A stretch of DNA of 64,000 nt from Vicinamibacterales bacterium (GCA_965216615.1 CBDCGH010000013.1:6307-70306), one strand, 5' to 3'. Positions 1 to 64,000 are shown, counted from the first letter of the stretch. Numbers and translations: made by a program. Notes: generated from the sequence alone by a model not told the origin.

Positions 1-2
1 TC

Positions 3-563
3 ACCGGACCGGTCCCTCACCTCTTCGCCAAGAATGAGGCGATTCGGCGAGCGCTCGAGGTCGACGGGATCGAAACGGTCGTGAGCGAGATGGAGCTCCC
101 GGAACCGGTGGGTGACGCCGACCTCGCGAAAGCCGTGGCAGAAGTCGTGATGAACTACGTTCACTATACGCTGTGGGACTACTTCGATGCCTACGTCGAG
201 GAGGGGGTAGTCACGCTGTTGGGCAGCGTCACGCCAGATCGGGACAAGCAGCGGGAGCTCTACCGCGACATCGCGCGCATCCCGGGTGTCCAGGACTACG
301 TGGACCGCGTCGAGGTTCTCTCCCCGTCGACAGCAGACAACAGGCTCCGAGCAGGCATCAATCAATCCCTGAGCCGGAGTAGTCACTTCGACCGGTATCT
401 CAACCAGAGAAACCTCCCATTTCACATCATCATCAACAACGGCGTGGTCACGCTCAAGGGCTTCGTGCGGAACCAGATCGAGTACTTGGAGATGCAGCGA
501 ATCATCGCGCAGATGGGCGGGGCGCTTCGCGTTGACAACCAGCTCGAGGTCCTGGCTCCCTAG
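3..563 (+). CDS. Multi-BON-domain protein, 5' end outside the window
   Basis: The frame is open from position 3 (TGPVPHLFAKNEAIRRALEVDGIETVVSEM...). Repeated BON-like motifs: 'V.EGVVTLLGSV' and 'INNGVVTLKGFV...LRVDNQLEV'. Confidence 0.75.
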   Translation, partial: TGPVPHLFAKNEAIRRALEVDGIETVVSEMELPEPVGDADLAKAVAEVVMNYVHYTLWDYFDAYVEEGVVTLLGSVTPDRDKQRELYRDIARIPGVQDYVDRVEVLSPSTADNRLRAGINQSLSRSSHFDRYLNQRNLPFHIIINNGVVTLKGFVRNQIEYLEMQRIIAQMGGALRVDNQLEVLAP

Positions 564-579
564 TGCGGACGCGCTCGGG

Positions 580-2301
580 CTACATCAGGCGATCGGGCGG
601 ATCCGACTCTCGGTCGATGCCAACCACCTCGAAACGGTCGCCGACTGGCCGCAAGTACACCGCAACCCGGCGATTCCACATCGGATAGTCGTCGTGAACG
701 GCATGGATGTCCGCCACGAGAAACGTGTCGCGACCGTCGGTCACGTTAGGAGCGTCGGGAAGGGCAATCGTCGTAGAGGTGGTTTCTCGCTCACGGCCCA
801 CCGCCGCGCGGCTGGCCGTCGCGTTGTCGTAGACGGACCACTGCACACGATAGGTGGTGCCCGGTTCGGCGAACCCGAAATCCTCGGATAGATTCCTGAA
901 CGTCAGTGCGTCGGCGGTGACCTCGAATTGGTCGATCGGGTTGACCCGGTTCATGTAGCGCCGGGCGGTCTTGCGCTGGCGCGCGATGAGCGTCTCAAGG
1001 AAATAGTCCGCGGCGTCGGGGTCGCTGAGCTGCCCGGTTGCGACGATGGCCGCCAGCTCTTCGCGCGTAAACCGCATGATGATCTTGGCGGCCCAGAAGG
1101 CGTCACGGTCCGTCATGCGGACGAAGGCCGGGTTCGGATAGTCGTTGCGCCACAGATGGGGCTCGTAGAAATCGGATTCCCATCTGCCGATCGATTCGTA
1201 CTTGGGGAGCTCCGGCCATTTCACCTTTCGATAAGTCGGCGTCCGGAACCCAAAACTCTTCAGGTTCTTTCGCACCTCATCGAGATCGAGCCAATAGTGG
1301 AAGCTGACGTTCGGCAGCTGCAGGTCGACACTGCCGCTCCCGAACGTCGATCCAAAGTCCATGAGGTGATGCCGGATGTAGTGCCGGTCACCGTCCTCCA
1401 CCCAGCTGTCCTGTGTGTTCTGGGCCCGGGTGTCATCATGGTTGGTCCACGCAGCAAATAGCCGAAGCCCGCGCAGCTCGCGTCGATTCTCGTGCAGAAG
1501 AACGTCGTTCGGGTCGTCGCTCCGAGTCCCATAGTACCGAAACGGGCCGATCGGCCTTCCTGCGATGTACCGACTGGCCGTCACACGTATCCGTCCATCG
1601 GGAAGCCGTGGGACGCGCCGCAGCAGCCGGCGAAGAAAGCTCTGGATCAGCGGCGCTTCGTCCCCAAACTCGTCCTCGATCACCGTATCCGGCTGGACCG
1701 TGAGGCCGGCTTTGGGGTCGATCTCGACGATGTAGTTCTCCGGCGTGTTGTATCCGATGGCATAGAACAGCTTTGTTCCAATGATCTCGGCGGCCGAGCT
1801 CAGCTCGGGGATGCCGACCGGATCGAACTTGATGACGTAGCGATCGCCGCGACCGTCGATAATCTGGACGCCAGGGGTCAACCCGCCGATCTTGCTTTGA
1901 AAGACTTGCCACGGGACGCTCATGTCCGGCCCATCGAGCGTATTGGGTCCCCTGATAAGCTCGGGAATCGTCCGGCGCTTGACGCCGTGCCGGTTCGTGA
2001 ACCACGAGCTGTCTGGCACTTCGTCCAGCGTATTGACGTTCTCGGCTTCCGTCAGTTCAGGCGAGCCAAGGTCGGCCACGATGTGTCCGAACCGATCGAA
2101 CATATCGCTCAGATCGATCTCCGCCGGCTGCTCAGGCACGTCCAGATTGTCGCGATCCACGAGCATCGGATCGTCTGAGTAGAACTTCCTTTGCTGCGCC
2201 TCCACCGTGACGAGCACTGCCATCGTGAGGACGAGCACGGTGAGGACGAGCACGCCTCGAACCGCTACCGTCGTCATCCCGTTAGCACTATTGCTACGCA
2301 T
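580..2301 (-). CDS. Exported hypothetical protein with atypical (HipA/PI3K-like) kinase motifs, copy A
   Basis: Sec signal peptide (...VTVEA-QQ). Motifs KIGGLTPG, YVIKFD, AAEIIG..LFYAIGY..P, WTNHDDTRAQN, LMDFGS. The start overlaps the upstream stop (TAATG at 2299-2303). Confidence 0.7.
   Translation of the reverse strand: MRSNSANGMTTVAVRGVLVLTVLVLTMAVLVTVEAQQRKFYSDDPMLVDRDNLDVPEQPAEIDLSDMFDRFGHIVADLGSPELTEAENVNTLDEVPDSSWFTNRHGVKRRTIPELIRGPNTLDGPDMSVPWQVFQSKIGGLTPGVQIIDGRGDRYVIKFDPVGIPELSSAAEIIGTKLFYAIGYNTPENYIVEIDPKAGLTVQPDTVIEDEFGDEAPLIQSFLRRLLRRVPRLPDGRIRVTASRYIAGRPIGPFRYYGTRSDDPNDVLLHENRRELRGLRLFAAWTNHDDTRAQNTQDSWVEDGDRHYIRHHLMDFGSTFGSGSVDLQLPNVSFHYWLDLDEVRKNLKSFGFRTPTYRKVKWPELPKYESIGRWESDFYEPHLWRNDYPNPAFVRMTDRDAFWAAKIIMRFTREELAAIVATGQLSDPDAADYFLETLIARQRKTARRYMNRVNPIDQFEVTADALTFRNLSEDFGFAEPGTTYRVQWSVYDNATASRAAVGRERETTSTTIALPDAPNVTDGRDTFLVADIHAVHDDYPMWNRRVAVYLRPVGDRFEVVGIDRESDPPDRLM
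2225..2254. repeat. Perfect 15-bp tandem duplication, in frame
   Basis: gtgaggacgagcacg x2, giving VLVLT-VLVLT in the signal peptide of kinase-like copy A. Confidence 0.9.
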
Positions 2302-3550
2302 TAGAAGCTCGGGCCGCTACCGATGTGGAAGATCAACCCCTCGTTGCTGCGTGCGAGGTCGAAATGCAGGACCATACCGCCCGGCGCTTGGCCGCGGAGG
2401 CCGAACCCGTAGCCCGACTTCATACCTGACAAATCGAGGTCATCGGCATCCGAAAAGACCTTGCCCGCATCGTAGAAGACGGCCAAGTGGGCGAACGTCC
2501 AAACCTCCCAGCGATACTCCGCGTTGAGCACCAGGTTCCGGGTGTCCCTGAATCGATACTCGCGAAACCCGCGAATCGAGTTCGCGCCCCCGACGGTTTC
2601 CATCAGATGGAACGGCACGGCGCCCCCGCCCTCCCCAACCGAATGCGAGCTTCGTACACGCAACGCCAGGATCCGGTTCCGGTGCACGATCGGGATGTGC
2701 GCCTGAACGTCTCGGACACCCGAGTGAAATCGTAGGCGCCACCATTGCGATCGTCGTAGCGCTCGACGCTTGCAGCCAACGTCACGCCGACCGAAGGAAT
2801 GATGTTTTGCTCGCGCAAGTGGACCTTCGCGCGACCGCGGTAGACCAGAAAATCAGTCTCGATACCGAAGCCCGGTACCGTCAGAGGGTCGAACCGGTCG
2901 TCCAGGCTTATCCCGTTTGCCACGGAGCCCGGTTCGCTCGTCAGCCGCTGAATGTCGGCGCCGAACTCGGCAACTCGGCCCGCCCATGCGTCAATACCCA
3001 GCTCGAACGAACGGTCTTCCAAGCGGTAGGTGGTGCGGTCGCTCCGGCTCGTGGTGGGACCCAGCCCAAAGAATCTCAGCGAGCTGAAATCGCGCTGCCC
3101 CCACGTGAGGTGACCCTGTACCGGCAACACACTGTTCGCCCGGGGGAAGATCAGCAAGCCCGCGTCAAACGCTTCGTACCCGAGGGTCGAGTACCGCGCA
3201 TTCGCCGTGAACTGAAACAGCTCGCTGTTGTATCCAGCGATGTATCCGCCGCCGCCTGCCAATCCCGACCCGGATGGCATGCCACCGATGACCGGCCGGA
3301 ACCCCGCGAATCCTTTGGTGAAGAGCCGACGCGGGAGCCGCCACGTCTCGAGAAACTGCACCCGCCGCTCGGCATCAGAAATGACGTACGGCTCCAGGAG
3401 GCCAGACTTCTCCACCCGCCGTTGCTGGAGTATCTCGGCGCGGCTGGTTGGCTCGGTCTCGGTTTGCGCGTCACCGGCTGTCTGCGCGGTCGCGGTCAGC
3501 GCACAGATCAGTGGCACGGGAAGCAGAAAGATGACGCGGAGCAAGCGCAT
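2301..3550 (-). pseudogene. Omp85/BamA-TamA-family outer-membrane barrel without POTRA domains, copy A; frameshifted near 2713
   Basis: ORFs 2603..3550 and 2301..2687 join if one base is added (gtg tcc g[g]a gac gtt = VSGDVQAHIP). Signal peptide, GGANSIRGF motif, NAEYRW, FYDAGKV, C-terminal Phe. Paralogous to 15669..17018. Confidence 0.75.
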
Positions 3551-3583
3551 GGTGTTGCGAGACGGCAGTGATTGTATCCCGGT

Positions 3584-3832
3584 TCACCTGAGGCGATCAG
3601 TCGAGCCAACGGGATCGGCCCAGATTCGTCTGCGGAACGCGGCCAGGAGAAACACGCCGAGCCCGCCGAGCATGAGTCCACCGCCCCCAACCCCGAAGAC
3701 GATGAAGGCAAGGGGATGGTTCCAAGCAAACGACAGCAGCTGGACGATCAGCCCGACCGCAATCAAGAGCACACTCACGCGGAGGGGCCGTTCCAAGTCG
3801 GATCGGGACATGCCTGATACGGCAGGACCCAT
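3584..3832 (-). CDS. Small membrane protein with two TM helices
   Basis: The ATG at 3832 overlaps the napC-like stop (TGATG). Two hydrophobic segments. Confidence 0.6.
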   Translation of the reverse strand: MGPAVSGMSRSDLERPLRVSVLLIAVGLIVQLLSFAWNHPLAFIVFGVGGGGLMLGGLGVFLLAAFRRRIWADPVGSTDRLR

Positions 3833-4443
3833 CAGCGGCCACCCTCCCACATATCGAGAGTTGCGAGCTTGCCGACGTCGTGGACGAGATCGTGACACTC
3901 CAGGCACGAGATGTCGTTCGACTCAAGCTCCGGGCGGATGTCTCGATGCAGATCGCTCTCGTTGAAGAAACGCGCCTCGGCGTGACAATGGAGACACTCG
4001 CGATTCTGGTAAGGCTGGTAGAGCGTGAGCTCATCGGGAACCGTCCCGAGGTAGTTGACCCACACGTGCTTCAGACCAGTCATCTTGGCTTGCAGGTCAC
4101 CGTACATGGTGTAGTTCGTGTGACACACGAAGCACGCGAGGTCCTTGTCGACGCGCGCGTTCTGAAAGTGTTGGGCCGGGAGGTGGTCGGGGCTGTCAAT
4201 GTCCAGACTCTGACCGTAGGGCTCCATGACATGACACGACACGCAGAACTCAGTCCGCTTGGACCGCTCGACATGCTGACCCAGACCGAGGGAGAACGCG
4301 ATGACCGGCAGCGCCAGCACCGCCAGGAACACGAGAAGGCGCCCTCCGGCGACGGCGATGAGCCCCGGCCGTCGCAACACAACCGCGATCAACGCAAGGT
4401 TGAAGAGTCCGATGGCGAAGACGCCGAACAGGCCGGGAGACAT
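3832..4443 (-). CDS. NapC/NirT (CymA-like) membrane-anchored tetraheme cytochrome c
   Basis: N-terminal TM helices, 'TEFCVSCHVM', four CxxCH motifs (CVSCH, CFVCH, CLHCH, CLECH). TAATG coupling at 4441-4445. Confidence 0.88.
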   Translation of the reverse strand: MSPGLFGVFAIGLFNLALIAVVLRRPGLIAVAGGRLLVFLAVLALPVIAFSLGLGQHVERSKRTEFCVSCHVMEPYGQSLDIDSPDHLPAQHFQNARVDKDLACFVCHTNYTMYGDLQAKMTGLKHVWVNYLGTVPDELTLYQPYQNRECLHCHAEARFFNESDLHRDIRPELESNDISCLECHDLVHDVGKLATLDMWEGGR

Positions 4444-4829
4444 TAGTGTCGCGTCTCTAGCTGTGCAAGCCACTCGGCAATGATCGGCAGATCGGCAACG
4501 TCCCCACGGAACTTGCTGCGGTGCTGCTTGTCATCGATCGTCACCTCGCGCTTGAGGTACGCGATGATCCACGCCGAGTCGCGTTGGCTGCCGATCTGAC
4601 CCAGGTCCGGTCCGCGCAGGCGCTCCGATTTCGCAGTGGCCTGTATGTCATGGGATTCGACCGAGTGACACCTCGCACAACCGGCGTCCACGTAGGCGGC
4701 CTTTCCGCGATCGACGTCAGACTGACGAATGGCGCTCCCGGATATAAACCCCATCAGAACAACTGCGGGCAGCGCTATGACCAGAGCTGGGAGTCGTGTT
4801 CGCATCGTCACCTCGAGCCAGCTCGACAT
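4443..4829 (-). CDS. Periplasmic monoheme cytochrome c
   Basis: Signal peptide, single CARCH, 'GPDL' motif. Confidence 0.85.
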   Translation of the reverse strand: MSSWLEVTMRTRLPALVIALPAVVLMGFISGSAIRQSDVDRGKAAYVDAGCARCHSVESHDIQATAKSERLRGPDLGQIGSQRDSAWIIAYLKREVTIDDKQHRSKFRGDVADLPIIAEWLAQLETRH

Positions 4830-4857
4830 TCTTCAGGGACCGCCTCTGGACAACACG

Positions 4858-6840
4858 TCAGAACCGGTAGCCAACCAACGCGGTCACGACGTGCGAGCTG
4901 TAGTCATCGAAATCGAAGTCTTGCTCGTTCAGGGAATTGTACTGGTAGCTCAAGTTGAGCACATAGCCGGCCGGCGATGGCAACTCGACGAAGAACCGGT
5001 ACTGCTCCCAATCGAGCCCAAACGTGCCCCGATTGCGATAGGTGAAGATCTCGGTGCCGACCGCCAGCGCGTCGGACAGCTCGGCGCGCGCTCCGCCGGA
5101 TGCCATGTCGAGGTTCGACTCGTAGAGAGCCGCGATCTCGAACATGAGGCCGCCGAGGAAACCGGGCTCGGTCACGATCTGGTTCACGACTTCGTTGCTG
5201 ACGTCGCGGCGGCTGTACCCACCGAACACCGAATAGCGGTCCCGCGCGTAGGTCACTTTCAACCCGAGATCGGTCGTCCGCAGGGTCGCGGGTGCACCCG
5301 TTCGGGGCTGCGTGGGATGGATGCTCCCTGCAAGGTCGTTCTCGATCCGCCGCGTCAGAAACGTGCCGACCACGGCCACGCCCTCCGCGGGCCGAAGACG
5401 CGCGCGGAACTTCACCCGGTCCATACTCGTGGGCGCCACGAGCGTGAACGGGTTGTCGTAGCTCCCTCGCTCGTATTCGGCCAGAAAGTTGACGTGGCGC
5501 GCCGGCGCAAGGACGCCAGTCACGAAGAAGTTGTTCTGCGACGTTTCAACGTGGAGCCCGCCGTCGTGTCCAGGATCTGCGATGTCCGCGAAGGCGAGGC
5601 CCTCGACAAACCGTGTATCGCGGTCCTCAAACCGGTACCCCGCCGTGACGGTCACGGCCTCGGTCGGGTACATTTGGGCGCCGACTTCCAAGGTGCCGGT
5701 GGCGATCTCGATGCGGGTGGGCTGGCTGACATCCGGCAGCCGGAACTCACCCTCCTGCTCGAGATCGGAGTAGCGAAAGCCGCCAATGGCCGCGACATGC
5801 GTGTTGATGTCGTACATCACGTCGATGTCAGTGAGCTTCGTCGTCCGACGCAAATCTCCCTCGCCACGCTCGAAGGTATCGAGCGGGGCGCCCGTGAACT
5901 GAATGCCGCGGGCGACCTCCTGCTCCGTGAATTGCGCATCGAGCGTGCTCAACACCAACCCGGCGTTGACGGTCAGCCGTTCGGTCGGTCGCACATTGAG
6001 CTTGGCCGTCGTCTGCGGCATCGTGAAATCAAAGGGGAGCAGCTGCTCGTAGAAAAACAGCTCCGTAGGGTCGTCCGGCGCCGCGTTTTCGCCCAGAGAG
6101 GCGCCCGGCAGGAACACCCGTCCGTCTGACTCGTAATCGCGATACGTCTGATCGAAGTACACCGACCCCTGATCCAAATAGATCTCGAACCCGACGGTGT
6201 AGTCGCTCTTCGTCTCGTCGAGCGGACGATCGAGCTCGAACTCGTCCCGTGAGATATCCAGTGACGTCGTTGATTCCCCAAGACGCGTCTGACGGTTGAG
6301 CTTGACGAAGACCTTGGCGCGTCGCGAGAAGTTGAAGTCGAAGTCGATTCGATCGTTGACGCGGTTGAAGTCGAACGTATGGAAGTCACCGCCAGTGCTC
6401 TTGTCGATGTCGGCAAGGTCATGAGGCAGCAGGGTATCGCGATAGAAATACTGCGACTCGTTCCGCCTAAACCGGAAGTTGAACCGCCCGTACTCCTTGA
6501 GCGTGACGCCGAAACTCTGGAATGGGTCACCGAGCCCAGTGGCGTCGACGCTGAGGATGTCGAATGGTCCCTCGTCCGTCGTCGGGGTAACGTTGAGATC
6601 GAAGTCAAAGAGCCTGGGACCAGTTCGGTAGTTGAGATCCTCGAAGAACTTGTTCTCGTTTCCGCGACTGTCGCGCCACCGGAACCCGAGGTCGAATCGG
6701 CCGTCGACATTGAACGGGGCCTGCGCGTCTGAGCTCTGCACCGCCGCTGGTGTCTCATTCGCGCGGTCCTGTGCCGTCACGGCGCTGACCCAGCCCATCA
6801 CGGCCAGGAACGCGGCGGCGGATGCGACGCATCTCAGCAT
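4858..6840 (-). CDS. MtrB/PioB-like outer-membrane beta-barrel porin
   Basis: 660 aa, signal peptide, amphipathic beta-strands, C-terminal GYRF, directly downstream of a decaheme cytochrome. Confidence 0.8.
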   Translation of the reverse strand: MLRCVASAAAFLAVMGWVSAVTAQDRANETPAAVQSSDAQAPFNVDGRFDLGFRWRDSRGNENKFFEDLNYRTGPRLFDFDLNVTPTTDEGPFDILSVDATGLGDPFQSFGVTLKEYGRFNFRFRRNESQYFYRDTLLPHDLADIDKSTGGDFHTFDFNRVNDRIDFDFNFSRRAKVFVKLNRQTRLGESTTSLDISRDEFELDRPLDETKSDYTVGFEIYLDQGSVYFDQTYRDYESDGRVFLPGASLGENAAPDDPTELFFYEQLLPFDFTMPQTTAKLNVRPTERLTVNAGLVLSTLDAQFTEQEVARGIQFTGAPLDTFERGEGDLRRTTKLTDIDVMYDINTHVAAIGGFRYSDLEQEGEFRLPDVSQPTRIEIATGTLEVGAQMYPTEAVTVTAGYRFEDRDTRFVEGLAFADIADPGHDGGLHVETSQNNFFVTGVLAPARHVNFLAEYERGSYDNPFTLVAPTSMDRVKFRARLRPAEGVAVVGTFLTRRIENDLAGSIHPTQPRTGAPATLRTTDLGLKVTYARDRYSVFGGYSRRDVSNEVVNQIVTEPGFLGGLMFEIAALYESNLDMASGGARAELSDALAVGTEIFTYRNRGTFGLDWEQYRFFVELPSPAGYVLNLSYQYNSLNEQDFDFDDYSSHVVTALVGYRF

Positions 6841-6846
6841 GAGCCG

Positions 6847-7791
6847 CTATCGAAGGAAGTGCGGATCGAGATTTGACCCGTGGATCGTCGAGTGGCAGTT
6901 GACGCAGTTGGTCGTCGAATCGAAGCGAACGGCCGGACCGAAGCCCTTATGGAAGCCGGGTACCGCGACGTGACACGAATAGCACAGGTCACCATTCGAC
7001 TGGTACTGGAGAAGATGGCGGTTGGGCGAACCATGAGGCACGTGGCACGATGTGCAGCCCTCAATACGACTGCTCAGGTGCTCGAAGACAAAGGGGCCAC
7101 CCTTGTCCGTGTGACATCCGATGCACGTCTCCTGCTTGAATCCCCCGAGTCGACTCCGGGCGCTCGGGCCGTGCTGACCGTGACAATCGGCGCATGTGAC
7201 CATCCCCTCGAGCACGCGGTGCCGTTCATTGAGATGGAGTTCGGCGCGAACCTCTACGTGGCAGCCGAGACAGGCATCGGTCTGCGCACCCGCCAGCAGG
7301 CGATCGCGTCCCGATGCGTCGTGCACCAGATGACATGACGCGCAATCGACCGCTCCCTTCATGTGAGCGCCGGCGCGGTAGTCGAAGTTGGTGACCTCGG
7401 ACGCATGGCAGTCCAGGCACTGTCCAGCGTGGTCCGTCGCGGTGGCCAGGGTATTGAGGGAGTCGAACAGCACCCGGACGTTCTCAGGGTCCTCGACATG
7501 GGCCAAGCCCGGACCATGGCACGACTCGCAGCCGGTCGCGGGCCAGTCACCGGTCTCGGTCTGGAAATGCACGGAGGCACGATAGTCGTCGTACTGATCC
7601 TCGTGGCAATCAGCACATTCCTCCGACCCGACGAATCCGAGATTCTCGGGCACCTGCGCCTCAGCTATCGCCCCAGGATTCTCGGCGGCCGCCCTGGGCG
7701 ACACCCAGACCGCAAGAGCCAGGGCCAAGCCCCACATCAACAGGAGGGCCGGTATCAACGTGACCCTCCTGTTCGCATTCACGCCGCCCAC
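6847..7791 (-). CDS. DmsE/MtrA-family decaheme c-type cytochrome
   Basis: Ten CxxCH motifs, GPFVFEH, and the typical C-terminus CVNCHSTIHGSN...FLR. Confidence 0.92.
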   Translation of the reverse strand: MGGVNANRRVTLIPALLLMWGLALALAVWVSPRAAAENPGAIAEAQVPENLGFVGSEECADCHEDQYDDYRASVHFQTETGDWPATGCESCHGPGLAHVEDPENVRVLFDSLNTLATATDHAGQCLDCHASEVTNFDYRAGAHMKGAVDCASCHLVHDASGRDRLLAGAQTDACLGCHVEVRAELHLNERHRVLEGMVTCADCHGQHGPSARSRLGGFKQETCIGCHTDKGGPFVFEHLSSRIEGCTSCHVPHGSPNRHLLQYQSNGDLCYSCHVAVPGFHKGFGPAVRFDSTTNCVNCHSTIHGSNLDPHFLR

Positions 7792-7975
7792 TCCGGTCTG
7801 AATTGCAAACGGACTGCTAGCGGCTCTCGATGCACGCTGGACCCGCCCGTGAGGCCAAGCGGTGAGAACCGACCATCGAGGGTGTGATTGGACGCGGGGA
7901 ATTTTCAGGAGCGAAGGAGGGATTTCACAGCTACGTCACCAGCGGCTCGGAGCTATTGGATTCGTGGTCTGACGC

Positions 7976-8617
7976 TCACCGACACGACACGCCCGTGCCG
8001 CCGAGGCCGCAGTACCCCCCGGGGTTCTTGGCCAGGTACTGCTGATGGTACTCCTCGGCATAGTAGAACGGACCGGCCGCCTCGATCTCCGTCGAGACCG
8101 GTTCATAGCCGGCATCCGCCAACGCGCGCTCGTAGCGGTCACGCGAGGTCTCGGCAAGCCGCTCCTGGTCCTCGGACGTGTAGTAGATGCCCGAGCGGTA
8201 CTGGGTGCCGACATCGTTACCCTGCCGCATGCCCTGGGTGGGATCGTGGCTCTCCCAGAACAGATCGAGGAGCTCAGCGAAACCGACACCTGCCGGCTCG
8301 AACACAACGAGCACAACCTCGTTGTGACCAGTCATGCCGCTGCAGACCTCACGATACGTGGGATTCGGGGTGACACCCCCCGAGTACCCCACCGCGGTCG
8401 TGTAGACACCCGGGAGCTCCCAGAACGTTCGCTCAGCCCCCCAGAAGCAGCCCATGCCGAGAATCACCTGCTCAGTTCCGGCTGGAAACGGCGGCTCGAG
8501 ACGTGCGCCGTTGACAAAGTGGGTCGACGGGACCGACATCGCTTCCTCGCGACCAGGTAGGGCGTCGGCGGCGGACGGGACCCTCAGCTTCCTGGGATCT
8601 GCGTGCAGTCTGAACAT
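7976..8617 (-). CDS. msrA: Peptide-methionine (S)-S-oxide reductase
   Basis: [29 protein letters not shown]. Start placed at MFRLHAD. Confidence 0.95.
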
Positions 8618-8727
8618 GGTGCTCCAAGCGTACCCAAACGAGGGGCCCGACGGCCAGCTTGCGACTTTTGTGGTGTGGTTTTGGTGATAGGCTGTACCCT
8701 CGCAGTCGGGCGCGACGAGAGGACCGC

Positions 8728-9750
8728 ATGACCAAGGAATACACCGCAAAAGTCCCATCGCAGCGGATCACGCCACCAGACATCTTTTTCGACCGTCGCA
8801 AATTTCTCGGGACGTTCGGGATGGGTCTCGTCGCGGCGCCGTTCCTGGGGTGCGCCGTGGGAGCTACGCAACGGCCGCAATCCACAATCATCGACGTCCC
8901 GTTTCAGCGACCCGACGTGTTCCCGACCACGCGGAATGCGGCCTACGATATTCCCGCGACGATCAGCGGCAAGCTGACTCCCCGAGAGGCTGCCGCTGCG
9001 CACAACAACTTCTACGAGTTCCTCTCGGGACGCGGCGGACCCGTCTGGCGGTTTTGTGGGGATTTCGATGTCGACCCGTGGCAGATCAAAGTGTCAGGGG
9101 AATGCAACAACCCGATGACACTCGACCTTGATGACGTGTTCGCCTTCGACCACGAAGAGCGCGTCTACAATTTCCGCTGCGTCGAGCGGTGGTCGATGAA
9201 CGTCCCATGGTCTGGATTCCCGCTCAGCGAACTGATCAAGAAGGCCGACCCGACTGCTCGGGCAAAGTTCGTGAGATTCGAGACCGCGAACAGGCCCAAC
9301 CAGATGCCGGGGATGGCCTCGTCGGCGTGGTATCCATGGCCCTACCAAGAAGCCCTGCGAATTGACGAAGCGATGAACGAGCTCGCGATGGTCGTCACAG
9401 GGGTGTACGGAGAGCCACTGCTCCGACAGCATGGCGCGCCGGTTCGGATCATCGTCCCGTGGAAGTACGGGTACAAGAACCCGAAGTCGATCGTGAAGAT
9501 CGAGTTTCTCCGCGACGAACCGACGGTCTTCTGGCAAGAGACGATCCCGCACGAGTACGGCTTCCTTTCCAACGTGAATCCAAACATTCCGCATCCTCGC
9601 TGGTCGCAGGCCCAGTCATACTGGCTGGACACCGAGGAACTATTCGGCACGCCGATCTTCAACGGCTACGACGAGTACGTCGGAGGCTTGTACCCCGACG
9701 AGCCTCGAGAGCGACAGCGGCCGCTGCAGAAGGGGCAGCGGGCACGCTAG
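8728..9750 (+). CDS. msrP: Protein-methionine-sulfoxide reductase catalytic subunit (Mo, Tat-exported)
   Basis: ITP...RRKFL Tat motif, [37 protein letters not shown]. Confidence 0.92.
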
Positions 9751-9751
9751 T

Positions 9752-11296
9752 GTGGACGCACCAAGCGGTGCCCAGCCGCTGATCCGACCGGACGACGAGT
9801 TCAATCGGCAGCTCGTTGCCAACGTGCATCCCCCGGCGTGGACGAACCCGCGCCCTGCCGACCGTTACAACCTCGTGGTCGTCGGTGCGGGGACGGCTGG
9901 ACTCGTCACCGCCGTCATTGCCGCCGGGCTCGGTGCGCGGGTCGCGTTGGTCGAGCGACATCTGATGGGAGGCGACTGCCTCAACGTCGGGTGCGTGCCT
10001 TCGAAGGGCCTGATCCGGGCATCGCGAGCGTGGGCTGCACTTCGCGGAGGCCAGGAATTCGGCCTGCGCGTTCCTCCCGGTCTCGAGCACGATTTCGCAG
10101 CGGCGATGAGCCGCATGCGACGTCTGCGGGCCCAGCTGAGCGAGATCGACTCGGCCCAGCGGTTCACCGACCTCGGCGTCGACGTCTTCATTGGTGCCGG
10201 ACAGTTCACTGGCGCCGACACGATCGTGGTCGATGGGCAGACGCTTCGCTACAGTCGGGCCGCCATCTGCACCGGCGCAAGAGCAGCCGCACCACCCGTG
10301 CCAGGGCTCGACGCGGCCGGCTACCTGACCAACGAAACGATCTTCGAGCTGACTGAGCGTCCGCCCCGATTGGCCGTCATCGGCGCCGGTCCGATCGGCA
10401 GCGAGATGGCCCAGTCGTTTGCGAGATTTGGGAGTCAGGTCACGGTGTTCGAGCGTGCCGACCGCATCCTCCCGCGGGAGGACGCCGACGCGGCGGCCGT
10501 CGTGCAAGCGCAAATGGAGCACGACGGCGTCTCGTTTGCGCTCGGAGCCGACGTGATCGAAGTTCAGCGACGGGAGGCAGAACGCGTCATTCGCTTCACG
10601 ACAGACGGGCCTGAACGAACCGTGGCTGTCGACCAGATTCTGGTCGGCGTGGGCCGGGCCCCCAACGTCGAGGGGTTGGGATTGGAAGCCGCCGGCGTCC
10701 GATATGACAAGAAGGGGGTTGAGGTCACTGCGTCACTGCAGACGTCCAACCCCAGAATCTATGCAGCCGGCGATATCTGCTCGGCGTACAAGTTCACGCA
10801 TACCGCCGATGCGGCGGCTCAAATCGTCATCCAGAACGCGTTGTTTCCTCATCCGTTCGGGCTCGGACGGGCTCGCACTGACGCCCTGATTATTCCGTGG
10901 TGCACGTTCACCGAGCCCGAGATTGCCCATGTGGGCCTTTACGAGGCTCAGGCCCGTGACCGGGGCATCGACGTTGACACCTTTACGCAGCCGTTCGATG
11001 AGGTCGACCGCGCCGTGCTAGACGGCGAAGATCGCGGATTCGTTCGCGTGCACGTGAAGAAAGGCACCGATACGATCCTTGGTGCCACGATCGTGGCGGG
11101 GCATGCGGGTGACATGATTAGCGAGCTGACGCTCGCCATGAAAGCCGGGACCGGTCTTGGCTCGATTGGAGCGACCATTCATCCGTATCCCACCCAGGCG
11201 GATGCGCTCCGCAAGGTCGCGAACGCAATGCGGCGATCCCGGTTCTCCGAGCGACAGCGGTCGATACTGAGCCGTTGGTTCGGCTGGACGCGATAG
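9752..11296 (+). CDS. Pyridine nucleotide-disulfide oxidoreductase (mercuric reductase/LpdA-like)
   Basis: GAGTAG, GGDCLNVGCVPSK, GAGPIG, HPYPT. No C-terminal Cys-Cys pair. Confidence 0.88.
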   Translation: MDAPSGAQPLIRPDDEFNRQLVANVHPPAWTNPRPADRYNLVVVGAGTAGLVTAVIAAGLGARVALVERHLMGGDCLNVGCVPSKGLIRASRAWAALRGGQEFGLRVPPGLEHDFAAAMSRMRRLRAQLSEIDSAQRFTDLGVDVFIGAGQFTGADTIVVDGQTLRYSRAAICTGARAAAPPVPGLDAAGYLTNETIFELTERPPRLAVIGAGPIGSEMAQSFARFGSQVTVFERADRILPREDADAAAVVQAQMEHDGVSFALGADVIEVQRREAERVIRFTTDGPERTVAVDQILVGVGRAPNVEGLGLEAAGVRYDKKGVEVTASLQTSNPRIYAAGDICSAYKFTHTADAAAQIVIQNALFPHPFGLGRARTDALIIPWCTFTEPEIAHVGLYEAQARDRGIDVDTFTQPFDEVDRAVLDGEDRGFVRVHVKKGTDTILGATIVAGHAGDMISELTLAMKAGTGLGSIGATIHPYPTQADALRKVANAMRRSRFSERQRSILSRWFGWTR

Positions 11297-11327
11297 CGTC
11301 TCGTCCACATCCTGGACGCTGGAGAAG

Positions 11328-11840
11328 TCAGCCACCCGCGGCTGGATGGAGCCCGCGCATCTCGCGCACAATGCTGACGAAACGCTCGGGCTGGTCTGGA
11401 GACACGACGACGACGCGGTCAGCAAACGTCAGGACGACCGCGCGCTTGGGATCCATCACGAACGCCCGATATCTCCCGAGGGTACGGTTACGAAAGAAGC
11501 CACTGATTGAGAAGAAGCCGCCGTTGCCCCAGAGGCGAAGCGACCAGCGCATCGCATTTGGATTGTGTTCGATAGCCCGGAGCCCGGAGAGATCGAGCGG
11601 TGTCGCCCACCAAAGGCGTCGAATCAGCAACCTCGAACCTGCAAGCTCGTACCCACGAACCATGAACGCCGCGCACCCAACGACAAGCGCGATCGGAAAT
11701 GCCGTCATCAACATGCCGAGCCCCCCTTGGACGGGGGACAGCTCAGCAAGCATGTAGAGCACGAACGTCAGAATCGTCAGCGAGAGGGCGGTCAGAAGCT
11801 TGACGCTCGTCCCCCACGGCGCCCCGAACCGGTCAGACAC
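11328..11840 (-). CDS. Membrane protein with bacterial PH-like domain
   Basis: Two TM helices, then 'LRLWGNGGFFSISGFFRNRTLG...VVVSPDQPERF'. Confidence 0.7.
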   Translation of the reverse strand: MSDRFGAPWGTSVKLLTALSLTILTFVLYMLAELSPVQGGLGMLMTAFPIALVVGCAAFMVRGYELAGSRLLIRRLWWATPLDLSGLRAIEHNPNAMRWSLRLWGNGGFFSISGFFRNRTLGRYRAFVMDPKRAVVLTFADRVVVVSPDQPERFVSIVREMRGLHPAAGG

Positions 11841-11943
11841 GGACTAACACCTCCTGGAGCGGACCCACCACGGACCATTATGTACCCAGTAGAATCGTGG
11901 CGTGGTCGCGCTCGTCCAGACGGCCGAATCCTGGAGCTCGAAG

Positions 11944-12168
11944 ATGCAGATTGCCATCACCTATTGCGGTCGTTGAAAGTACCTGCCACGGGCCTCCAGT
12001 CTGGCGGCCGATATCAAGCGCGCGCTCGGCGTCGAAGCCGAGCTCATCGAGGGCAGCAACGGAATCTTCGACGTCGTGGTCGACGGCGCCGTAATCTTTT
12101 CCAAGTATGACGTGCACCGGTTTCCAGAGCCCGACGAAATCGTCGACGCGCTTCGAAAACGCGACTAG
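11944..12168 (+). CDS. SelW/SelT/SelH (Rdx family) selenoprotein, CxxU
   Basis: Translated by hand: MQIAITYCGR-U(tga 11974-11976)-KYLPRASSLAADIKRALGVEAELIEGSNGIFDVVVDGAVIFSKYDVHRFPEPDEIVDALRKRD*. GGAG RBS upstream. Confidence 0.88.
11991..12009 (+). promoter_or_regulatory. Putative bacterial SECIS hairpin of the SelW-like gene
   Basis: ggcc-t-cc-agtct-gg-c-ggcc stem-loop beginning 14 nt after the UGA. Confidence 0.6.
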
Positions 12169-13910
12169 TATCCGGCCGCCTGGCCATCTTTGCGCGGGTC
12201 GCTTCCGCCGTGCAGCATCCCAGTCGTCGGGTCGATCATGATGGCTTGATAGCCGCCCATGCTCGCACCTCCGGCCCGCTGAACGCGGTGGCCCAGCCGC
12301 AGGAGTTGGTCGATGACGCGATCCGGAATCCCCGGCTCGACGAGAACGCCGTTGCCGTGTCGAACCCGCGCCGCATCACCGGCCTCCTGGACATTCATGC
12401 CGAAGTCGATGATGTTCGACAATACCTGCACGTGTCCCTGGGGTTGCATGTCCCCGCCCATGACGCCGAACGGCATGAGCGGCGAGCCGTCCTTGGTCAC
12501 GAACCCGGGCATGTTGGTGTGCAGCGACCGCTTGTGGGGTTCGAGACTGTTCCGGTGGCCCGCCTCGAGTGAGAAGCCCAGCCCTCGGTTCTGCAGCGCG
12601 AATCCAAGGTCGCCCGGAACCACGTTCGATCCGAAGTTCGCGAAGATGCTTTCAATGAGCGAGACGGCGTTGCGGTCCTTGTCCACGACTGTCAGGTACA
12701 CCGTCTCACTGTGCGCGGACGGGTTCCCGGCGGAGACGGACGGGAGCGCCTCGGTCGGGTCGATGCGCGCCCGCCGGGCTGCTGCGTAGGCTTTCGAGAT
12801 CAGCTCGTCGACTGGCAGCGTGTTGGCATCGGCGTCTGCAACGAACGTGTCCCGATCAGCAAACGCCAGCTTCTTGGCTTCAACGATGACGTGCAGTGTC
12901 TCGGCGGTGTTATGCCCCATGGACGCGATGTCGAAGCCCTCAAGAATGTTCAGCATCATGAGGGCGATGATCCCAGAGCTGTTCGGCGGGATCTCCCAGA
13001 CGTCGTATCCGCGATAGTTCGTCGACACCGGCTCAACCCACGTCGACGTATGGTCCTCGAAGTCTTGGGTCGTGAAGAAGCCGCCGTTCGACTCGCTGAA
13101 CGAGACGATCTGACGGGAAATCGGCCCACGGTAGAATGCGTCGCGCCCGCCGTTGGCGATCGCCTCATACGTGTTCGCCAGGCCGGGATTCCTGAAGATC
13201 TCGCCGACTTCTGGCGGGCGTCCGTTCGGGAGGTAGGTTCGAGCCGAGTCGGGCCACTGCGCGAGGGACATCTGGGATGCTGACCATTGGCGCTGAATGA
13301 CTTCGGTCACGGGGAATCCGTTGCGGGCGTACGCAGTGGCGGGCGCCAGCACATCGGCAAAGCTCATCGTGCCAAACCGCTTCAGCAGCTGGTCCCAGCC
13401 ATCGACTGCGCCAGGGACTGTCCACGGCAGCGGACCATTTGCTGGCACCCGTTCAAGCCCCTGACGCTCGAATACCTGGCGGTTGAGCGCGTAGGGCGCT
13501 CGCCCCGTTGCGTTGAGGCCGTAAAGCTTCTCCGACTCGGCGTCCCACACGATCGCGAACAGGTCGCCGCCCACGCCGTTCATGTTTGGCTCCACCAAGC
13601 CGAGCATAGCGTTCACCGCGACAGCCGCGTCGATGGCGTTTCCGCCAGCCTTGAGGATGTCGAGCCCGACCTGCGCCGCAAGCGGCTGACTGGCCGCCAC
13701 CATACCCGTCGGCGCGATGACCTCAGAACGGCTGGAGTGCGGACTTCGAGCGGGGCGGCTGTACCCGTGACTCAGCGGGCTGCCGGGCTGTTGCGCAACC
13801 AGGGGGCCGCCTGGACCACTCGTGCTCAGAAACGCAGCCAACACGAGCAATATCTGTCTACCGCGGGACCATGTTGTACTGGGGTTTGTCATGGGGGTTG
13901 TCATTGGCAC
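12165..13910 (-). CDS. ggt: Gamma-glutamyltransferase (signal peptide)
   Basis: GGNAIDAAVA, VPGAVDGW, catalytic 'SETVYLTVVD', GVMGGDMQPQG, SDPRKDGQA. Confidence 0.93.
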   Translation of the reverse strand: MPMTTPMTNPSTTWSRGRQILLVLAAFLSTSGPGGPLVAQQPGSPLSHGYSRPARSPHSSRSEVIAPTGMVAASQPLAAQVGLDILKAGGNAIDAAVAVNAMLGLVEPNMNGVGGDLFAIVWDAESEKLYGLNATGRAPYALNRQVFERQGLERVPANGPLPWTVPGAVDGWDQLLKRFGTMSFADVLAPATAYARNGFPVTEVIQRQWSASQMSLAQWPDSARTYLPNGRPPEVGEIFRNPGLANTYEAIANGGRDAFYRGPISRQIVSFSESNGGFFTTQDFEDHTSTWVEPVSTNYRGYDVWEIPPNSSGIIALMMLNILEGFDIASMGHNTAETLHVIVEAKKLAFADRDTFVADADANTLPVDELISKAYAAARRARIDPTEALPSVSAGNPSAHSETVYLTVVDKDRNAVSLIESIFANFGSNVVPGDLGFALQNRGLGFSLEAGHRNSLEPHKRSLHTNMPGFVTKDGSPLMPFGVMGGDMQPQGHVQVLSNIIDFGMNVQEAGDAARVRHGNGVLVEPGIPDRVIDQLLRLGHRVQRAGGASMGGYQAIMIDPTTGMLHGGSDPRKDGQAAGY

Positions 13911-13951
13911 CTCAGTTTCGCCTCACGCAGTAGTCGTTGTCTTCAGTGTCT

Positions 13952-15679
13952 TCATTGTCCCGATTGTGCCGCCGGGGCTACCGGACGGGTTGTCGGGAGT
14001 CGTTCGTCGTACCCACGCTGAACGCCGACCGTCTCCCATCCATCGTCCGTGCGACGGAAGTGCACCAGGGCCGAGCGCAGCCACTGAGGATGCTCTCGGT
14101 GGACACCGCGGATGACCACGGCCACATAGTCGGACGCATCAAGGAGATCGCTCGGAGCGTCGGCAGCGGGGCGCTCGACCCACTCTTCAGCCCCGTATGG
14201 CTCACGCTCGTGCGTAACATTGTCGAGCCGGTACCAGCTCAACACGTAGGACTGCGGGCTGGTCGCGGCCCCGGCGCGAACCGCGGCGTTGCCAAACGTC
14301 AGCCGCCCACCCGCACTCAACTGAAAAGACTCGACCGGATTCAGCTGATTCAGCCAGTGGCGCGCAACCTTGTCCCGGCGAATCTTCAGCGTTTCCACGA
14401 TGTACTCGGCCGCGGTCGAGTCGGAGTACTGAGCGCGGGATACCACGGCACTGATGGCATCGTCAGACAAGCGTGACACGATGCGGGCGGCCCAAAACCC
14501 GTCGTCGGTTCGAAGGTTGCGGAACGCCGGGTTTGGATACTCCGGTCTCCAGCTCTCAGGGTCGAACGAGTCAGACTCGAATCGTCCGACGCTCACCGGA
14601 ACATCTGGATACCGAACGCGGAGCCACGGGCGCACGTACAGGCCTAGCGACGCAAGCGTCTTGAACCCCTTGCCCCAATCAAGGATGTATTCGTTCCCCG
14701 CACGCGCCTCGCTCGCGAGCCCTGGGCCGCCGCCCATGATCGAGCCAAAGTCGAACATGTAGTGTTTGACGTGCTGTCCCTGCGGGCGTTGTACCAGCAC
14801 GTCGAGCGAGTTGATGCCGCGTGAGTCGACATGGTTGAGCCACGCCGCAAACACGCGATTACCCCTCAGCTCGCGGCGATGTTCGTGGGAGAACAGGTCG
14901 TTGGGATCGTCGCTGCGCGTGCCGTAGTAGCGGAAGGGACCCAAGCTGAGACCCCCGACGAAACGACTGGCCACCGCACGGTACTTTCCGTTGGGCCTAC
15001 GCGCCGCCCGGTCGAAGACCTCGTCGACATCAAGTCGAGTGAACGGCCGACGCTGGCCCTCGACCTCGATGGTCGCGTTTGGCACCACAAAGACCTGGTC
15101 GGGATCGACCTCCACCAGATAGGCCTCGGGCACGTTGAACCCGATCGCGTAGTAGAAGAGTGACCCGATGATCTCGGCACCCGACGTCCGCTCCGGAAAC
15201 TCACGGGGATCGAACTCGATCTGGTACACGGCACCGTCTGGTGCGACGACCCGCCACCCAGGGGTGCGGCCCCGTCCCTTACCCTCGACGATTGGCCAAC
15301 CGTCGACGTCGAGCTGCTCGAATCGGTTGGGTCCCCGCATGAGCTCGTCCAGCGTCAGGTCCTGGTGTCCGATGCGGTTCGAAAACCAGGTCGACGCCGG
15401 AACTTCGTCCACCGTATTCGTGTTGAGCGCGCGAATCGGCTCGTCGTCGCCGGGCGTCAGAAACGTGTTCTCGATGAAGTCGTAGTATTCGCTTGGGGGT
15501 ATCGAAGTCACGTCGCGCACGTCCACGACGGTATCGTGATCCTCCCAGATCGGATCATCCGGGAAGAACATGGGACCTTGGGCGATGGGATGGGCGCCGA
15601 ACAGCGCGGCGCTACATGCCACCGCGAGCGACAGCAGGATCAGTCCCGTCGATGCCCGCCCGCGTCGGTCAGAAGACAT
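13952..15679 (-). CDS. Exported hypothetical protein with atypical kinase motifs, copy B
   Basis: Colinear paralog of 580..2301 (FPDDP, NTVDEVP..WFSNR, GPFRYYGTRSDDPND, WLNHVDSRGIN, FDFGS, YPNPAF). The beta3 Lys position reads QIEFD. Confidence 0.7.
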   Translation of the reverse strand: MSSDRRGRASTGLILLSLAVACSAALFGAHPIAQGPMFFPDDPIWEDHDTVVDVRDVTSIPPSEYYDFIENTFLTPGDDEPIRALNTNTVDEVPASTWFSNRIGHQDLTLDELMRGPNRFEQLDVDGWPIVEGKGRGRTPGWRVVAPDGAVYQIEFDPREFPERTSGAEIIGSLFYYAIGFNVPEAYLVEVDPDQVFVVPNATIEVEGQRRPFTRLDVDEVFDRAARRPNGKYRAVASRFVGGLSLGPFRYYGTRSDDPNDLFSHEHRRELRGNRVFAAWLNHVDSRGINSLDVLVQRPQGQHVKHYMFDFGSIMGGGPGLASEARAGNEYILDWGKGFKTLASLGLYVRPWLRVRYPDVPVSVGRFESDSFDPESWRPEYPNPAFRNLRTDDGFWAARIVSRLSDDAISAVVSRAQYSDSTAAEYIVETLKIRRDKVARHWLNQLNPVESFQLSAGGRLTFGNAAVRAGAATSPQSYVLSWYRLDNVTHEREPYGAEEWVERPAADAPSDLLDASDYVAVVIRGVHREHPQWLRSALVHFRRTDDGWETVGVQRGYDERLPTTRPVAPAAQSGQ

Positions 15680-17018
15680 TGCTGAATTTCAGTATCAGTT
15701 GGCTGCCGTCGCGACTGCCCAGCGCCCAGTCAAGTCGGAAATAGACGCCGTTGTCCGTACCAATTCTGAACCCCGTGCCCCAATTCGCTTCAAAATCCTT
15801 GAAGTTGATCTCGCGCCTGTTCGACGCGACCTTGCCGGCATCGTAGAACAAGACCGCGTCCAAGGCCGGAAAGAGCTCCCAGCGATACTCCGTCTGCAGC
15901 AGCACCAGGTGGCGGTCTCGAAGCCGAAAGTCGCGGAACCCCCGCAGGGAGTGAGATCCTCCCAACCACTGCTGAAGATAGAACGGGACGGTGTGGCCTC
16001 GCCGTGGATCTGAAAACGACGCCAGCCCCCTGAACGCCAGCACCCGCCGGCCGCGCAGAAACGACACGTACTGTCGTACGTCGACCTCCCAGCGTTCAAA
16101 GGAGAAGCGGTCGAGCTCGGAGTCTGCAAAGTAGCTGTACGCAACCCGATACCGTCCCCCTGTTCGCGGATTGTCGACCGGCGCCCCGAAGTCGAGCTCG
16201 GCAAACACGTAGGGCCGAATGAAGACAGGCTGCTCGGACAATCCCGGCGCTTCGAAATCGGTAAACACCTCTTCGAGCGAGGGATAGGCCGAGTCCTTGC
16301 CGCTCCCGATGCTCGGGTTGATATACGACACTCCCCCGCCCAGCGACAACCAGCGTGAGAGCCGGACGCCTCCGGTCGACTCGACTGAGGTTTGTAGATG
16401 GCGAAAGTTGACCCGGTCCTGAAGCCGTGAATTCGGACCGGGACCAAAGTAGTCTTCTTCCGGGTAATCCGACCGGCGCGCCAGCACGCTGGCGAACGCT
16501 CGACCGCCGGCCAGCCGGGGAAATGCCGCCTCGACCTCGCCCATCCAGTAACGCCGCATGGACACCGCGCCTCGAACCGACAGTTCAACTTGGCGCCCCA
16601 GGCGCGCACTCGTGTTGTACCCGGTGCCGAGGGTGAGACCCGCGCCCGTGGTGATATTCCCAAGCGTGAAGTAGTACCCCCCCGAGGACGGCGATGGCTC
16701 CTCGAAGAGGTTCTCGATCGTTTGCTCGTTCTCGAGGTTGATGAGGAGACGCTCGAGGCGTCCAGCCCGATACGGCTCCACCGTGTCCAGACGGGCTTCG
16801 CGCTGGCGCCTGAGCTGTTCTTGCCGCGTCGCGGGATCGGCGGGGTCGGGGTCACGCTCGGTTTGACCGAATACGACCGCAGAGGAGAGGACGGCGGCGA
16901 CGCTAAGCGACGCGATTGCGGCGACGACACACGGACGGAAACTGGACGGAGTCACGTTCCACGCTTCAATACTCGAGCCGGTTTCAGTGTGGTGAGTGCC
17001 CGACCGGCAGTCTATCAC
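15669..17018 (-). CDS. Omp85/BamA-TamA-family barrel without POTRA domains, copy B (start may be about 16955)
   Basis: Signal peptide, LGGSHSLRGFRDFR, QTEYRW, FYDAGKV, C-terminal Phe. Confidence 0.82.
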   Translation of the reverse strand: MIDCRSGTHHTETGSSIEAWNVTPSSFRPCVVAAIASLSVAAVLSSAVVFGQTERDPDPADPATRQEQLRRQREARLDTVEPYRAGRLERLLINLENEQTIENLFEEPSPSSGGYYFTLGNITTGAGLTLGTGYNTSARLGRQVELSVRGAVSMRRYWMGEVEAAFPRLAGGRAFASVLARRSDYPEEDYFGPGPNSRLQDRVNFRHLQTSVESTGGVRLSRWLSLGGGVSYINPSIGSGKDSAYPSLEEVFTDFEAPGLSEQPVFIRPYVFAELDFGAPVDNPRTGGRYRVAYSYFADSELDRFSFERWEVDVRQYVSFLRGRRVLAFRGLASFSDPRRGHTVPFYLQQWLGGSHSLRGFRDFRLRDRHLVLLQTEYRWELFPALDAVLFYDAGKVASNRREINFKDFEANWGTGFRIGTDNGVYFRLDWALGSRDGSQLILKFSNVF

Positions 17019-18460
17019 GAGGGTTCCCGCAGCGAGAGCTCGTGGGATGCCAACACGTAGCTTGCCGCATCGACACGCTGTTTGCGGACGCCGGACGCGA
17101 GTGTTCCGAGCACGATTCCAGCGCGATCGGCAAACTCGTCGCGCGCGGTCACCCTCGCGAGCCGAGCCAGCAACGCCGCCGTGCGGCAGTTCGCGACAAA
17201 TGGCGTGATGGGTTGCCGGAGCAACCCGATGTCGTCGTCCGCCACCACGCGATCGACGAAGACCCGCGATGACTCGCTCCAGAGCCGCCGCATCGCGAAC
17301 AACGTCAGCTCTTGGGCCAGATCGAGATACGCGTCACGCTCAGCAGCCTGATACGCGTCGAGAAGAGCCTCGCCCAGAGCAACCTGGTCGGTCAGTAGAC
17401 CGTGCTCGCTCGCGGGGGTGTCGACGCGATGACACACGCCATTGCCAGGGCTGTACGCCTCGCCGGCGACATGATCGAGGACGCCGATGGCGAACTCCAA
17501 CAGCGACGAATCGCCGAGTCCCTCGCTGGCGCGCATGAAGGCGCTGGCCATTTGAGCGTTGCCGGCGGTGTACACCGCGCGGTCGACCGTTGCATCCTGA
17601 CTCGCAAAGAACGCGTGGCCCGTGGTGTCCGTGAGCATCCGCCGGACATAGACGATCACGTCGGCGGCGCGCTGATAGTACCGGGCCTCGTCGAGGGCCA
17701 TGCCGCCCTCGAGGAAGGCACGGAGCGCCGAGGCATTGACCTCGAGCAGTTTCTCTGGGCTGGGTTCGGTCCAGTCGCGCCGAGCACAACACCGGAACAC
17801 GCCGCCCTCGGCATCATCGAAGATCGGGCTCCAGCCGATGGCATCGAGCGTCCGTGTGATGATCGGGCCCATCGCCGCGTCGCCGGCCCTGTAGCGGGCG
17901 GCGGCTAGCACGAGCGCATCGGCGGGGACGTGCTTCGCGGACCGACCAAACCCGCCGTGCTCGTCGTCGAACGCGTCGAGCAGGTGATTGACGACCCACG
18001 GCTCAACCTCGATTGGCACCGACTCGCCCGGCGGCGCAGATCGAGACGGGGCGGGGCCGGCCGTGGGGGCAGGCGGAGTCATCATGAGCTCGTCACCTCG
18101 CGCCGCGAATGCCTTCGCGACGCGGCGCAGCAGGTCGACCATCGACGACGGATCGGTAAAGCGCTGTCCCCCGAGCAGTCGACCATCCGGCGTCAGAAAG
18201 GCTGTCGTGGGCCACCCACCGAGGCCGTAGCGATCGGCAATATCCGGCCGGTCGTCCGCGTCGACCCAGACCGGCACGAAGTTTGTCTCGATCAGGTCGA
18301 TCACGACGTCGTCGCGATAGGTCGTGCGACGCATCTCGGCACATCCGTGAGACCAGTGCGTGGCAAGCATGAGGAGAACGGGCTTGCGCGCCTGCCGCGC
18401 ACGGAGAAACGCGTCGTGTTCCCACGACAGCCAGTAGGGCGGGCCGGGCGGTGTCGACAT
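17015..18460 (-). CDS. DUF255/YyaL (SSP411-like) thioredoxin-domain protein
   Basis: WSHGCAEM, VDADDRPDI, GGWPTTAFLTPDG, FDDEHGGFG, EKLL. Confidence 0.82.
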   Translation of the reverse strand: MSTPPGPPYWLSWEHDAFLRARQARKPVLLMLATHWSHGCAEMRRTTYRDDVVIDLIETNFVPVWVDADDRPDIADRYGLGGWPTTAFLTPDGRLLGGQRFTDPSSMVDLLRRVAKAFAARGDELMMTPPAPTAGPAPSRSAPPGESVPIEVEPWVVNHLLDAFDDEHGGFGRSAKHVPADALVLAAARYRAGDAAMGPIITRTLDAIGWSPIFDDAEGGVFRCCARRDWTEPSPEKLLEVNASALRAFLEGGMALDEARYYQRAADVIVYVRRMLTDTTGHAFFASQDATVDRAVYTAGNAQMASAFMRASEGLGDSSLLEFAIGVLDHVAGEAYSPGNGVCHRVDTPASEHGLLTDQVALGEALLDAYQAAERDAYLDLAQELTLFAMRRLWSESSRVFVDRVVADDDIGLLRQPITPFVANCRTAALLARLARVTARDEFADRAGIVLGTLASGVRKQRVDAASYVLASHELSLREPS

Positions 18461-18526
18461 CGGTTTTCAGGCGGTGGAAGACCGGGCGATTATAATGATC
18501 CGTTTGGCAGGCCTTGGAGACCCGCG

Positions 18527-19534
18527 ATGCAACACCACGTCACGCTCATTCCCGGAGACGGCATTGGACCCGAGGTCACCGAGGCCGTACTCACCATCCT
18601 CGACCACTCCGGCGTGAAGATCGAGTGGGACCGTCACGAAGCTGGAACGGCCACGCAGAAGCGCACCGGCACGTCACTCCCGGCCAGCGTACTCGACGCG
18701 ATCCGTCAGAGCCAGGTGGCCCTGAAGGGTCCCGTGGCGACGCCGATCGGTGGCGGGTTTTCGAGCGTCAACGTCGAGATTCGTCGCTCGCTCGGGCTCT
18801 ATGCGAACGTCCGACCGGTGTTCAACCTCCCGGGCGTTGCGAGTCGTTTCGAGAATGTCGACCTCGTCGTTATCCGGGAGAACACCGAGGACTTGTATTC
18901 GGGACTCGAGCACGAGGTGGTCCCGGGCGTCGTCGAATCGCTCAAAGTCATCACGCGGGTCGCGTCCGAACGTATCGCCCGCTTTGCCTTTGAGTTCGCC
19001 CGCCGCAAGCAGCGCCACCTCGTGACCGCCGTGCACAAGGCCAACATCATGAAGATGAGTGACGGCCTGTTCCTGGAATCGGCTCGCTCGATCGCCGCGG
19101 AGTTCGAGGACATAACCTATGAGGAGCGCATCGTCGACGCGACGAGCATGCAGCTCGTGCTGAACCCGTCCCAGTTCGACATGCTGCTACTGCCCAACCT
19201 CTACGGTGACATCGTGTCCGATCTGTGTGCCGGACTGGTCGGCGGGCTCGGCCTCGTGCCCTCAGCCAACCTGGCTGACGGCATTGCGGTCTTCGAGGCG
19301 GTCCACGGTACCGCACCGGACATTGCGGGCCAACAAATCGCGAACCCGACTGCGCTCCTGTTGTCAGCCACGCTGATGCTTCGACACCTCAATGAGGACG
19401 CCGCTGCTGATCGAATCAGCACCGCGCTGAACACCGTGCTTAGGGAAGGCGCCGTCCGCACACGGGACCTCGGTGGCACGGCATCGACGATGGGGTTCGC
19501 GAAGGCGATCTGTGGTGAGCTCACTCCTCCGTGA
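18527..19534 (+). CDS. Isocitrate/isopropylmalate dehydrogenase family protein (NAD-IDH-like)
   Basis: LIPGDGIGPE, RENTEDLY, VHKANIMK, NLYGDIVSDL, EAVHGTAPDIAG. A TATAAT lies upstream near 18492-18497. Confidence 0.92.
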   Translation: MQHHVTLIPGDGIGPEVTEAVLTILDHSGVKIEWDRHEAGTATQKRTGTSLPASVLDAIRQSQVALKGPVATPIGGGFSSVNVEIRRSLGLYANVRPVFNLPGVASRFENVDLVVIRENTEDLYSGLEHEVVPGVVESLKVITRVASERIARFAFEFARRKQRHLVTAVHKANIMKMSDGLFLESARSIAAEFEDITYEERIVDATSMQLVLNPSQFDMLLLPNLYGDIVSDLCAGLVGGLGLVPSANLADGIAVFEAVHGTAPDIAGQQIANPTALLLSATLMLRHLNEDAAADRISTALNTVLREGAVRTRDLGGTASTMGFAKAICGELTPP

Positions 19535-19985
19535 TGTCGGCCTGAATATCAAGATCGATACAGCCGCGGACGCTGTTTGCGGCGGGACAACTCGTGGGAT
19601 GTCGGTCGACGGCACGCTCTGCCTTTTCCCGCATGCCGCGCGGAATCGTCAGCGCGTAGCGCACACGAATGCGTGTGATCTTCAAGACCTTGTCGACGGC
19701 CTCGATGTCGCCCTCGACCGCGGCGCTGATCTTGTCTGGTGACGCCGGAATGTCGCGCACCTCCAGTGCGCGTGCGAGTGTGCCGAGCAGTCAAGCCCCG
19801 ACTGCAGCGACCATGTGGTCGAGTGTGGCTGGCACCTCCTCTTCAGGCTCAACCCCGTAGAAGGCTTTGATACCACCGTGCACGCCGAACCGGATCGGGG
19901 TGTCGAAGCCCTCCAAGAACGCTTGGCGAATCGGTCCCTTCACGCGTTCGATTCGTAACCGACTGGTGTGAACGACGTCTGACAC
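19521..19985 (-). CDS. OsmC-like selenoprotein
   Basis: ORFs 19791..20177 and 19521..19760 are in one frame: ...TLDHMVAAVGA-U(tga)-LLGTLARALEVRDIP...HPTSCPAANSV. GTG start at 19985 with AAGGAG RBS. Confidence 0.85.
19754..19772 (-). promoter_or_regulatory. Putative bacterial SECIS hairpin of the OsmC-like gene
   Basis: CGCGCAC-TGGAG-GTGCGCG, a perfect 7-bp stem beginning 18 nt after the UGA. Confidence 0.7.
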
Positions 19986-20049
19986 GATTGGCTCCTTCCA
20001 AATGAGAAACGACAGACAGGCCCGCGCTCGGATGCTACAATTTCTGCCC

Positions 20050-20604
20050 ATGCTCCAGTCAAGCAAAGCATTGTGGGTCGCGGGGGCGTTCTGGCTGGCC
20101 GGCGTCAGCCTGACGGGCGGATGGGCCCTGGGCGCGGAGCCGCAACAGACCGAAGCTGGACCGCCAGGGGTCGTCAACTACACGCGGGTCGACGCCACCG
20201 TGGCCTGCGCGGGCGCCACGCCGCCGAGCGCCATGGTCGACTTGAAGGCCAGGGGTTTCGTGTCGGTCATCAATTTCCGCACCGCTGGAGAACCGGGAGC
20301 CAACATCCCAGAAGGGCAGGCGGCTGCCGAAAGTGCCGGGCTCAAGTACTTCCACTTGCCCTTCAGCCGGGCGACGCCGGAGGTCACCGAGGCGTTTCTC
20401 GACGCGGTGGCAAACCCGGCGAACCAACCCGTGCTCATCCACTGCGGATCGGCGAATCGTGTCGGCGCGATGTGGCTGATCAAGCGGGTGAAGGTCGACG
20501 GATGGTCGATCGAGGACGCGACGACCGAAGCCGAGGCCATCGGGCTTCGCTCGGTGGGCCTCAAGGCGTTCGCGCTTGAGTATGTCGGAGCCGACGAAAG
20601 ATGA
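20050..20604 (+). CDS. Exported DUF442/Blh-type phosphatase-like (Cx5R) sulfurtransferase-domain protein
   Basis: Signal peptide, GFVSVINFR, PVLIHCGSANR. Confidence 0.78.
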   Translation: MLQSSKALWVAGAFWLAGVSLTGGWALGAEPQQTEAGPPGVVNYTRVDATVACAGATPPSAMVDLKARGFVSVINFRTAGEPGANIPEGQAAAESAGLKYFHLPFSRATPEVTEAFLDAVANPANQPVLIHCGSANRVGAMWLIKRVKVDGWSIEDATTEAEAIGLRSVGLKAFALEYVGADER

Positions 20605-22095
20605 TCGGGCCTTCGGCAGCCAGACCGGCGACATGGCTGCGGACGAGTTCCGGCGCCACGCGCTCGAGCTCGCCGACTGGATCGCCGCGTACCTGAGCGC
20701 GGACGACCATCCGGTTCTCTCTCGCGTGAAACCCGGCGACATCCGTCGGGCACTGCCATCGAGCCCACCCGAACTGGGCTGCGCCTTCGACGAGATTGTC
20801 TCCGACTTCGAGCAGATTCTGCTGCCGGGTATCACCCACTGGAACCATCCTGGTTTCTTTGGGTACTTCGCCATTACCGGCAGCGCGCCAGGAGTGCTGG
20901 CGGAGTTTCTCACAGCCGCGCTCAACGTGCAGGCCATGCTATGGCGAACCTCTCCGGCCGCAACCGAACTCGAAGCGGTTGCGCTGAGCTGGCTTCGACA
21001 GCTTCTCGGGCTGCCCGAACGATTCGAGGGCGTCATCTACGACACGGCCTCCATCTCTAGCCTCCACGCGCTCGCGGCCGCCCGTCAGGTCGCGGTTCCC
21101 GACGTACGTGACCGAGGACTTGCCGGTCGGCCCGATGTACGTCCGCTTCGTATCTACGCCTCGGGGCAGGCTCATTCGTCGATCGACAAGGCCGCGATCG
21201 CACTCGGTCTCGGTCGCGACGCCGTCGAGCGAATTGAGACAGACGACGAATTCCGCCTTCGGCCCGGGCCCCTTCGGGACGCGATCGCCCGAGACCGACG
21301 GCAGGGACATCAGCCGATGGCGGTCGTCGCGACCGTGGGAACGACGTCGACGACGAGCATCGACCCCGTTCCGGAGATCGCGAGCATTTGCGCGAGCTCT
21401 GGTTACAGAAGCTCTGGTTACATGTGGACGCCGCGTACGCGGGAGCAGCGGCGATTGTCCCGGAAACGGCGCACGTGCTCGACGGGTGCGACCGCGCCGA
21501 CTCGATTGTCGTCAACCCGCACAAGTGGTTGTTCACGCCCTTTGACCTGAGTGCGTTCTACTGCGCTCGCATGAACGTCGTTCGCGACACGTTTTCGCTC
21601 ACGCCAGAATACTTGGCCACTCCCGAGCACGCCTCGGTCACGAACCTCATGGACACCGGAATACAGCTGGGGCGGCGGTTTCGCGCTCTCAAACTCTGGG
21701 CCGTCCTGCGGTACTACGGGGCGTCTGGTATCAGGTCCCGCCTGGCAGAACACCTTCGGCTGGCGCGCCGCTTCGCGGGCTGGATCGATGCCAGCGCAGA
21801 CTTTGAGCGTCTGGCACCGACACCGCTGAGCGTCGTCTGCTTTCGCGCCCGGTCACGGCCCGGGACGCCGGCAGCCGGCGAGAACGACCTCAACCGCCGA
21901 GTCCTGGAGGACGTCAATGCCTCCGGGGACGTCTTTCTGTCGCATACCCAACTCGGAGGCGCCTACGCACTCAGGCTCGCCATCGGCCATATTCGGACGA
22001 CCGAGGTTCACGTCGAGCGGGCGTGGGAGCTGCTTCAGCGCGCGGCCGAGAAGCATCGCCCGGGAACGTTAGCGAGCAATCCCCCGCCAGTGTGA
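20582..22095 (+). pseudogene. Group II PLP-dependent (aromatic amino acid) decarboxylase, frameshifted near 21395
   Basis: ITHWNHPGFFGYF, SPAATELE and AHSSIDKA in ORF 20576..21550; WLHVDAAYAG, NPHKW and RFRALKLW in ORF 21388..22095. The junction carries a duplicated agctctggttaca. Confidence 0.85.
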
Positions 22096-23529
22096 CGAGC
22101 GCCACACCTCGAAGCGGAGGAGCGCCAACACCGTCAGCACCTCCAATCGTCCGATCCACATGGCGAACGTCAGCACGACCTTGCTGACTGGATGCAGGTG
22201 CGCGTAGCTGGCCATCGGGCCGACCGTGGCCATTCCGGGTCCGATGTTGCCGAGGGTCGCGATCGCGGCGGTGAAGCCGGTCACGATATCCGCGCCGAAG
22301 CCGATGACCACGGCGGCGCACAGCGCGAACATGAGGATGTAGAAGAGAAAGAAGACCAGGACGTTGCGCATGATCTCCTCGGACACCACCTTACCGCGCA
22401 GCTTGACTGGTAACACACCGCGCGGATGAAGGGTGCGTCGCAGCTCCATCATTGTGGAGCGACCGACGAGCACGTGCCGCAGCACCTTGGGGCCGCCGGC
22501 CGCCGATCCCGCGCAGCCTCCGATGAACATCAGCGCCAACAGCACGACCTTCGCTTGATCGCTCCACGTCTCGAAATCGACGCTTGCGTACCCCGTCGTC
22601 GTCAGTATCGACAGGGTCTGAAAGGTCGCCGCCCGCACGGGCGCGCCTTCCGGATTCGAGATCCAGAGCAGCAGCGTGAGACAACTCACCGCCAGCACGA
22701 TGATCGTGACGTACGCCCGAAACTCATCGTCATCGAGGAGCCGGCGAGGCCGCCCGAGCAACACGCGATACTGCAAGGCAAAGTTGGCCCCGGCCAGGAA
22801 CATGAACACGCAGATGATCCATTCCACCGCGGCGCTTTGATAGCCCATGATCGACTGCGCATTGGGTGAGAACCCGCCGGCCGCGAGCGTCGTCATGGCG
22901 TGACACAACGCGTCGTACACGGGCATGCCGGCGACCGTCAGCAGGATCATCGCCGCCAGCGTCAATCCTGCGTAGAAACGCCAGAGGTAAGCCGCGGTCT
23001 CGCGAATGTGCGGCGTGAGCTTCTCGTCGGTCGGACCCGGTGCCTCGGCGAAGAACAGGGCGCTGACCCCGACGGCAATGCGAGGCAGGACGGCAACGAA
23101 CAGGGTGATGACCCCCATGCCGCCCAGCCACTGCGTCAGCGAGCGCCAGAACATGATGCCCCGGCCAAAGCGATCGAAGTCGCTGAAGATGGTGGCCCCG
23201 GTCGTGGTGAACCCGGACATTGATTCAAAGAAGGCGTCGACGGACCCGAGCCCCACCCACACGTACGGAATGGCACCGAGGATGGCGACGAGCAGCCAGG
23301 TACTCGAGACCACGGCCAACGCCTCGATGCGACGTAAGTCCTCGGCGGACTCCCGCGACGCGTTCACCATCACCTGCCCCGCGATCGCGGCCAGCAGCCC
23401 GCCCAGCATGAAGCCGCCGACGTCGTCTCGGTCACCGTAGTAGAGCGCTACCAAGACGGGCGCGAGGAACATCGCTCCGTAGAGCCGGAGGATGCGACCC
23501 ACCACCTGGCTCACAATGGACAGACGCAT
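22069..23529 (-). CDS. trkH: Trk potassium uptake membrane subunit
   Basis: FESMSGFTTTGA, QWLGGMG, GGCAGSAAGG, LGNIGPG, GRLE. Confidence 0.92.
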   Translation of the reverse strand: MRLSIVSQVVGRILRLYGAMFLAPVLVALYYGDRDDVGGFMLGGLLAAIAGQVMVNASRESAEDLRRIEALAVVSSTWLLVAILGAIPYVWVGLGSVDAFFESMSGFTTTGATIFSDFDRFGRGIMFWRSLTQWLGGMGVITLFVAVLPRIAVGVSALFFAEAPGPTDEKLTPHIRETAAYLWRFYAGLTLAAMILLTVAGMPVYDALCHAMTTLAAGGFSPNAQSIMGYQSAAVEWIICVFMFLAGANFALQYRVLLGRPRRLLDDDEFRAYVTIIVLAVSCLTLLLWISNPEGAPVRAATFQTLSILTTTGYASVDFETWSDQAKVVLLALMFIGGCAGSAAGGPKVLRHVLVGRSTMMELRRTLHPRGVLPVKLRGKVVSEEIMRNVLVFFLFYILMFALCAAVVIGFGADIVTGFTAAIATLGNIGPGMATVGPMASYAHLHPVSKVVLTFAMWIGRLEVLTVLALLRFEVWRSSHWRGIAR

Positions 23530-23545
23530 AGGGGATCTTGTGTCG

Positions 23546-24892
23546 CTAGCGGACCGTGGCGAACATGTCCTGCACCTGGCGAACGGCCGAATCCATGCAA
23601 CAGACGAGCAGGCGGTCTCCGCCGTACACGAGGTCCTCTCCGCGCGGAACCATCGCCTCGTGATCCCGGAGAATCGTGCCGACGATCGAGTCGCGCGGCA
23701 GACCAAGGGACTTGAGCGAGGTCGTCGGGTAGCTGTCTGGTACGACGAGCTCGACGACCTTGGCTCGACCCTCTTCGAGCACCGCGAGCAAGCTCGCGCG
23801 GCCACCGTCGATGCGGTGCACGACCGACATCACCGCCGCGCCCTGGGCGGATAACGCGACGTCGATGCCGACGCGCTCAAAAAGCGCCAGGTTCGAGGGC
23901 TTACTGACCCGGGTGACGACCTTGCGCACCCCGAGCTGCCGCCCAAGCAGCGACGCCAGCAGATTCCGCTCATCGTTATCGATGACCGACACCATGACAT
24001 CGCTTCGGCCGATCTCCTCGGACTCGAGCAGTTCGAGGTCGGTACCGTCGCCTTGTAGAATCAGCGCGTTCTTGAGCGTCGCCGCGAGCAGCTCACCGCG
24101 AGCACGGTCCCGCTCGATAACGCGAAGCTCGATACCCCCAGCCGCATCGAGCTGGTGGGCCAATCGGTATCCCACGTCACCGCCCCCGATGATCGTCACC
24201 AGCTGATTGGCGACCCGACCAGCATGCGGGAACACCTCTTCTCGCATCTGCGTCATCGCCTCCGACGTACCCATCAGCACGACCTTGTCGCCGGCCGCAA
24301 GCTCGGTCCCCCCTCGAGGAATCGAGACCGAGTCATCATGCTTGGCCGCGACGATCACCACGCCGTGCGGAAGATGGAGGGACGACAGTGGCCGACGAAC
24401 GAGTCGGGACGCGTCATCGAGACGAAACTCCAGCAGTTGGATCTGGCCGCCCGCGAAGACCCCGGCGTCGACGGCCCCGGGAGCCATGATGATGCGTTCG
24501 ATGGCCTCGGCGAGCTGGGCCTCTGGCCACACGACCTGCCCGATACCGAAATGCCGTCGCAGACTGTCGGCTCCGCCTCGTGGCGTAACGAAGTCCTGCC
24601 GACTGACGAAACAAATCGTCTCGCGCGTGCCGAGCTGACTGCCGACCGAGCACGCGACGATGTTGACTTCATCGAGTCGCGTCGCGGCAATCAAGACGTC
24701 GCAGCGGTCGGCACCGGCTTGGGCGAGAACCTCGGCACTGGTCCCGCTCCCGGCAACGAACTCAAGGTCGAGATCGGCCAGACGCTCGCCGCGCACGGGA
24801 TTGACGTCAATGACGAAGATCTCATGATCGTTCGCCAGCGTCTTGGCCAGCGAGTAGCCCACCTCGCCTGCGCCGACAATAATGATGCGCAT
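23546..24892 (-). CDS. trkA: Trk potassium uptake NAD-binding subunit
   Basis: Two RCK N/C pairs (GAGEVG, GGGDVG), 448 aa. Confidence 0.93.
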   Translation of the reverse strand: MRIIIVGAGEVGYSLAKTLANDHEIFVIDVNPVRGERLADLDLEFVAGSGTSAEVLAQAGADRCDVLIAATRLDEVNIVACSVGSQLGTRETICFVSRQDFVTPRGGADSLRRHFGIGQVVWPEAQLAEAIERIIMAPGAVDAGVFAGGQIQLLEFRLDDASRLVRRPLSSLHLPHGVVIVAAKHDDSVSIPRGGTELAAGDKVVLMGTSEAMTQMREEVFPHAGRVANQLVTIIGGGDVGYRLAHQLDAAGGIELRVIERDRARGELLAATLKNALILQGDGTDLELLESEEIGRSDVMVSVIDNDERNLLASLLGRQLGVRKVVTRVSKPSNLALFERVGIDVALSAQGAAVMSVVHRIDGGRASLLAVLEEGRAKVVELVVPDSYPTTSLKSLGLPRDSIVGTILRDHEAMVPRGEDLVYGGDRLLVCCMDSAVRQVQDMFATVR

Positions 24893-25110
24893 CCCGTTCT
24901 CGGGTTCGAAACTTCTCCGGGCCCGCTATTGTGGCACCCGGCTACCGTATCCGGCAACGGGGAATCTCGGTCCGGTCGCACGGAATCATTGTCGCCCCGT
25001 GCTGGATGGGATAACGTCGTCGCGCCGAACTGAAAACGCCGGTCCTGGCCCGCTCGGGTACGACGGACGAGCAAACCAGTCGGTTTCGAACGGAGGCAAG
25101 GAGACCAGCT

Positions 25111-25482
25111 GTGGTGATCTACGGTGTCGCGTTACTGTCGTTCTGCATGCTCACAGGCGTGTTCGTCGGGGACTTGATTGGTGAGGTGATGGGCGTTCAA
25201 GCCAACGTCGGCGGGGTGGGCATCGCCATGCTCCTGCTGCTCGTGCTGTCGAATCTCGACTCGCGTGAGCTCACGCTCAGCCCGGTCACGGAGAAGGGGA
25301 TCGGCTTCTGGAGCGCCATGTACATCCCGATCGTGGTGGCGATGGCCGCTCGGCAGAATGTACTCGCGGCACTGTCCGGCGGATGGATGGCGATCATTGC
25401 CGGGGTCGCCGCCGTGGCGGCGAGTTTCGCGCTCATCCCGGTGCTGGCGCACTTCGGTCAAGGGGGACCCGATGATTCTTGA
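25111..25482 (+). CDS. madL: Malonate transporter subunit MadL
   Basis: MVIYGVALL, ANVGGVGIAM, FWSAMYIPIVVAMAA. Confidence 0.9.
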   Translation: MVIYGVALLSFCMLTGVFVGDLIGEVMGVQANVGGVGIAMLLLLVLSNLDSRELTLSPVTEKGIGFWSAMYIPIVVAMAARQNVLAALSGGWMAIIAGVAAVAASFALIPVLAHFGQGGPDDS

Positions 25483-26236
25483 TTCGCTGGAGCGGGTGTT
25501 GGCCGCGAACGGGTTGATCACGGCGTTCGTCTTCGTCGGCGGGCTGGTCTGGGTGTCGTATGTGATTTCCGCGAAACTGACGCGCGGCCACGTCCACGGC
25601 TCCGCGATCGCGATTGCCCTTGGCCTCGTCTTGGCCTGGGTCGGCGGTCTGACGACCGGAGGAAGCCGGGGGTTCTCGGACATCCCGGTGTTCGCGGGCG
25701 TGGGAGTGATGGGCGGGGCGATGTTTCGCGACTTCGCGATCGTCGCCACGGCGTTCGGAGCCGACATCCGAGCCCTCAAGCGAGCGGGGTTCATCGGGGC
25801 GATCTCGATTGTCGTCGGTGTCGTGCTCTCGTTCTTGGTCGGCGCCGTCATCGCCGTTGCGTTCGGCTACACCGACCCCGTTGCGGTCACGACCATCGGT
25901 GCCGGAGCCGCGACCTACATCGTCGGGCCGGTGACCGGGACCGCGCTAGGAGCGGGAAGCGACGTGATTGCGCTCAGCGTCGCGGCCGGACTCACGAAGT
26001 CGGTCTTGGTCATGATCGGGACACCGTTCGTCGCGCCCCGAATCGGGCTCGACAACCCACATTCGGCGCTGATCTACGGCGGCCTGATGGGAACGACCAG
26101 CGGCGTCGCCGGCGGACTGGCCGCAACGGATCCCAAACTCGTGCCGTACGGAGCGATGACTGCGACGTTCTACACGGGTGTCGGTTGCCTACTCGCGCCC
26201 TCCGTGCTGTTCCTCGCGGTTCGGGCGCTTCTTTGA
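25472..26236 (+). CDS. madM: Malonate transporter subunit MadM
   Basis: HGSAIAI, RDFAIVATAF, GTTSGVAGGLAATD, YGAMTATFYTG. Confidence 0.9.
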   Translation: MILDSLERVLAANGLITAFVFVGGLVWVSYVISAKLTRGHVHGSAIAIALGLVLAWVGGLTTGGSRGFSDIPVFAGVGVMGGAMFRDFAIVATAFGADIRALKRAGFIGAISIVVGVVLSFLVGAVIAVAFGYTDPVAVTTIGAGAATYIVGPVTGTALGAGSDVIALSVAAGLTKSVLVMIGTPFVAPRIGLDNPHSALIYGGLMGTTSGVAGGLAATDPKLVPYGAMTATFYTGVGCLLAPSVLFLAVRALL

Positions 26237-26908
26237 GGGAGTCGACGCGGGGACGGTGAACGCTGGCGGCTCGGCCGAGACACGCCCATCGTCGAGCTCG
26301 ATCACGTGGTCGGCGATGCGCTGCACCTCGGCCGCCGCGTGCGACACGTAGACCATCGGGACCTGGAGCTCGTCGCGCACCTGCTGGATGTACGCCAGAA
26401 TCCGGTCGCGCCGCTTGACGTCAACTGCTCCGAGTGGCTCGTCGAGTAGGAGCACGGCGGGATCGGACATGAGCGCGCGCGCGATGGCGACCCGCTGCCG
26501 TTCCCCGCCCGACAGTCCGTCGACCCGCCGACCGAGCAACGGCTCGATCTCGAGCAGCCTGATGACGCTCTCCCGCGGCCCCGACGTCCCCCGAGCGGCG
26601 CCATACATCACGTTGCGCAGGACGGTCATGTGGGGAAACAACGCGACATCCTGCGGCACGTAGCCAACACGCCTCGACTGCGGTGGCAGATTGATGCCTC
26701 TGTTGTCGTCGAACAGCACGCGACCGGCGATCGCAATCTGCCCGTGTCCCGGATTTCGTAACCCGGCTATGGCGTCGAGAATCGTGGTCTTTCCGGCGCC
26801 CGAGGGACCGAACAGCGCGACGGATTCAGCGTCCAGCCGCTCGTGAATCTCGAGGGCAAACTCGCCCTGCCGGAGCGCGAAATCTAGGACGAAGGGTACG
26901 GCGGACAT
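26189..26908 (-). CDS. modC: Molybdate ABC transporter ATPase
   Basis: GPSGAGKT, LSGGERQR, LLLDEP, YVSH; operon with modAB. Confidence 0.88.
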   Translation of the reverse strand: MSAVPFVLDFALRQGEFALEIHERLDAESVALFGPSGAGKTTILDAIAGLRNPGHGQIAIAGRVLFDDNRGINLPPQSRRVGYVPQDVALFPHMTVLRNVMYGAARGTSGPRESVIRLLEIEPLLGRRVDGLSGGERQRVAIARALMSDPAVLLLDEPLGAVDVKRRDRILAYIQQVRDELQVPMVYVSHAAAEVQRIADHVIELDDGRVSAEPPAFTVPASTPSKKRPNREEQHGGRE

Positions 26909-26926
26909 GAAGAATCTTGCTCCCCG

Positions 26927-27580
26927 CTACTCCGCAGCCAACCGGTTCGACAGGAAGACCGCCAGAAAAGCAATGCCAGCGGCGGTCAGGAGCATAATCG
27001 TGGCCTCGGTATCACGGCCCGTCTGGGTAGAGGTAAAAATGGCGGTCGACAGTGTCCGGGTGCCTGGAAGCGAGCCGGCAATCATGATGGTGGCACCGAA
27101 CTCTCCGAGCGCGCGTGAAAACCCCAAGACGACGCCGGCGAGGACGCCCCTTGCGGCAAGCGGCAGACTGATCGTCAGAAACATCCGGAGGGAACCTGCG
27201 CCAAGCGTTGCCGCCATCCGCTCGTATCGACGATCGACGGCCTCGAATCCGGCACGTGCCGATCGGACCAGCAAGGGGAGCCCCATCACGGCCATCGCAA
27301 CGACGACCGCCCGCCACGTGAAGATCACGTCGATGCCGATCTGATTGAGTAGCTGGCCGCCCGGGCCGCGGCGCCCAAGGAGACGCAGGAGGATGAGTCC
27401 GGTCGCCACGGGAGGCAAGACCAGAGGCAGCGACACGAGCGTCTCAACCACGCTCCGGCCGGGGAACGCCCGGCGTGCCAGCAGCCAGGCTAAGCCGAGC
27501 CCAGGAACGAGCATCAGGGCGGTCGCCAGGCCGGCCATGGCGACGCTGAACAGCGTGACGTCGACCAAGTCAGCACTCAT
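26927..27580 (-). CDS. modB: Molybdate ABC transporter permease
   Basis: LPLVLPPVATG, FSRALGEFGAT. Confidence 0.92.
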   Translation of the reverse strand: MSADLVDVTLFSVAMAGLATALMLVPGLGLAWLLARRAFPGRSVVETLVSLPLVLPPVATGLILLRLLGRRGPGGQLLNQIGIDVIFTWRAVVVAMAVMGLPLLVRSARAGFEAVDRRYERMAATLGAGSLRMFLTISLPLAARGVLAGVVLGFSRALGEFGATIMIAGSLPGTRTLSTAIFTSTQTGRDTEATIMLLTAAGIAFLAVFLSNRLAAE

Positions 27581-28356
27581 GACTCGCCTCCGGAGGCGAC
27601 GATGAAGCCGAACGTTTCAAAGACTCGACGGGCGTCCGGTTCCTGCAGGAAAGCGAGAAACCGATGCGCCATCGGCGAGCGGCGGCGATTCCTGAGAACG
27701 GCGCCGGGGTATCGAATCGCCACGCGGGCTCTCGGCACGGCGAACGCCATCGTGGCGTCGTCGGCCAGCGCGAGATCCGTCCGATAGACGAACCCCGCAT
27801 CGACGTTCCCCGCCTCGACGGCTGCCAAGACGGCCCGAACGTTGCGCAGCGGCACGACCTTCGCTCTGACGCCGGCCCAAAGACCGGAAGATTGCAGGTA
27901 GCCCTTCGCATACACACCTGCCGGCACGGAATCCGGATCTCCGAGCGCAATGCGCCGTACGCGGGCGGTCGACAGACTGGCTGCCCCCGACACCGCCACC
28001 AGAGCGTCGGGCGGAACGACGACCACCAACTGGTTCGAGAACAGGTCAGTACGGGTGCCGACCTCGACGAGACCTGACGCGTCGACGCGCGCCATTTGCC
28101 GTTCATCGGCGCTCAAGAACACGTCGGCCTCGGCGCCGGCGATCAGTTGCGTCGCCAGCGTGTCAGAGCCGGCCAAGTTGAGATCCACCCGGGTCCCCGT
28201 GACCTGCTCGAAGTCGGCCGCGACGACCTCGAGCGGACCGGAGAGGCTCACTGCGGCTGACACCAGCAGGTGATTACCGGCCACGTTAGAGCGCGAGCCA
28301 GCGCAGCCCGCGACCAGCAACGCGCCCGCGACTGACGTAAGCAAACGGGTCATCAT
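27577..28356 (-). CDS. modA: Molybdate-binding lipoprotein
   Basis: Lipobox VAGC, SAAVSL, ADVFLSA, SVPAGVYA, GFVYRTD. Confidence 0.9.
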   Translation of the reverse strand: MMTRLLTSVAGALLVAGCAGSRSNVAGNHLLVSAAVSLSGPLEVVAADFEQVTGTRVDLNLAGSDTLATQLIAGAEADVFLSADERQMARVDASGLVEVGTRTDLFSNQLVVVVPPDALVAVSGAASLSTARVRRIALGDPDSVPAGVYAKGYLQSSGLWAGVRAKVVPLRNVRAVLAAVEAGNVDAGFVYRTDLALADDATMAFAVPRARVAIRYPGAVLRNRRRSPMAHRFLAFLQEPDARRVFETFGFIVASGGES

Positions 28357-28385
28357 AGGATTAATTTAGTATGTTTTAGATTAAC

Positions 28386-28415
28386 TTTACAAACGATTTA
28401 AGTCGATATTATCAT
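28386..28415 (+). promoter_or_regulatory. Sigma70-type promoter, probably giving a leaderless regulator mRNA
   Basis: TTTACA (28386-28391)-N18-TATCAT (28410-28415), 5 nt before the ATG at 28421, with no RBS, in a very AT-rich divergent spacer. Confidence 0.55.
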
Positions 28416-28420
28416 TACAC

Positions 28421-28852
28421 ATGTCGATCATGACAGTCCGGGAAGCCGCCGAGCGTCTCGGCGTCTCGTACTCCACGCTCAAGCAGTGGATTTACAAGGG
28501 CCGCGTGCGCACCATTCGGACCGAAGGTGGACATCATCGGATCCGCGAGTCCGAGGTCGATCGGCTGCTGGCCCGAACGGGAAGCGCACCGACTCGTCGC
28601 CTGCGACCACCAGCGGGTGCTCTCGTCGCACTCAGCGGGCGCAATCGGCTCACCGGAATCGTTGAGGAGGTACGCCGCGACGGACTCCTGGCTCAGGTCC
28701 GTATGAGAATCGGTGATCAGATGCTTACAGCCGTTATCACGCGCGATGCCGTCGACGAGCTGCGGCTCAGGCGGGGCGACGAGGCGACCGCGATCATCAA
28801 GGCAACCGAGGTGATGGTCGGACGGCAACCAGCGGGCGCTACGGCGCGGTGA
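28421..28852 (+). CDS. Excisionase-type HTH plus TOBE (Mop) molybdate-responsive regulator
   Basis: MTVREAAERLGVSYSTLKQWI...RTEGGHHRI, then SGRNRLTG...AVIT...AIIKATEV. Confidence 0.85.
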   Translation: MSIMTVREAAERLGVSYSTLKQWIYKGRVRTIRTEGGHHRIRESEVDRLLARTGSAPTRRLRPPAGALVALSGRNRLTGIVEEVRRDGLLAQVRMRIGDQMLTAVITRDAVDELRLRRGDEATAIIKATEVMVGRQPAGATAR

Positions 28853-29300
28853 ATGTGGCGGGCAGGATCGACTGGAGCTGCAGTCCCCAGTGCCCGTTCT
28901 GATTGGTTACGACATACAGGGCGGGAACGGTACGGTACGCCGCGCCGCCCGCCCGCCGGCGGCTGAAGACGATCTTGAAGTGAACCTTGTCGCGCGATAC
29001 CTGCGTTGCCTCGATGAGGTCGACCGTGGAGTGATCCCATCCCTCCGTCCGGCGCAGGAGCTCGAAATCGATCTCGATGTCTGTGGGCTGCTCGCGAACG
29101 ACGACCTGACCGTTTCCACCAATGCTGACCCGGGGGAAGTTACTCACTGCCACGACAGCCTCGTTGTCGGCCGCGTTCCAGGCTCGGAAGTACTCGTCCA
29201 GCGCCGCTCGGGCTTCCGCCGCGGCATCACTTTGCGCCGACAGCCCGGCCATCGAGCATGCGATTGTCAGCACCCCGGTCACGAACCTGATCCCACTCAT
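28839..29300 (-). CDS. Exported NTF2/SnoaL-like protein
   Basis: Signal peptide; 'ALDEYFRAWNAAD...FPRV...DKVHFKIVFSR...YVVTNQNGHWGL'. Confidence 0.6.
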   Translation of the reverse strand: MSGIRFVTGVLTIACSMAGLSAQSDAAAEARAALDEYFRAWNAADNEAVVAVSNFPRVSIGGNGQVVVREQPTDIEIDFELLRRTEGWDHSTVDLIEATQVSRDKVHFKIVFSRRRAGGAAYRTVPALYVVTNQNGHWGLQLQSILPATFTAP

Positions 29301-29405
29301 CGTGGAGCCCCCTCCCAACCCAAGGTCTTGCCGCCTCGTCATGGTCATGCGGAGGTGTGAGAATAGCAGAATCCGCCTGGTGGGCTCGCCATGGGACCCG
29401 CTCGT

Positions 29406-29435
29406 TTGACAGGGTCTCTCAGGCTGGGCTAGGGT
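29406..29435 (+). promoter_or_regulatory. his operon sigma70 promoter
   Basis: TTGACA (29406-29411)-N18-TAGGGT (29430-29435), 7 nt before the leader ATG. Confidence 0.6.
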
Positions 29436-29442
29436 ACGGTTT

Positions 29443-29526
29443 ATGCTATTCGGTCAGCGCGGCCATCATCACCATATCCCGAACATCTCGGGGCCAAAGG
29501 TGTGTGCGCCTGCGTCGGATGGCTGA
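29443..29526 (+). CDS. hisL: His-rich attenuator leader peptide
   Basis: MLFGQRGHHHHIPNISGPKVCAPASDG* (cat cat cac cat), upstream of hisI. Confidence 0.8.
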   Translation: MLFGQRGHHHHIPNISGPKVCAPASDG

Positions 29527-29564
29527 TCGCGTTCGACCGAAACGACAGATAGGCACACCACGCG

Positions 29565-29590
29565 GCCTCGCCTTCGGCGAGGCTTTTTTT
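29565..29590 (+). terminator. Intrinsic terminator of the his attenuator
   Basis: gcctcgcc-ttc-ggcgaggc followed by T7, ending 19 nt before hisI. Confidence 0.88.
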
Positions 29591-29609
29591 GTAGACAGGA
29601 ACAACGACA

Positions 29610-29942
29610 ATGGATTTCGAGAAGTTGAATGGCCTCGTTCCCGCGGTCGTTCAGGACGATGTGAGCAACGAAGTGCTGATGGTCGGCTTCATGAACGAGG
29701 AGGCGCTGGCTCGCACCAAGTCTTCCGGATTCGCCACGTTCTTCAGCCGGACGCGCAATACGCTGTGGACGAAGGGGGAGACGTCGGGCAACCGGCTTCA
29801 GGTTCGCAAGATGTTGACCGACTGTGACGACGACACGGTGCTGCTCCGCGTCGTCCGGCTCGGCGACGGCAATGTGTGTCACACGGGCGAGCGAAGCTGT
29901 TTCTATCGGACATTGGACGCAGAAACCCGGTCCGGCGACTAG
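29610..29942 (+). CDS. hisI: Phosphoribosyl-AMP cyclohydrolase
   Basis: GLVPAVVQD, FSRTR..LWTKGETSGN, DCDDD, CHTG..SCF. Confidence 0.93.
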   Translation: MDFEKLNGLVPAVVQDDVSNEVLMVGFMNEEALARTKSSGFATFFSRTRNTLWTKGETSGNRLQVRKMLTDCDDDTVLLRVVRLGDGNVCHTGERSCFYRTLDAETRSGD

Positions 29943-29966
29943 TCGGTCGCCCTGGAGCTAGGTGAC

Positions 29967-30871
29967 ATGAGTAACACGCTGAAACTTGGAATCCCCAAGG
30001 GCTCGCTGCAGGAGTCGACGGTGCAATTGCTTGCGCGAGCAGGATTCAATGTCTACGTGAGCGAGCGGTCGTACTTCCCATCGATCGACGACCCCGAGAT
30101 CGAGTGCACGTTGATACGAGCGCAGGAAATGGCTCGATACGTGGCAGACGGAGCCGTTGACGCCGGACTGACCGGGCAAGATTGGATCGCCGAGCATCGT
30201 GCCGCCACGGGCGAAGCGGTGGTGCCGATTGCAGACCTGATCTACTCGAGGCAGAGCTTCCGAAAAGTCCGCTGGGTCCTGGCCGTTCCAGAGGGGTCGG
30301 CTTATCAGAAGCCGCAGGACCTCGAGGATGCGACGATTTCGACTGAATTGGTGCGCGCGACCGAGGCCTACTTCGGGGCGCTGAACGTCAAGGTCAATGT
30401 CGAGTTCTCGTGGGGCGCGAGTTCTCGTGGGGCGCGACCGAGGTGAAGCCGCCGCGCCTCGCCGATGCCATCGTCGAAGCAACCGAGACCGGCTCAACGC
30501 TGCGCGCGAATCACCTGCGAATCATCGACACCGTTCTGGAATCGAATCCACAACTGATTGCCGGTCAGGCCGCGGTCGCCGATCAGTGGAAGAAGGAGAA
30601 GCTCGACAACATCGCGCTGTTGCTCAAGGCGGCCATCGAGGCACAGGGTCGCGTCGGGCTCATGCTCAACATCGAGCGTCGCAATCTGGACACCCTACTC
30701 GAGCTGCTGCCGGCCCTCCAGAAGCCCACTGTGGCGCCGCTCAGCGAGGACGACTGGGTCGCGGTCACGACGATCCTCGAGGAGCGAACCGTCAGGGAGC
30801 TGATTCCCAAGCTCAAAGCCGCGGGTGGGCAGGGCATCGTGGAGTATCCCCTGAACAAGATCGTACGGTGA
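29967..30871 (+). pseudogene. hisG: ATP phosphoribosyltransferase (long form), frameshifted by a 17-bp duplication
   Basis: GIPKGSL...DAGLTGQD in the first ORF; [23 protein letters not shown] and PTVAPL in the second. cgagttctcgtggggcg x2 at 30401-30434. Confidence 0.9.
30401..30437. repeat. Perfect 17-bp tandem duplication in hisG
   Basis: cgagttctcgtggggcg|cgagttctcgtggggcg|cga. Confidence 0.92.
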
Positions 30872-30878
30872 GCGCGCC

Positions 30879-32114
30879 ATGAAAATTATCGATTCGTCGA
30901 ACCGACGCGCGGTCAGTCGCCTCGTCGACCGACAGCAAGGATCGGATCCCACGGTCGCGACGCGTGTTGCCCGCATCGTCGGGGCGATCCGGCGGCGCGG
31001 AGACCGAGCGCTGCTCGAATACGCGAAGCGATTCGACGGCGTCGACGGGACGATCGAGATTCCGCGCCGCGACATCGAAGCCGGCGCGCGCGACGCACCG
31101 CCCGCTGTGCGCCGGGCGATCAAGACCGCGGCTCGGCATATCCGTCGGATTGCCTCGCGGCAAGTGCCACCCGGATGGAAGTGCCAGGTGACCCCCGGAG
31201 TCGTCGTCGAGCAACGCGTGACGCCGCTCGACGCGGTTGGGTGCTATGTCCCGGGCGGGCGCTACCCCTTGCCATCGTCGCTACTCATGACGGCGATTCC
31301 TGCCCGCGTGGCCGGCGTTCGTGAGATCGTCGCCGCGTGTCCGCGCCCTGAGCCGAACGTGCTCGCTGCGGCGCTCGAGGTCGGCGTCACCCGTTTGTTT
31401 CAGATGGGTGGTGCCCATTCGATCGCGGCCCTGGCGTATGGAACGGAGACGATTCCCAAGGTCGACAAGATCGTGGGGCCTGGCAACGCCTATGTGGCCG
31501 CAGCCAAGACCCTGGTGTCGGCCGAGTGTCCGATCGACTTCACGGCGGGGCCGAGCGAGATCGTCACCGTTGCCCGGCGGGGAAACCCAGACTGGATCGC
31601 CGCGGACCTCGTGGCGCAAGCGGAGCACGACCCGGATGCACGAGCGATTCTGATCACTCCCAGTGCACAGCTAGCGAGAAAGGTCGCTCGCGCAGTCGAG
31701 CGGAGACTCGAGGAGCACGACGCGGCCCGGGCATCCATTGCGCGAAACGGTGTCGCCGTCGTCACCGACAACCTCGACCAGGCCATCACCCTGGTCAATC
31801 GGATCGCACCGGAGCACGCGGTCTGCGACTCCGAGGCGGTGGCGCGACGCCTGCACCACGCCGGCACGGTGTTCGTGGGGCCCTACAGCGCCCAAGCGGC
31901 GGGAGACTACGCGACGGGCTCCAACCATGTGCTCCCGACGAGCGGCGCCGCGCGGTTTCGCGGTGGCCTCAGCGCTACCGACTTCGTGCGAATCCACAGC
32001 GTCCAACGGCTGACCGAGGGGGGCCTGAGGCGACTCGCACCAACTGTCATCTCGCTTGCCAATGCCGAAGGGCTCAGCGCGCACGCCGCGTCGGTTGCGA
32101 CGCGGGTGGAGTGA
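30879..32114 (+). CDS. hisD: Histidinol dehydrogenase
   Basis: GCYVPGG, GPGNAYV, AGPSE, AQAEHD, GDYATGSNHVLPT. Confidence 0.95.
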   Translation: MKIIDSSNRRAVSRLVDRQQGSDPTVATRVARIVGAIRRRGDRALLEYAKRFDGVDGTIEIPRRDIEAGARDAPPAVRRAIKTAARHIRRIASRQVPPGWKCQVTPGVVVEQRVTPLDAVGCYVPGGRYPLPSSLLMTAIPARVAGVREIVAACPRPEPNVLAAALEVGVTRLFQMGGAHSIAALAYGTETIPKVDKIVGPGNAYVAAAKTLVSAECPIDFTAGPSEIVTVARRGNPDWIAADLVAQAEHDPDARAILITPSAQLARKVARAVERRLEEHDAARASIARNGVAVVTDNLDQAITLVNRIAPEHAVCDSEAVARRLHHAGTVFVGPYSAQAAGDYATGSNHVLPTSGAARFRGGLSATDFVRIHSVQRLTEGGLRRLAPTVISLANAEGLSAHAASVATRVE

Positions 32115-32120
32115 CACACT

Positions 32121-32708
32121 GTGAGACGAGCGACAATCACACGACAGACGACGGAGACGCAGATCGACCTGCGGCTGGTACTCGATGGACGTGGGCGATA
32201 CGACGTGCACACCGGCATCCGCTTTCTCGATCACATGCTGGAGCTGGTGGCCCGGCACGGGCTCTTCGATCTCAAGCTCGCCGTTGAGGGCGATCTAGAC
32301 GTCGACCAGCACCACACAGTCGAGGATGTGGGCATCGCGCTCGGCGCGGCCGTCAGCGAGGCTCTCGGCACTCGACGCGGAATCAACCGAGCTGGCTATT
32401 TCGTGATGCCCATGGACGAGACCCTCGGGGTCGCGGCCATCGACTTGAGCGGGCGCGTGTATGCCGTGGTCGACCTCAAGCTGCGCGTGCGACGCGTCGG
32501 TGACCTCCAGGCCGAGCTGATTCAGGACTTTTTTGAGGGATTCGCCCAAGGCGCTCGGGCCAACGTCCACCTCAAAGTGCTCTATGGACGGTCGAGTCAT
32601 CATCAGGTTGAGGCGCTCTTCAAGGCGTTTGCGCGAGCGCTCCGCGTGGCCTGTTCGCGCGACCGGCAACTCGGCAAGGCCCTGCCCAGCACGAAGGGAC
32701 TACTGTGA
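32121..32708 (+). CDS. hisB: Imidazoleglycerol-phosphate dehydratase (monofunctional)
   Basis: [36 protein letters not shown]. Confidence 0.95.
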
Positions 32709-33325
32709 TCGCGCTCATCGACTACGGCGCCGGCAACCTGACGTCGGTCCGCAAGGCACTCGGACACCTCGGTGCTCGGTTCGTCGCGCCGCCAGGTCCA
32801 GAGGCGCTCGAGACGTGCTCCGGCATCATCGTGCCGGGTGTTGGAAACTTCGAGGCGACCCAGGCGCTCACTCCCCAGTGGACGGGCGCCATCAAGGCCG
32901 CGGTCGAGCGCGACGTTCCGATGCTCGGCATCTGTCTTGGATTGCAGTGGCTTTTCGAGGGCAGTGAAGAGGCGCCGCAGGTAGCTGGCCTCGGCGTTGC
33001 CAAGGGCAGGTGTGCGCTCATTCGAACGAACGGCGAGAGATTGAAGGTGCCCCATGTCGGATGGAATAGTCTGAGTCTCAAGAAGTCGTCCTGGTTGCTC
33101 GACGGCGTACACGAGGGCGATCAAGTGTATTTCACCCACTCATATGCCGCGCCGATCACGAGCGACTGCCTGGCGACAACGACCTACGGAGTCGAGTTCG
33201 CCAGCGTCGTCGGTCGCGGCAGCTTGGCCGGCGTTCAGTTTCATCCGGAGAAGTCCGGTGAGGTTGGTCTCACGATTCTTCGGAACTTTCTGAAAAGAGT
33301 GGACGCCATCACCCGTGCTCTCTAA
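32705..33325 (+). CDS. hisH: IGP synthase glutaminase subunit
   Basis: [26 protein letters not shown]. Confidence 0.95.
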
Positions 33326-34076
33326 GCGAATCATCGCGTGCCTTGACGTGCGTGACGGATGCGTCGTCAAGGGCATTAACTTCGAGGGCCTTCGCAACGC
33401 CGGCGATCCGGCCGAGCTCGCCGCACGGTACAACCGGGAAGGCATCGACGAAGTCGTGATCCTCGATGTCACAGCGACCATCGAGAAACGAAAGGCGCTG
33501 GAAGACACGATCCAGGCGGTCGCTCAGGAGATCTTTCTCCCGCTGTGTGTTGGCGGCGGTATCCGGGACGAGCGCCACGCCGAGGCAGCCATCGAGGCCG
33601 GAGCCGACAAGGTGAGCCTGAACACCGCGGCGATCGCGCACCCGGAGCTGATCACCTCACTGGCCAGCCGGTACGGGAGCCAGGCCGTGATCGTCGCGAT
33701 CGATGCGAAGCGCGAGCACGGTCGTTTTGGCATCTACGTTCGGAGCGGTCAGCAGTCGACCGAGCGTGACGCGGTGGAGTGGGCGCGTGAAGCTGCCGAC
33801 CGAGGCGCCGGTGAGATCCTGCTGACCTCGATCGACCGCGATGGCACGAAGCGCGGTTTTGACTGTCCGCTGACCGCGGCGGTCTCGGATGCGGTACCGA
33901 TCCCGGTGATCGCGTCTGGCGGCGCCGGAACATTCGACCACTTCGTGGACGTGTTCACCGCCGGCCGCGCCGATGCGGCGCTGGCCGCGTCCATCTTCCA
34001 CTACTCCGAGCACGCCGTGGCCGATCTCAAGCAGCATCTTCACGAGCGCCAGATTCCGGTCCGACTGACTCCATGA
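33315..34076 (+). CDS. hisF: IGP synthase cyclase subunit
   Basis: [39 protein letters not shown]. Confidence 0.96.
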
Positions 34077-34098
34077 CGCTTCTCGATCGACGACCGTC

Positions 34099-34776
34099 AT
34101 GCTGATTCCTTCCATTGATCTCAAGGGTGGGCAAGTCGTGCAGCTGATTCAGGGCGAACGCACCGCCATTGCGAGCGATGACATCGAGTCGTGGGTCGAG
34201 CGGTTTCAATCATTTCCTAAGGTCCAGCTGATCGACCTCGACGCCGCGATGGGCGCGGGCTCCAACGATCACATCGTTCGCCACGTCGCGTCGCGGCTCC
34301 CATGCCGCGTTGGCGGGGGCATTCGCACGATCGCGCGGGCGCGCGACGTGCTCGACTACGGCGCCACGGCGATCATCGTGGGATCGTCGCTCTTCCGCGA
34401 TGGACGCGCCGACCTCGATTTCGCGAGTCGCCTGGCCGAAGCCGTCGGGGTCGAACAGGTCATCGCCGCCGTCGACAGCAAGGCTGGCCGAGTCGTCGTG
34501 AAGGGCTGGAAGGAGTCAATCGACCTCAAGGCCACCGACGCGGTTCGTGCGCTTGAACCGTACTGCGCGGAGTTCCTGTACACCCACGTCGATACAGAGG
34601 GACTCATGCAAGGCACCGACCTCGATGCGATTCGCGCAGTCAGTCGGTCAACCAAACGACGCCTCACGGCTGCCGGAGGCATCACGACCCACGCGGAGAT
34701 CGACCTGCTCAATCAGGAGGGCATCGATGCCGTCGTCGGCATGGCCATCTACACCGGCCAGCTCACGATCGACTAG
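34099..34776 (+). CDS. hisA: ProFAR isomerase
   Basis: IPSIDLKGGQVVQL, LIDLDAA, VGGGIR, THVDTEG, AAGGI. Confidence 0.88.
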   Translation: MLIPSIDLKGGQVVQLIQGERTAIASDDIESWVERFQSFPKVQLIDLDAAMGAGSNDHIVRHVASRLPCRVGGGIRTIARARDVLDYGATAIIVGSSLFRDGRADLDFASRLAEAVGVEQVIAAVDSKAGRVVVKGWKESIDLKATDAVRALEPYCAEFLYTHVDTEGLMQGTDLDAIRAVSRSTKRRLTAAGGITTHAEIDLLNQEGIDAVVGMAIYTGQLTID

Positions 34777-34810
34777 GTCCAGCCACGCCACCACGCGAGC
34801 GCGAGCCTGG

Positions 34811-36112
34811 GTGTGGGGCTTGGCCCGACTCGCGGTGCGAGTGTTCTACCGGGTCGAACGCCTGGGTGATGCCTTACCCGACGGCGCGCTGCTCCTGGTT
34901 GCGAACCATCCGAACGCCCTCCTTGATCCCGCGATCGTCGAGGCAACAGCGGGCCGACCTGTCCGTTTTCTGGCCAAGTCGACGCTGTTTCGTGGACACC
35001 CGCTCGGATTTCTGATCCGCCGATCGGGCGCCATTCCGGTGTACCGCCGGATGGACGCGGGCGTCGACACGACTCGGAACCGGGAGATGTTCAGCGCGGT
35101 CGAGACTGCGCTCGAGCATGAGGACGCGGTTTGTCTATTCCCGGAGGGCATCAGTCACGACCGGGGCCGCTTGGAGCCGCTCAAGACCGGTGCCGCGAGG
35201 ATGGCACTCGAAAGTACCTCGCACGGGCATCCGGTATCAATCGTGGCTGTCGGCCTCAACTTCGAGCACCTCGTCGCGTTCCGTTCACGCGCGACAGCCG
35301 TCTTCGGCCGGCCGTTCGGCTGCGACGACCTCGTCGAATCGTACGGCACCGATCCGAAAGCCGCCGTGAACGAGCTGACCGGTCGCATCGGCGAGCACCT
35401 CAGGCGATTGATGATCGAAGCCGACCCACGGCGCGACCTGCCGGTGGTGACCCGCGTCGATCGGCTGTACGCGTCGGCGCGGGGGGCAGCTCGTGGGCCC
35501 GAAGCTCGCATCGCCCGTCGACGTCTCATCGCCAAGGGCATCGAGCACCTGCGGGCGCATGATCCTGATCGACTGGAACAGCTACTCTCGTGGGTACGCG
35601 AATACGACGCCAACCTCACGCGCTTCGGGTTGCGCGAGCAGGATGTCGATCAACGGTTCCCGGTCGGTGAGACGTGGCGGTGGGCTGCGCGGGAGCTGCT
35701 TCTCGCCCTGGTTCTCGGGCCGATCGCGGCGGTGAGCGTGCTCGTCTTCGCCCTTCCCTACTGGCTATCCGGACGCTTGAGCCGGTTGGCGCCAGACCTC
35801 CCGAGTCGCGCAACCTGGAAGGTCGCGGCCGGCGTGGTGACCTACGGCATCTGGGTTGGGGTACTGGCCGGCCTCGTCGCCGTTCGGGCTGGCATTGGAA
35901 CTGGTATCGCGTTCGCGACCGGCCTGACGATACTCGCGTTCGCTGGGTTGGTCGCCTTCGAGCGCGAGGCGGCGGTGGGACGAACGATCGGGGCGTTCCT
36001 TGCGGTGCGTCAAGCCCCGCTCGGGGCGCTCGCACGGCTCAGGCGCCAGCGCGCAGCGTTCGCGGACGTACTCGATCAGGTCGCGGAGTGGTTGCGGGAA
36101 CGCCAGAAATAG
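34811..36112 (+). CDS. Glycerol-3-phosphate/lysophospholipid acyltransferase family membrane protein (start approximate)
   Basis: NHPNALLD, FLAKSTLF, FPEGISH, KTGAAR, C-terminal TM helices. Confidence 0.85.
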   Translation: MWGLARLAVRVFYRVERLGDALPDGALLLVANHPNALLDPAIVEATAGRPVRFLAKSTLFRGHPLGFLIRRSGAIPVYRRMDAGVDTTRNREMFSAVETALEHEDAVCLFPEGISHDRGRLEPLKTGAARMALESTSHGHPVSIVAVGLNFEHLVAFRSRATAVFGRPFGCDDLVESYGTDPKAAVNELTGRIGEHLRRLMIEADPRRDLPVVTRVDRLYASARGAARGPEARIARRRLIAKGIEHLRAHDPDRLEQLLSWVREYDANLTRFGLREQDVDQRFPVGETWRWAARELLLALVLGPIAAVSVLVFALPYWLSGRLSRLAPDLPSRATWKVAAGVVTYGIWVGVLAGLVAVRAGIGTGIAFATGLTILAFAGLVAFEREAAVGRTIGAFLAVRQAPLGALARLRRQRAAFADVLDQVAEWLRERQK

Positions 36113-36121
36113 CCGGCCGCC

Positions 36122-36943
36122 CTACGCCCCGAGCTTGGCTGCGAGATCGACGAAGTCGGTGGCCACGATATCGAACGCCGGATCGGGTGGATCCGCCTCT
36201 CGGTCGGGCCCGCTCTCCAAGGGTCTCGGCACATACGCCGTCCGGAACCCCACCTCGGCCGACGCACGCAGGTCGCCTACGTGGGCCGCGACCATCATGA
36301 CCTCTTCCGGCGCGAGTCCGAGCAGATCCGCCGCCTTCGCATACACGCGGGCGTCGGGTTTGTACGTTCCGGCCAGCTCGGCCGACAGCACCGCGTCCCA
36401 CGGCAGCCCGGCACGCTTGGCCATGTTCACCAGCAGCGCGACGTTGCCGTTGGACAGCGTTGCCAGCACGAACCGGGTCCGCAGTCTTGTCAGCCCGTCG
36501 ACCGCGTCCGGCCAAGGATCGAGCCGGTGCCACACCCTGTTCAGGTCGTCGAGCTCTGCCTCGCCCAGCCCGTCCAAGCCAAAGCGTGGAACGAGCGAAT
36601 CGAGAATCATTCGGTGGAGATCGTCGATGATGGTCCACGGCAGCTCTCCGCTTCGAACGCGGCCCATGGCCAGTGGATATCCGGCGCGCCACGCATCGGC
36701 GAACGCCGGCCAGTCGACGGTCAATTGCTTGCGGCGACCCAGTTCTTGACCCTCGCGAATGATGGTCGACCGCCAATCGACAACCGTCCCGAACACGTCG
36801 AACGTGAGGGCGCGCACGCCCCGAACCCGATCCGGAAGTTGCATGAGACCACTACCCATCGACCTTAACCCGGGTGACATACCCAGCATGGCGGGCGTCG
36901 ACGCTGCGGTAGCCAAGAACCCCCGCCTCGTCCGATTAGTCAT
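36122..36943 (-). CDS. Haloacid dehalogenase type II with a Tat-like leader
   Basis: FDVFGTVVDW, TLSNGN, YKP, MVAAH..DL. N-terminus MTNRTRRGFL. Confidence 0.85.
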   Translation of the reverse strand: MTNRTRRGFLATAASTPAMLGMSPGLRSMGSGLMQLPDRVRGVRALTFDVFGTVVDWRSTIIREGQELGRRKQLTVDWPAFADAWRAGYPLAMGRVRSGELPWTIIDDLHRMILDSLVPRFGLDGLGEAELDDLNRVWHRLDPWPDAVDGLTRLRTRFVLATLSNGNVALLVNMAKRAGLPWDAVLSAELAGTYKPDARVYAKAADLLGLAPEEVMMVAAHVGDLRASAEVGFRTAYVPRPLESGPDREADPPDPAFDIVATDFVDLAAKLGA

Positions 36944-37004
36944 GCAGTTGCTCGACTCGCCATTTGGGACAGCATATCCCCCGGGTAACCGGCGAATCAA
37001 TACA

Positions 37005-37398
37005 TCACTCTGTAATGGCGATGGAACCGGTGAGGCTAGCGTTCGTCGGGTTGATATGGTCGTGGAACTGGCAGGTCTCTGCGCGAACGAAATTGCCGGT
37101 CTCACGTGTCTCACCGGGCCGCAGGTAGCCGACTTGATTAATCGCAGGGCATTCGAGGTGCGTAGGATGCTGGTTCGACGACATGTCGTGATCGACGGAA
37201 TCGTCGTTCGTGAACACGACCCGTTCGCCCACGCGAATCTGCACGGTTTGCGGATCTGCGCCTGTCGCGGTGATCGTGATTGTGTTCGACGAGCCGCCCC
37301 CCCCGGGGCGCGACGGGCGAATCCTTCGAGCACGCACTGGTCATCGCCATGACCAGAATCCCGCTCGATGCCAAGACGAGTCGGAGGCAAGTACCCAT
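37005..37398 (-). pseudogene. Cupredoxin-like lipoprotein, frameshifted at a G8 tract
   Basis: Lipoprotein leader (...MTSAC) in ORF 37138..37398; cupredoxin-like body (PQTVQIRVGERVVFTN...H...FHDH) in ORF 37005..37337. The shift falls at the C8 run 37297-37304. Confidence 0.7.
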
Positions 37399-37422
37399 CG
37401 CTAGAACTCTCTTTCAGAAGGC

Positions 37423-38682
37423 CTACACGAAGTCGACACTCGAGTTCCTGAAATCCGATCCAAGGAGCCCGATCGAGCTCGCCCCCAGCCAATCGTCAAT
37501 GACGCGGGCATACACCGACCTGAAATCGGTTTCGTGCGTGACGTCACGACCGCTGTTCTCGAGCGTCGGGTTGTCAGGCGTGTCGACCAGCGACGCTGCC
37601 GTTCCGTAAAGCCCACCGCCCACTCGCCCACCGAGCGCCATCATCAATCCGGCCGCGCCGTGGTCCGTGCCTAGGCTACCGTTCTCACTCACCCGTCGAC
37701 CGAACTCCGAGAACTGCAGGACCATCGTGCTGTCGAACAGGCCATGGCTGGTCAGGTCGTTTCGAAAAGCTAGGACGGCCTGGTCAAGCGTCGACAGGAG
37801 GTCAGCGTAGCGGCCAGTCGCCGTGTCCTGAGCCGCGTGTGTGTCGAAGCCGCCCGTCTGTACCCAGAACACCTGCGTACCCACCTGGGTCACCATCGCG
37901 CCGGCCACCGCGCGGAGCGCCTGGCCAAGTCCGCTATCGGGATATTCGACCGCGGGAGTGTAGTCAGCCACCAGGGCCACCCGATCTAGCGTTGCCAGCG
38001 CCGCCTGGGTTGTCGAGTTCACAAACGCGAGATGCGGGTTCGTAGGTGGTAGGTGAGACGAGATCTCCGCGGCTGCCGCCTTGGAGTACTCCCCTTGTGC
38101 GTCGCTGTCCGGGCTCGCAAACGCGTACGTCGCCGGGTTCGGAATGGAGGGGACGCCCACGGTGGCAGCCTGGAGTGTCCGGGGGAGCTGCCCGACCGTG
38201 TTCCACGCAACCAACGGATCGACAGGAGACGGGAGCGTATCGAGGTAGCGGCCTAGCCAGCCGATACCCTGAGGGGCGCCAGGATCGGCCGTCGACAGGA
38301 TGTCGGTCCCACGGAAGTGAGACCGGCTCGCATTGGCGTAGCCCGTTCGCTGAATGATGGCGACCTGGCCGGCGTCGAACATCGACTTGAGTCCGCCGAG
38401 GCTGGGATGCAACCCGAGCGCCGCGCCGCTGGCGTCCGCGCCAACCTGAAGCACACTAGACGCAGCAACTGCTTGCGTCGGTCGGCGGCTGTAGTACGCA
38501 TCGTCGGTATAGGGCACCAGAAAACTCAGCGCGTCGTTCCCGCCGCCCAGGTACAGGACGACGAGCGACCGGCTCGACATACTCTGTGCCTGTGCGAGAT
38601 CGGTCAGGAACCGCGGGGCGGCGAAGCCCAGCGTGAAGGCCGTGACCCCGTTCTTGAAAAATGATCGTCGTGTCATGCGCAT
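37423..38682 (-). CDS. DUF1501 family protein (Tat signal)
   Basis: TRRSFFK, LYLGGGNDAL, SRSHF, GGFDTH, SEFGRR..EN...GTDHG. Confidence 0.9.
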   Translation of the reverse strand: MRMTRRSFFKNGVTAFTLGFAAPRFLTDLAQAQSMSSRSLVVLYLGGGNDALSFLVPYTDDAYYSRRPTQAVAASSVLQVGADASGAALGLHPSLGGLKSMFDAGQVAIIQRTGYANASRSHFRGTDILSTADPGAPQGIGWLGRYLDTLPSPVDPLVAWNTVGQLPRTLQAATVGVPSIPNPATYAFASPDSDAQGEYSKAAAAEISSHLPPTNPHLAFVNSTTQAALATLDRVALVADYTPAVEYPDSGLGQALRAVAGAMVTQVGTQVFWVQTGGFDTHAAQDTATGRYADLLSTLDQAVLAFRNDLTSHGLFDSTMVLQFSEFGRRVSENGSLGTDHGAAGLMMALGGRVGGGLYGTAASLVDTPDNPTLENSGRDVTHETDFRSVYARVIDDWLGASSIGLLGSDFRNSSVDFV

Positions 38683-38702
38683 TGGTCGACTCTCCAAGAA
38701 AC

Positions 38703-40166
38703 TCACACGAACTGGTACTCGGATGACGCCGCCAGCAAATGGACGAGGCCTGAGGATTTTGTCGTGACTTGCGACTGCGATCCCGTCCACCCGCCACCCG
38801 ACTCGAGGTACTCGATCAGCGTGGCGCGCACGTCGCTGTTGAGGTCCGGCAGGGTTAGCTGATCAAGGAAGTGATCGAGAAACGAGGCCGGACTGGCTGC
38901 TGCGCCGAGCGCGGGCCCGGCGATGGCAATGCGCTGATTCTCAGCGAGCGCAGCTGCAAAGTTCATTCGCGCCAGCATCGTGCCAGTCGAGAACCAGGCG
39001 GGGCCGAGTGACCAGCCGGACACGTCAGGCGGCTCGAAGAGCGTCTGCCCCATGTTGGCCATCGGAACCGTGGCGGCGCCGGCCGAGAACCCGGTCCACC
39101 CGACCTCTCGGATCATGCGGGCCACCAGCTCGACCGGCCACGAGTAGCGTGCCCAGTGATTCGCCTGGTCGTGAAACGCATCAGACAGCAGCAGCGCCCG
39201 AACAACCTCTCGCATGTTGAAGTTGGTCGCGTAGTACGTGGCCGACAGCTGTTGCACGAGCGCCTCATCCGGCGGGTCGAACTCGTTCACGAAGAACGCG
39301 TACAGCTTCCGCGCCAGTCTCGGGCCAGTTTCGGGGTGGCGGACCAGCGCACCGATAAGGTCGTGGCCATCTTGCATGCCGATCAGCATTGGACGCGCCG
39401 GAATAGTCCGTCCCCCGTCTGCGTAGATCGGAAAGCTGAAGGTCTTGGGCTCGACATCGTGCTGTCGCTGGTTGTAGAAGAAACCGGCGTAGCGCTCGCG
39501 TCGATCCTCTCGATCCCGTCCAAGCGGGCGGAGATTCCAGCCCGTGAACACCCGCGCGCCTTCGTGGACGTCCGATTCGGTAAAGGTGTCCACGCCGATC
39601 GTGAACAGCTCCATCAGCTCGCGCGCATAGTTCTCTTGTGGCTTCTCCTTGGTATTGGTGTTGCCATCCAGCCAGGCCACCATCGCCGGATCCTGCGACA
39701 CGGTCCGCAGGAGCTCCTCGAAGTTGCCGAGCGCCAGGTCGCGGAAAACCTCGAGCTGACCGCGCAGGCCAGGAAAGTCGCGATTAGGCTTCGCGGCTAG
39801 CGCGCGCGACGCGGCCGGAGCGCCCAGTTGGCCAGCGATCTTGCCGAAGCCCGTTGCGAAGTGGTTGTGCCAGAACAGCGCCATCTTTTCCTGGAGTGGC
39901 CGCTGCGTGTGCACGAGGCGAAACAGCCAGCGCTGTCTGGCGTCTGAGATCCGGTAGTCCGGCTCGAAAGGTCCGCGCGATGTCGTCCCGAGGTACCCCG
40001 GAGTGCCGATGTGATCATCCACATCGTCGGTAACAGATTCGTAATCGACGAGCTGAGCTACGGCACCCACGAGGCCGAGCTGATTCCATGATTCGGCATC
40101 AGCGGCGTTGAGACCGAAGCCGGCTCGCCTGAGCAAATGGGCGATGGCCGGGTCAAGATGCGACAT
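38703..40166 (-). CDS. DUF1800 family protein
   Basis: HLLRRAGFG, LQEKMALFWHNHF, ENYARELMELFTIG, ARVFTGW, PPDVSGW. Confidence 0.92.
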   Translation of the reverse strand: MSHLDPAIAHLLRRAGFGLNAADAESWNQLGLVGAVAQLVDYESVTDDVDDHIGTPGYLGTTSRGPFEPDYRISDARQRWLFRLVHTQRPLQEKMALFWHNHFATGFGKIAGQLGAPAASRALAAKPNRDFPGLRGQLEVFRDLALGNFEELLRTVSQDPAMVAWLDGNTNTKEKPQENYARELMELFTIGVDTFTESDVHEGARVFTGWNLRPLGRDREDRRERYAGFFYNQRQHDVEPKTFSFPIYADGGRTIPARPMLIGMQDGHDLIGALVRHPETGPRLARKLYAFFVNEFDPPDEALVQQLSATYYATNFNMREVVRALLLSDAFHDQANHWARYSWPVELVARMIREVGWTGFSAGAATVPMANMGQTLFEPPDVSGWSLGPAWFSTGTMLARMNFAAALAENQRIAIAGPALGAAASPASFLDHFLDQLTLPDLNSDVRATLIEYLESGGGWTGSQSQVTTKSSGLVHLLAASSEYQFV

Positions 40167-40331
40167 CTACCACACTCCACGACGTCGGCAGGCTGATCTG
40201 GCATCAGGGTGCCCGGGAATCGTCGAGCCCCGTCGTGGGTACGGGTGGGCTCCCGACGATCCTCATCACATTTGGGTTAGACCAATAAAGGCGCCGCAAG
40301 GTTTAAACAGCGACGATGTTGCTGGGGAGGA

Positions 40332-41663
40332 TCAAACCTCGGTCCTGCCTTCGAACAGCTGCTGCGTGAGCTTCATTCCAGCGGTCTCGAGCTTGTCCGC
40401 ACACTGAGGCCGAACGCCAGTCGCCTGAAACGTCCCGCGGATCCTGCCAGTCTCGTCGATGCCCGTCTTCTCGAAACGGAAGATCTCCTGCATGGTGATC
40501 ACATCGCCTTCCATACCGGTAATCTCCGAGATACTCGTAATCTTGCGCGACCCATCGCTGAGGCGCGCCTGTTGCACGACGATGTTGATCGCAGCCGCGA
40601 TCTGCTGGCGCATGGCCTTGTCGGGAAGCGACACGTCGCTCATCGCGATCATCGTCTCGATCCGATTGAGGGCGTCGCGAGGAGTGTTCGCGTGAACGGT
40701 GGTCAGAGATCCGTCATGACCGGTGTTCATGGCCTGCAGCATGTCCAACGCCTCGCCACCTCGGACCTCACCGACCACGATGCGATCGGGTCGCATCCGT
40801 AGCGCGTTAATGACAAGTTGCCGTTGTGGTACCGCACCTTTGCCTTCGACGTTGGCCGGTCGCGTTTCCAATCTCGCGACATGCACCTGATGCAGCTGCA
40901 GCTCCGCCGCGTCCTCAATCGTCACGATCCGCTCCGTGTGGGAGATGTACCCGGACAGGATGTTGAGGAGGGTCGTCTTACCCGAACCGGTTCCCCCGCT
41001 GACGAGGCAGTTCAGTCGAGCCGCGACGCAGCAGCTCAGGAATTCCATCATCGGTGCGGTCAAGGCTTTCAGCTCGACCAGGTTCTCAGCCTTGAGTCGC
41101 TCGGCCGGGAAACGGCGGATCGACAGGAGAGGACCGTCTACGGCCAGCGGGGGAATAATGGCGTTGACTCGCGACCCGTCCTTCAAGCGAGCGTCGACCA
41201 TTGGCGTGACCTCGTCCACGCGCCGGCCAACGGCACTCACGATGCGATCGATGATCCGCATCAGATGCTTGTCGTCTTGGAACGCGCCCGGGACACGCTC
41301 GAGCTTGCCTCGGCGCTCGACGAAGACGTACTCCCAAGTGTTCACCAGAATATCGTTGATCGTGTTGTCGCGAAGGAGCGGCTCGATGGGACCCAGCCCA
41401 AAGACCTCGTCCAACACATCACCAACGATCGCATCGCGCTCGTTGTCTGAGAGCGACGCACCGGCATCGCTAATGAGGGCGTTGATGACCGCTCGAATCT
41501 CGCCCTCGGCCACACTTCGTTCCGTCATGGCCAAGGTTTCGAGGTTGAGCCTCGAAAGCAGTTGTCGCTGGATGCTACTCTTGAGACGGAGGTACTCTTC
41601 GTGCTTCACCCCTGCCGCGGCAGGGACCGTTTCATTCACGTCGGCGGGGAGCGGAAGCGCCAT
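40332..41663 (-). CDS. cpaF: Tad/Flp pilus assembly ATPase CpaF/TadA
   Basis: [47 protein letters not shown]. Confidence 0.93.
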
Positions 41664-41685
41664 GTTCTTCCTTGTTTAGGTCCTC

Positions 41686-42877
41686 TTAGAACAGCCCCAG
41701 GAACTGTCCCGGCTGTCGCACTGCCTCGGGTTTCTGTCCATCCGTCGTCATACCCGCTATCTTTCTCGTGAATCGGCCAAACTCCGCTGCAAGTTGAGTG
41801 TTATTTGTCGTCGTGAGAGGAACACCCGAGTTTAGGGCCTCCGAAACGGTCCGATAGTCGTTGGGAAACCCCTGGTCGACAGGGCGGCCAATCACTTCTT
41901 CGATCTGATCCGGAGCGAAGGCCGGGTTATCAGACATTCGGTTGAGCAGGACCCGAACGCGTTCGGGTCCTGCGCCCATGACACGAATGCGATCAACCAG
42001 TCGGCGCGTATTCCGAATCGATGCGACGTCCGGATTCGCCACGAGAAACACACCGTCTGCCGAGAAGATCGCCGCCCCGGCCGACGTGGAGTTCAGTCCG
42101 CCGGCATCGATGACCACGTATGCGTAGGACTGCGTCACGACGCGCAGTAGCTGTTCGACTCGCTCCAAGTCCTGCAGGTTGGGCCTGTCGAGCTGCTCAG
42201 ATCCCGCCATGATGTCCAGGCCGGTCTTGTGCGTCGCAACCAGCTTCTTCAAGAAGACCGCATCAAGACGGTCAACGCTGTCCAACGCATCTATGATGCT
42301 GAACCGCGGTCGGACGCCAAGAAACAGCCCCACCTCCCCGATGAACGGGTTCAAGTCGAGGATCAGCGTTGGCTGCTTGGTGAGTCTGGCGAGCTCGGTC
42401 GCGCAGTTCACCGCGAGAGTCGTCGTGCCCACCCCGCCTTTTGTTCCGAAGAACGATAAGACCCGCGACACCTGGCTGCCGTCAGGCGAATTCGCCTGCA
42501 ATCGTTCGTGCGTCTTGCGGATGCTCGCGTGAACGCCCTTGAGCGCGGCCTCAGGGGGACTGGCGTTGCCCGTTGGCCAGGCGCGCGACAAACTCGTTGG
42601 CCCCTGCCCGCATCGCTGCAAGGATGTGATCGGGCTGCGATTCTGACGCGACGGCGATGATCGTTGCGCTTGGCCAGCACAGCCGGATCTCCTCGACCCT
42701 GCCCCATCCAGCGGACGCCCGACCATCGACAAGCGCGATCGCTGGTGAGGGCTTCGAGGGGTCAACCGTCGCCGCGTCATCGACGCCGATGGGAACGCCA
42801 CTGGCCCGCACCAGGTCAGACGCAGCTGAGCGGAACTCAGAATCTTCGGTCACAATCACTGCAGAAAGCTGGGCCAT
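41686..42877 (-). pseudogene. cpaE: CpaE/TadZ (receiver-like plus MinD-like ATPase), frameshifted near 42585
   Basis: Receiver-like ORF 42551..42877 (ILAAMRAGANEF) and ATPase ORF (GTKGGVGTTT). Removing 4 nt (gcgc) restores EFVAWPTG. Confidence 0.82.
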
Positions 42878-42914
42878 AACGACTGTCGGACTCCTTCGGG
42901 CCGACTACTATCTC

Positions 42915-43088
42915 TTAGAACCCCGCGCCCATCGGCGTCCACGTGCCGATTGACGCCAACGCGCCGATCGAGACAAGCGTAATGAGCGACCCCAGGAGTG
43001 CGTACTCGATCAGTTCCTGTCCCCCCTGATCACGAAACAATGACCTTGGCCTTTTCGTCAGGAGCTGGAGATACAGCGCGACTCTCAT
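42915..43088 (-). CDS. flp: Flp/Fap type IVb pilin (57 aa)
   Basis: Translated by hand: MRVALYLQLLTKRPRSLFRDQGG|QELIEYALLGSLITLVSIGALASIGTWTPMGAGF*, containing the Flp motif G-xxxx-EY. Confidence 0.85.
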   Translation of the reverse strand: MRVALYLQLLTKRPRSLFRDQGGQELIEYALLGSLITLVSIGALASIGTWTPMGAGF

Positions 43089-43118
43089 TGCGGGCCTCTT
43101 CGGCGATATGTGTCAGAG

Positions 43119-43133
43119 GCAACGGCTGTGCCA
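43119..43133 (-). promoter_or_regulatory. Sigma54 (-24/-12) promoter of flp
   Basis: TGGCAC-agccg-TTGC on the minus strand, about 30 nt upstream of the flp ATG. Confidence 0.75.
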
Positions 43134-43530
43134 TCGGCACATTGCGCAGGTCAGGCTAGGCCGTGGTGCGCAGAAACGTTACTGAGATGGACCCCGGCAG
43201 CGACAGATTTCGTGGCCAATGGGTCTCGCCACCGATCATTCGGAGGATCCGGCCACGGTGTTCTTCCGATCTCTGCACGTGAGGGCGCGAGACGGTCCGA
43301 TTCGGCACCGGAACAGTTCCGTAAACCTAGCGACACCTCTGTCGGCCGCCAGAGCTCCGAAAAGCGGAGGCCGATCGTGGACGCGTCTCATGGCAGCGCC
43401 CAAGTAACGACAAATGTGACACTTAACGCGCGGTGTCGAAATCCGGGATCGTGGGTACGTCGCTTGCGACTAGCTCTGACCAGGACCGATTTGTGGCCCG
43501 CCACAGTCGAGCCCTACCCGAGTACTCTGA

Positions 43531-46500
43531 ATGCCGCGCGTTCTAGCCATCGAGCCGAACTCAGAACGAGGCGCCACGCTGCAAGGTGCCTTGACTGAAC
43601 ACGTTGCCGACGTCTTGGTTGTCGACTCGAACACCTCGGCCATCGAGGTGCTGCGAGCAGACACTCCAGACCTCATTCTTCTGTCCTCGCTGCTGTCTCC
43701 GGCCGACGAGGACATGCTCTTCGATGTCTTGCGCGAGCTTCCTCACGCAGAACACGTACAGACCCTCCACATCCCACAACTGCGGACGTCTGGGAAATCG
43801 CAGCGTCGGTCGAAGTTCTCGCTCTTCCGCAGTCGGCAGGACGGCGAGGGCACGAACGGCTGCAGTCCTGAGATCTTTGCGCGGGAGGTACTCGACTATC
43901 TCGATCGTGCCTCTGCTCTGAAGCTAGAGGTCGGACAGGAACCGACCGAGGCGGTGATGGCACCCGCCACTCCGGGCGCTCCCCGTGATGCGGAGGAGTC
44001 CGGCGCCTCCTTCGAGGCCGCCGAGATTGCCGAGCCTGTCGTAGCCGATACGGTGGGCCTCATGAACCTCAGCGAGGCCGCTGGAGCCGATGGTGAAGGA
44101 CCGTCCATTTGGCTGGAAACGGCGGTTGACGACGCCCCGCCCGGAGACAACGGGGACAAGGCAGGTGAGATCGCCGCCATTCGTCGTGAGGTCGAGGCCA
44201 AGCGAGACGAGGACGTTCGCCAAGCTCGAGAATCCGCGGCCGCCGAGGCGGCCGAGGCGCTGGCCCGAGTCCGTGCTGAGGCAGAGCAGCGGGTCGCGGA
44301 GGAAGTTGCCGCCGCGGAGTCCGCGGCCGAAGAGCGTCAGCACGTGGAGCTCGCGCGAATCCGTGACGAAACCGAACGCGCCTACGCCACCGAGCTCGAG
44401 AGGGCCCGATCAGAGGCCGCGCAGCACCACGCAGAGGAAATGGCGAAGGCTCAGGCTGACAGCGAGCGTCTCCGCCAGGAGGCATCCAACGAAGCACGTG
44501 CTGCGGCGGAGGCTGAAGCCCGATCGTTGGAGGCTGAGCTCGAGCACGTGCGCTCGGAGTCGGAGGGCCGCCTGACGCGCGAGGTCGAACGTGTGCGATC
44601 AGAGGGGGAAGCCGCGCGGGCAGTCGAGCTGGCCGAAGTCGAAGCGCGAGCGGAAGGCGAACGAGAAGCGGCACTGCAAGAAGCCCAGACGGCGGCCGAA
44701 GCCGCCTCCGCCAAGGCCCTGGAGGAGGAGCTCGCCCGACTGCGTGAAGAGAGCGAGCAACGTCTCGCCGATGAGCTCGACCGGGCACGCAAAGAAGCAG
44801 ACGAGGCCCACGCCGCCATCGAGGCTGAGGCCGAGGCCCGCGCCAAACAGATTCGAGAGGAAACCACCAAGGAAGTCCTCGCGACTGCAGAGGCCGACGC
44901 CCAGCAAGCCCTCGAGGAGAAGGTGGCCAGACTGAAGGCCGAGCACGATGCCAGGTTGGCTGAGGAGGCCGAGCGCGTACGGGCTGAATCCGCTCAGGCG
45001 CTCGCCGAAGTCGAAGCGCGAGCGGCGGCCGAGCGAGAGGCAGCGCTTCGCGACGCCCAGGCGGCCGCAGAAGCCGCCTCCGCCGAAGCCTTGAACGACG
45101 AGCTCGCTCGACTTCGTGAAGAAAGCGAGCAGCATCTCGCCGACGAACTCGAGCGGGCACGCAAAGAAACCACCAAGGAAGTCCTCGAGACTGCAGAGGC
45201 CGACGCCCAGCGAGCTGTCGACGAGAAGGTAGCCCGACTGAAGGCCGAGCACGAGGCGCGCCTGACTGAGGAAGCCGAACGGGTGCGGATCGAGTCCGAG
45301 CAAGCGCTCGCGAGCCAGCTGGCCGAGGCCAACCTGAAGGCCGAGCATGAGCGTCAGGAAGCCGAGCGCGCGGCGCGAGAGGCAGCCGAGGTCGAATCAC
45401 GCAAAGCGCTTGAGCAGGAGCTGTCCCAGCTGCGCGAGGACGGCAAACGACATCTCGCCGAAGAGCTCGCGCGCGCGCGAAAAGAATCCGAAGACACGCA
45501 CGCCAAGATTCTCGCCGAAGCTGAGTCGAGGGCTCGGCAGATTCGGGAGGAAACGCGGGATGAGGTACTCGCAGGCGCCGAGCTCGACACGCAGAAGGCG
45601 CTCGAGGAACGGATCTCACGTCTCACGGCGGAGAACGACACTCGACTCGCCGAGCAGGCCGAGCGCGTGCGCGCAGAGGCCGAAGACTCACTGGCTGCGC
45701 AGTTGACTGCCGCTAATGCGCAGGCGGAACAGGAGCGGCAGGATGCCGTTCAGGCGGCACGGGAAGCCGCCGAGTCGGCCGCGAACGACCGTCTCGCCGA
45801 GGAGGTCGCGCGGGTCCGACAAGAAGGTGAGCGCACCCTCGAAGACGCCCTAGCGGCGTCAAAAGCCGAGGCTGACCATCTGCGCGAAAAGGCAACCGGC
45901 GACGCGCGCGCGTCGGCCGAAGCCGAGGCCGGCGCGCGTTTCAAAGCGGAGTTAGCCCGAGTCAGATCGGAAGCCGAAGAGCAGCTCGCTGATGAGCTTG
46001 AGCGCGCCAGGCAAGAGGCCGAGGACATTAGGAAAGCCGAACTCGCCGAGGCAGAATCGTCGGCGGAGAGCCAGCGGCGAATTGCCCTGCTAGCCGCTCG
46101 AGAGGCCGCGAAGATCGAATCCGAGAAGGCACTGCAGGCCGAGCTCGCTCGAGTTGAGCAAGAACGACAAGACGAGCTGAGGGCCGAGCTCGACCGAGCC
46201 AAGCTTGACGCCGAGGAGCGGGCCCGACAGATCCGCGAAGAAACCAAAGCCGAGACGCTGGCCGCGGCGGAGGCCGAAGCCGAGCAGGCATTGAACGCCG
46301 AGCTGACCCGGCTCCAGCAGAAGAGCGACGAGCGACTTGCCGATGAGGTCGAGAGGGTCAAGAGCGAGGCCAACGAGTCACTGGCTTCCCAACTTGCGGC
46401 AGCGGCTGAAGAGGCCGATCGAGTTCGCGCCGAGGCTACACGGGAAGCTCGCGAAGTCGCTGAAGCCGCAGCCGGAAACGCCCTCCAGACCGAGATCGCG

Positions 46501-47232
46501 CGAGTCCGCGTCGAAACCGAGCGCACGCTGAGCCAGGGGCTGCTCAAGCTCCGGCAAGAAGAGGACGAGCGCCGGCGCCACGAGCTCTCTGAGATCACGG
46601 CCCAGGTCGCGCAGCTCAAGGACGCAGCCGCGGAACAGGCCAAGACGGCCGCGGCGGAAGCCCTGCAGGACGAGCTCGGACGCGTTCGGCAGCAGACGTT
46701 GGTCCAGGAGCGGGTCGTGAGGCTCGCGCCGCCACCCGTTGAGGCGGCCGTAGCGCCCGTCGCTCGCATAGAACCAACGGCGACCGATGATGACCAGGAG
46801 GCCCCGTCACCCGACTCAGATCCGGATGCGCCTCAGGACTACTACAGCCTCTGGAGGGGCGGTGACGAGGCGGAAGAGGCGAAGGTAGCAGAAGTAACTG
46901 AGGCGTCTGCGAATCGCGTGCGTCGGATTCTCTTTGGCGCCGGCGCGGCAGCCTGTATCGTGCTCGCCCTGTACCTAGGCATGGCCGGCGACCCCAGTGG
47001 CGACACCGGATACATCGTGATCGACGGGCCTCCGGGTGCCCAGGTCTGGGTGGAAGGTCAGCTCATCGGACAAACGCCGCTTCCCGACATTACCGCCGAA
47101 GTTGGCGCGCACGAGGTCATCGTCCGCCACCCCGAGGCCGGTGAAGTCCGCGAGACCGTGACCGTCGACACCGAGGCTCCGGCGGTCCTCCGACTGTCGC
47201 AGGACGACTCGGGCGACGACCCATCGCAGTAA
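43531..47232 (+). CDS. Large protein: receiver-like N-terminus, long Ala/Glu/Arg coiled coil, TM helix, C-terminal PEGA-like domain
   Basis: MPRVLAIE...PDLILL; roughly 850 aa of EELARLREE-type repeats; ILFGAGAAACIVLALYLG; PPGAQVWVEGQLIGQTPL...GAHEV. Confidence 0.75.
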   Translation: MPRVLAIEPNSERGATLQGALTEHVADVLVVDSNTSAIEVLRADTPDLILLSSLLSPADEDMLFDVLRELPHAEHVQTLHIPQLRTSGKSQRRSKFSLFRSRQDGEGTNGCSPEIFAREVLDYLDRASALKLEVGQEPTEAVMAPATPGAPRDAEESGASFEAAEIAEPVVADTVGLMNLSEAAGADGEGPSIWLETAVDDAPPGDNGDKAGEIAAIRREVEAKRDEDVRQARESAAAEAAEALARVRAEAEQRVAEEVAAAESAAEERQHVELARIRDETERAYATELERARSEAAQHHAEEMAKAQADSERLRQEASNEARAAAEAEARSLEAELEHVRSESEGRLTREVERVRSEGEAARAVELAEVEARAEGEREAALQEAQTAAEAASAKALEEELARLREESEQRLADELDRARKEADEAHAAIEAEAEARAKQIREETTKEVLATAEADAQQALEEKVARLKAEHDARLAEEAERVRAESAQALAEVEARAAAEREAALRDAQAAAEAASAEALNDELARLREESEQHLADELERARKETTKEVLETAEADAQRAVDEKVARLKAEHEARLTEEAERVRIESEQALASQLAEANLKAEHERQEAERAAREAAEVESRKALEQELSQLREDGKRHLAEELARARKESEDTHAKILAEAESRARQIREETRDEVLAGAELDTQKALEERISRLTAENDTRLAEQAERVRAEAEDSLAAQLTAANAQAEQERQDAVQAAREAAESAANDRLAEEVARVRQEGERTLEDALAASKAEADHLREKATGDARASAEAEAGARFKAELARVRSEAEEQLADELERARQEAEDIRKAELAEAESSAESQRRIALLAAREAAKIESEKALQAELARVEQERQDELRAELDRAKLDAEERARQIREETKAETLAAAEAEAEQALNAELTRLQQKSDERLADEVERVKSEANESLASQLAAAAEEADRVRAEATREAREVAEAAAGNALQTEIARVRVETERTLSQGLLKLRQEEDERRRHELSEITAQVAQLKDAAAEQAKTAAAEALQDELGRVRQQTLVQERVVRLAPPPVEAAVAPVARIEPTATDDDQEAPSPDSDPDAPQDYYSLWRGGDEAEEAKVAEVTEASANRVRRILFGAGAAACIVLALYLGMAGDPSGDTGYIVIDGPPGAQVWVEGQLIGQTPLPDITAEVGAHEVIVRHPEAGEVRETVTVDTEAPAVLRLSQDDSGDDPSQ
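44629..45310 (+). repeat. Internal direct repeats in the coiled-coil gene
   Basis: About 44629-44995 vs 45001-45310 share long near-identical blocks (gccgaagtcgaagcgcgagcgg; gaaaccaccaaggaagtcctcg; gactgaaggccgagcacga). Confidence 0.8.
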
Positions 47233-47250
47233 GGTCACCACTCCACCGAC

Positions 47251-48408
47251 TCACTCGACACCTCTCGCCGCGCTCGAGAGTACTTCGCGGTAGAGCCCCT
47301 CGTACTGCGGCACGACCGCGTCGACGCAAAAACGCTCGTGTACGGCCTTGAGCCCACCTGCAACGATTCGCTCGTGGAGCGATGGATCGGTCAAGAGCCG
47401 AATCCCGCTGTCCGCCATCGCCTGCAGGTCGTCCTCTGGGTGGAGAAACCCGGACAGGCCATGCTCGATGACCTCCGGCAGCCCGCCAACGCGAGAGGCA
47501 ACGACTGGCACCCCACAGGCCATCGCCTCGAGCGACGCGACACCGAAGCTCTCTTCAGCCGACGGCAGCAGAAACAGGTCGGCGATCGAGAGCAGGGGAA
47601 CGACTTGCTCCTGTTCACCGAGCGCGTCGACGTCCTCGGCGATCCCCCACTCGCGCGACACACGGCGGGCAAGGGGCAAGTCGGGTCCATCTCCGACCAA
47701 TAGCAGGCGCGCCTTGGTATGTTCGCGAATCCGCCGGAACACATCAAGAACCGCGTCAACTCGTTTGACCGGCCGAAAATTCGAGACATGGATGACCAGT
47801 TTCGTGTCGGGATCGCCAGAACGGTATCGCGACGCCACCCGTGCGTCGGAGAGTCGGCGATGCTGCTGGCAGTCGAGAAAATCCGGAATCACGCGAATGT
47901 CGGCCGTGACCGCAAACTGCCGAAAGGTGTCCTGGCGGAGACTGTCGGATACGGCAGTGACACCGTCGGATTGGTTGATGGAAAACGCGACGGTCTCCGA
48001 ATACGACGGATCGCTGCCGATCAGCGTGACATCGGTACCGTGCAGTGTCGTGATCACCCTCGGAACGTGCGCCCGACCGGTCGCCGACAGAATCTGACGC
48101 GCGAGGTAGGCAGCTACCGCGTGAGGAATCGCGTAGTGGGCATGGATGACGTCCAGCTGAAACTCGCGGGAGACCTCGACGAGCTTGTTCGCGAGCGACA
48201 ACAGATACTGGGGCTCGCGGAACAGCGGATAGCCAGGCGTCTTGACTTCGTGAAAGACAAGCCCCGCCTGGAACTCGCCGAGCCGAAACGGCGGATCGGT
48301 GCTAATGAGGCGAACCTGGTGCCCACGTACAGCGAGTGCTTTGGCGAGCTCGGTTGCAACTATCCCGCTGCCACCGACGGAGGCATAGCACACGATGCCG
48401 ACGTTCAT
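47251..48408 (-). CDS. bshA: N-acetyl-alpha-D-glucosaminyl L-malate synthase
   Basis: GIVCYASVGGSGIVATEL, HAHYAIPHA, TTLHGTD, SNFRPVKR, ESFG..SLEAM. Confidence 0.9.
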   Translation of the reverse strand: MNVGIVCYASVGGSGIVATELAKALAVRGHQVRLISTDPPFRLGEFQAGLVFHEVKTPGYPLFREPQYLLSLANKLVEVSREFQLDVIHAHYAIPHAVAAYLARQILSATGRAHVPRVITTLHGTDVTLIGSDPSYSETVAFSINQSDGVTAVSDSLRQDTFRQFAVTADIRVIPDFLDCQQHRRLSDARVASRYRSGDPDTKLVIHVSNFRPVKRVDAVLDVFRRIREHTKARLLLVGDGPDLPLARRVSREWGIAEDVDALGEQEQVVPLLSIADLFLLPSAEESFGVASLEAMACGVPVVASRVGGLPEVIEHGLSGFLHPEDDLQAMADSGIRLLTDPSLHERIVAGGLKAVHERFCVDAVVPQYEGLYREVLSSAARGVE

Positions 48409-48675
48409 AGGCCGAACGACCGGTCGCGCTTGAGAGCTGCGTTCACGAAGAATCCGTCGGTGGCGGGATAGCGGCGCCCATTCTACACCGCTCCTGACGC
48501 CCGCGAGGCCCCCAGAGCCGAGCCGCGGCTCACGCTCCAGGCTCCCGACACCGATTACAGATCTGTACGACGCTGGGTGAGTTTGGGACCGAGACTCCTA
48601 TCGTAAAGCTCGGCGTCTTCTCGCATGTCGTTGATTCAACATGTGTTTATCACGAACTTCCAAACGGCGGAACGA

Positions 48676-48691
48676 TGGCAGCGGCATTGCT
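48676..48691 (+). promoter_or_regulatory. Sigma54-type promoter of the minor pilin cluster
   Basis: TGGCAG-cggca-TTGCT (GG-N10-GC). Confidence 0.6.
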
Positions 48692-48706
48692 GTCTCGATA
48701 CATGCC

Positions 48707-49249
48707 ATGAGCAGCGCCAGCGCAGGCTTTACAGCCGTCGAGCTCCTGATCGTCGTCGCCGTGGCTGGCGTGTTGGTCGGCGTCAGTGTGCCGCCGGTCT
48801 CCAGCGCGATGCAGCGCTACGCGCTGAACACGGCGCGCCAGACCGTCGCCGCCGAAATTCGACTCGCTCGGTTCAGGGCGGTCTCGACCAACCGCACTGT
48901 CCGCATTCGCTTCAACTGCCCCGGTCCCGCGCAGCTGCGCATCGTCGAGGTGGTGGGTGACCCGGCGGTCGACGCTGCCTCCGATCGATGCTCGGAGTCG
49001 AGCTTCCCCTTTCCCGACAACGATCCGAGCGCCGCGCCGAACGTGGACGGCCGGATCGTGTGGCTCCCGCAGGGCGCGCAGTTTGGCGCGATTCAAGACC
49101 TGGAGTTCACCCCCCGCGGTCGGGCGACCCCACTGAGTGGATGTCCCAACTGTGCGACAGCGACTCCACCAGCGGCGGTCTCGTTGACCAACGGCTCCGA
49201 CACCCAAACCATTGCGATCTCAGCGAGCGGACGTGTCGAGCTACCCTGA
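48707..49249 (+). CDS. GspH/FimT/FimU-like minor pilin
   Basis: G|FTAVELLIVV prepilin motif, IRLARFRAV, EFTPRGRA, ISASGRV. Confidence 0.85.
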   Translation: MSSASAGFTAVELLIVVAVAGVLVGVSVPPVSSAMQRYALNTARQTVAAEIRLARFRAVSTNRTVRIRFNCPGPAQLRIVEVVGDPAVDAASDRCSESSFPFPDNDPSAAPNVDGRIVWLPQGAQFGAIQDLEFTPRGRATPLSGCPNCATATPPAAVSLTNGSDTQTIAISASGRVELP

Positions 49250-49685
49250 CCTCCCGCCGGCGCCCCTCACGACCCGAGCCACAGCGTCAGGCGACCTTGG
49301 GTTCACGCTCGTCGAAATCATGGTCGCGATGACGATCTTCTTGGTCGCTTCTGTTGGCGTCGCCCAGCTGCTCGCGATGACGACCCGGATGCACATCCAG
49401 GCTCAGAACACGACGGAGGCCACGCGACTGGCTGAGAGCAAGCTCGATGAGCTCAGCTCGCTCGACTTTGCCACCGACCCGCCGATTCAGATCACGTCGG
49501 CGGACGCATTGAACCAGAACGTAGCCAACTATTTCGACACGCCAGACGCCAACGTGATCCGCCGCTGGGTCGTGACCGCGGGGCCAACAGCCACGACGCG
49601 CTCAGTCACGGTACGCGTCATCGACGGCGTCGGCAGCGTCGGTGAACGCGCCGTCGACCTGACGACCGTCTTCAGGCAATGGTAG
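49233..49685 (+). CDS. PilV-like minor pilin
   Basis: G|FTLVEIMVAM, ATRLAESKLDEL. Confidence 0.82.
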   Translation: MSSYPDLPPAPLTTRATASGDLGFTLVEIMVAMTIFLVASVGVAQLLAMTTRMHIQAQNTTEATRLAESKLDELSSLDFATDPPIQITSADALNQNVANYFDTPDANVIRRWVVTAGPTATTRSVTVRVIDGVGSVGERAVDLTTVFRQW

Positions 49686-50356
49686 CCGCCACTCGCAGAA
49701 GGGCCGGTGCGACCCCGAACCAGGACGATGGGTTCACACTCATCGAGCTTCTCGTGGCCATGGGACTCGGTGCGGTTGTGCTCGGTGCAGGTGTCACGAT
49801 CGTCAGTCAGGTCCAGCGAGGCTATACGAGCCAACTCGACAGCGCGGCGGTTCAGGAAGAGGCCCGATACGCGGTCGATTGGATCGCTCAGGAGCTGGCA
49901 TCGGCCGGAAGCAATCCCTACGGTGTCTCGGTCTCCGACTGTCCGACGAGCGGAACGGACTTTCTCCCGTTACGCCTCGACCCCAACCAGAACGGCGCTC
50001 ACGACGACCTCCGGATCAACGCCGACGTGGGTATCCCAAACGGACTGCTGGGCGGCGAGACCGCAGTCTGTACTGAGTCCGATGAAGACGTCACCATCAG
50101 CTTCGATCCGTCAAACGGCACAATAACCCGGTTCGACCACAACGTGGACTTGGCCCCAGTTCCTACGACCGACGACGTCATCACCGCGCTCCAGTTCACC
50201 TATCTAGACATCAACCGAGTGGTCACAAGCGATCCTTCAGCCATCCGTTTCATCCAGGTAGCCGTGACGGCTAGCGGGGGCGCCCGGAGCACCAGTACAG
50301 GTAGCGTCGCGACGTATTCCGCCCGGACGGAAATCCACATCAGGGAGACGCTATGA
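49679..50356 (+). CDS. PilW-like minor pilin
   Basis: G|FTLIELLVAM, IAQELASAG, LQFTYLD. Confidence 0.82.
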   Translation: MVAATRRRAGATPNQDDGFTLIELLVAMGLGAVVLGAGVTIVSQVQRGYTSQLDSAAVQEEARYAVDWIAQELASAGSNPYGVSVSDCPTSGTDFLPLRLDPNQNGAHDDLRINADVGIPNGLLGGETAVCTESDEDVTISFDPSNGTITRFDHNVDLAPVPTTDDVITALQFTYLDINRVVTSDPSAIRFIQVAVTASGGARSTSTGSVATYSARTEIHIRETL

Positions 50357-51732
50357 GCGCCGCCGGACGGCCAGCGAGGACGCTCAGAGACGCCACGGGC
50401 GGCGCGTTGCTCGGCGTGATGATGCTGACGATGATGCTTGCCGCCATCACGGTGGCCATCACGCTCAGCGGACAAACCGAGCTGCTGGTCGCCCGAAGCG
50501 ACGAAACGTCCGCGCAGGCGCGTGCCGCGGCGCACGCGGGGCTCAACCACGCAGTCGACGTGACTCTGGCACACCTCGAAGACTGGCAGGCCAACGGCTT
50601 CGTCTCCGCCAGTGACGCGGTCACGGCACTGCTCGAAGGCCCGGACGGTGCGGTGGGGGCCAGTGGCACCGACGCGGACAACGGAAGCCTCGAGAGCCTT
50701 GGCCTGCCGCGCCCTCCAGAGGCTCTTCCTCTAGCAGGGACATTCGGGGTGAGTTACGAGGCCAGAGTCCTTGACGAGGACGACCCAGCACGGGGAGTCA
50801 CGCTGTCAACAGCTGACGTGACCCGCATTGGCGAAAACGGTAATCCGCACTCAGACACGAACAGTGGAGTGATCGTCAGAACGATCGGCTACGGCCCGTC
50901 AGACACGTCGGTGACGCTCGAGGCCACCATCGGCGCTCAGGGGCTTCCGGCGCTCCTGGTAAACGGCCCGCTTCGTACCCGCGGCCGACCCACGATCGGC
51001 GGAGCTGGTGGAAGTGTGCATGCCAACGGCAACATGAGACTATTTGGTGCCCCGAGGATTTCCGGTAGCGCGACCGCAAGCGGTCGATACCGTGCGTCGC
51101 GCCGGGCGCGGGTTGGAGGGCGCTCGGGCGGGGGTCATGCGCCGGTGCAGGTTTCGGCGATTCAAGCCGAGCCTCACCGACAAGACGCTGACTACATCAT
51201 GGGAGCCACTGGCCTCGTCTCGGATTCTGACGGCCAAGTCGTGTGCGATGCGTCGACCAGCCGAAACCGTTGCAGGAATGAGTATGGATGGACGTTTAAT
51301 GGCGCAGCCGGGTGGGCGTATACGAACCGTCGCCACGAAGGCGCAACCTTCTATCTCGAAACCGACGCCAGGCTCCGTGCCCGTCTGGGATCACGCGCAA
51401 GCCCGATTCCACTTACGCTTTTCGCTGAAGGCTCCATCGACGTGACCGGTCGGCCCTACCTTGTGCCACGTACCGGTGGCGTGGTGTTTCTCACCAACGA
51501 GGATCTGAGGGTGCGAGGCCGAGGGAGCTTCGTCATCCAGGGACAAATCCTGGTGCGCGAGCAGATTCGAATCCAGCGGCGGGCCACCCTCGTCGGTCAG
51601 ATCACCGTAGAGGACGCCGCGTCGGCGAGCAACCTCGTGAGGAGAAACCTCGTGGCCGGCAGGTCGACGATCACCTTCGCAGGTGGAGGCGGACAGGACC
51701 TCGAGGTCATAGCTTGGCGCGAAGTCCGCTAG
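50353..51732 (+). CDS. PilX-like pilin with an Arg-rich beta-helix-like C-terminal domain
   Basis: G|GALLGVMM without E5, QARAAAHAGL, VIVRTIGYGP, C-terminal AWREV. Confidence 0.75.
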   Translation: MSAAGRPARTLRDATGGALLGVMMLTMMLAAITVAITLSGQTELLVARSDETSAQARAAAHAGLNHAVDVTLAHLEDWQANGFVSASDAVTALLEGPDGAVGASGTDADNGSLESLGLPRPPEALPLAGTFGVSYEARVLDEDDPARGVTLSTADVTRIGENGNPHSDTNSGVIVRTIGYGPSDTSVTLEATIGAQGLPALLVNGPLRTRGRPTIGGAGGSVHANGNMRLFGAPRISGSATASGRYRASRRARVGGRSGGGHAPVQVSAIQAEPHRQDADYIMGATGLVSDSDGQVVCDASTSRNRCRNEYGWTFNGAAGWAYTNRRHEGATFYLETDARLRARLGSRASPIPLTLFAEGSIDVTGRPYLVPRTGGVVFLTNEDLRVRGRGSFVIQGQILVREQIRIQRRATLVGQITVEDAASASNLVRRNLVAGRSTITFAGGGGQDLEVIAWREVR

Positions 51733-51780
51733 CCGCACAGAAAGGTATTCAAGGACGGCAACAAGACCGATTACACTGAT

Positions 51781-52359
51781 ATGGTGACGGTCAAGCTGAC
51801 TCTCGCGCTTGCGGGTCTCGCGGCGCTGCTCCTGTCATCGGTCGCGCTCCTGGCCCAACAGCCGCCGCTGGCCGACGTCGCGAAGAAAGAACGGGCGCGA
51901 CGAGCGACCATCACCAAGCCCTCCCCCGTCTACACAAACGACGACCTGCGTGGTGGCATGCGACTCACCACCGCAGCTAGCCATGTGGCCACCGATACGG
52001 ACGAGCGCGCGCTGGCTGCCGACGCCGACCTCGGCGGTGACGACCCGCCACCGGAAGAGACCGAGTCTCGGGACCATCTCGACCAGGAGTACTGGCACGG
52101 CCGAATCACTGAGGCTCGAACGGACAAGCGGCGGGCGGAGCTCAACGCGGCGGCGCTACAGAATAGAGTCGACGGGCTGTGGGCGACGTTCACCTCACGC
52201 GACGATCCGATTCAGCGTGCGCAGATCGAACGTGATCGAAACCTGGCCCTTGAAGGTCTACAGGACGCGCGGGACGAGATCGAGCGACTCGACCAAGAGA
52301 TTCGAGACATTCACGAAGAGGCCCGGCGCGCCAGTGTGCCACCTGGCTGGCTCAGGTAG
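51781..52359 (+). CDS. Exported hypothetical coiled-coil protein
   Basis: Signal peptide, LADVAKKE, VYTNDDL, helical C-half ending PPGWLR. Confidence 0.65.
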   Translation: MVTVKLTLALAGLAALLLSSVALLAQQPPLADVAKKERARRATITKPSPVYTNDDLRGGMRLTTAASHVATDTDERALAADADLGGDDPPPEETESRDHLDQEYWHGRITEARTDKRRAELNAAALQNRVDGLWATFTSRDDPIQRAQIERDRNLALEGLQDARDEIERLDQEIRDIHEEARRASVPPGWLR

Positions 52360-52374
52360 CCATCCGCAAGCGCG

Positions 52375-54429
52375 TCACCGCTTGCCCGAGTACTCCAGCA
52401 TCTGCGCCGTCAGATCCAGCGGATACGAAATCAGGACGTCCGCAATCTCGCCGTCCGCGCCGTGCACCGGTTCGAGCTTTGGCATGACGAACCCGGTGTA
52501 CGACGGAAGGTCGACGAGCTCCACCCGCCCCAAGACCTCGTCGCGTAGCGCCGGATCGAAGTGAATGCCGTACTGCTCGAACAACTCCACGGCCGCCTCG
52601 TAGTCACCCTCTGATTTGATGCGCTGCACTTCCCCGAGCAACCTCCCTACACCGTCGCGAAACTTCATGTGATCGGTCATCACGTAGTAGGTTTTCCCGT
52701 CGCGCGTGCGTGCGTCGACGGCCTCAGTGTTGTCCATCAACCAGTGGACGATCATCTGGCGGTTTCGCATGTGGTCCTCCTCCAGCTGCGCTCCTTCACG
52801 GATGCGGCGAAGCTGAAGAATCGCGTTGCGCGAATAGGCCTCATACTGAGCTTGGACAATCTCAAGGTGGTCATCAGCCGGCACGATGCCCAGCTCAACG
52901 AGCTTCGGATCCGCAATGAAGTACAGCGCAACCAAATCCGCTCTGGACTCCTCGAGTGCAGAGTATTGCTCCTTGAGAAATGCCTGCGGATTCCCCTCCA
53001 GATGCTCGGCAAGCTGACCCGACGCGTGGCCGATCACCTCGTGCATGTTTGTGTTGAGCTCGCCCGCGAGCCTGCCCCATTTCTCGGATCGCGCCGCCTC
53101 GGCCTCTTCCCAGGCAAACTCGCGGCGATACGCGCCCGGGCTCGAGCGCTCGTACGCTTCGACGACGTTCGACAGCGATACCGACTTGCTCCCGTAATCC
53201 TCGCGGACACTCTGGTCGTTGGGCAGATTGATGCCGATCGGCGTCACGGGACCGGACTCGCCCGTCTCGACGACCACGTCGATAGCATTCGCGGTGATGC
53301 CGCGGACCCCCTTCTTGCGATACGCGGGATCCCACGGCATACGGTCTTCGAACCATTGCGCGTTGTCGGCCAATCGCCGGATGCTCTCCGTCTTCTCCGG
53401 ATTCACGTAGAAGACCAGCGCCTCCCACGAACCCTTGACGCCGCGGGCGTCCATATAGACCTCCGTGAAGCCGTTGATGGTGTCAACCGGTGAGTCTCGA
53501 TCCGCCACCCACGCGATGTCATACGCAAGCTGGTCCGCCGCGTCGCCCGTCTGATACCACGTGACCAATGCTGCGAGAGACGCAGCCATCGACTCCGTCG
53601 CGAACGGAATCGCCGCCTGCAGATGCGCAACGACGTCGCTGAGATACTCACCGTAGAGCCCACCCACTCGGTACACGTCCTCAACGAGGGCCTCGTCGCG
53701 CTTGACAAGGCGCGAGTTCAACGGGTGGCGCTCGTCGAAGTCAGCCAGATCATCGAGCGACACGCCGTCGTACAGGTTGTTGGCGCTCGCAATCAGCATG
53801 TCCCGACCGTCAGGGGGTGTTTTGTTCGTCACGACGGCATCCACATCAGGATCGAAGAACGCCGGCTCCAACCGTGCCAAGAGGTCGTCCACTGTCTCTC
53901 CGCGCCGCAACGGAAACTCCGCGCCGCTGGCGTGCGCCGCGCGCGCCGCCGCCCCAAACGTCGAGGGCGGCAGGTTCAAGACGAACTTGCGTGCGGTCAG
54001 GTTGTTGAACGGCCCGGTGTTGATCCAGAACAGCTTCGTGTAGCGCTGAATCTCCATCAGCGCGTCCGCCTCGACATCCGCGGCGTGGGTCAGAATCTCC
54101 TCGAGCACCTCACGCATATCGAGGTTGTGGACGTAACGCTGGTCATAGTAGATGTCCCGGCCCGCGAGCGCCGCCTGGTACAGATGCCAGATGAGCGTTT
54201 TCTCCCTCAGCAGAAGCCTCTCGAAACCGTCGGCGTAGATCTGTACGACGGCCGCGTCGTCGACGCGCTCGAGCAAGAACTGTCGGTCGGACGGCCCGGA
54301 CGTCTCGGTGGCGACGACCGGCGGATCTGCCGTGGGCTGCGAACCGCACCCCGTGGCTATACCCGCGACGATTGCCATCGCTGCTCCCCGCCCGACGGTT
54401 AGAAGGATCCGACGTGTGGTTCGTTTCAT
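52375..54429 (-). CDS. Dipeptidyl-peptidase III (M49) lipoprotein
   Basis: ATGC lipobox, GINLPN, HEVIGH, LEESRADL. Confidence 0.9.
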   Translation of the reverse strand: MKRTTRRILLTVGRGAAMAIVAGIATGCGSQPTADPPVVATETSGPSDRQFLLERVDDAAVVQIYADGFERLLLREKTLIWHLYQAALAGRDIYYDQRYVHNLDMREVLEEILTHAADVEADALMEIQRYTKLFWINTGPFNNLTARKFVLNLPPSTFGAAARAAHASGAEFPLRRGETVDDLLARLEPAFFDPDVDAVVTNKTPPDGRDMLIASANNLYDGVSLDDLADFDERHPLNSRLVKRDEALVEDVYRVGGLYGEYLSDVVAHLQAAIPFATESMAASLAALVTWYQTGDAADQLAYDIAWVADRDSPVDTINGFTEVYMDARGVKGSWEALVFYVNPEKTESIRRLADNAQWFEDRMPWDPAYRKKGVRGITANAIDVVVETGESGPVTPIGINLPNDQSVREDYGSKSVSLSNVVEAYERSSPGAYRREFAWEEAEAARSEKWGRLAGELNTNMHEVIGHASGQLAEHLEGNPQAFLKEQYSALEESRADLVALYFIADPKLVELGIVPADDHLEIVQAQYEAYSRNAILQLRRIREGAQLEEDHMRNRQMIVHWLMDNTEAVDARTRDGKTYYVMTDHMKFRDGVGRLLGEVQRIKSEGDYEAAVELFEQYGIHFDPALRDEVLGRVELVDLPSYTGFVMPKLEPVHGADGEIADVLISYPLDLTAQMLEYSGKR

Positions 54430-54492
54430 GATTACAATGAGGTCATCGATTATAGGTCTGCCGAGGATCGACCGTCGACCCCATCACCACGC

Positions 54493-56757
54493 ATGACAGC
54501 TCATTGTCTGGCACAGCGGGCGATCTGGCCTCTGGTTGCGCTGGTCGTTGTCGGGCTGACGAGCGCCATCTCGGCGCAGTCTCAAGATCTCACGCTCGAC
54601 GATATCTTCTCTCCCGATCGGCGCGTGAGCTTCGCCGGACACCTACCGAGCGTTCTCGAGTGGCTCGACGACGAGCACTACCTGCTGGCCGCAGAATCAC
54701 GCCCGGACGGACCATTGTTGAGGGTCCACGCGAAGACCGGCACCACCTCGCCGCTCTTCGATCCGAACGTGATGGAAGCGGCATTGCTCGAGGTTTCTGG
54801 GCCGGGCGAAGCCGACGCGCGCCGCTTGGCGTGGTCATCAACGCACCTCCGGAACGCTGCGCAGACGGCGATGGTCATCGACTACGAGAACGATCTCTAC
54901 TACTACGAGCTCGGCGGCAGCCGGGCGCACCGGCTCACCCAGTCGCCCACGCCCGAGACGGAGGTCTCGTTTAGCCCCGACGGTGCCTTCGTTGCCTTCG
55001 TGCGCGACCACGACCTCGTGCTGGTCGATGTCGAGCATCGCGTCGAGCGTGCCCTCACAGACGATGGCAGTCCGGCGATCCGCAACGGCGTGCTCGACTG
55101 GGTCTACCAGGAGGAGATCTACGGTCGCGACAACTTTCGCGGCTACTGGTGGAGTCCCGATTCGACCCGGATCGCCTTCCTTCGACTCGATGATTCTCGC
55201 GTTCCAGTCCACACGGTCTTGGACCACGTGCCCTACCATCCGGAGGCCGAGGAGTGGGCCTATCCAAAGGCCGGTGATCCCAATCCGGAGGTTCAGTTGG
55301 GCCTCGTCGCTGCCGGCGGCGGGAGCACGACGTGGGTGGATATCGAAGGCTACCTGCCTGAGGAGCCCCTGATCGTCGACGTTGGATGGTCAACCGATAG
55401 CGAGCAGGTGGTGTTTCAGGTACAGAACCGAGAACAAACATGGCTCGACCTCAACATGGCCGACTCGACTGGGTATCCGACGCGGATACTTCGGGAAACG
55501 AGCACGGCCTGGGTGAATCTCGCCGGCCCACCCACCTGGCTCGATGACGGGTCGTTTCTCTGGATGAGCGAGCGGTCGGGCTGGATGCATCTATACCACT
55601 ACGACCGTGACGGCGGACTGCGCCGCCAGGTCACCGACGGGCCTTGGGAAGTGCGCGAGCTCCATGGTGTTGACCAGCGAGCGGGATGGATCTACTTCTC
55701 GGGTACCGAACGCAGCCATATCGGCGGCGACGTGTACCGTGTCCGCCTGGACGGATCCAAGCTCACGCGCCTCTCTCAGGCATCTGGGACTCATGCCGCC
55801 AGCTTCAATCCCGGTTGGTCACTGTACCTCGATACGTCGAGCCGGCTGTCCGACCCGCCGAGCATGCGGCTTCACGCAGCGGACGGCGGCGAGATTCGGA
55901 TTGTCGATCAGAACGAGGTGACGGCACTCGAGACCTACCGCCTGGCCGAGCCCGAGTTCCTACAGGTGGCGACGCGCGACGGCTTCACCATGGAAGCGCT
56001 GATGATCAAGCCCCCCGACTTCGACCCGTCGGAGCAGTACCCGGTGTATCAGCATGTCTATGGCGGACCGCACCTCCAACGCGTCCGAGACCGATGGCTG
56101 GGATCGACCTACATGTTCTGGCAGCTGCTCGCGCAATCCGGGGTGATCGTGTGGGTGCTCGACAATCGCACAGCCAGCGGCAAGGGTGCGGTCTCGACCT
56201 GGCCGGTGTACCAGAACTTCGGGGAGCTCGAGCTGCAGGACATCGAAGACGGCATCGCGTGGCTGACCGAGCAGCCGTATGTGGACGCCGACCGTATCGG
56301 CATTGAGGGGTGGAGCTACGGTGGCTTCATGGTGAGCTATGCGCTGACTCATAGCCGGAGCTTCGCCATGGGCATCGCCGGTGGATCCGTGACCGACTGG
56401 CGCGACTACGACACGATCTACACCGAGCGCTACATGCGACGACCGGAGCACAACGACGCCGGCTACACGAAGAGCTCGCCGCGCTTCAACGCGGCCGACC
56501 TCCATGGGGCGCTTCTGCTCATTCATGGCGCAATGGACGAGAACGTCCATGTGCAGAACACGCTGCAGTTCGCCCACGCGCTGCAGCAGGCTGGCAAGCC
56601 CTTCGACATGATGATCTACCCGCAGTCCCGTCACCGACTCGGATCACCTGGGCTTGAGCGGCACCGCCACGCGCTCATGCTGGACTACGTGATGCGTCAT
56701 CTGCGACCGGACTCCAGGGGCGCTGCCGCCGTCTCGACGCCAAGCCCTCGCCATTAG
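54493..56757 (+). CDS. S9B dipeptidyl-peptidase IV family protein
   Basis: DWVYQEEI, YPKAG, VYGGP, GWSYGG, DENVH. Confidence 0.93.
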   Translation: MTAHCLAQRAIWPLVALVVVGLTSAISAQSQDLTLDDIFSPDRRVSFAGHLPSVLEWLDDEHYLLAAESRPDGPLLRVHAKTGTTSPLFDPNVMEAALLEVSGPGEADARRLAWSSTHLRNAAQTAMVIDYENDLYYYELGGSRAHRLTQSPTPETEVSFSPDGAFVAFVRDHDLVLVDVEHRVERALTDDGSPAIRNGVLDWVYQEEIYGRDNFRGYWWSPDSTRIAFLRLDDSRVPVHTVLDHVPYHPEAEEWAYPKAGDPNPEVQLGLVAAGGGSTTWVDIEGYLPEEPLIVDVGWSTDSEQVVFQVQNREQTWLDLNMADSTGYPTRILRETSTAWVNLAGPPTWLDDGSFLWMSERSGWMHLYHYDRDGGLRRQVTDGPWEVRELHGVDQRAGWIYFSGTERSHIGGDVYRVRLDGSKLTRLSQASGTHAASFNPGWSLYLDTSSRLSDPPSMRLHAADGGEIRIVDQNEVTALETYRLAEPEFLQVATRDGFTMEALMIKPPDFDPSEQYPVYQHVYGGPHLQRVRDRWLGSTYMFWQLLAQSGVIVWVLDNRTASGKGAVSTWPVYQNFGELELQDIEDGIAWLTEQPYVDADRIGIEGWSYGGFMVSYALTHSRSFAMGIAGGSVTDWRDYDTIYTERYMRRPEHNDAGYTKSSPRFNAADLHGALLLIHGAMDENVHVQNTLQFAHALQQAGKPFDMMIYPQSRHRLGSPGLERHRHALMLDYVMRHLRPDSRGAAAVSTPSPRH

Positions 56758-56761
56758 CCGC

Positions 56762-57610
56762 TTGTCTCTTCTGTCCACCCTCTCCGACGCCCGGACGATG
56801 ACCGCCGTCGAGCTGCGTCCGCCGCGCGCCGCTCTGGACTCCGCTTCCGGAATGGAGGCCTGGATCGACACCTACCACGCGGTGCGCGGGATCACGCGCC
56901 AACACACCTACGTCTTTCTGACCGACAGCGCCGTCGGGCAGCGCGAGGAACACAACCTTCGGCATCTCGTCGCCAACCTCGGGGACGATGCGCCACGCGA
57001 ACGGGTGGTCCCGTTCCTCACGGCGAAGCACTCACGGGACTACTGTTTGGCCTATGCGACGCGGGCGTGGCAGCACGGCTTTCGATCGATGGTCGTGCTC
57101 GGAGGCGACACGTCGGTTGGACCGGCACGTAGCTTCGAGCGAGGGTGGCAGCTCCGGCATGCCATTCGAGAGGCACAGCCGGGCTGGGAGCTCGGCGGGT
57201 GGGCAAATCCGCACAAGGGAGCGGCTGCGCAAGTTGGGTACTTGCTCGAGCCAGGGGCCACAGCTGACTTCTTTCTCACCCAAGTCGTCTCGCATCACGA
57301 CATGACACCGGTGGAACAGTTTCTTCTGGAGGCCGAGGGACAGCACCTGGCCATCCCCGGTGTGTTTGGCGTGTTCTATTACCGCAGCGCCAATCGGCGC
57401 ACGCTCGATGCCCTCGCCCCGTTTCTTCCGGTTCCCGCGCAGTCCCTTGCGCGCGAGTTTTCGGAGGGCGCTTCGGCGGAGTTGATCTGCGCGCGAACGA
57501 TTCGAGCCCTCTGGAACGTTGGTGTTCGCCACGTCTACATCAGCAACCTGCCAATTGCCGGCGCACCGGGCGTACTGAAGACGATCGCCGACCACGCGTC
57601 GCGTCTGTGA
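56762..57610 (+). CDS. Methylenetetrahydrofolate-reductase-like TIM-barrel protein
   Basis: AVELRPP, LTDSAVG, VVLGGD, GGWANP, DFFLTQV. Confidence 0.6.
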   Translation: MSLLSTLSDARTMTAVELRPPRAALDSASGMEAWIDTYHAVRGITRQHTYVFLTDSAVGQREEHNLRHLVANLGDDAPRERVVPFLTAKHSRDYCLAYATRAWQHGFRSMVVLGGDTSVGPARSFERGWQLRHAIREAQPGWELGGWANPHKGAAAQVGYLLEPGATADFFLTQVVSHHDMTPVEQFLLEAEGQHLAIPGVFGVFYYRSANRRTLDALAPFLPVPAQSLAREFSEGASAELICARTIRALWNVGVRHVYISNLPIAGAPGVLKTIADHASRL

Positions 57611-57673
57611 CGCGTCGGATCGCACGGGCGAAGGGCAGGTGTATGATGTCGCTCACACGAGGAGCGACCGCCC

Positions 57674-57994
57674 ATGATTCTGACGACGACCCCCAGCATC
57701 GAAGGTAAGCCCATTACGAAGTACTGCGGCATCGTGACAGGTGAGGCAATTCTCGGCGCCAATCTCTTTCGAGATCTCTTCGCGAGCGTGCGTGACATTG
57801 TCGGCGGGCGTTCAGCCTCGTATGAGAAGGAGCTCAACCAGGCCCGCGAAATCGCGCTGGCCGAGCTCGGCGAGGAAGCCGACAAACTTGGCGCGAACGC
57901 TGTCGTGGCCGTCGATTTCGACTACGAGGTGGTCGGACAGGGCGGCAGCATGCTCATGGTGACGGTCAGCGGGACGGCGGTGGTCGCGTCCTGA
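57674..57994 (+). CDS. YbjQ/UPF0145 family protein
   Basis: [11 protein letters not shown]...[20 protein letters not shown]. Confidence 0.9.
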
Positions 57995-58009
57995 GGGAGC
58001 GAGCAACGG

Positions 58010-58375
58010 ATGCCACGTTTGATCGCACAGCCCACGGTCGTCCCATCTACCGGTACGAAGCCGAAGCGAATCGAAGAATTCGTGGGTCGGGTCACCACCG
58101 GGGACGGCCGACTCAGCGTTGCCCGCATGCAATCACCCCAGGGCTGGCTGGAGCCAGGACAACGACCAGGCTTCGATGAGATCACGCTGGTGCTACGCGG
58201 CATGCTTCGCGTGGAACACGAAGACGGGCAGCTCGACGTTCACGCCGGCGAGGCCGTATTGGCGAACAAGGGCGAGTGGGTACGTTACAGCACGCCGGGC
58301 GATGAGGGCGCCGAGTACGTGGCAATCTGCCTGCCGGCATTCTCACCTGACACGGTGAATAGGGATGAGGACTAG
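58010..58375 (+). CDS. Cupin domain protein
   Basis: IEEFVGR, EPGQRPGFDE, WVRYSTP, CLPAFSP. Confidence 0.82.
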   Translation: MPRLIAQPTVVPSTGTKPKRIEEFVGRVTTGDGRLSVARMQSPQGWLEPGQRPGFDEITLVLRGMLRVEHEDGQLDVHAGEAVLANKGEWVRYSTPGDEGAEYVAICLPAFSPDTVNRDED

Positions 58376-58414
58376 AAGGCAGTCCATCCTGTCTTCTGCC
58401 TTCTGAATTCTGGT
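58374..58414. terminator. Inverted repeat between convergent genes, overlapping heptamer repeats
   Basis: agaaggcag (58374-58382) pairs with ctgccttct (58396-58404); tcctgtc/ttctgcc/ttctgaa/ttctggt. Confidence 0.5.
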
Positions 58415-58418
58415 CTCC

Positions 58419-59159
58419 TCACCTCAGATGTCTCCCTCCATCCACCCGAATCGTCTCGCCGGTGATGAAGTCTGACTCGACGAGCGACGTCACGGCCTTC
58501 ACGATCTCTTCGTCGCCGCCCCATCGTCCGAGGGGTGTTGCCTGAGCCACCCGCTCGACGGCGTCGCTGTCTAGGTCAGCCGACGCGCGAATCGGCCCAG
58601 GCGCGACGGCATTGACGAGAATATCGTCGCCGGCCAACTCGAGCGCCAGGGCTTCCGTGAGACCGATAACGGCCGACTTGGCCACGTAATACGGTAGGAA
58701 CCCGGGATACCGTGGACGGCCGCTCGCAGCCACCCAATCCGACACGTTCACGATTCGCCCACCACCGGCCGACCGGAGATGCGGAACGGCCGCCAGGCTG
58801 CAGGCATACGCGGCCCTGACGTCGACGTCCAGTGCATCGTCGAGATCGGCCGGCGTGAGCTCATCGAACGGCCGTGATACATATCGGGATGCCATGTTGA
58901 CCAGAACGTCGACACGTCCCAGCGCCGAAGCCGCCTGATCAATGAAACGTCGTCCTTCTTCCGCGTCCGTCAAGTCCGCCCGTATCACGAATGCCTTGCG
59001 ACCAACACGCTCGATCGCCGCAGCCGCGCGCTGCGCTTCCTCGGCCGACCGATGATACGACAAACCGATGTCGGCGCCCCTGCCAGCGAGCTCGACCGCC
59101 ACAGACATCCCGATACGACGGGCTCCCGTAATCAGTGCCACTTTGCCGGCAAGATCCAT
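58419..59159 (-). CDS. SDR oxidoreductase, pteridine reductase/FolM-like
   Basis: TGARRIG, NMAS, YYVAKS, NAVAPG, VDGGRHL. Confidence 0.85.
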   Translation of the reverse strand: MDLAGKVALITGARRIGMSVAVELAGRGADIGLSYHRSAEEAQRAAAAIERVGRKAFVIRADLTDAEEGRRFIDQAASALGRVDVLVNMASRYVSRPFDELTPADLDDALDVDVRAAYACSLAAVPHLRSAGGGRIVNVSDWVAASGRPRYPGFLPYYVAKSAVIGLTEALALELAGDDILVNAVAPGPIRASADLDSDAVERVAQATPLGRWGGDEEIVKAVTSLVESDFITGETIRVDGGRHLR

Positions 59160-59175
59160 AGCTGTGGTCTACCTT

Positions 59176-59646
59176 CTACTTGCTACCTTCTCCCTTCTTC
59201 TTCTTCTGAACTCTCTTGCGCTCCCTCTCCCGTGCTCGCCGCGCGTCGAACGACAGCGCACCGGGTCCCGCGAGCATGAGACACACGAGTGCGCTGAGCC
59301 TGAGCACGTCGAACTCGGCACCATGCGCGACACCTGACGCGAGCGACCAGTTGAGAAAGAAGCCGTTGGGATAGTAGAGGAGACTGCCAATCGCGACGGT
59401 CGAGCTCCCGACGAGCAGCCCCGTCCACATCGTGTAGGCGCCGGCGATGAGGAGTCCACCGCCGACGACCTCCGCAAGTCCGCTGCCCACTGTCACGAGG
59501 TATGCGGAGCCGACCCCCGCGGTTTCGAGAACCGCGGCCGTCAGCTGCGGACTACCGTCCCAAATGGGAAACAGCTTCTGAAGACCGTGAGTGATGTAGA
59601 CGACACCCACCGTTACGCGCAGCGTGAGAAGGCCGAGACCTCGCAT
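59176..59646 (-). CDS. DoxX family membrane protein
   Basis: LRVTVGVVYITHGLQKL, EVVGG, GPGALSFD. Confidence 0.85.
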   Translation of the reverse strand: MRGLGLLTLRVTVGVVYITHGLQKLFPIWDGSPQLTAAVLETAGVGSAYLVTVGSGLAEVVGGGLLIAGAYTMWTGLLVGSSTVAIGSLLYYPNGFFLNWSLASGVAHGAEFDVLRLSALVCLMLAGPGALSFDARRARERERKRVQKKKKGEGSK

Positions 59647-59662
59647 CTGCCCGCCCGGGCTC

Positions 59663-60085
59663 CTACGAGGTCGTCGGTGCCTTCGCGACCCGCGGGCTGA
59701 TGATCTCGTCGATCAGGAAGACGTCGGTCAAGAGCGCCCGTATATGAATCATCGCGTTCAGGTTATCGATCATCTGGGAGCTGATCGCCTGCTGCGCCAG
59801 CACGAGCTGAACGGCGGCCAGGGCGTCGCCAGCGTCGCGCCTGAGCACCTCGATGAATGTGCGGTAGCGCTCCGGCTGCTCGAAGCTCTGCTCGTCAACG
59901 GTCCGCTGAAACAAATCGGCGAGCTCTGAAAGGGCGCCCTCGCATCGCTGCAGGAATTCACGAACCTGCCCCGACGACTTGACCGCCTGTTCGCCGGACA
60001 CACCTTGTGCGGCGTATGCGAGAAAGAGCTCGTAGCTCTCTTCAATGGTGTCGATGCGAGCTTGCAGCTCGTCGGTGACGCTCAC
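59663..60085 (-). CDS. Hypothetical alpha-helical protein in the XDH-family operon
   Basis: 140 aa with a 4-nt overlap with the cytochrome b gene; IEESYELFLAYAAQG. Confidence 0.65.
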   Translation of the reverse strand: MSVTDELQARIDTIEESYELFLAYAAQGVSGEQAVKSSGQVREFLQRCEGALSELADLFQRTVDEQSFEQPERYRTFIEVLRRDAGDALAAVQLVLAQQAISSQMIDNLNAMIHIRALLTDVFLIDEIISPRVAKAPTTS

Positions 60086-60921
60086 CCTTCGCCGGATTTC
60101 CGCGACACGACCCAGCGACTGGGATCATGGTGGTCAAGATACTGGTCGCGGTCGACGTGGCCGAACACCATCGACTTGAGCATCCAGAGCTTGTCTGGAC
60201 GGATCGCAAAGTAGATGTGTGTGATCGTGAGCAGAACGAACAACGCTCCGCCCAGCCCATGAACGGCATACATCAGTCCCCACGTCTCGTCGGCCAGCAG
60301 GTATGCGTTGCGCGCCACCAGCGGAGTGTCGATCCGATAGAGCATCACGAGCCCGGTTGCAATGACAGCCAACCCGGCGACCATGACAGCCGTGTGATAC
60401 AGCTTGTGGTCGAGCGGATACTTGGCGTGCTTCGGCACGTCCACGTCCTGACCCAGCTGCCGCTTCACCCGCTTGATCGCTTCGCCGATATCACTCGGCC
60501 CGAGCCAGATCGACCAGAAGTCGAGAAAGAACGTGGCGTGAATCATGTGGTACACCACCGAGATCGTCAGCAGCACCCCGGACACCCAGTGAATCGTCAG
60601 CCAGGCGAACTGAATGCCAATGAGCGGCAAGAAGCCAGTCACAAGAAGCGCAAGCATCGATGCCGCCATGATCCAGTGGAAGGCACGAGCGGCGCCGTTG
60701 TGCCGAGTGATCTTCTCCGGAACCGACGCGGCGTCTGCGTCGCCTCCGCCGGCACCCGCGGTATGCGCCCTGGCCAGCTTGGGCACCCACACCGCCGCGT
60801 ACACGACATGAAACGCGACAAACGCCACAGCGGCCCAGAAGCACAAGTAGAGGACGTCCAGCCCGACCCGAACGAGAACTTCTTGTCCCCAGGGATTCGT
60901 ACCGTACTCAAAGAGTTCCAT
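60082..60921 (-). CDS. Di-heme cytochrome b (FdnI/HyaC-like)
   Basis: RAFHWIMA, IHWVSG, KYPLDHKL, AVHGLGG, THIYFA. Confidence 0.82.
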   Translation of the reverse strand: MELFEYGTNPWGQEVLVRVGLDVLYLCFWAAVAFVAFHVVYAAVWVPKLARAHTAGAGGGDADAASVPEKITRHNGAARAFHWIMAASMLALLVTGFLPLIGIQFAWLTIHWVSGVLLTISVVYHMIHATFFLDFWSIWLGPSDIGEAIKRVKRQLGQDVDVPKHAKYPLDHKLYHTAVMVAGLAVIATGLVMLYRIDTPLVARNAYLLADETWGLMYAVHGLGGALFVLLTITHIYFAIRPDKLWMLKSMVFGHVDRDQYLDHHDPSRWVVSRKSGEG

Positions 60922-60930
60922 CTTTAGGCC

Positions 60931-61932
60931 TCAAGCTTCAATGCTGCGAATCGACCGTTTGACCAGGTTCCGGAGCAACGCCACCTTGTAGCCGTTGTGG
61001 GCCAGCGGCTTCGCGCCCGCCGTCGCCGCCTGCCCCGCACGCTCCGCCAGGTCCTCTGAAACCGACTGGCCCCGCACCACGTCCTCGACCGCCGTCAGCC
61101 GGATCGGCGTCGGCGCCATCCCGTTCACCACCACCCGCAGGTCCTCGACCACCCCGCCCGAGACCGTCGCCGCCCGCGCCACGCTCCCTAGCGCAAAATC
61201 CCACACCGCCCGGTCCCGACTCTTCTCGAAGTAGAACGACGCGCCCGCCCAGGTCGCCGGCACCCGAATCAGCGTCAGCAGGTCCCCGGGCGCCAACACC
61301 GTCATCCGCTCGATGTCCACCTGCGGGCCCACAAAATAGTCCGCCGCCGCCACCGTCCGCGACCCGCCCTGGTTCTCCACCACCAGCTCCGCGTCCAGCG
61401 CCACCAACGCCGGCGCCGTATCCGACGGGTTCACCGCCACACACCGGCTCGCCCCCAGCACACAGTGCTCCCGGTTCATCGCCGTCGGGGTATCCGCGTA
61501 GCAGATGTTCCCGCCCGCCCGGTAGCAGTTCCACCCGTCCCGGTAATACCAGCACCGCGTGTCCTGGCTCAGGTTGCCCCCCAGCGTCCCCTGGTTCCGG
61601 ATCTGCGGGGACGCCACCAGCGCCGCCGCCTCCGCCAGCACCCCAAACGACTCGCGCACCGTGGCATCCGCCGCCACCGCACTCAACGTCGCCATCGCCC
61701 CGATCTCCACGCCGCCATTCGCCGCGCGGATCTCACTCAGCGACGCCACCGCCCCCAGGTCCACCACCGCTGCTGGCCGCTGCACCCGGTCCTTCAGCCA
61801 ATCCCACGTGTCCAGCCCCCCGGCCAGCACCCACGCGTCGGCCCCGTAGCGGTCCAACACCCCCAGCGCCTCCGCGGTCGTCGTAGGCTGGAAAAGCTCG
61901 AAAGCCGGCATGTTGTCGCGAATTACGGCCAT
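60931..61932 (-). CDS. Xanthine dehydrogenase family FAD-binding subunit (PaoB/YagS-like, with Cys-rich insert)
   Basis: LAGGLD, SPQIRNQGTLGGNL, RCWYYR...CYRAGGNIC...C, PSDTAPAL, AVWDFAL, NGYKV. Confidence 0.9.
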   Translation of the reverse strand: MAVIRDNMPAFELFQPTTTAEALGVLDRYGADAWVLAGGLDTWDWLKDRVQRPAAVVDLGAVASLSEIRAANGGVEIGAMATLSAVAADATVRESFGVLAEAAALVASPQIRNQGTLGGNLSQDTRCWYYRDGWNCYRAGGNICYADTPTAMNREHCVLGASRCVAVNPSDTAPALVALDAELVVENQGGSRTVAAADYFVGPQVDIERMTVLAPGDLLTLIRVPATWAGASFYFEKSRDRAVWDFALGSVARAATVSGGVVEDLRVVVNGMAPTPIRLTAVEDVVRGQSVSEDLAERAGQAATAGAKPLAHNGYKVALLRNLVKRSIRSIEA

Positions 61933-62003
61933 TGGTCTCGTCTCCCTCTATTACTCACTCGCTCCTGGGTTCACACCCGCGCTTCAACTGTTCGCCAACC
62001 AGC

Positions 62004-64000
62004 CTACGCGTGCGCCGTCAGCTTCGAATACGGCTCAGGCAGCCCTTCGAGCCTGGTCAGGATCATGTCCGTCATGATCGGTGACCGGTTGAAATACTCG
62101 TCGCCGAGCGCATCGGCAATCGCGCAGATCACGGCTCCGCAGCCCGCCCCTTGCGACGGCTCTCCGATCCCGCGTGCCCCCAATGGGCTGAACGGATCGG
62201 GCTCACCGGCCGCGACCCAATCCATCTCATGCTCGGTCGGGACGTCGAGCATCGTGGGCGGTCGATTCGAATAGAACCGCTTCGAGACGTGCAAGCCCCA
62301 ACGTTTGTCGTAGACCCACTTCTGGCCGAGCGCAGAGCCGAAGCCCTGAATGCCCCCACCGTGCAGCTGGGCGGCGAAGGTTCGCGGGTTGAGAATGGTT
62401 CCCGCATCGGACGCGCACTTGTAGTCCTTGAGTTTGATCGCCCCCGTCTCGGTGTCGACCTCGACCTCAGCGAACCCGATGGCATACGACATGTTCCGGC
62501 CGCCGGTCTCGAAGTTGTCCTTGGCGATCCCCATCAGCCCAAGCCCAGCGAGAGCCGTGCCCGCCGTCGTGGTCATCTCGTTGATGTCCTCGGGCAGCTC
62601 GTGTCCGTCGTATTTGCCACCGAGCGCAATGGCTCGCTGCGCTGCGCGCGCGAAGGTCAGGCCTTGCGACCGGTTCCCGCGCCGAAACACGCGACCGTCC
62701 GCGACGTCGTAGCTCTCAGCCGACCCGCCGAGATCGCGTGCGGCAATCTCCTGCAGCTTTCGCTTGGCGTCGAGTCCCGCCGCCCAGTTCGCGCGAGAGT
62801 GCGCGTGGGTGGTCATCGACCCTGCCTGTATCGAACTCCACGGAAGGTGCTTGCTGGAGTCGCCCCAGATAACCTCGGCCTGATCCCAATCGGTCTGCAA
62901 CGCTTCCATCGCGGCCCGCGCCGTATCGAAGACGGACCCGGTGCCAAGGTTGCCAGTCCCCTGTTGGATATAGACCCTGCCGTCGGGACGGATGGTGAGC
63001 AACCCGTCCATCCCTGAAACACCCGCAGCATACGAGCTCAGCGCCACGCCGATGCCCGTCACCTTCGATCCGTTGCGCTGGCCGCTCTTGGCCTTCATGC
63101 CCTCCCAGTCGAACTGAGTAATGGCCTTGTCCACCGCTTCAACCACGAAGGCGCTCGACGTGTTGCCCTGCTGGCCTTGGCGCGGGCGACCGAAGACCTG
63201 CTGGCCGACCGGCGCGTTGATCTTCATCAGCTCCAGCTGGTCGACACCGAGCTGCTTGGCGGCCTTCTGCATCAACGGCGCAACCATCCCCACGACCTGG
63301 ACGCCGCCCGGTGCTCGCTGCGCCATCCGCGGCGGCGTGTTCGTAAAGACAGACACGCCGCGAAGGCGAATGTTCGGCGGGGTATACATCAGCGACGCCT
63401 GTTCGGTCATCGCGTTGTAGTCCCCTTGCGCCCCATAGGGCCCGTTGTCCTGAACCGCAAAAAAGTCGATTGCGGTCACCCGGCCATTGCTCTTGAAGCC
63501 AATCCGAATCCGCGCGGCGATGCCGGGTCGTGCCCGGCCAATGAAGTTCTCCTCCATCCGGTTGATCCGCATCATGACCGGCTTGCCCGCCTTCTTCGAC
63601 AGCAAGCCCGGAATCCCGCTGGTGATCGACCCGAAGATCTTGCTCCCGAACCCGCCGCCGCAGTACTCGGTGATCAACACGACGTCTTCTGGCTCGACAC
63701 CGACCCACCGTGCCGCGGGGGCGTGGGTCCGAGCCGCACTCTGCGTGGACACATGGAGGTAGCACTTGCCGTTCTGCCAGTACGCCATTGCCGACCGGCT
63801 CTCGAGCGGCTGATGTGACGTTGACTGGTGAAACGTCGACTCGTCAATCACGAGGTCGGCCTCGGCCAACCCGGCTTCGACGTCGCCCACTTCCCAATCT
63901 TCGATAACCTCGCCGGTGGTCGGCAAGGTGCCGGCATCAATTTGACTCCAGTCAACGTTGTTCCACTTGACCTCCGTGAACTCACGTCCGCTCATCGTGT
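62004..64000 (-). CDS. Xanthine dehydrogenase family molybdopterin-binding subunit, 5' end outside the window
   Basis: HQPLES, GGGFGSK, QRAPG, GTG, EVEVDTETG, GARGIGEP. Confidence 0.9.
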   Translation of the reverse strand, partial: TMSGREFTEVKWNNVDWSQIDAGTLPTTGEVIEDWEVGDVEAGLAEADLVIDESTFHQSTSHQPLESRSAMAYWQNGKCYLHVSTQSAARTHAPAARWVGVEPEDVVLITEYCGGGFGSKIFGSITSGIPGLLSKKAGKPVMMRINRMEENFIGRARPGIAARIRIGFKSNGRVTAIDFFAVQDNGPYGAQGDYNAMTEQASLMYTPPNIRLRGVSVFTNTPPRMAQRAPGGVQVVGMVAPLMQKAAKQLGVDQLELMKINAPVGQQVFGRPRQGQQGNTSSAFVVEAVDKAITQFDWEGMKAKSGQRNGSKVTGIGVALSSYAAGVSGMDGLLTIRPDGRVYIQQGTGNLGTGSVFDTARAAMEALQTDWDQAEVIWGDSSKHLPWSSIQAGSMTTHAHSRANWAAGLDAKRKLQEIAARDLGGSAESYDVADGRVFRRGNRSQGLTFARAAQRAIALGGKYDGHELPEDINEMTTTAGTALAGLGLMGIAKDNFETGGRNMSYAIGFAEVEVDTETGAIKLKDYKCASDAGTILNPRTFAAQLHGGGIQGFGSALGQKWVYDKRWGLHVSKRFYSNRPPTMLDVPTEHEMDWVAAGEPDPFSPLGARGIGEPSQGAGCGAVICAIADALGDEYFNRSPIMTDMILTRLEGLPEPYSKLTAHA

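Follow-up and report, generated by a model that had tools for sequence, protein, structure and literature searches.

It is common for Omp85 proteins to function together with partners in the periplasm, as in BAM and TAM, where a BamA/TamA-type barrel is combined with lipoproteins or with an AsmA-like bridge, TamA and TamB being encoded side by side. Omp85-superfamily barrels co-encoded with an enzyme or cargo are found in type Vb secretion (TpsB/TpsA), in which TpsB carries two POTRA domains and TpsA a TPS domain, and in PlpD (type Vd). Short barrels of the noNterm type are portrayed in two accounts (Heinz & Lithgow 2014, PMC4104836; Leptospira LIC12252/12254/12258, PMC11358297) as 16-stranded, with a short periplasmic N-terminus, no POTRA, an (L/M)RG(W/Y)-type motif in L6 and an FxDxG motif. 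In the Leptospira paper, the passages on these features define the lid-lock by (L/M)RG(W/Y/F), a loop 6 motif, and FxDxG, a strand 13 motif, treat DUF5982 (IPR046024) as the signature of the Leptospira/Cytophagales noNterm group, call noNterm function "poorly understood", and name DUF1566 and Big-domain lipoproteins, and no kinase-fold partner, as neighbours (PMC11358297).

An atypical kinase fold outside the cytosol is found in the secretory-pathway kinases Fam20C/Fam20A and the spore-coat kinase CotH. CtkA, like Fam20 and CotH, is a secreted or extracytoplasmic kinase, and lumenal kinases need an ATP/ADP exchanger in the membrane of their compartment. Kinases are marked by a catalytic-loop D-x-[KR]-x-x-N motif, the metal-binding Asp of DFG and a beta3 Lys that pairs with the Glu of alphaC, and CtkA (Helicobacter pylori JHP0940, PDB 3akj/3akk) and the HipA-like kinases follow the same D-x-[RK]-x-x-N and DFG-type Asp logic. 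Fam20A is an example of how one family can include catalytic as well as pseudokinase paralogs (PMC5413348).

In a soil acidobacterium (Vicinamibacterales bacterium, GCA_965216615.1), a gene for an Omp85 barrel is followed by one for an exported kinase-fold protein, a two-gene unit that is previously undescribed: a search of open-access papers and bioRxiv found none that connects a kinase-fold partner with an Omp85 barrel. The window, that is the whole 64,000-nt stretch of DNA that was analysed (CBDCGH010000013.1:6307-70306), contains two such units, modules A and B:

580-2301, minus strand: module B partner K_B, 573 aa, with K kept at the beta3 position
2301-3550, minus strand: module B barrel, here in two frames (2603-3550 and 2301-2687)
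12165-13910, minus strand: gamma-glutamyltranspeptidase (ggt) with signal peptide, downstream of module A (PF01019, E 4.7e-158)
13952-15679, minus strand: module A partner K_A, 575 aa
15669-17018, minus strand: module A barrel, 449-aa ORF from GTG 17018
17015-18460, minus strand: DUF255/thioredoxin-like protein (Thioredox_DsbH), 481 aa, upstream of module A (PF03190, E 4.3e-20)

The stop codon of the DUF255 gene overlaps the barrel GTG at 17018 by 4 nt, and an alternative GTG at 16955 would yield a 428-aa barrel. The ATG of K_A lies within the last codons of barrel A (ATGTCTTCTGA), with an overlap of 11 nt, and ggt begins 41 nt past K_A. Scanning 11800-19000 for sigma-70 promoters and terminators found none above shuffles.

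An earlier note on this DNA had described module A as a diverged second copy of a barrel and kinase-like module about 10 kb away, which was borne out. The intact barrel and partner at 13952-17018 and their counterparts at 580-3550 lie on the minus strand with 10.4 kb between them (3550 to 13952), the partners measure 575 and 573 aa, the barrel precedes the partner in both, and both junctions overlap, in module B through a stop and a start that share one base (TAATG). Both copies contain the motifs that had been quoted for the partners (NT.DEVP.S.WF.NR, GPFRYYGTRSDDPND, RRELRG, YPNPAF) and for the barrels ([TS]R.E.L...R...EPY, RGFR.[YF]R, EYRWE, FYDAGKV). K_A and K_B are 39% identical over 534 aa (E 1e-120), and the barrels 38% over 108 aa in their C-terminal part (E 3e-23) and only 24% over 84 aa in their N-terminal part (E 0.002). 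The DNA is clearly diverged, as had been proposed, with a global identity of 55.8% between the partner genes and just two short stretches, at 68%, found by blastn between the modules.

A genome-wide count of copies gave four modules, namely the diverged lineages A, B and C and a near-identical duplicate of B. Barrel B is split by a 1-nt deletion near 2716, as judged from a 99.6% identical intact copy of 416 aa on another contig (C23), and PF01103 matches its C-terminal piece with 39.5 bits. This frameshift, the two extra copies, and the TLC-transporter and PAP2 neighbours of relatives (see below) were absent from the earlier note.

Barrel A is a member of the Omp85 superfamily, POTRA-less (noNterm-type) and with a 16-stranded barrel of the BamA/TamA type. 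PF01103 was the sole Pfam family reported on it (Pfam scan, E ≤ 0.01), with 48.2 bits (cut-off 24) and a match at residues 283-433 that covers the C-terminal half of the model only; NCBIfam NF047779 (Omp85_fam) scored 72.7 bits, below its cut-off of 200, and at model positions 241-423 only. The AlphaFold2 (AF2) model has 16 strands and a pLDDT of 85.8 overall and above 90 across the barrel. A signal peptide is followed by ~50 aa of periplasmic N-terminal helices (residues ~61-105; modelled at 65-79, 87-97 and 99-105), so that residues 48-113 hold three short helices only, and POTRA domains were found neither by Pfam (E ≤ 0.01) nor in the AF2 model. Foldseek matched the barrel to those of BamA/TamA (E 3.3e-13, TM (target) 0.67-0.79), and FhaC was not among its best 50 matches. 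The lid-lock motifs are present as LRGFR at 358-362 and FYDAG at 391-395, and R359, F391, D393 and G395 are invariant in 57 barrel homologs. Barrel A thus shares strand number, motifs and short N-terminus with the described noNterm proteins and differs in that this N-terminus is a conserved helical pair, a predicted dock for the enzyme of the next gene. The same genome carries three large canonical Omp85 genes elsewhere.

The partner has no family of its own in the databases searched: neither Pfam (E ≤ 0.01) nor NCBIfam reported one for K_A, and K_B likewise lacks a Pfam match. In K_A, a signal peptide and an extension that wraps around at the N-terminus (~35-120) come before the kinase-like domain (~118-445), and an FN3-like sandwich (~445-557) forms the C-terminus; AF2 modelled the protein with a pLDDT of 93.1 and a pTM of 0.91. 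VIA-align placed CtkA first (Z 14.3, rmsd 3.5, 223 aligned), followed by Fam20 (DrFam20C1, 13.7), PI4KIIalpha (12.7), CotH (12.4) and HipA (11.4), with 14 kinase-fold chains at Z 10.2-14.3 covering K_A ~118-445. Foldseek also returned CtkA as the best match (E 1.7e-4), and the seven matches at E ≤ 0.001 consisted of six CtkA chains and one Hydra Fam20. These comparisons of the predicted model support a protein-kinase-like (PKL) fold with an atypical bilobal kinase domain, and the "kinase-like" label of the earlier note holds at the level of the fold, with D-x-R-x-x-N and DFG-like motifs in place.

Sequence relations are far weaker. A PDB sequence search with K_A alone gave nothing at E ≤ 10, and the PDB matches of the family profile, armadillo-repeat proteins only, were rejected as chance. 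HipA_2 (PF20613) matched 14/72 relatives weakly (best E 3.1e-4) and HipA_C (PF07804) 7/72 (best E 0.012), and K_A and K_B have no match at E ≤ 0.01; the partner family is a remote relation of the HipA-like kinases and not a member of them. Identity to CtkA/HipA-like proteins is 11-15%, and K_A differs from them by its signal peptide, conserved N-terminal wrap, invariant RxDDPND loop and FN3-like C-terminal domain; moreover, the partner is encoded with an Omp85 barrel in nearly all loci and not in a toxin-antitoxin pair. Fam20 and CotH have no detectable sequence relation to K_A, which is predicted to act in the bacterial periplasm, docked to a beta-barrel. The Protein Atlas returned unannotated clusters of the same family only, with Fam20C, HipA_2, LepB_N and PI3_PI4 as sub-0.9 leads. 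This family comprises 3308 clusters at 50% identity with E ≤ 0.001 and more than 4165 matching clusters at 90% identity, and the 120 matches listed were all named "hypothetical protein", none with a Pfam domain. Eight long relatives (668-1158 aa) were inspected as potential Rosetta-stone fusions and showed no Pfam family and no similarity to TLC, barrel, PPK2 or BON proteins. The extensions of five of these eight have a motif in common.

Catalytic residues of K_A were assigned from sequence order and secondary structure, not from superposed coordinates. K_A, K_B and K_C all have D285, R287, N290 and D310-F-G; across 123 close homologs E169, D285, N290 and D310 never vary and R287 is kept in 121, while N290 and D310 are also invariant in 98 partners paired with a barrel. 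The N-lobe departs from this: the beta3 position, occupied by K in 64/72 diverse relatives and in K_B and K_C, is E155 in K_A, and the otherwise conserved D146 is an A. E at 155 occurs in 48/123 close homologs and 26/98 paired partners, only together with Q153 (26/26 paired, 48/48 close homologs) and mostly with R143 (23/26 and 48/48). A canonical kinase would be crippled by E at the beta3 Lys and A at 146, and as read from the sequence, K155E and D146A leave catalysis by K_A uncertain.

The barrel-partner pair is nearly obligatory, and it duplicates and diverges as a unit. In its own genome, a barrel lies directly upstream and on the same strand for 4/4 partner genes, and the same holds for 100/103 other loci having upstream DNA: 25/26 in the phylum sample, where the exception stems from an unpublished genome (G049), and 75/77 in loci from genome contigs, which were gathered with a 12-row partner alignment. 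The partner was found in 40/201 sampled genomes, all 40 of which also have this barrel type; at least three of the sampled genomes (G112, G100, G016) have the barrel type and no partner, and two loci (L061, L067) have the partner and no barrel.

Trees of barrels and partners, built from 98 pairs with FastTree rather than by a more thorough search, were then compared. The Mantel r was 0.85, reached in 0/999 permutations (highest 0.21), and 52/95 bipartitions were common to both trees, with a mean of 0.25 and a maximum of 2 after shuffling. The 40-row partner clade with module A was recovered exactly in the barrel tree, and the nearest neighbour was the same in both trees for 59/98 pairs. Incongruent trees or random pairing, named in the earlier note as outcomes that would speak against a unit, were thus not found, although congruence is partly expected of any two adjacent genes. 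A and B fall into different deep clades of both trees, each with nearest relatives of its own in other families of the phylum (B groups with loci L019 and L015 in both), and module A is an old paralog of B, as had been suggested.

The two proteins of module A are predicted to bind each other. The predicted complex of barrel A and K_A reached an ipSAE of 0.84 (runs 0.85, 0.84 and 0.84), with 0.00 for the best of three controls, and this mark is reached by 116/157 solved complexes and by 2/215 mismatched pairs; the score is the model's own confidence, from alignments built for this analysis. Runs agreed in at least 95% of contacts, the partner pLDDT was 88, and to my knowledge there is no solved complex of an Omp85 barrel and a kinase fold from which the model could recall the pose. 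In the predicted interface, the N-terminal periplasmic helices of the barrel sit on the partner's invariant RxDDPND loop, and the barrel's periplasmic turns 321-325 and 378-390 take part. It includes the most conserved non-catalytic residues of the family, namely 255-260 of the partner and R65, R73, E89 and E96 of the barrel, and gives precise test mutations with barrel R65 and R73 against the DDPND loop.

The flanks of the pair change. A DUF255 gene was found near the module in 0/107 related loci and a GGT gene in 2/107, there upstream, and three kin genomes and three metagenome loci had neither; a conserved DUF255/ggt context was consequently rejected. Scanning metagenomes with K_A alone yielded four loci only, at 43-48% identity, and no closer context for module A. 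The earlier proposal that the pair is a functional unit reused in varied contexts is supported by these changing flanks, by the barrel upstream at 4/4 and 100/103 loci, by the congruent trees, and by a complex prediction that passes its controls.

A recurrent neighbour in relatives is a TLC-family gene (PF03219), a distant match that scored 26-75 bits against a cut-off of 21 in module neighbours that also match MFS_1. It is directly adjacent on the same strand in 19/107 loci and within the fetched flank in nine more, with no TLC in the fetched flanks of 79/107 loci, 28 of which had 1.5-kb flanks only. Both gene orders are seen, each of the three major partner clades has examples, and on the tree its presence or absence implies 12 changes or more. 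PAP2 follows the partner at ≤72 nt in 10/79 loci. The operon of module A contains no TLC gene, the TLC matches of this genome being located on contigs C23 and C2 and on C14:1-4486 (outside the window or upstream of it); neighbours of the TLC and PAP2 kinds, present in the sister clade, are missing from module A. Module B lies ~2.4 kb from a TLC-HEAT-cNMP gene on the opposite strand and ~0.9 kb from a PPK2 gene. The idea that K155E tracks the loss of TLC was not supported, with TLC nearby in 8/26 E-types and 20/72 K-types. In the parts of Major et al. 2017 (PMC5381601) that treat NTTs of free-living bacteria, including NTT-HEAT-cNBD, their function is described as unknown and no link is drawn to Omp85 barrels or exported kinases; the neighbour seen here is likewise PF03219, and module B stands beside tandem NTT-HEAT-cNMP fusions of the architecture described there, whereas module A has no such neighbour.

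Probably, these observations reflect a conserved two-gene envelope unit, in which a POTRA-less Omp85 barrel holds an exported kinase-fold phosphotransferase at its periplasmic face. Gene 1 encodes a 16-stranded BamA/TamA-type barrel in which a short N-terminal periplasmic helix pair replaces POTRA, and gene 2, translationally coupled, would encode a Sec-exported atypical kinase-fold enzyme with a C-terminal FN3-like domain. Going by the predicted complex, the folded partner would be held by the helices (R65, R73, E89, E96) and the two periplasmic turns, contacted at the FxPDDP segment of its N-terminal part, at the invariant RxDDPND loop and at the stretch that follows DFG. The unit would thus resemble BAM and TAM in joining a barrel to a periplasmic partner, one with a kinase fold in place of a lipoprotein or AsmA-like bridge. 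The partner may be a nucleotide-dependent phosphotransferase in the periplasm at the outer membrane, and its substrate a lipid/LPS or a protein handled by the barrel. In many relatives, the TLC/NTT-type ATP/ADP-transporter-like inner-membrane protein from the same operon is a plausible nucleotide supply, and the reverse reaction could plausibly be carried out by the PAP2 phosphatase; module A would have swapped these flanks for DUF255 and ggt.

Three other readings were weighed. Adjacent and coupled genes for barrel and cargo are typical of TpsB/TpsA operons, the closest structural relatives of the partner are CtkA, Fam20 and CotH, and a transporter role is discussed as open in the passages on Leptospira noNterm proteins (PMC11358297), all of which would fit a barrel that, in the manner of two-partner secretion, translocates the kinase-fold protein to the surface or medium as a secreted kinase like these relatives. 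Yet neither the POTRA domains of TpsB nor the TPS (haemagglutination-activity) domain of TpsA was found in module A (Pfam E ≤ 0.01), BamA/TamA and not FhaC came up among the best 50 Foldseek matches, and the predicted complex shows docking rather than threading, with a fully folded partner of ~60 kDa that sits beneath the periplasmic turns and is bound via the barrel's periplasmic N-terminus. A nucleotide carrier encoded in the operon and placed in the inner membrane would, moreover, feed the periplasm and not the outside, and I regard export through the barrel as quite improbable. That the two genes just travel as neighbours, with no physical or functional link, draws on the shared history of adjacent genes, by which congruent trees alone are no proof of interaction, and on the few orphan barrels and orphan partners. 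It is very hard to reconcile with an order and strand kept in 100/103 loci while flanks change, with overlapping start and stop codons, with paralog clades that match exactly between the trees, and with a complex prediction that passes against controls at 0.00 and puts conserved residues in the interface.

It is also rather unlikely, though compatible with several features of K_A, that the partner is a non-catalytic accessory, a pseudokinase scaffold or regulator that replaces POTRA domains or the BAM lipoproteins, perhaps with catalysis lost in the A lineage, in which case the Omp85 barrel would insert or handle a subset of outer-membrane proteins. The K155E and D146A changes that K_A shares with its closest orthologs, the lack of TLC and PAP2 neighbours that the sister clade has, and the position of the most invariant non-catalytic residues in the predicted barrel interface all point in this direction. 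However, K_A and essentially the whole family retain E169, D285, R287 (or K), N290 and D310, as dead enzymes do not usually do; E155 is confined to a Q153, mostly R143, background, which suggests a tolerated re-arrangement and not decay. The recurrent nucleotide-carrier and phosphatase neighbours also argue for chemistry.

Beyond the preferred reading of a barrel-held phosphotransferase, I tentatively suggest, as a possibility open to considerable doubt, that an extracytoplasmic phosphorylation system is fed with ATP and has this pair as its end at the outer membrane. An inner-membrane NTT/TLC carrier would deliver ATP to the periplasm and take up ADP in return, analogous to the exchanger of lumenal kinases, and the PPK2 polyphosphate kinase beside module B could help to regenerate nucleotide. 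The barrel-held kinase would then phosphorylate an outer-membrane lipid/LPS or a barrel-presented protein, and PAP2 would reverse the mark. For a large and entirely unannotated partner family, one small gene set makes the role of POTRA-less Omp85 proteins, that of NTTs in free-living bacteria, and nucleotide-dependent phosphorylation in the periplasm testable together. If true, the ATP-fed system would explain what noNterm Omp85 proteins do as well as what NTTs do in free-living bacteria, and it would overturn the working assumption that there are no ATP-dependent kinases in the periplasm. The paralogs A, B and C, with their K- and E-type N-lobes, would then be substrate specialists, or catalytic and regulatory forms like Fam20C and Fam20A.

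Module A, an Omp85 barrel gene followed by a kinase-fold partner gene (K_A), lies within four co-directional genes on the minus strand that run from 18460 to 12165 of the window:

17015-18460, minus strand: DUF255/thioredoxin-like gene, upstream flank of module A
15669-17018, minus strand: Omp85-family gene (by Pfam), the module A barrel
13952-15679, minus strand: 575-aa partner K_A, matching no Pfam or NCBIfam family
12165-13910, minus strand: gamma-glutamyltranspeptidase gene (ggt), downstream flank of module A

The barrel and partner genes share 11 nt at their junction. The end of the DUF255 gene shares 4 nt with the barrel gene if the latter begins at its first possible start, and a gap of 41 nt separates the K_A gene from ggt. 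The barrel may instead start at a GTG at 16955, and the resulting 428 aa are closer than 449 aa to the 403-430 aa of most barrel homologs.

A diverged second copy of the pair had been proposed from the sequence, and K_B (573 aa, 580-2301) indeed matches K_A with 39% identity over 534 residues (E 1e-120), with all of the quoted motifs found in both copies. The DNA is as clearly diverged as was claimed: the partner genes are 55.8% identical globally, and blastn between the modules returned only two ~120-nt stretches, at 68%. The observation of a second module is confirmed, except that barrel B is frameshifted in the window. The 315 codons of its N-terminal part (2603-3550) and the 128 of its C-terminal part (2301-2687) lie in different frames, while a copy on contig C23, 99.6% identical to barrel B, is open over 416 codons; relative to that copy, the window has lost one base near 2716. 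Barrels A and B are 38% identical in their C-terminal part (E 3e-23) and barely alignable in their N-terminal part.

Counting copies genome-wide (assembly of 4.8 Mb in 24 contigs, 95% complete, about 6.1% contamination) returned four partner genes, all immediately preceded by a co-directional Omp85 gene: modules A and B in the window, B' on C23, and C on contig C1, the last with a 4-nt overlap. B and B' lie within a 9.9-kb, 99.5%-identical stretch (C14:1-9865, including window 1-3559, versus C23:119020-129937; C14 is the contig that carries the window) that stops just upstream of the barrel B start. In the C23 copy (C23:119029-123026), an IS630-like element of ~1 kb, its transposase frame broken, is inserted precisely at the TA where barrel stop and partner start meet, so that each B copy is disturbed differently. 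The C14 copy additionally has a TLC-HEAT-cNMP gene split by a 14-nt deletion and a 12-nt in-frame deletion at window position ~9. The near-identical stretches may have arisen by a recent segmental duplication that is now decaying, or may belong to two strains that share a bin. Of seven Omp85 matches in the genome, three are large and canonical, and the module barrels are therefore extra paralogs.

The module A barrel scored 48.2 bits against Pfam Omp85 (cut-off 24), and its AF2 model, with a pLDDT of 85.8, has 16 strands and matched BamA/TamA barrels in Foldseek (E 3.3e-13). The loop-6 LRGFR and strand-13 FYDAG motifs, as defined in the part of PMC11358297 consulted, are present. No POTRA domain was found in the barrel; the model places three short helices (65-79, 87-97, and 99-105; numbering here and below follows the module A proteins) after the signal peptide, which is why it is grouped with the 'noNterm' Omp85 proteins. 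The function of these is termed poorly understood in the sections consulted of PMC4104836 and PMC11358297.

The partner carries an N-terminal signal peptide by inspection, and its AlphaFold2 model, built from a 72-sequence alignment, reached a pLDDT of 93.1 and a pTM of 0.91. Residues ~118-445 of the K_A model resemble atypical kinases: CtkA (Z 14.3; rmsd 3.5, 223 aligned), DrFam20C1 (Z 13.7), Hydra Fam20 (Z 13.2), PI4KIIalpha (Z 12.7), CotH (Z 12.4), HipA (Z 11.4), actin-fragmin kinase (Z 11.2), and MavQ (Z 10.7). Foldseek was concordant (CtkA, E 1.7e-4), and a predicted FN3-like sandwich follows at ~445-557 (Z about 8). The kinase trace in sequence is faint: Pfam HipA_2 was matched by 14 of 72 relatives (best E 3.1e-4), and K_A itself has no Pfam match. 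Five longer relatives (P0142, P0207, P0268, P0162, and P0129; 742-1158 aa) share a C-terminal extension with a conserved 'TTFEAVTNAL...LTDE.G' motif, for which no Pfam family was matched.

Kinase residues were assigned from chain order and model secondary structure, using general kinase motif definitions. The beta3 lysine would be at position 155, where 64 of 72 sequences have K, and the alphaC glutamate would be E169; D285-x-R287-x-x-N290 would form the catalytic loop, followed by a D310-F-G motif. E169, D285, N290, and D310 are invariant among 123 close homologs. At two positions where the family carries K and D, K_A has E155 and A146, respectively (residues 143, 146, 153, and 155 fall at about 15215-15253 of the window). 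E155 is also found in 48 of the 123 close homologs and in 26 of the 98 paired partners, always together with Q153 (26/26 and 48/48) and mostly with R143 as well (23/26 and 48/48). This suggests a variant carried by a whole lineage, not random decay, and one that may still bind nucleotide. The E155/Q153/R143 pattern may reflect a relocated basic residue by analogy with WNK kinases. A link between residue 155 and the presence of TLC genes (PF03219, ATP/ADP-transporter-like) was tested and came out negative.

Of 201 genomes sampled evenly across the phylum, 40 carry the partner (E <= 1e-20), and a barrel lay directly upstream in 25 of the 26 loci having upstream DNA (29 loci from other genomes), the exception being L016 from an unpublished genome, G049. 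In a second set of 79 loci, drawn from named genome records (chiefly MAGs of Vicinamibacterales and other Acidobacteriota), the barrel was found in 75 of the 77 with upstream DNA; the exceptions, L061 and L067, are partners without a recognisable barrel upstream. The barrel profile was matched by all 40 partner-positive genomes and also, mostly weakly, by 14 partner-negative ones, of which the strongest three (G112, L124; G100, L125; G016, L126) hold genuine barrels with no partner nearby. The orphan barrel of G016 adjoins a type I phosphodiesterase/nucleotide pyrophosphatase. Other arrangements include L050 (1713-10543), with three complete modules, one divergently oriented, within 9 kb of one Acidobacteriota MAG contig, and L105 (2458-6669), with two tandem barrels before a single partner.

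FastTree phylogenies of 98 barrel/partner pairs (leaving out loci whose genes are split or missing, the duplicate within this genome, and L016) were congruent, with a Mantel r of 0.85 that none of 999 permutations reached (maximum 0.21). The two trees share 52 of 95 bipartitions, against a shuffled mean of 0.25, and 59 of the 98 pairs have an identical nearest neighbour in both. Since shared history is expected of adjacent genes, the paralogs are the telling part: the 40-row partner clade with module A is an exact split of the barrel tree, the nearest relatives agree in both trees for B (L019 and L015) and C (L033), and the three modules of L050 agree in the same way. It follows that the module was duplicated as a whole and that the A/B split is older than the divergence of several families of the phylum, which bears out the suggestion of an old paralog pair.

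For complex prediction, the mature barrel (58-449) and the partner (34-566) were each supplied with their own alignment. The score was 0.84 (runs 0.85, 0.84, and 0.84), against 0.00 for the best of three controls; among solved complexes 116 of 157 attain this mark, among mismatched pairs 2 of 215. Contact agreement between runs was at least 95% and the partner pLDDT 88, and the prediction supports binding of the partner by the barrel. On the barrel side, the modelled interface comprises residues 61-98, which form the N-terminal helices and contain R65, R73, E89, and E96 (all nearly invariant), together with the periplasmic turns of strands 10/11 and 12/13 (321-325 and 378-390). On the partner side, it is predicted to comprise 35-70 with the conserved FxPDDP segment, the RxDDPND loop at 255-262, which is the most invariant stretch of the family, and 321-353 after the DFG motif. 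In this model, the previously listed 'T/SRxExLxxxR...EPY' and 'GTRSDDPND' blocks would be two sides of one interface, and a folded enzyme is predicted on the periplasmic face. Adjacency, the paralog-level tree match, and the complex prediction support the earlier note's reading of the pair as a functional unit.

That note also proposed reuse in different contexts, and this agrees with the neighbourhoods: the flanks of module A are not conserved, and other neighbours recur elsewhere. A DUF255 homolog was found in 0 of 107 related loci and a GGT homolog in two, upstream both times; neither gene was found in three kin genomes and three metagenome loci, and both flanks are particular to this genome. 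In 19 of 107 loci, a TLC/NTT-family transporter-like gene (26-75 bits against PF03219, cut-off 21, in eight examples, 7 of which also match MFS_1) is the immediate, co-directional neighbour of the pair, 10 times upstream of the barrel and 9 times downstream of the partner; L043 has one on each side. In 9 further loci such a gene lies elsewhere in the fetched flank, and in the other 79 of the 107 none was found; for 28 of the 107, the flanks covered only 1.5 kb. TLC cases occur in all three major partner clades, and presence/absence changes at least 12 times on the tree. In 10 of 79 loci the gene downstream of the partner, no more than 72 nt away, encodes a PAP2 phosphatase, and the clade nearest module A has the four-gene, same-strand order TLC-barrel-partner-PAP2 (L035, L037, L038, L040, L044, L048, and L053), several of these loci having a second TLC-HEAT gene ~3.8 kb upstream. 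Sigma-54 response regulators (17 loci) and MacB/FtsX genes (7 loci) are further recurrent neighbours.

Module B adjoins a BON-domain gene (its end at window 3-563), with a two-domain PPK2 polyphosphate kinase gene about 0.9 kb and a TLC-HEAT-cNMP gene about 2.4 kb away (C14:697-6869, just left of the window); on C23 the TLC-HEAT-cNMP gene heads a tandem pair. This is a nucleotide- and envelope-themed neighbourhood. The TLC-HEAT-cNMP gene has the same architecture as NTT-HEAT-cNBD proteins, described in the part of PMC5381601 consulted as occurring in free-living bacteria without known function. Elsewhere in the window, on the minus strand at 4858-7791, an outer-membrane protein of 660 aa that weakly matches the MtrB/PioB porin model (21.5 bits, below the cut-off of 23) is encoded next to a multihaem cytochrome c of 314 aa (Paired_CXXCH_1, E 6.8e-24); the two may be an extracellular electron-transfer-type pair.

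The gene pair is conserved and co-diverging, and combines BamA-type barrel and kinase-type folds. In the mechanism I consider most likely, the N-terminal helices of the barrel would hold the partner in a periplasmic complex, where it would act as a nucleotide-dependent phosphotransferase at the outer membrane, on lipid/LPS or protein; in many lineages, a TLC-type carrier would supply the nucleotide and a PAP2 phosphatase would counter the partner. Export of the partner by the barrel is a weaker reading, since secretion domains are absent and the predicted complex is periplasmic in its geometry. In the case of module A, a role as regulator or pseudokinase is a live alternative to phosphotransfer, given E155 and A146 and the loss of the TLC and PAP2 neighbours.

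A search of open-access literature and bioRxiv (supplements excluded) found no paper describing this pair. Among Omp85-with-partner systems it represents an undescribed variant, with a function that I infer, to which this analysis adds within-genome paralogy, an explicit co-phylogeny test, and a predicted interface.
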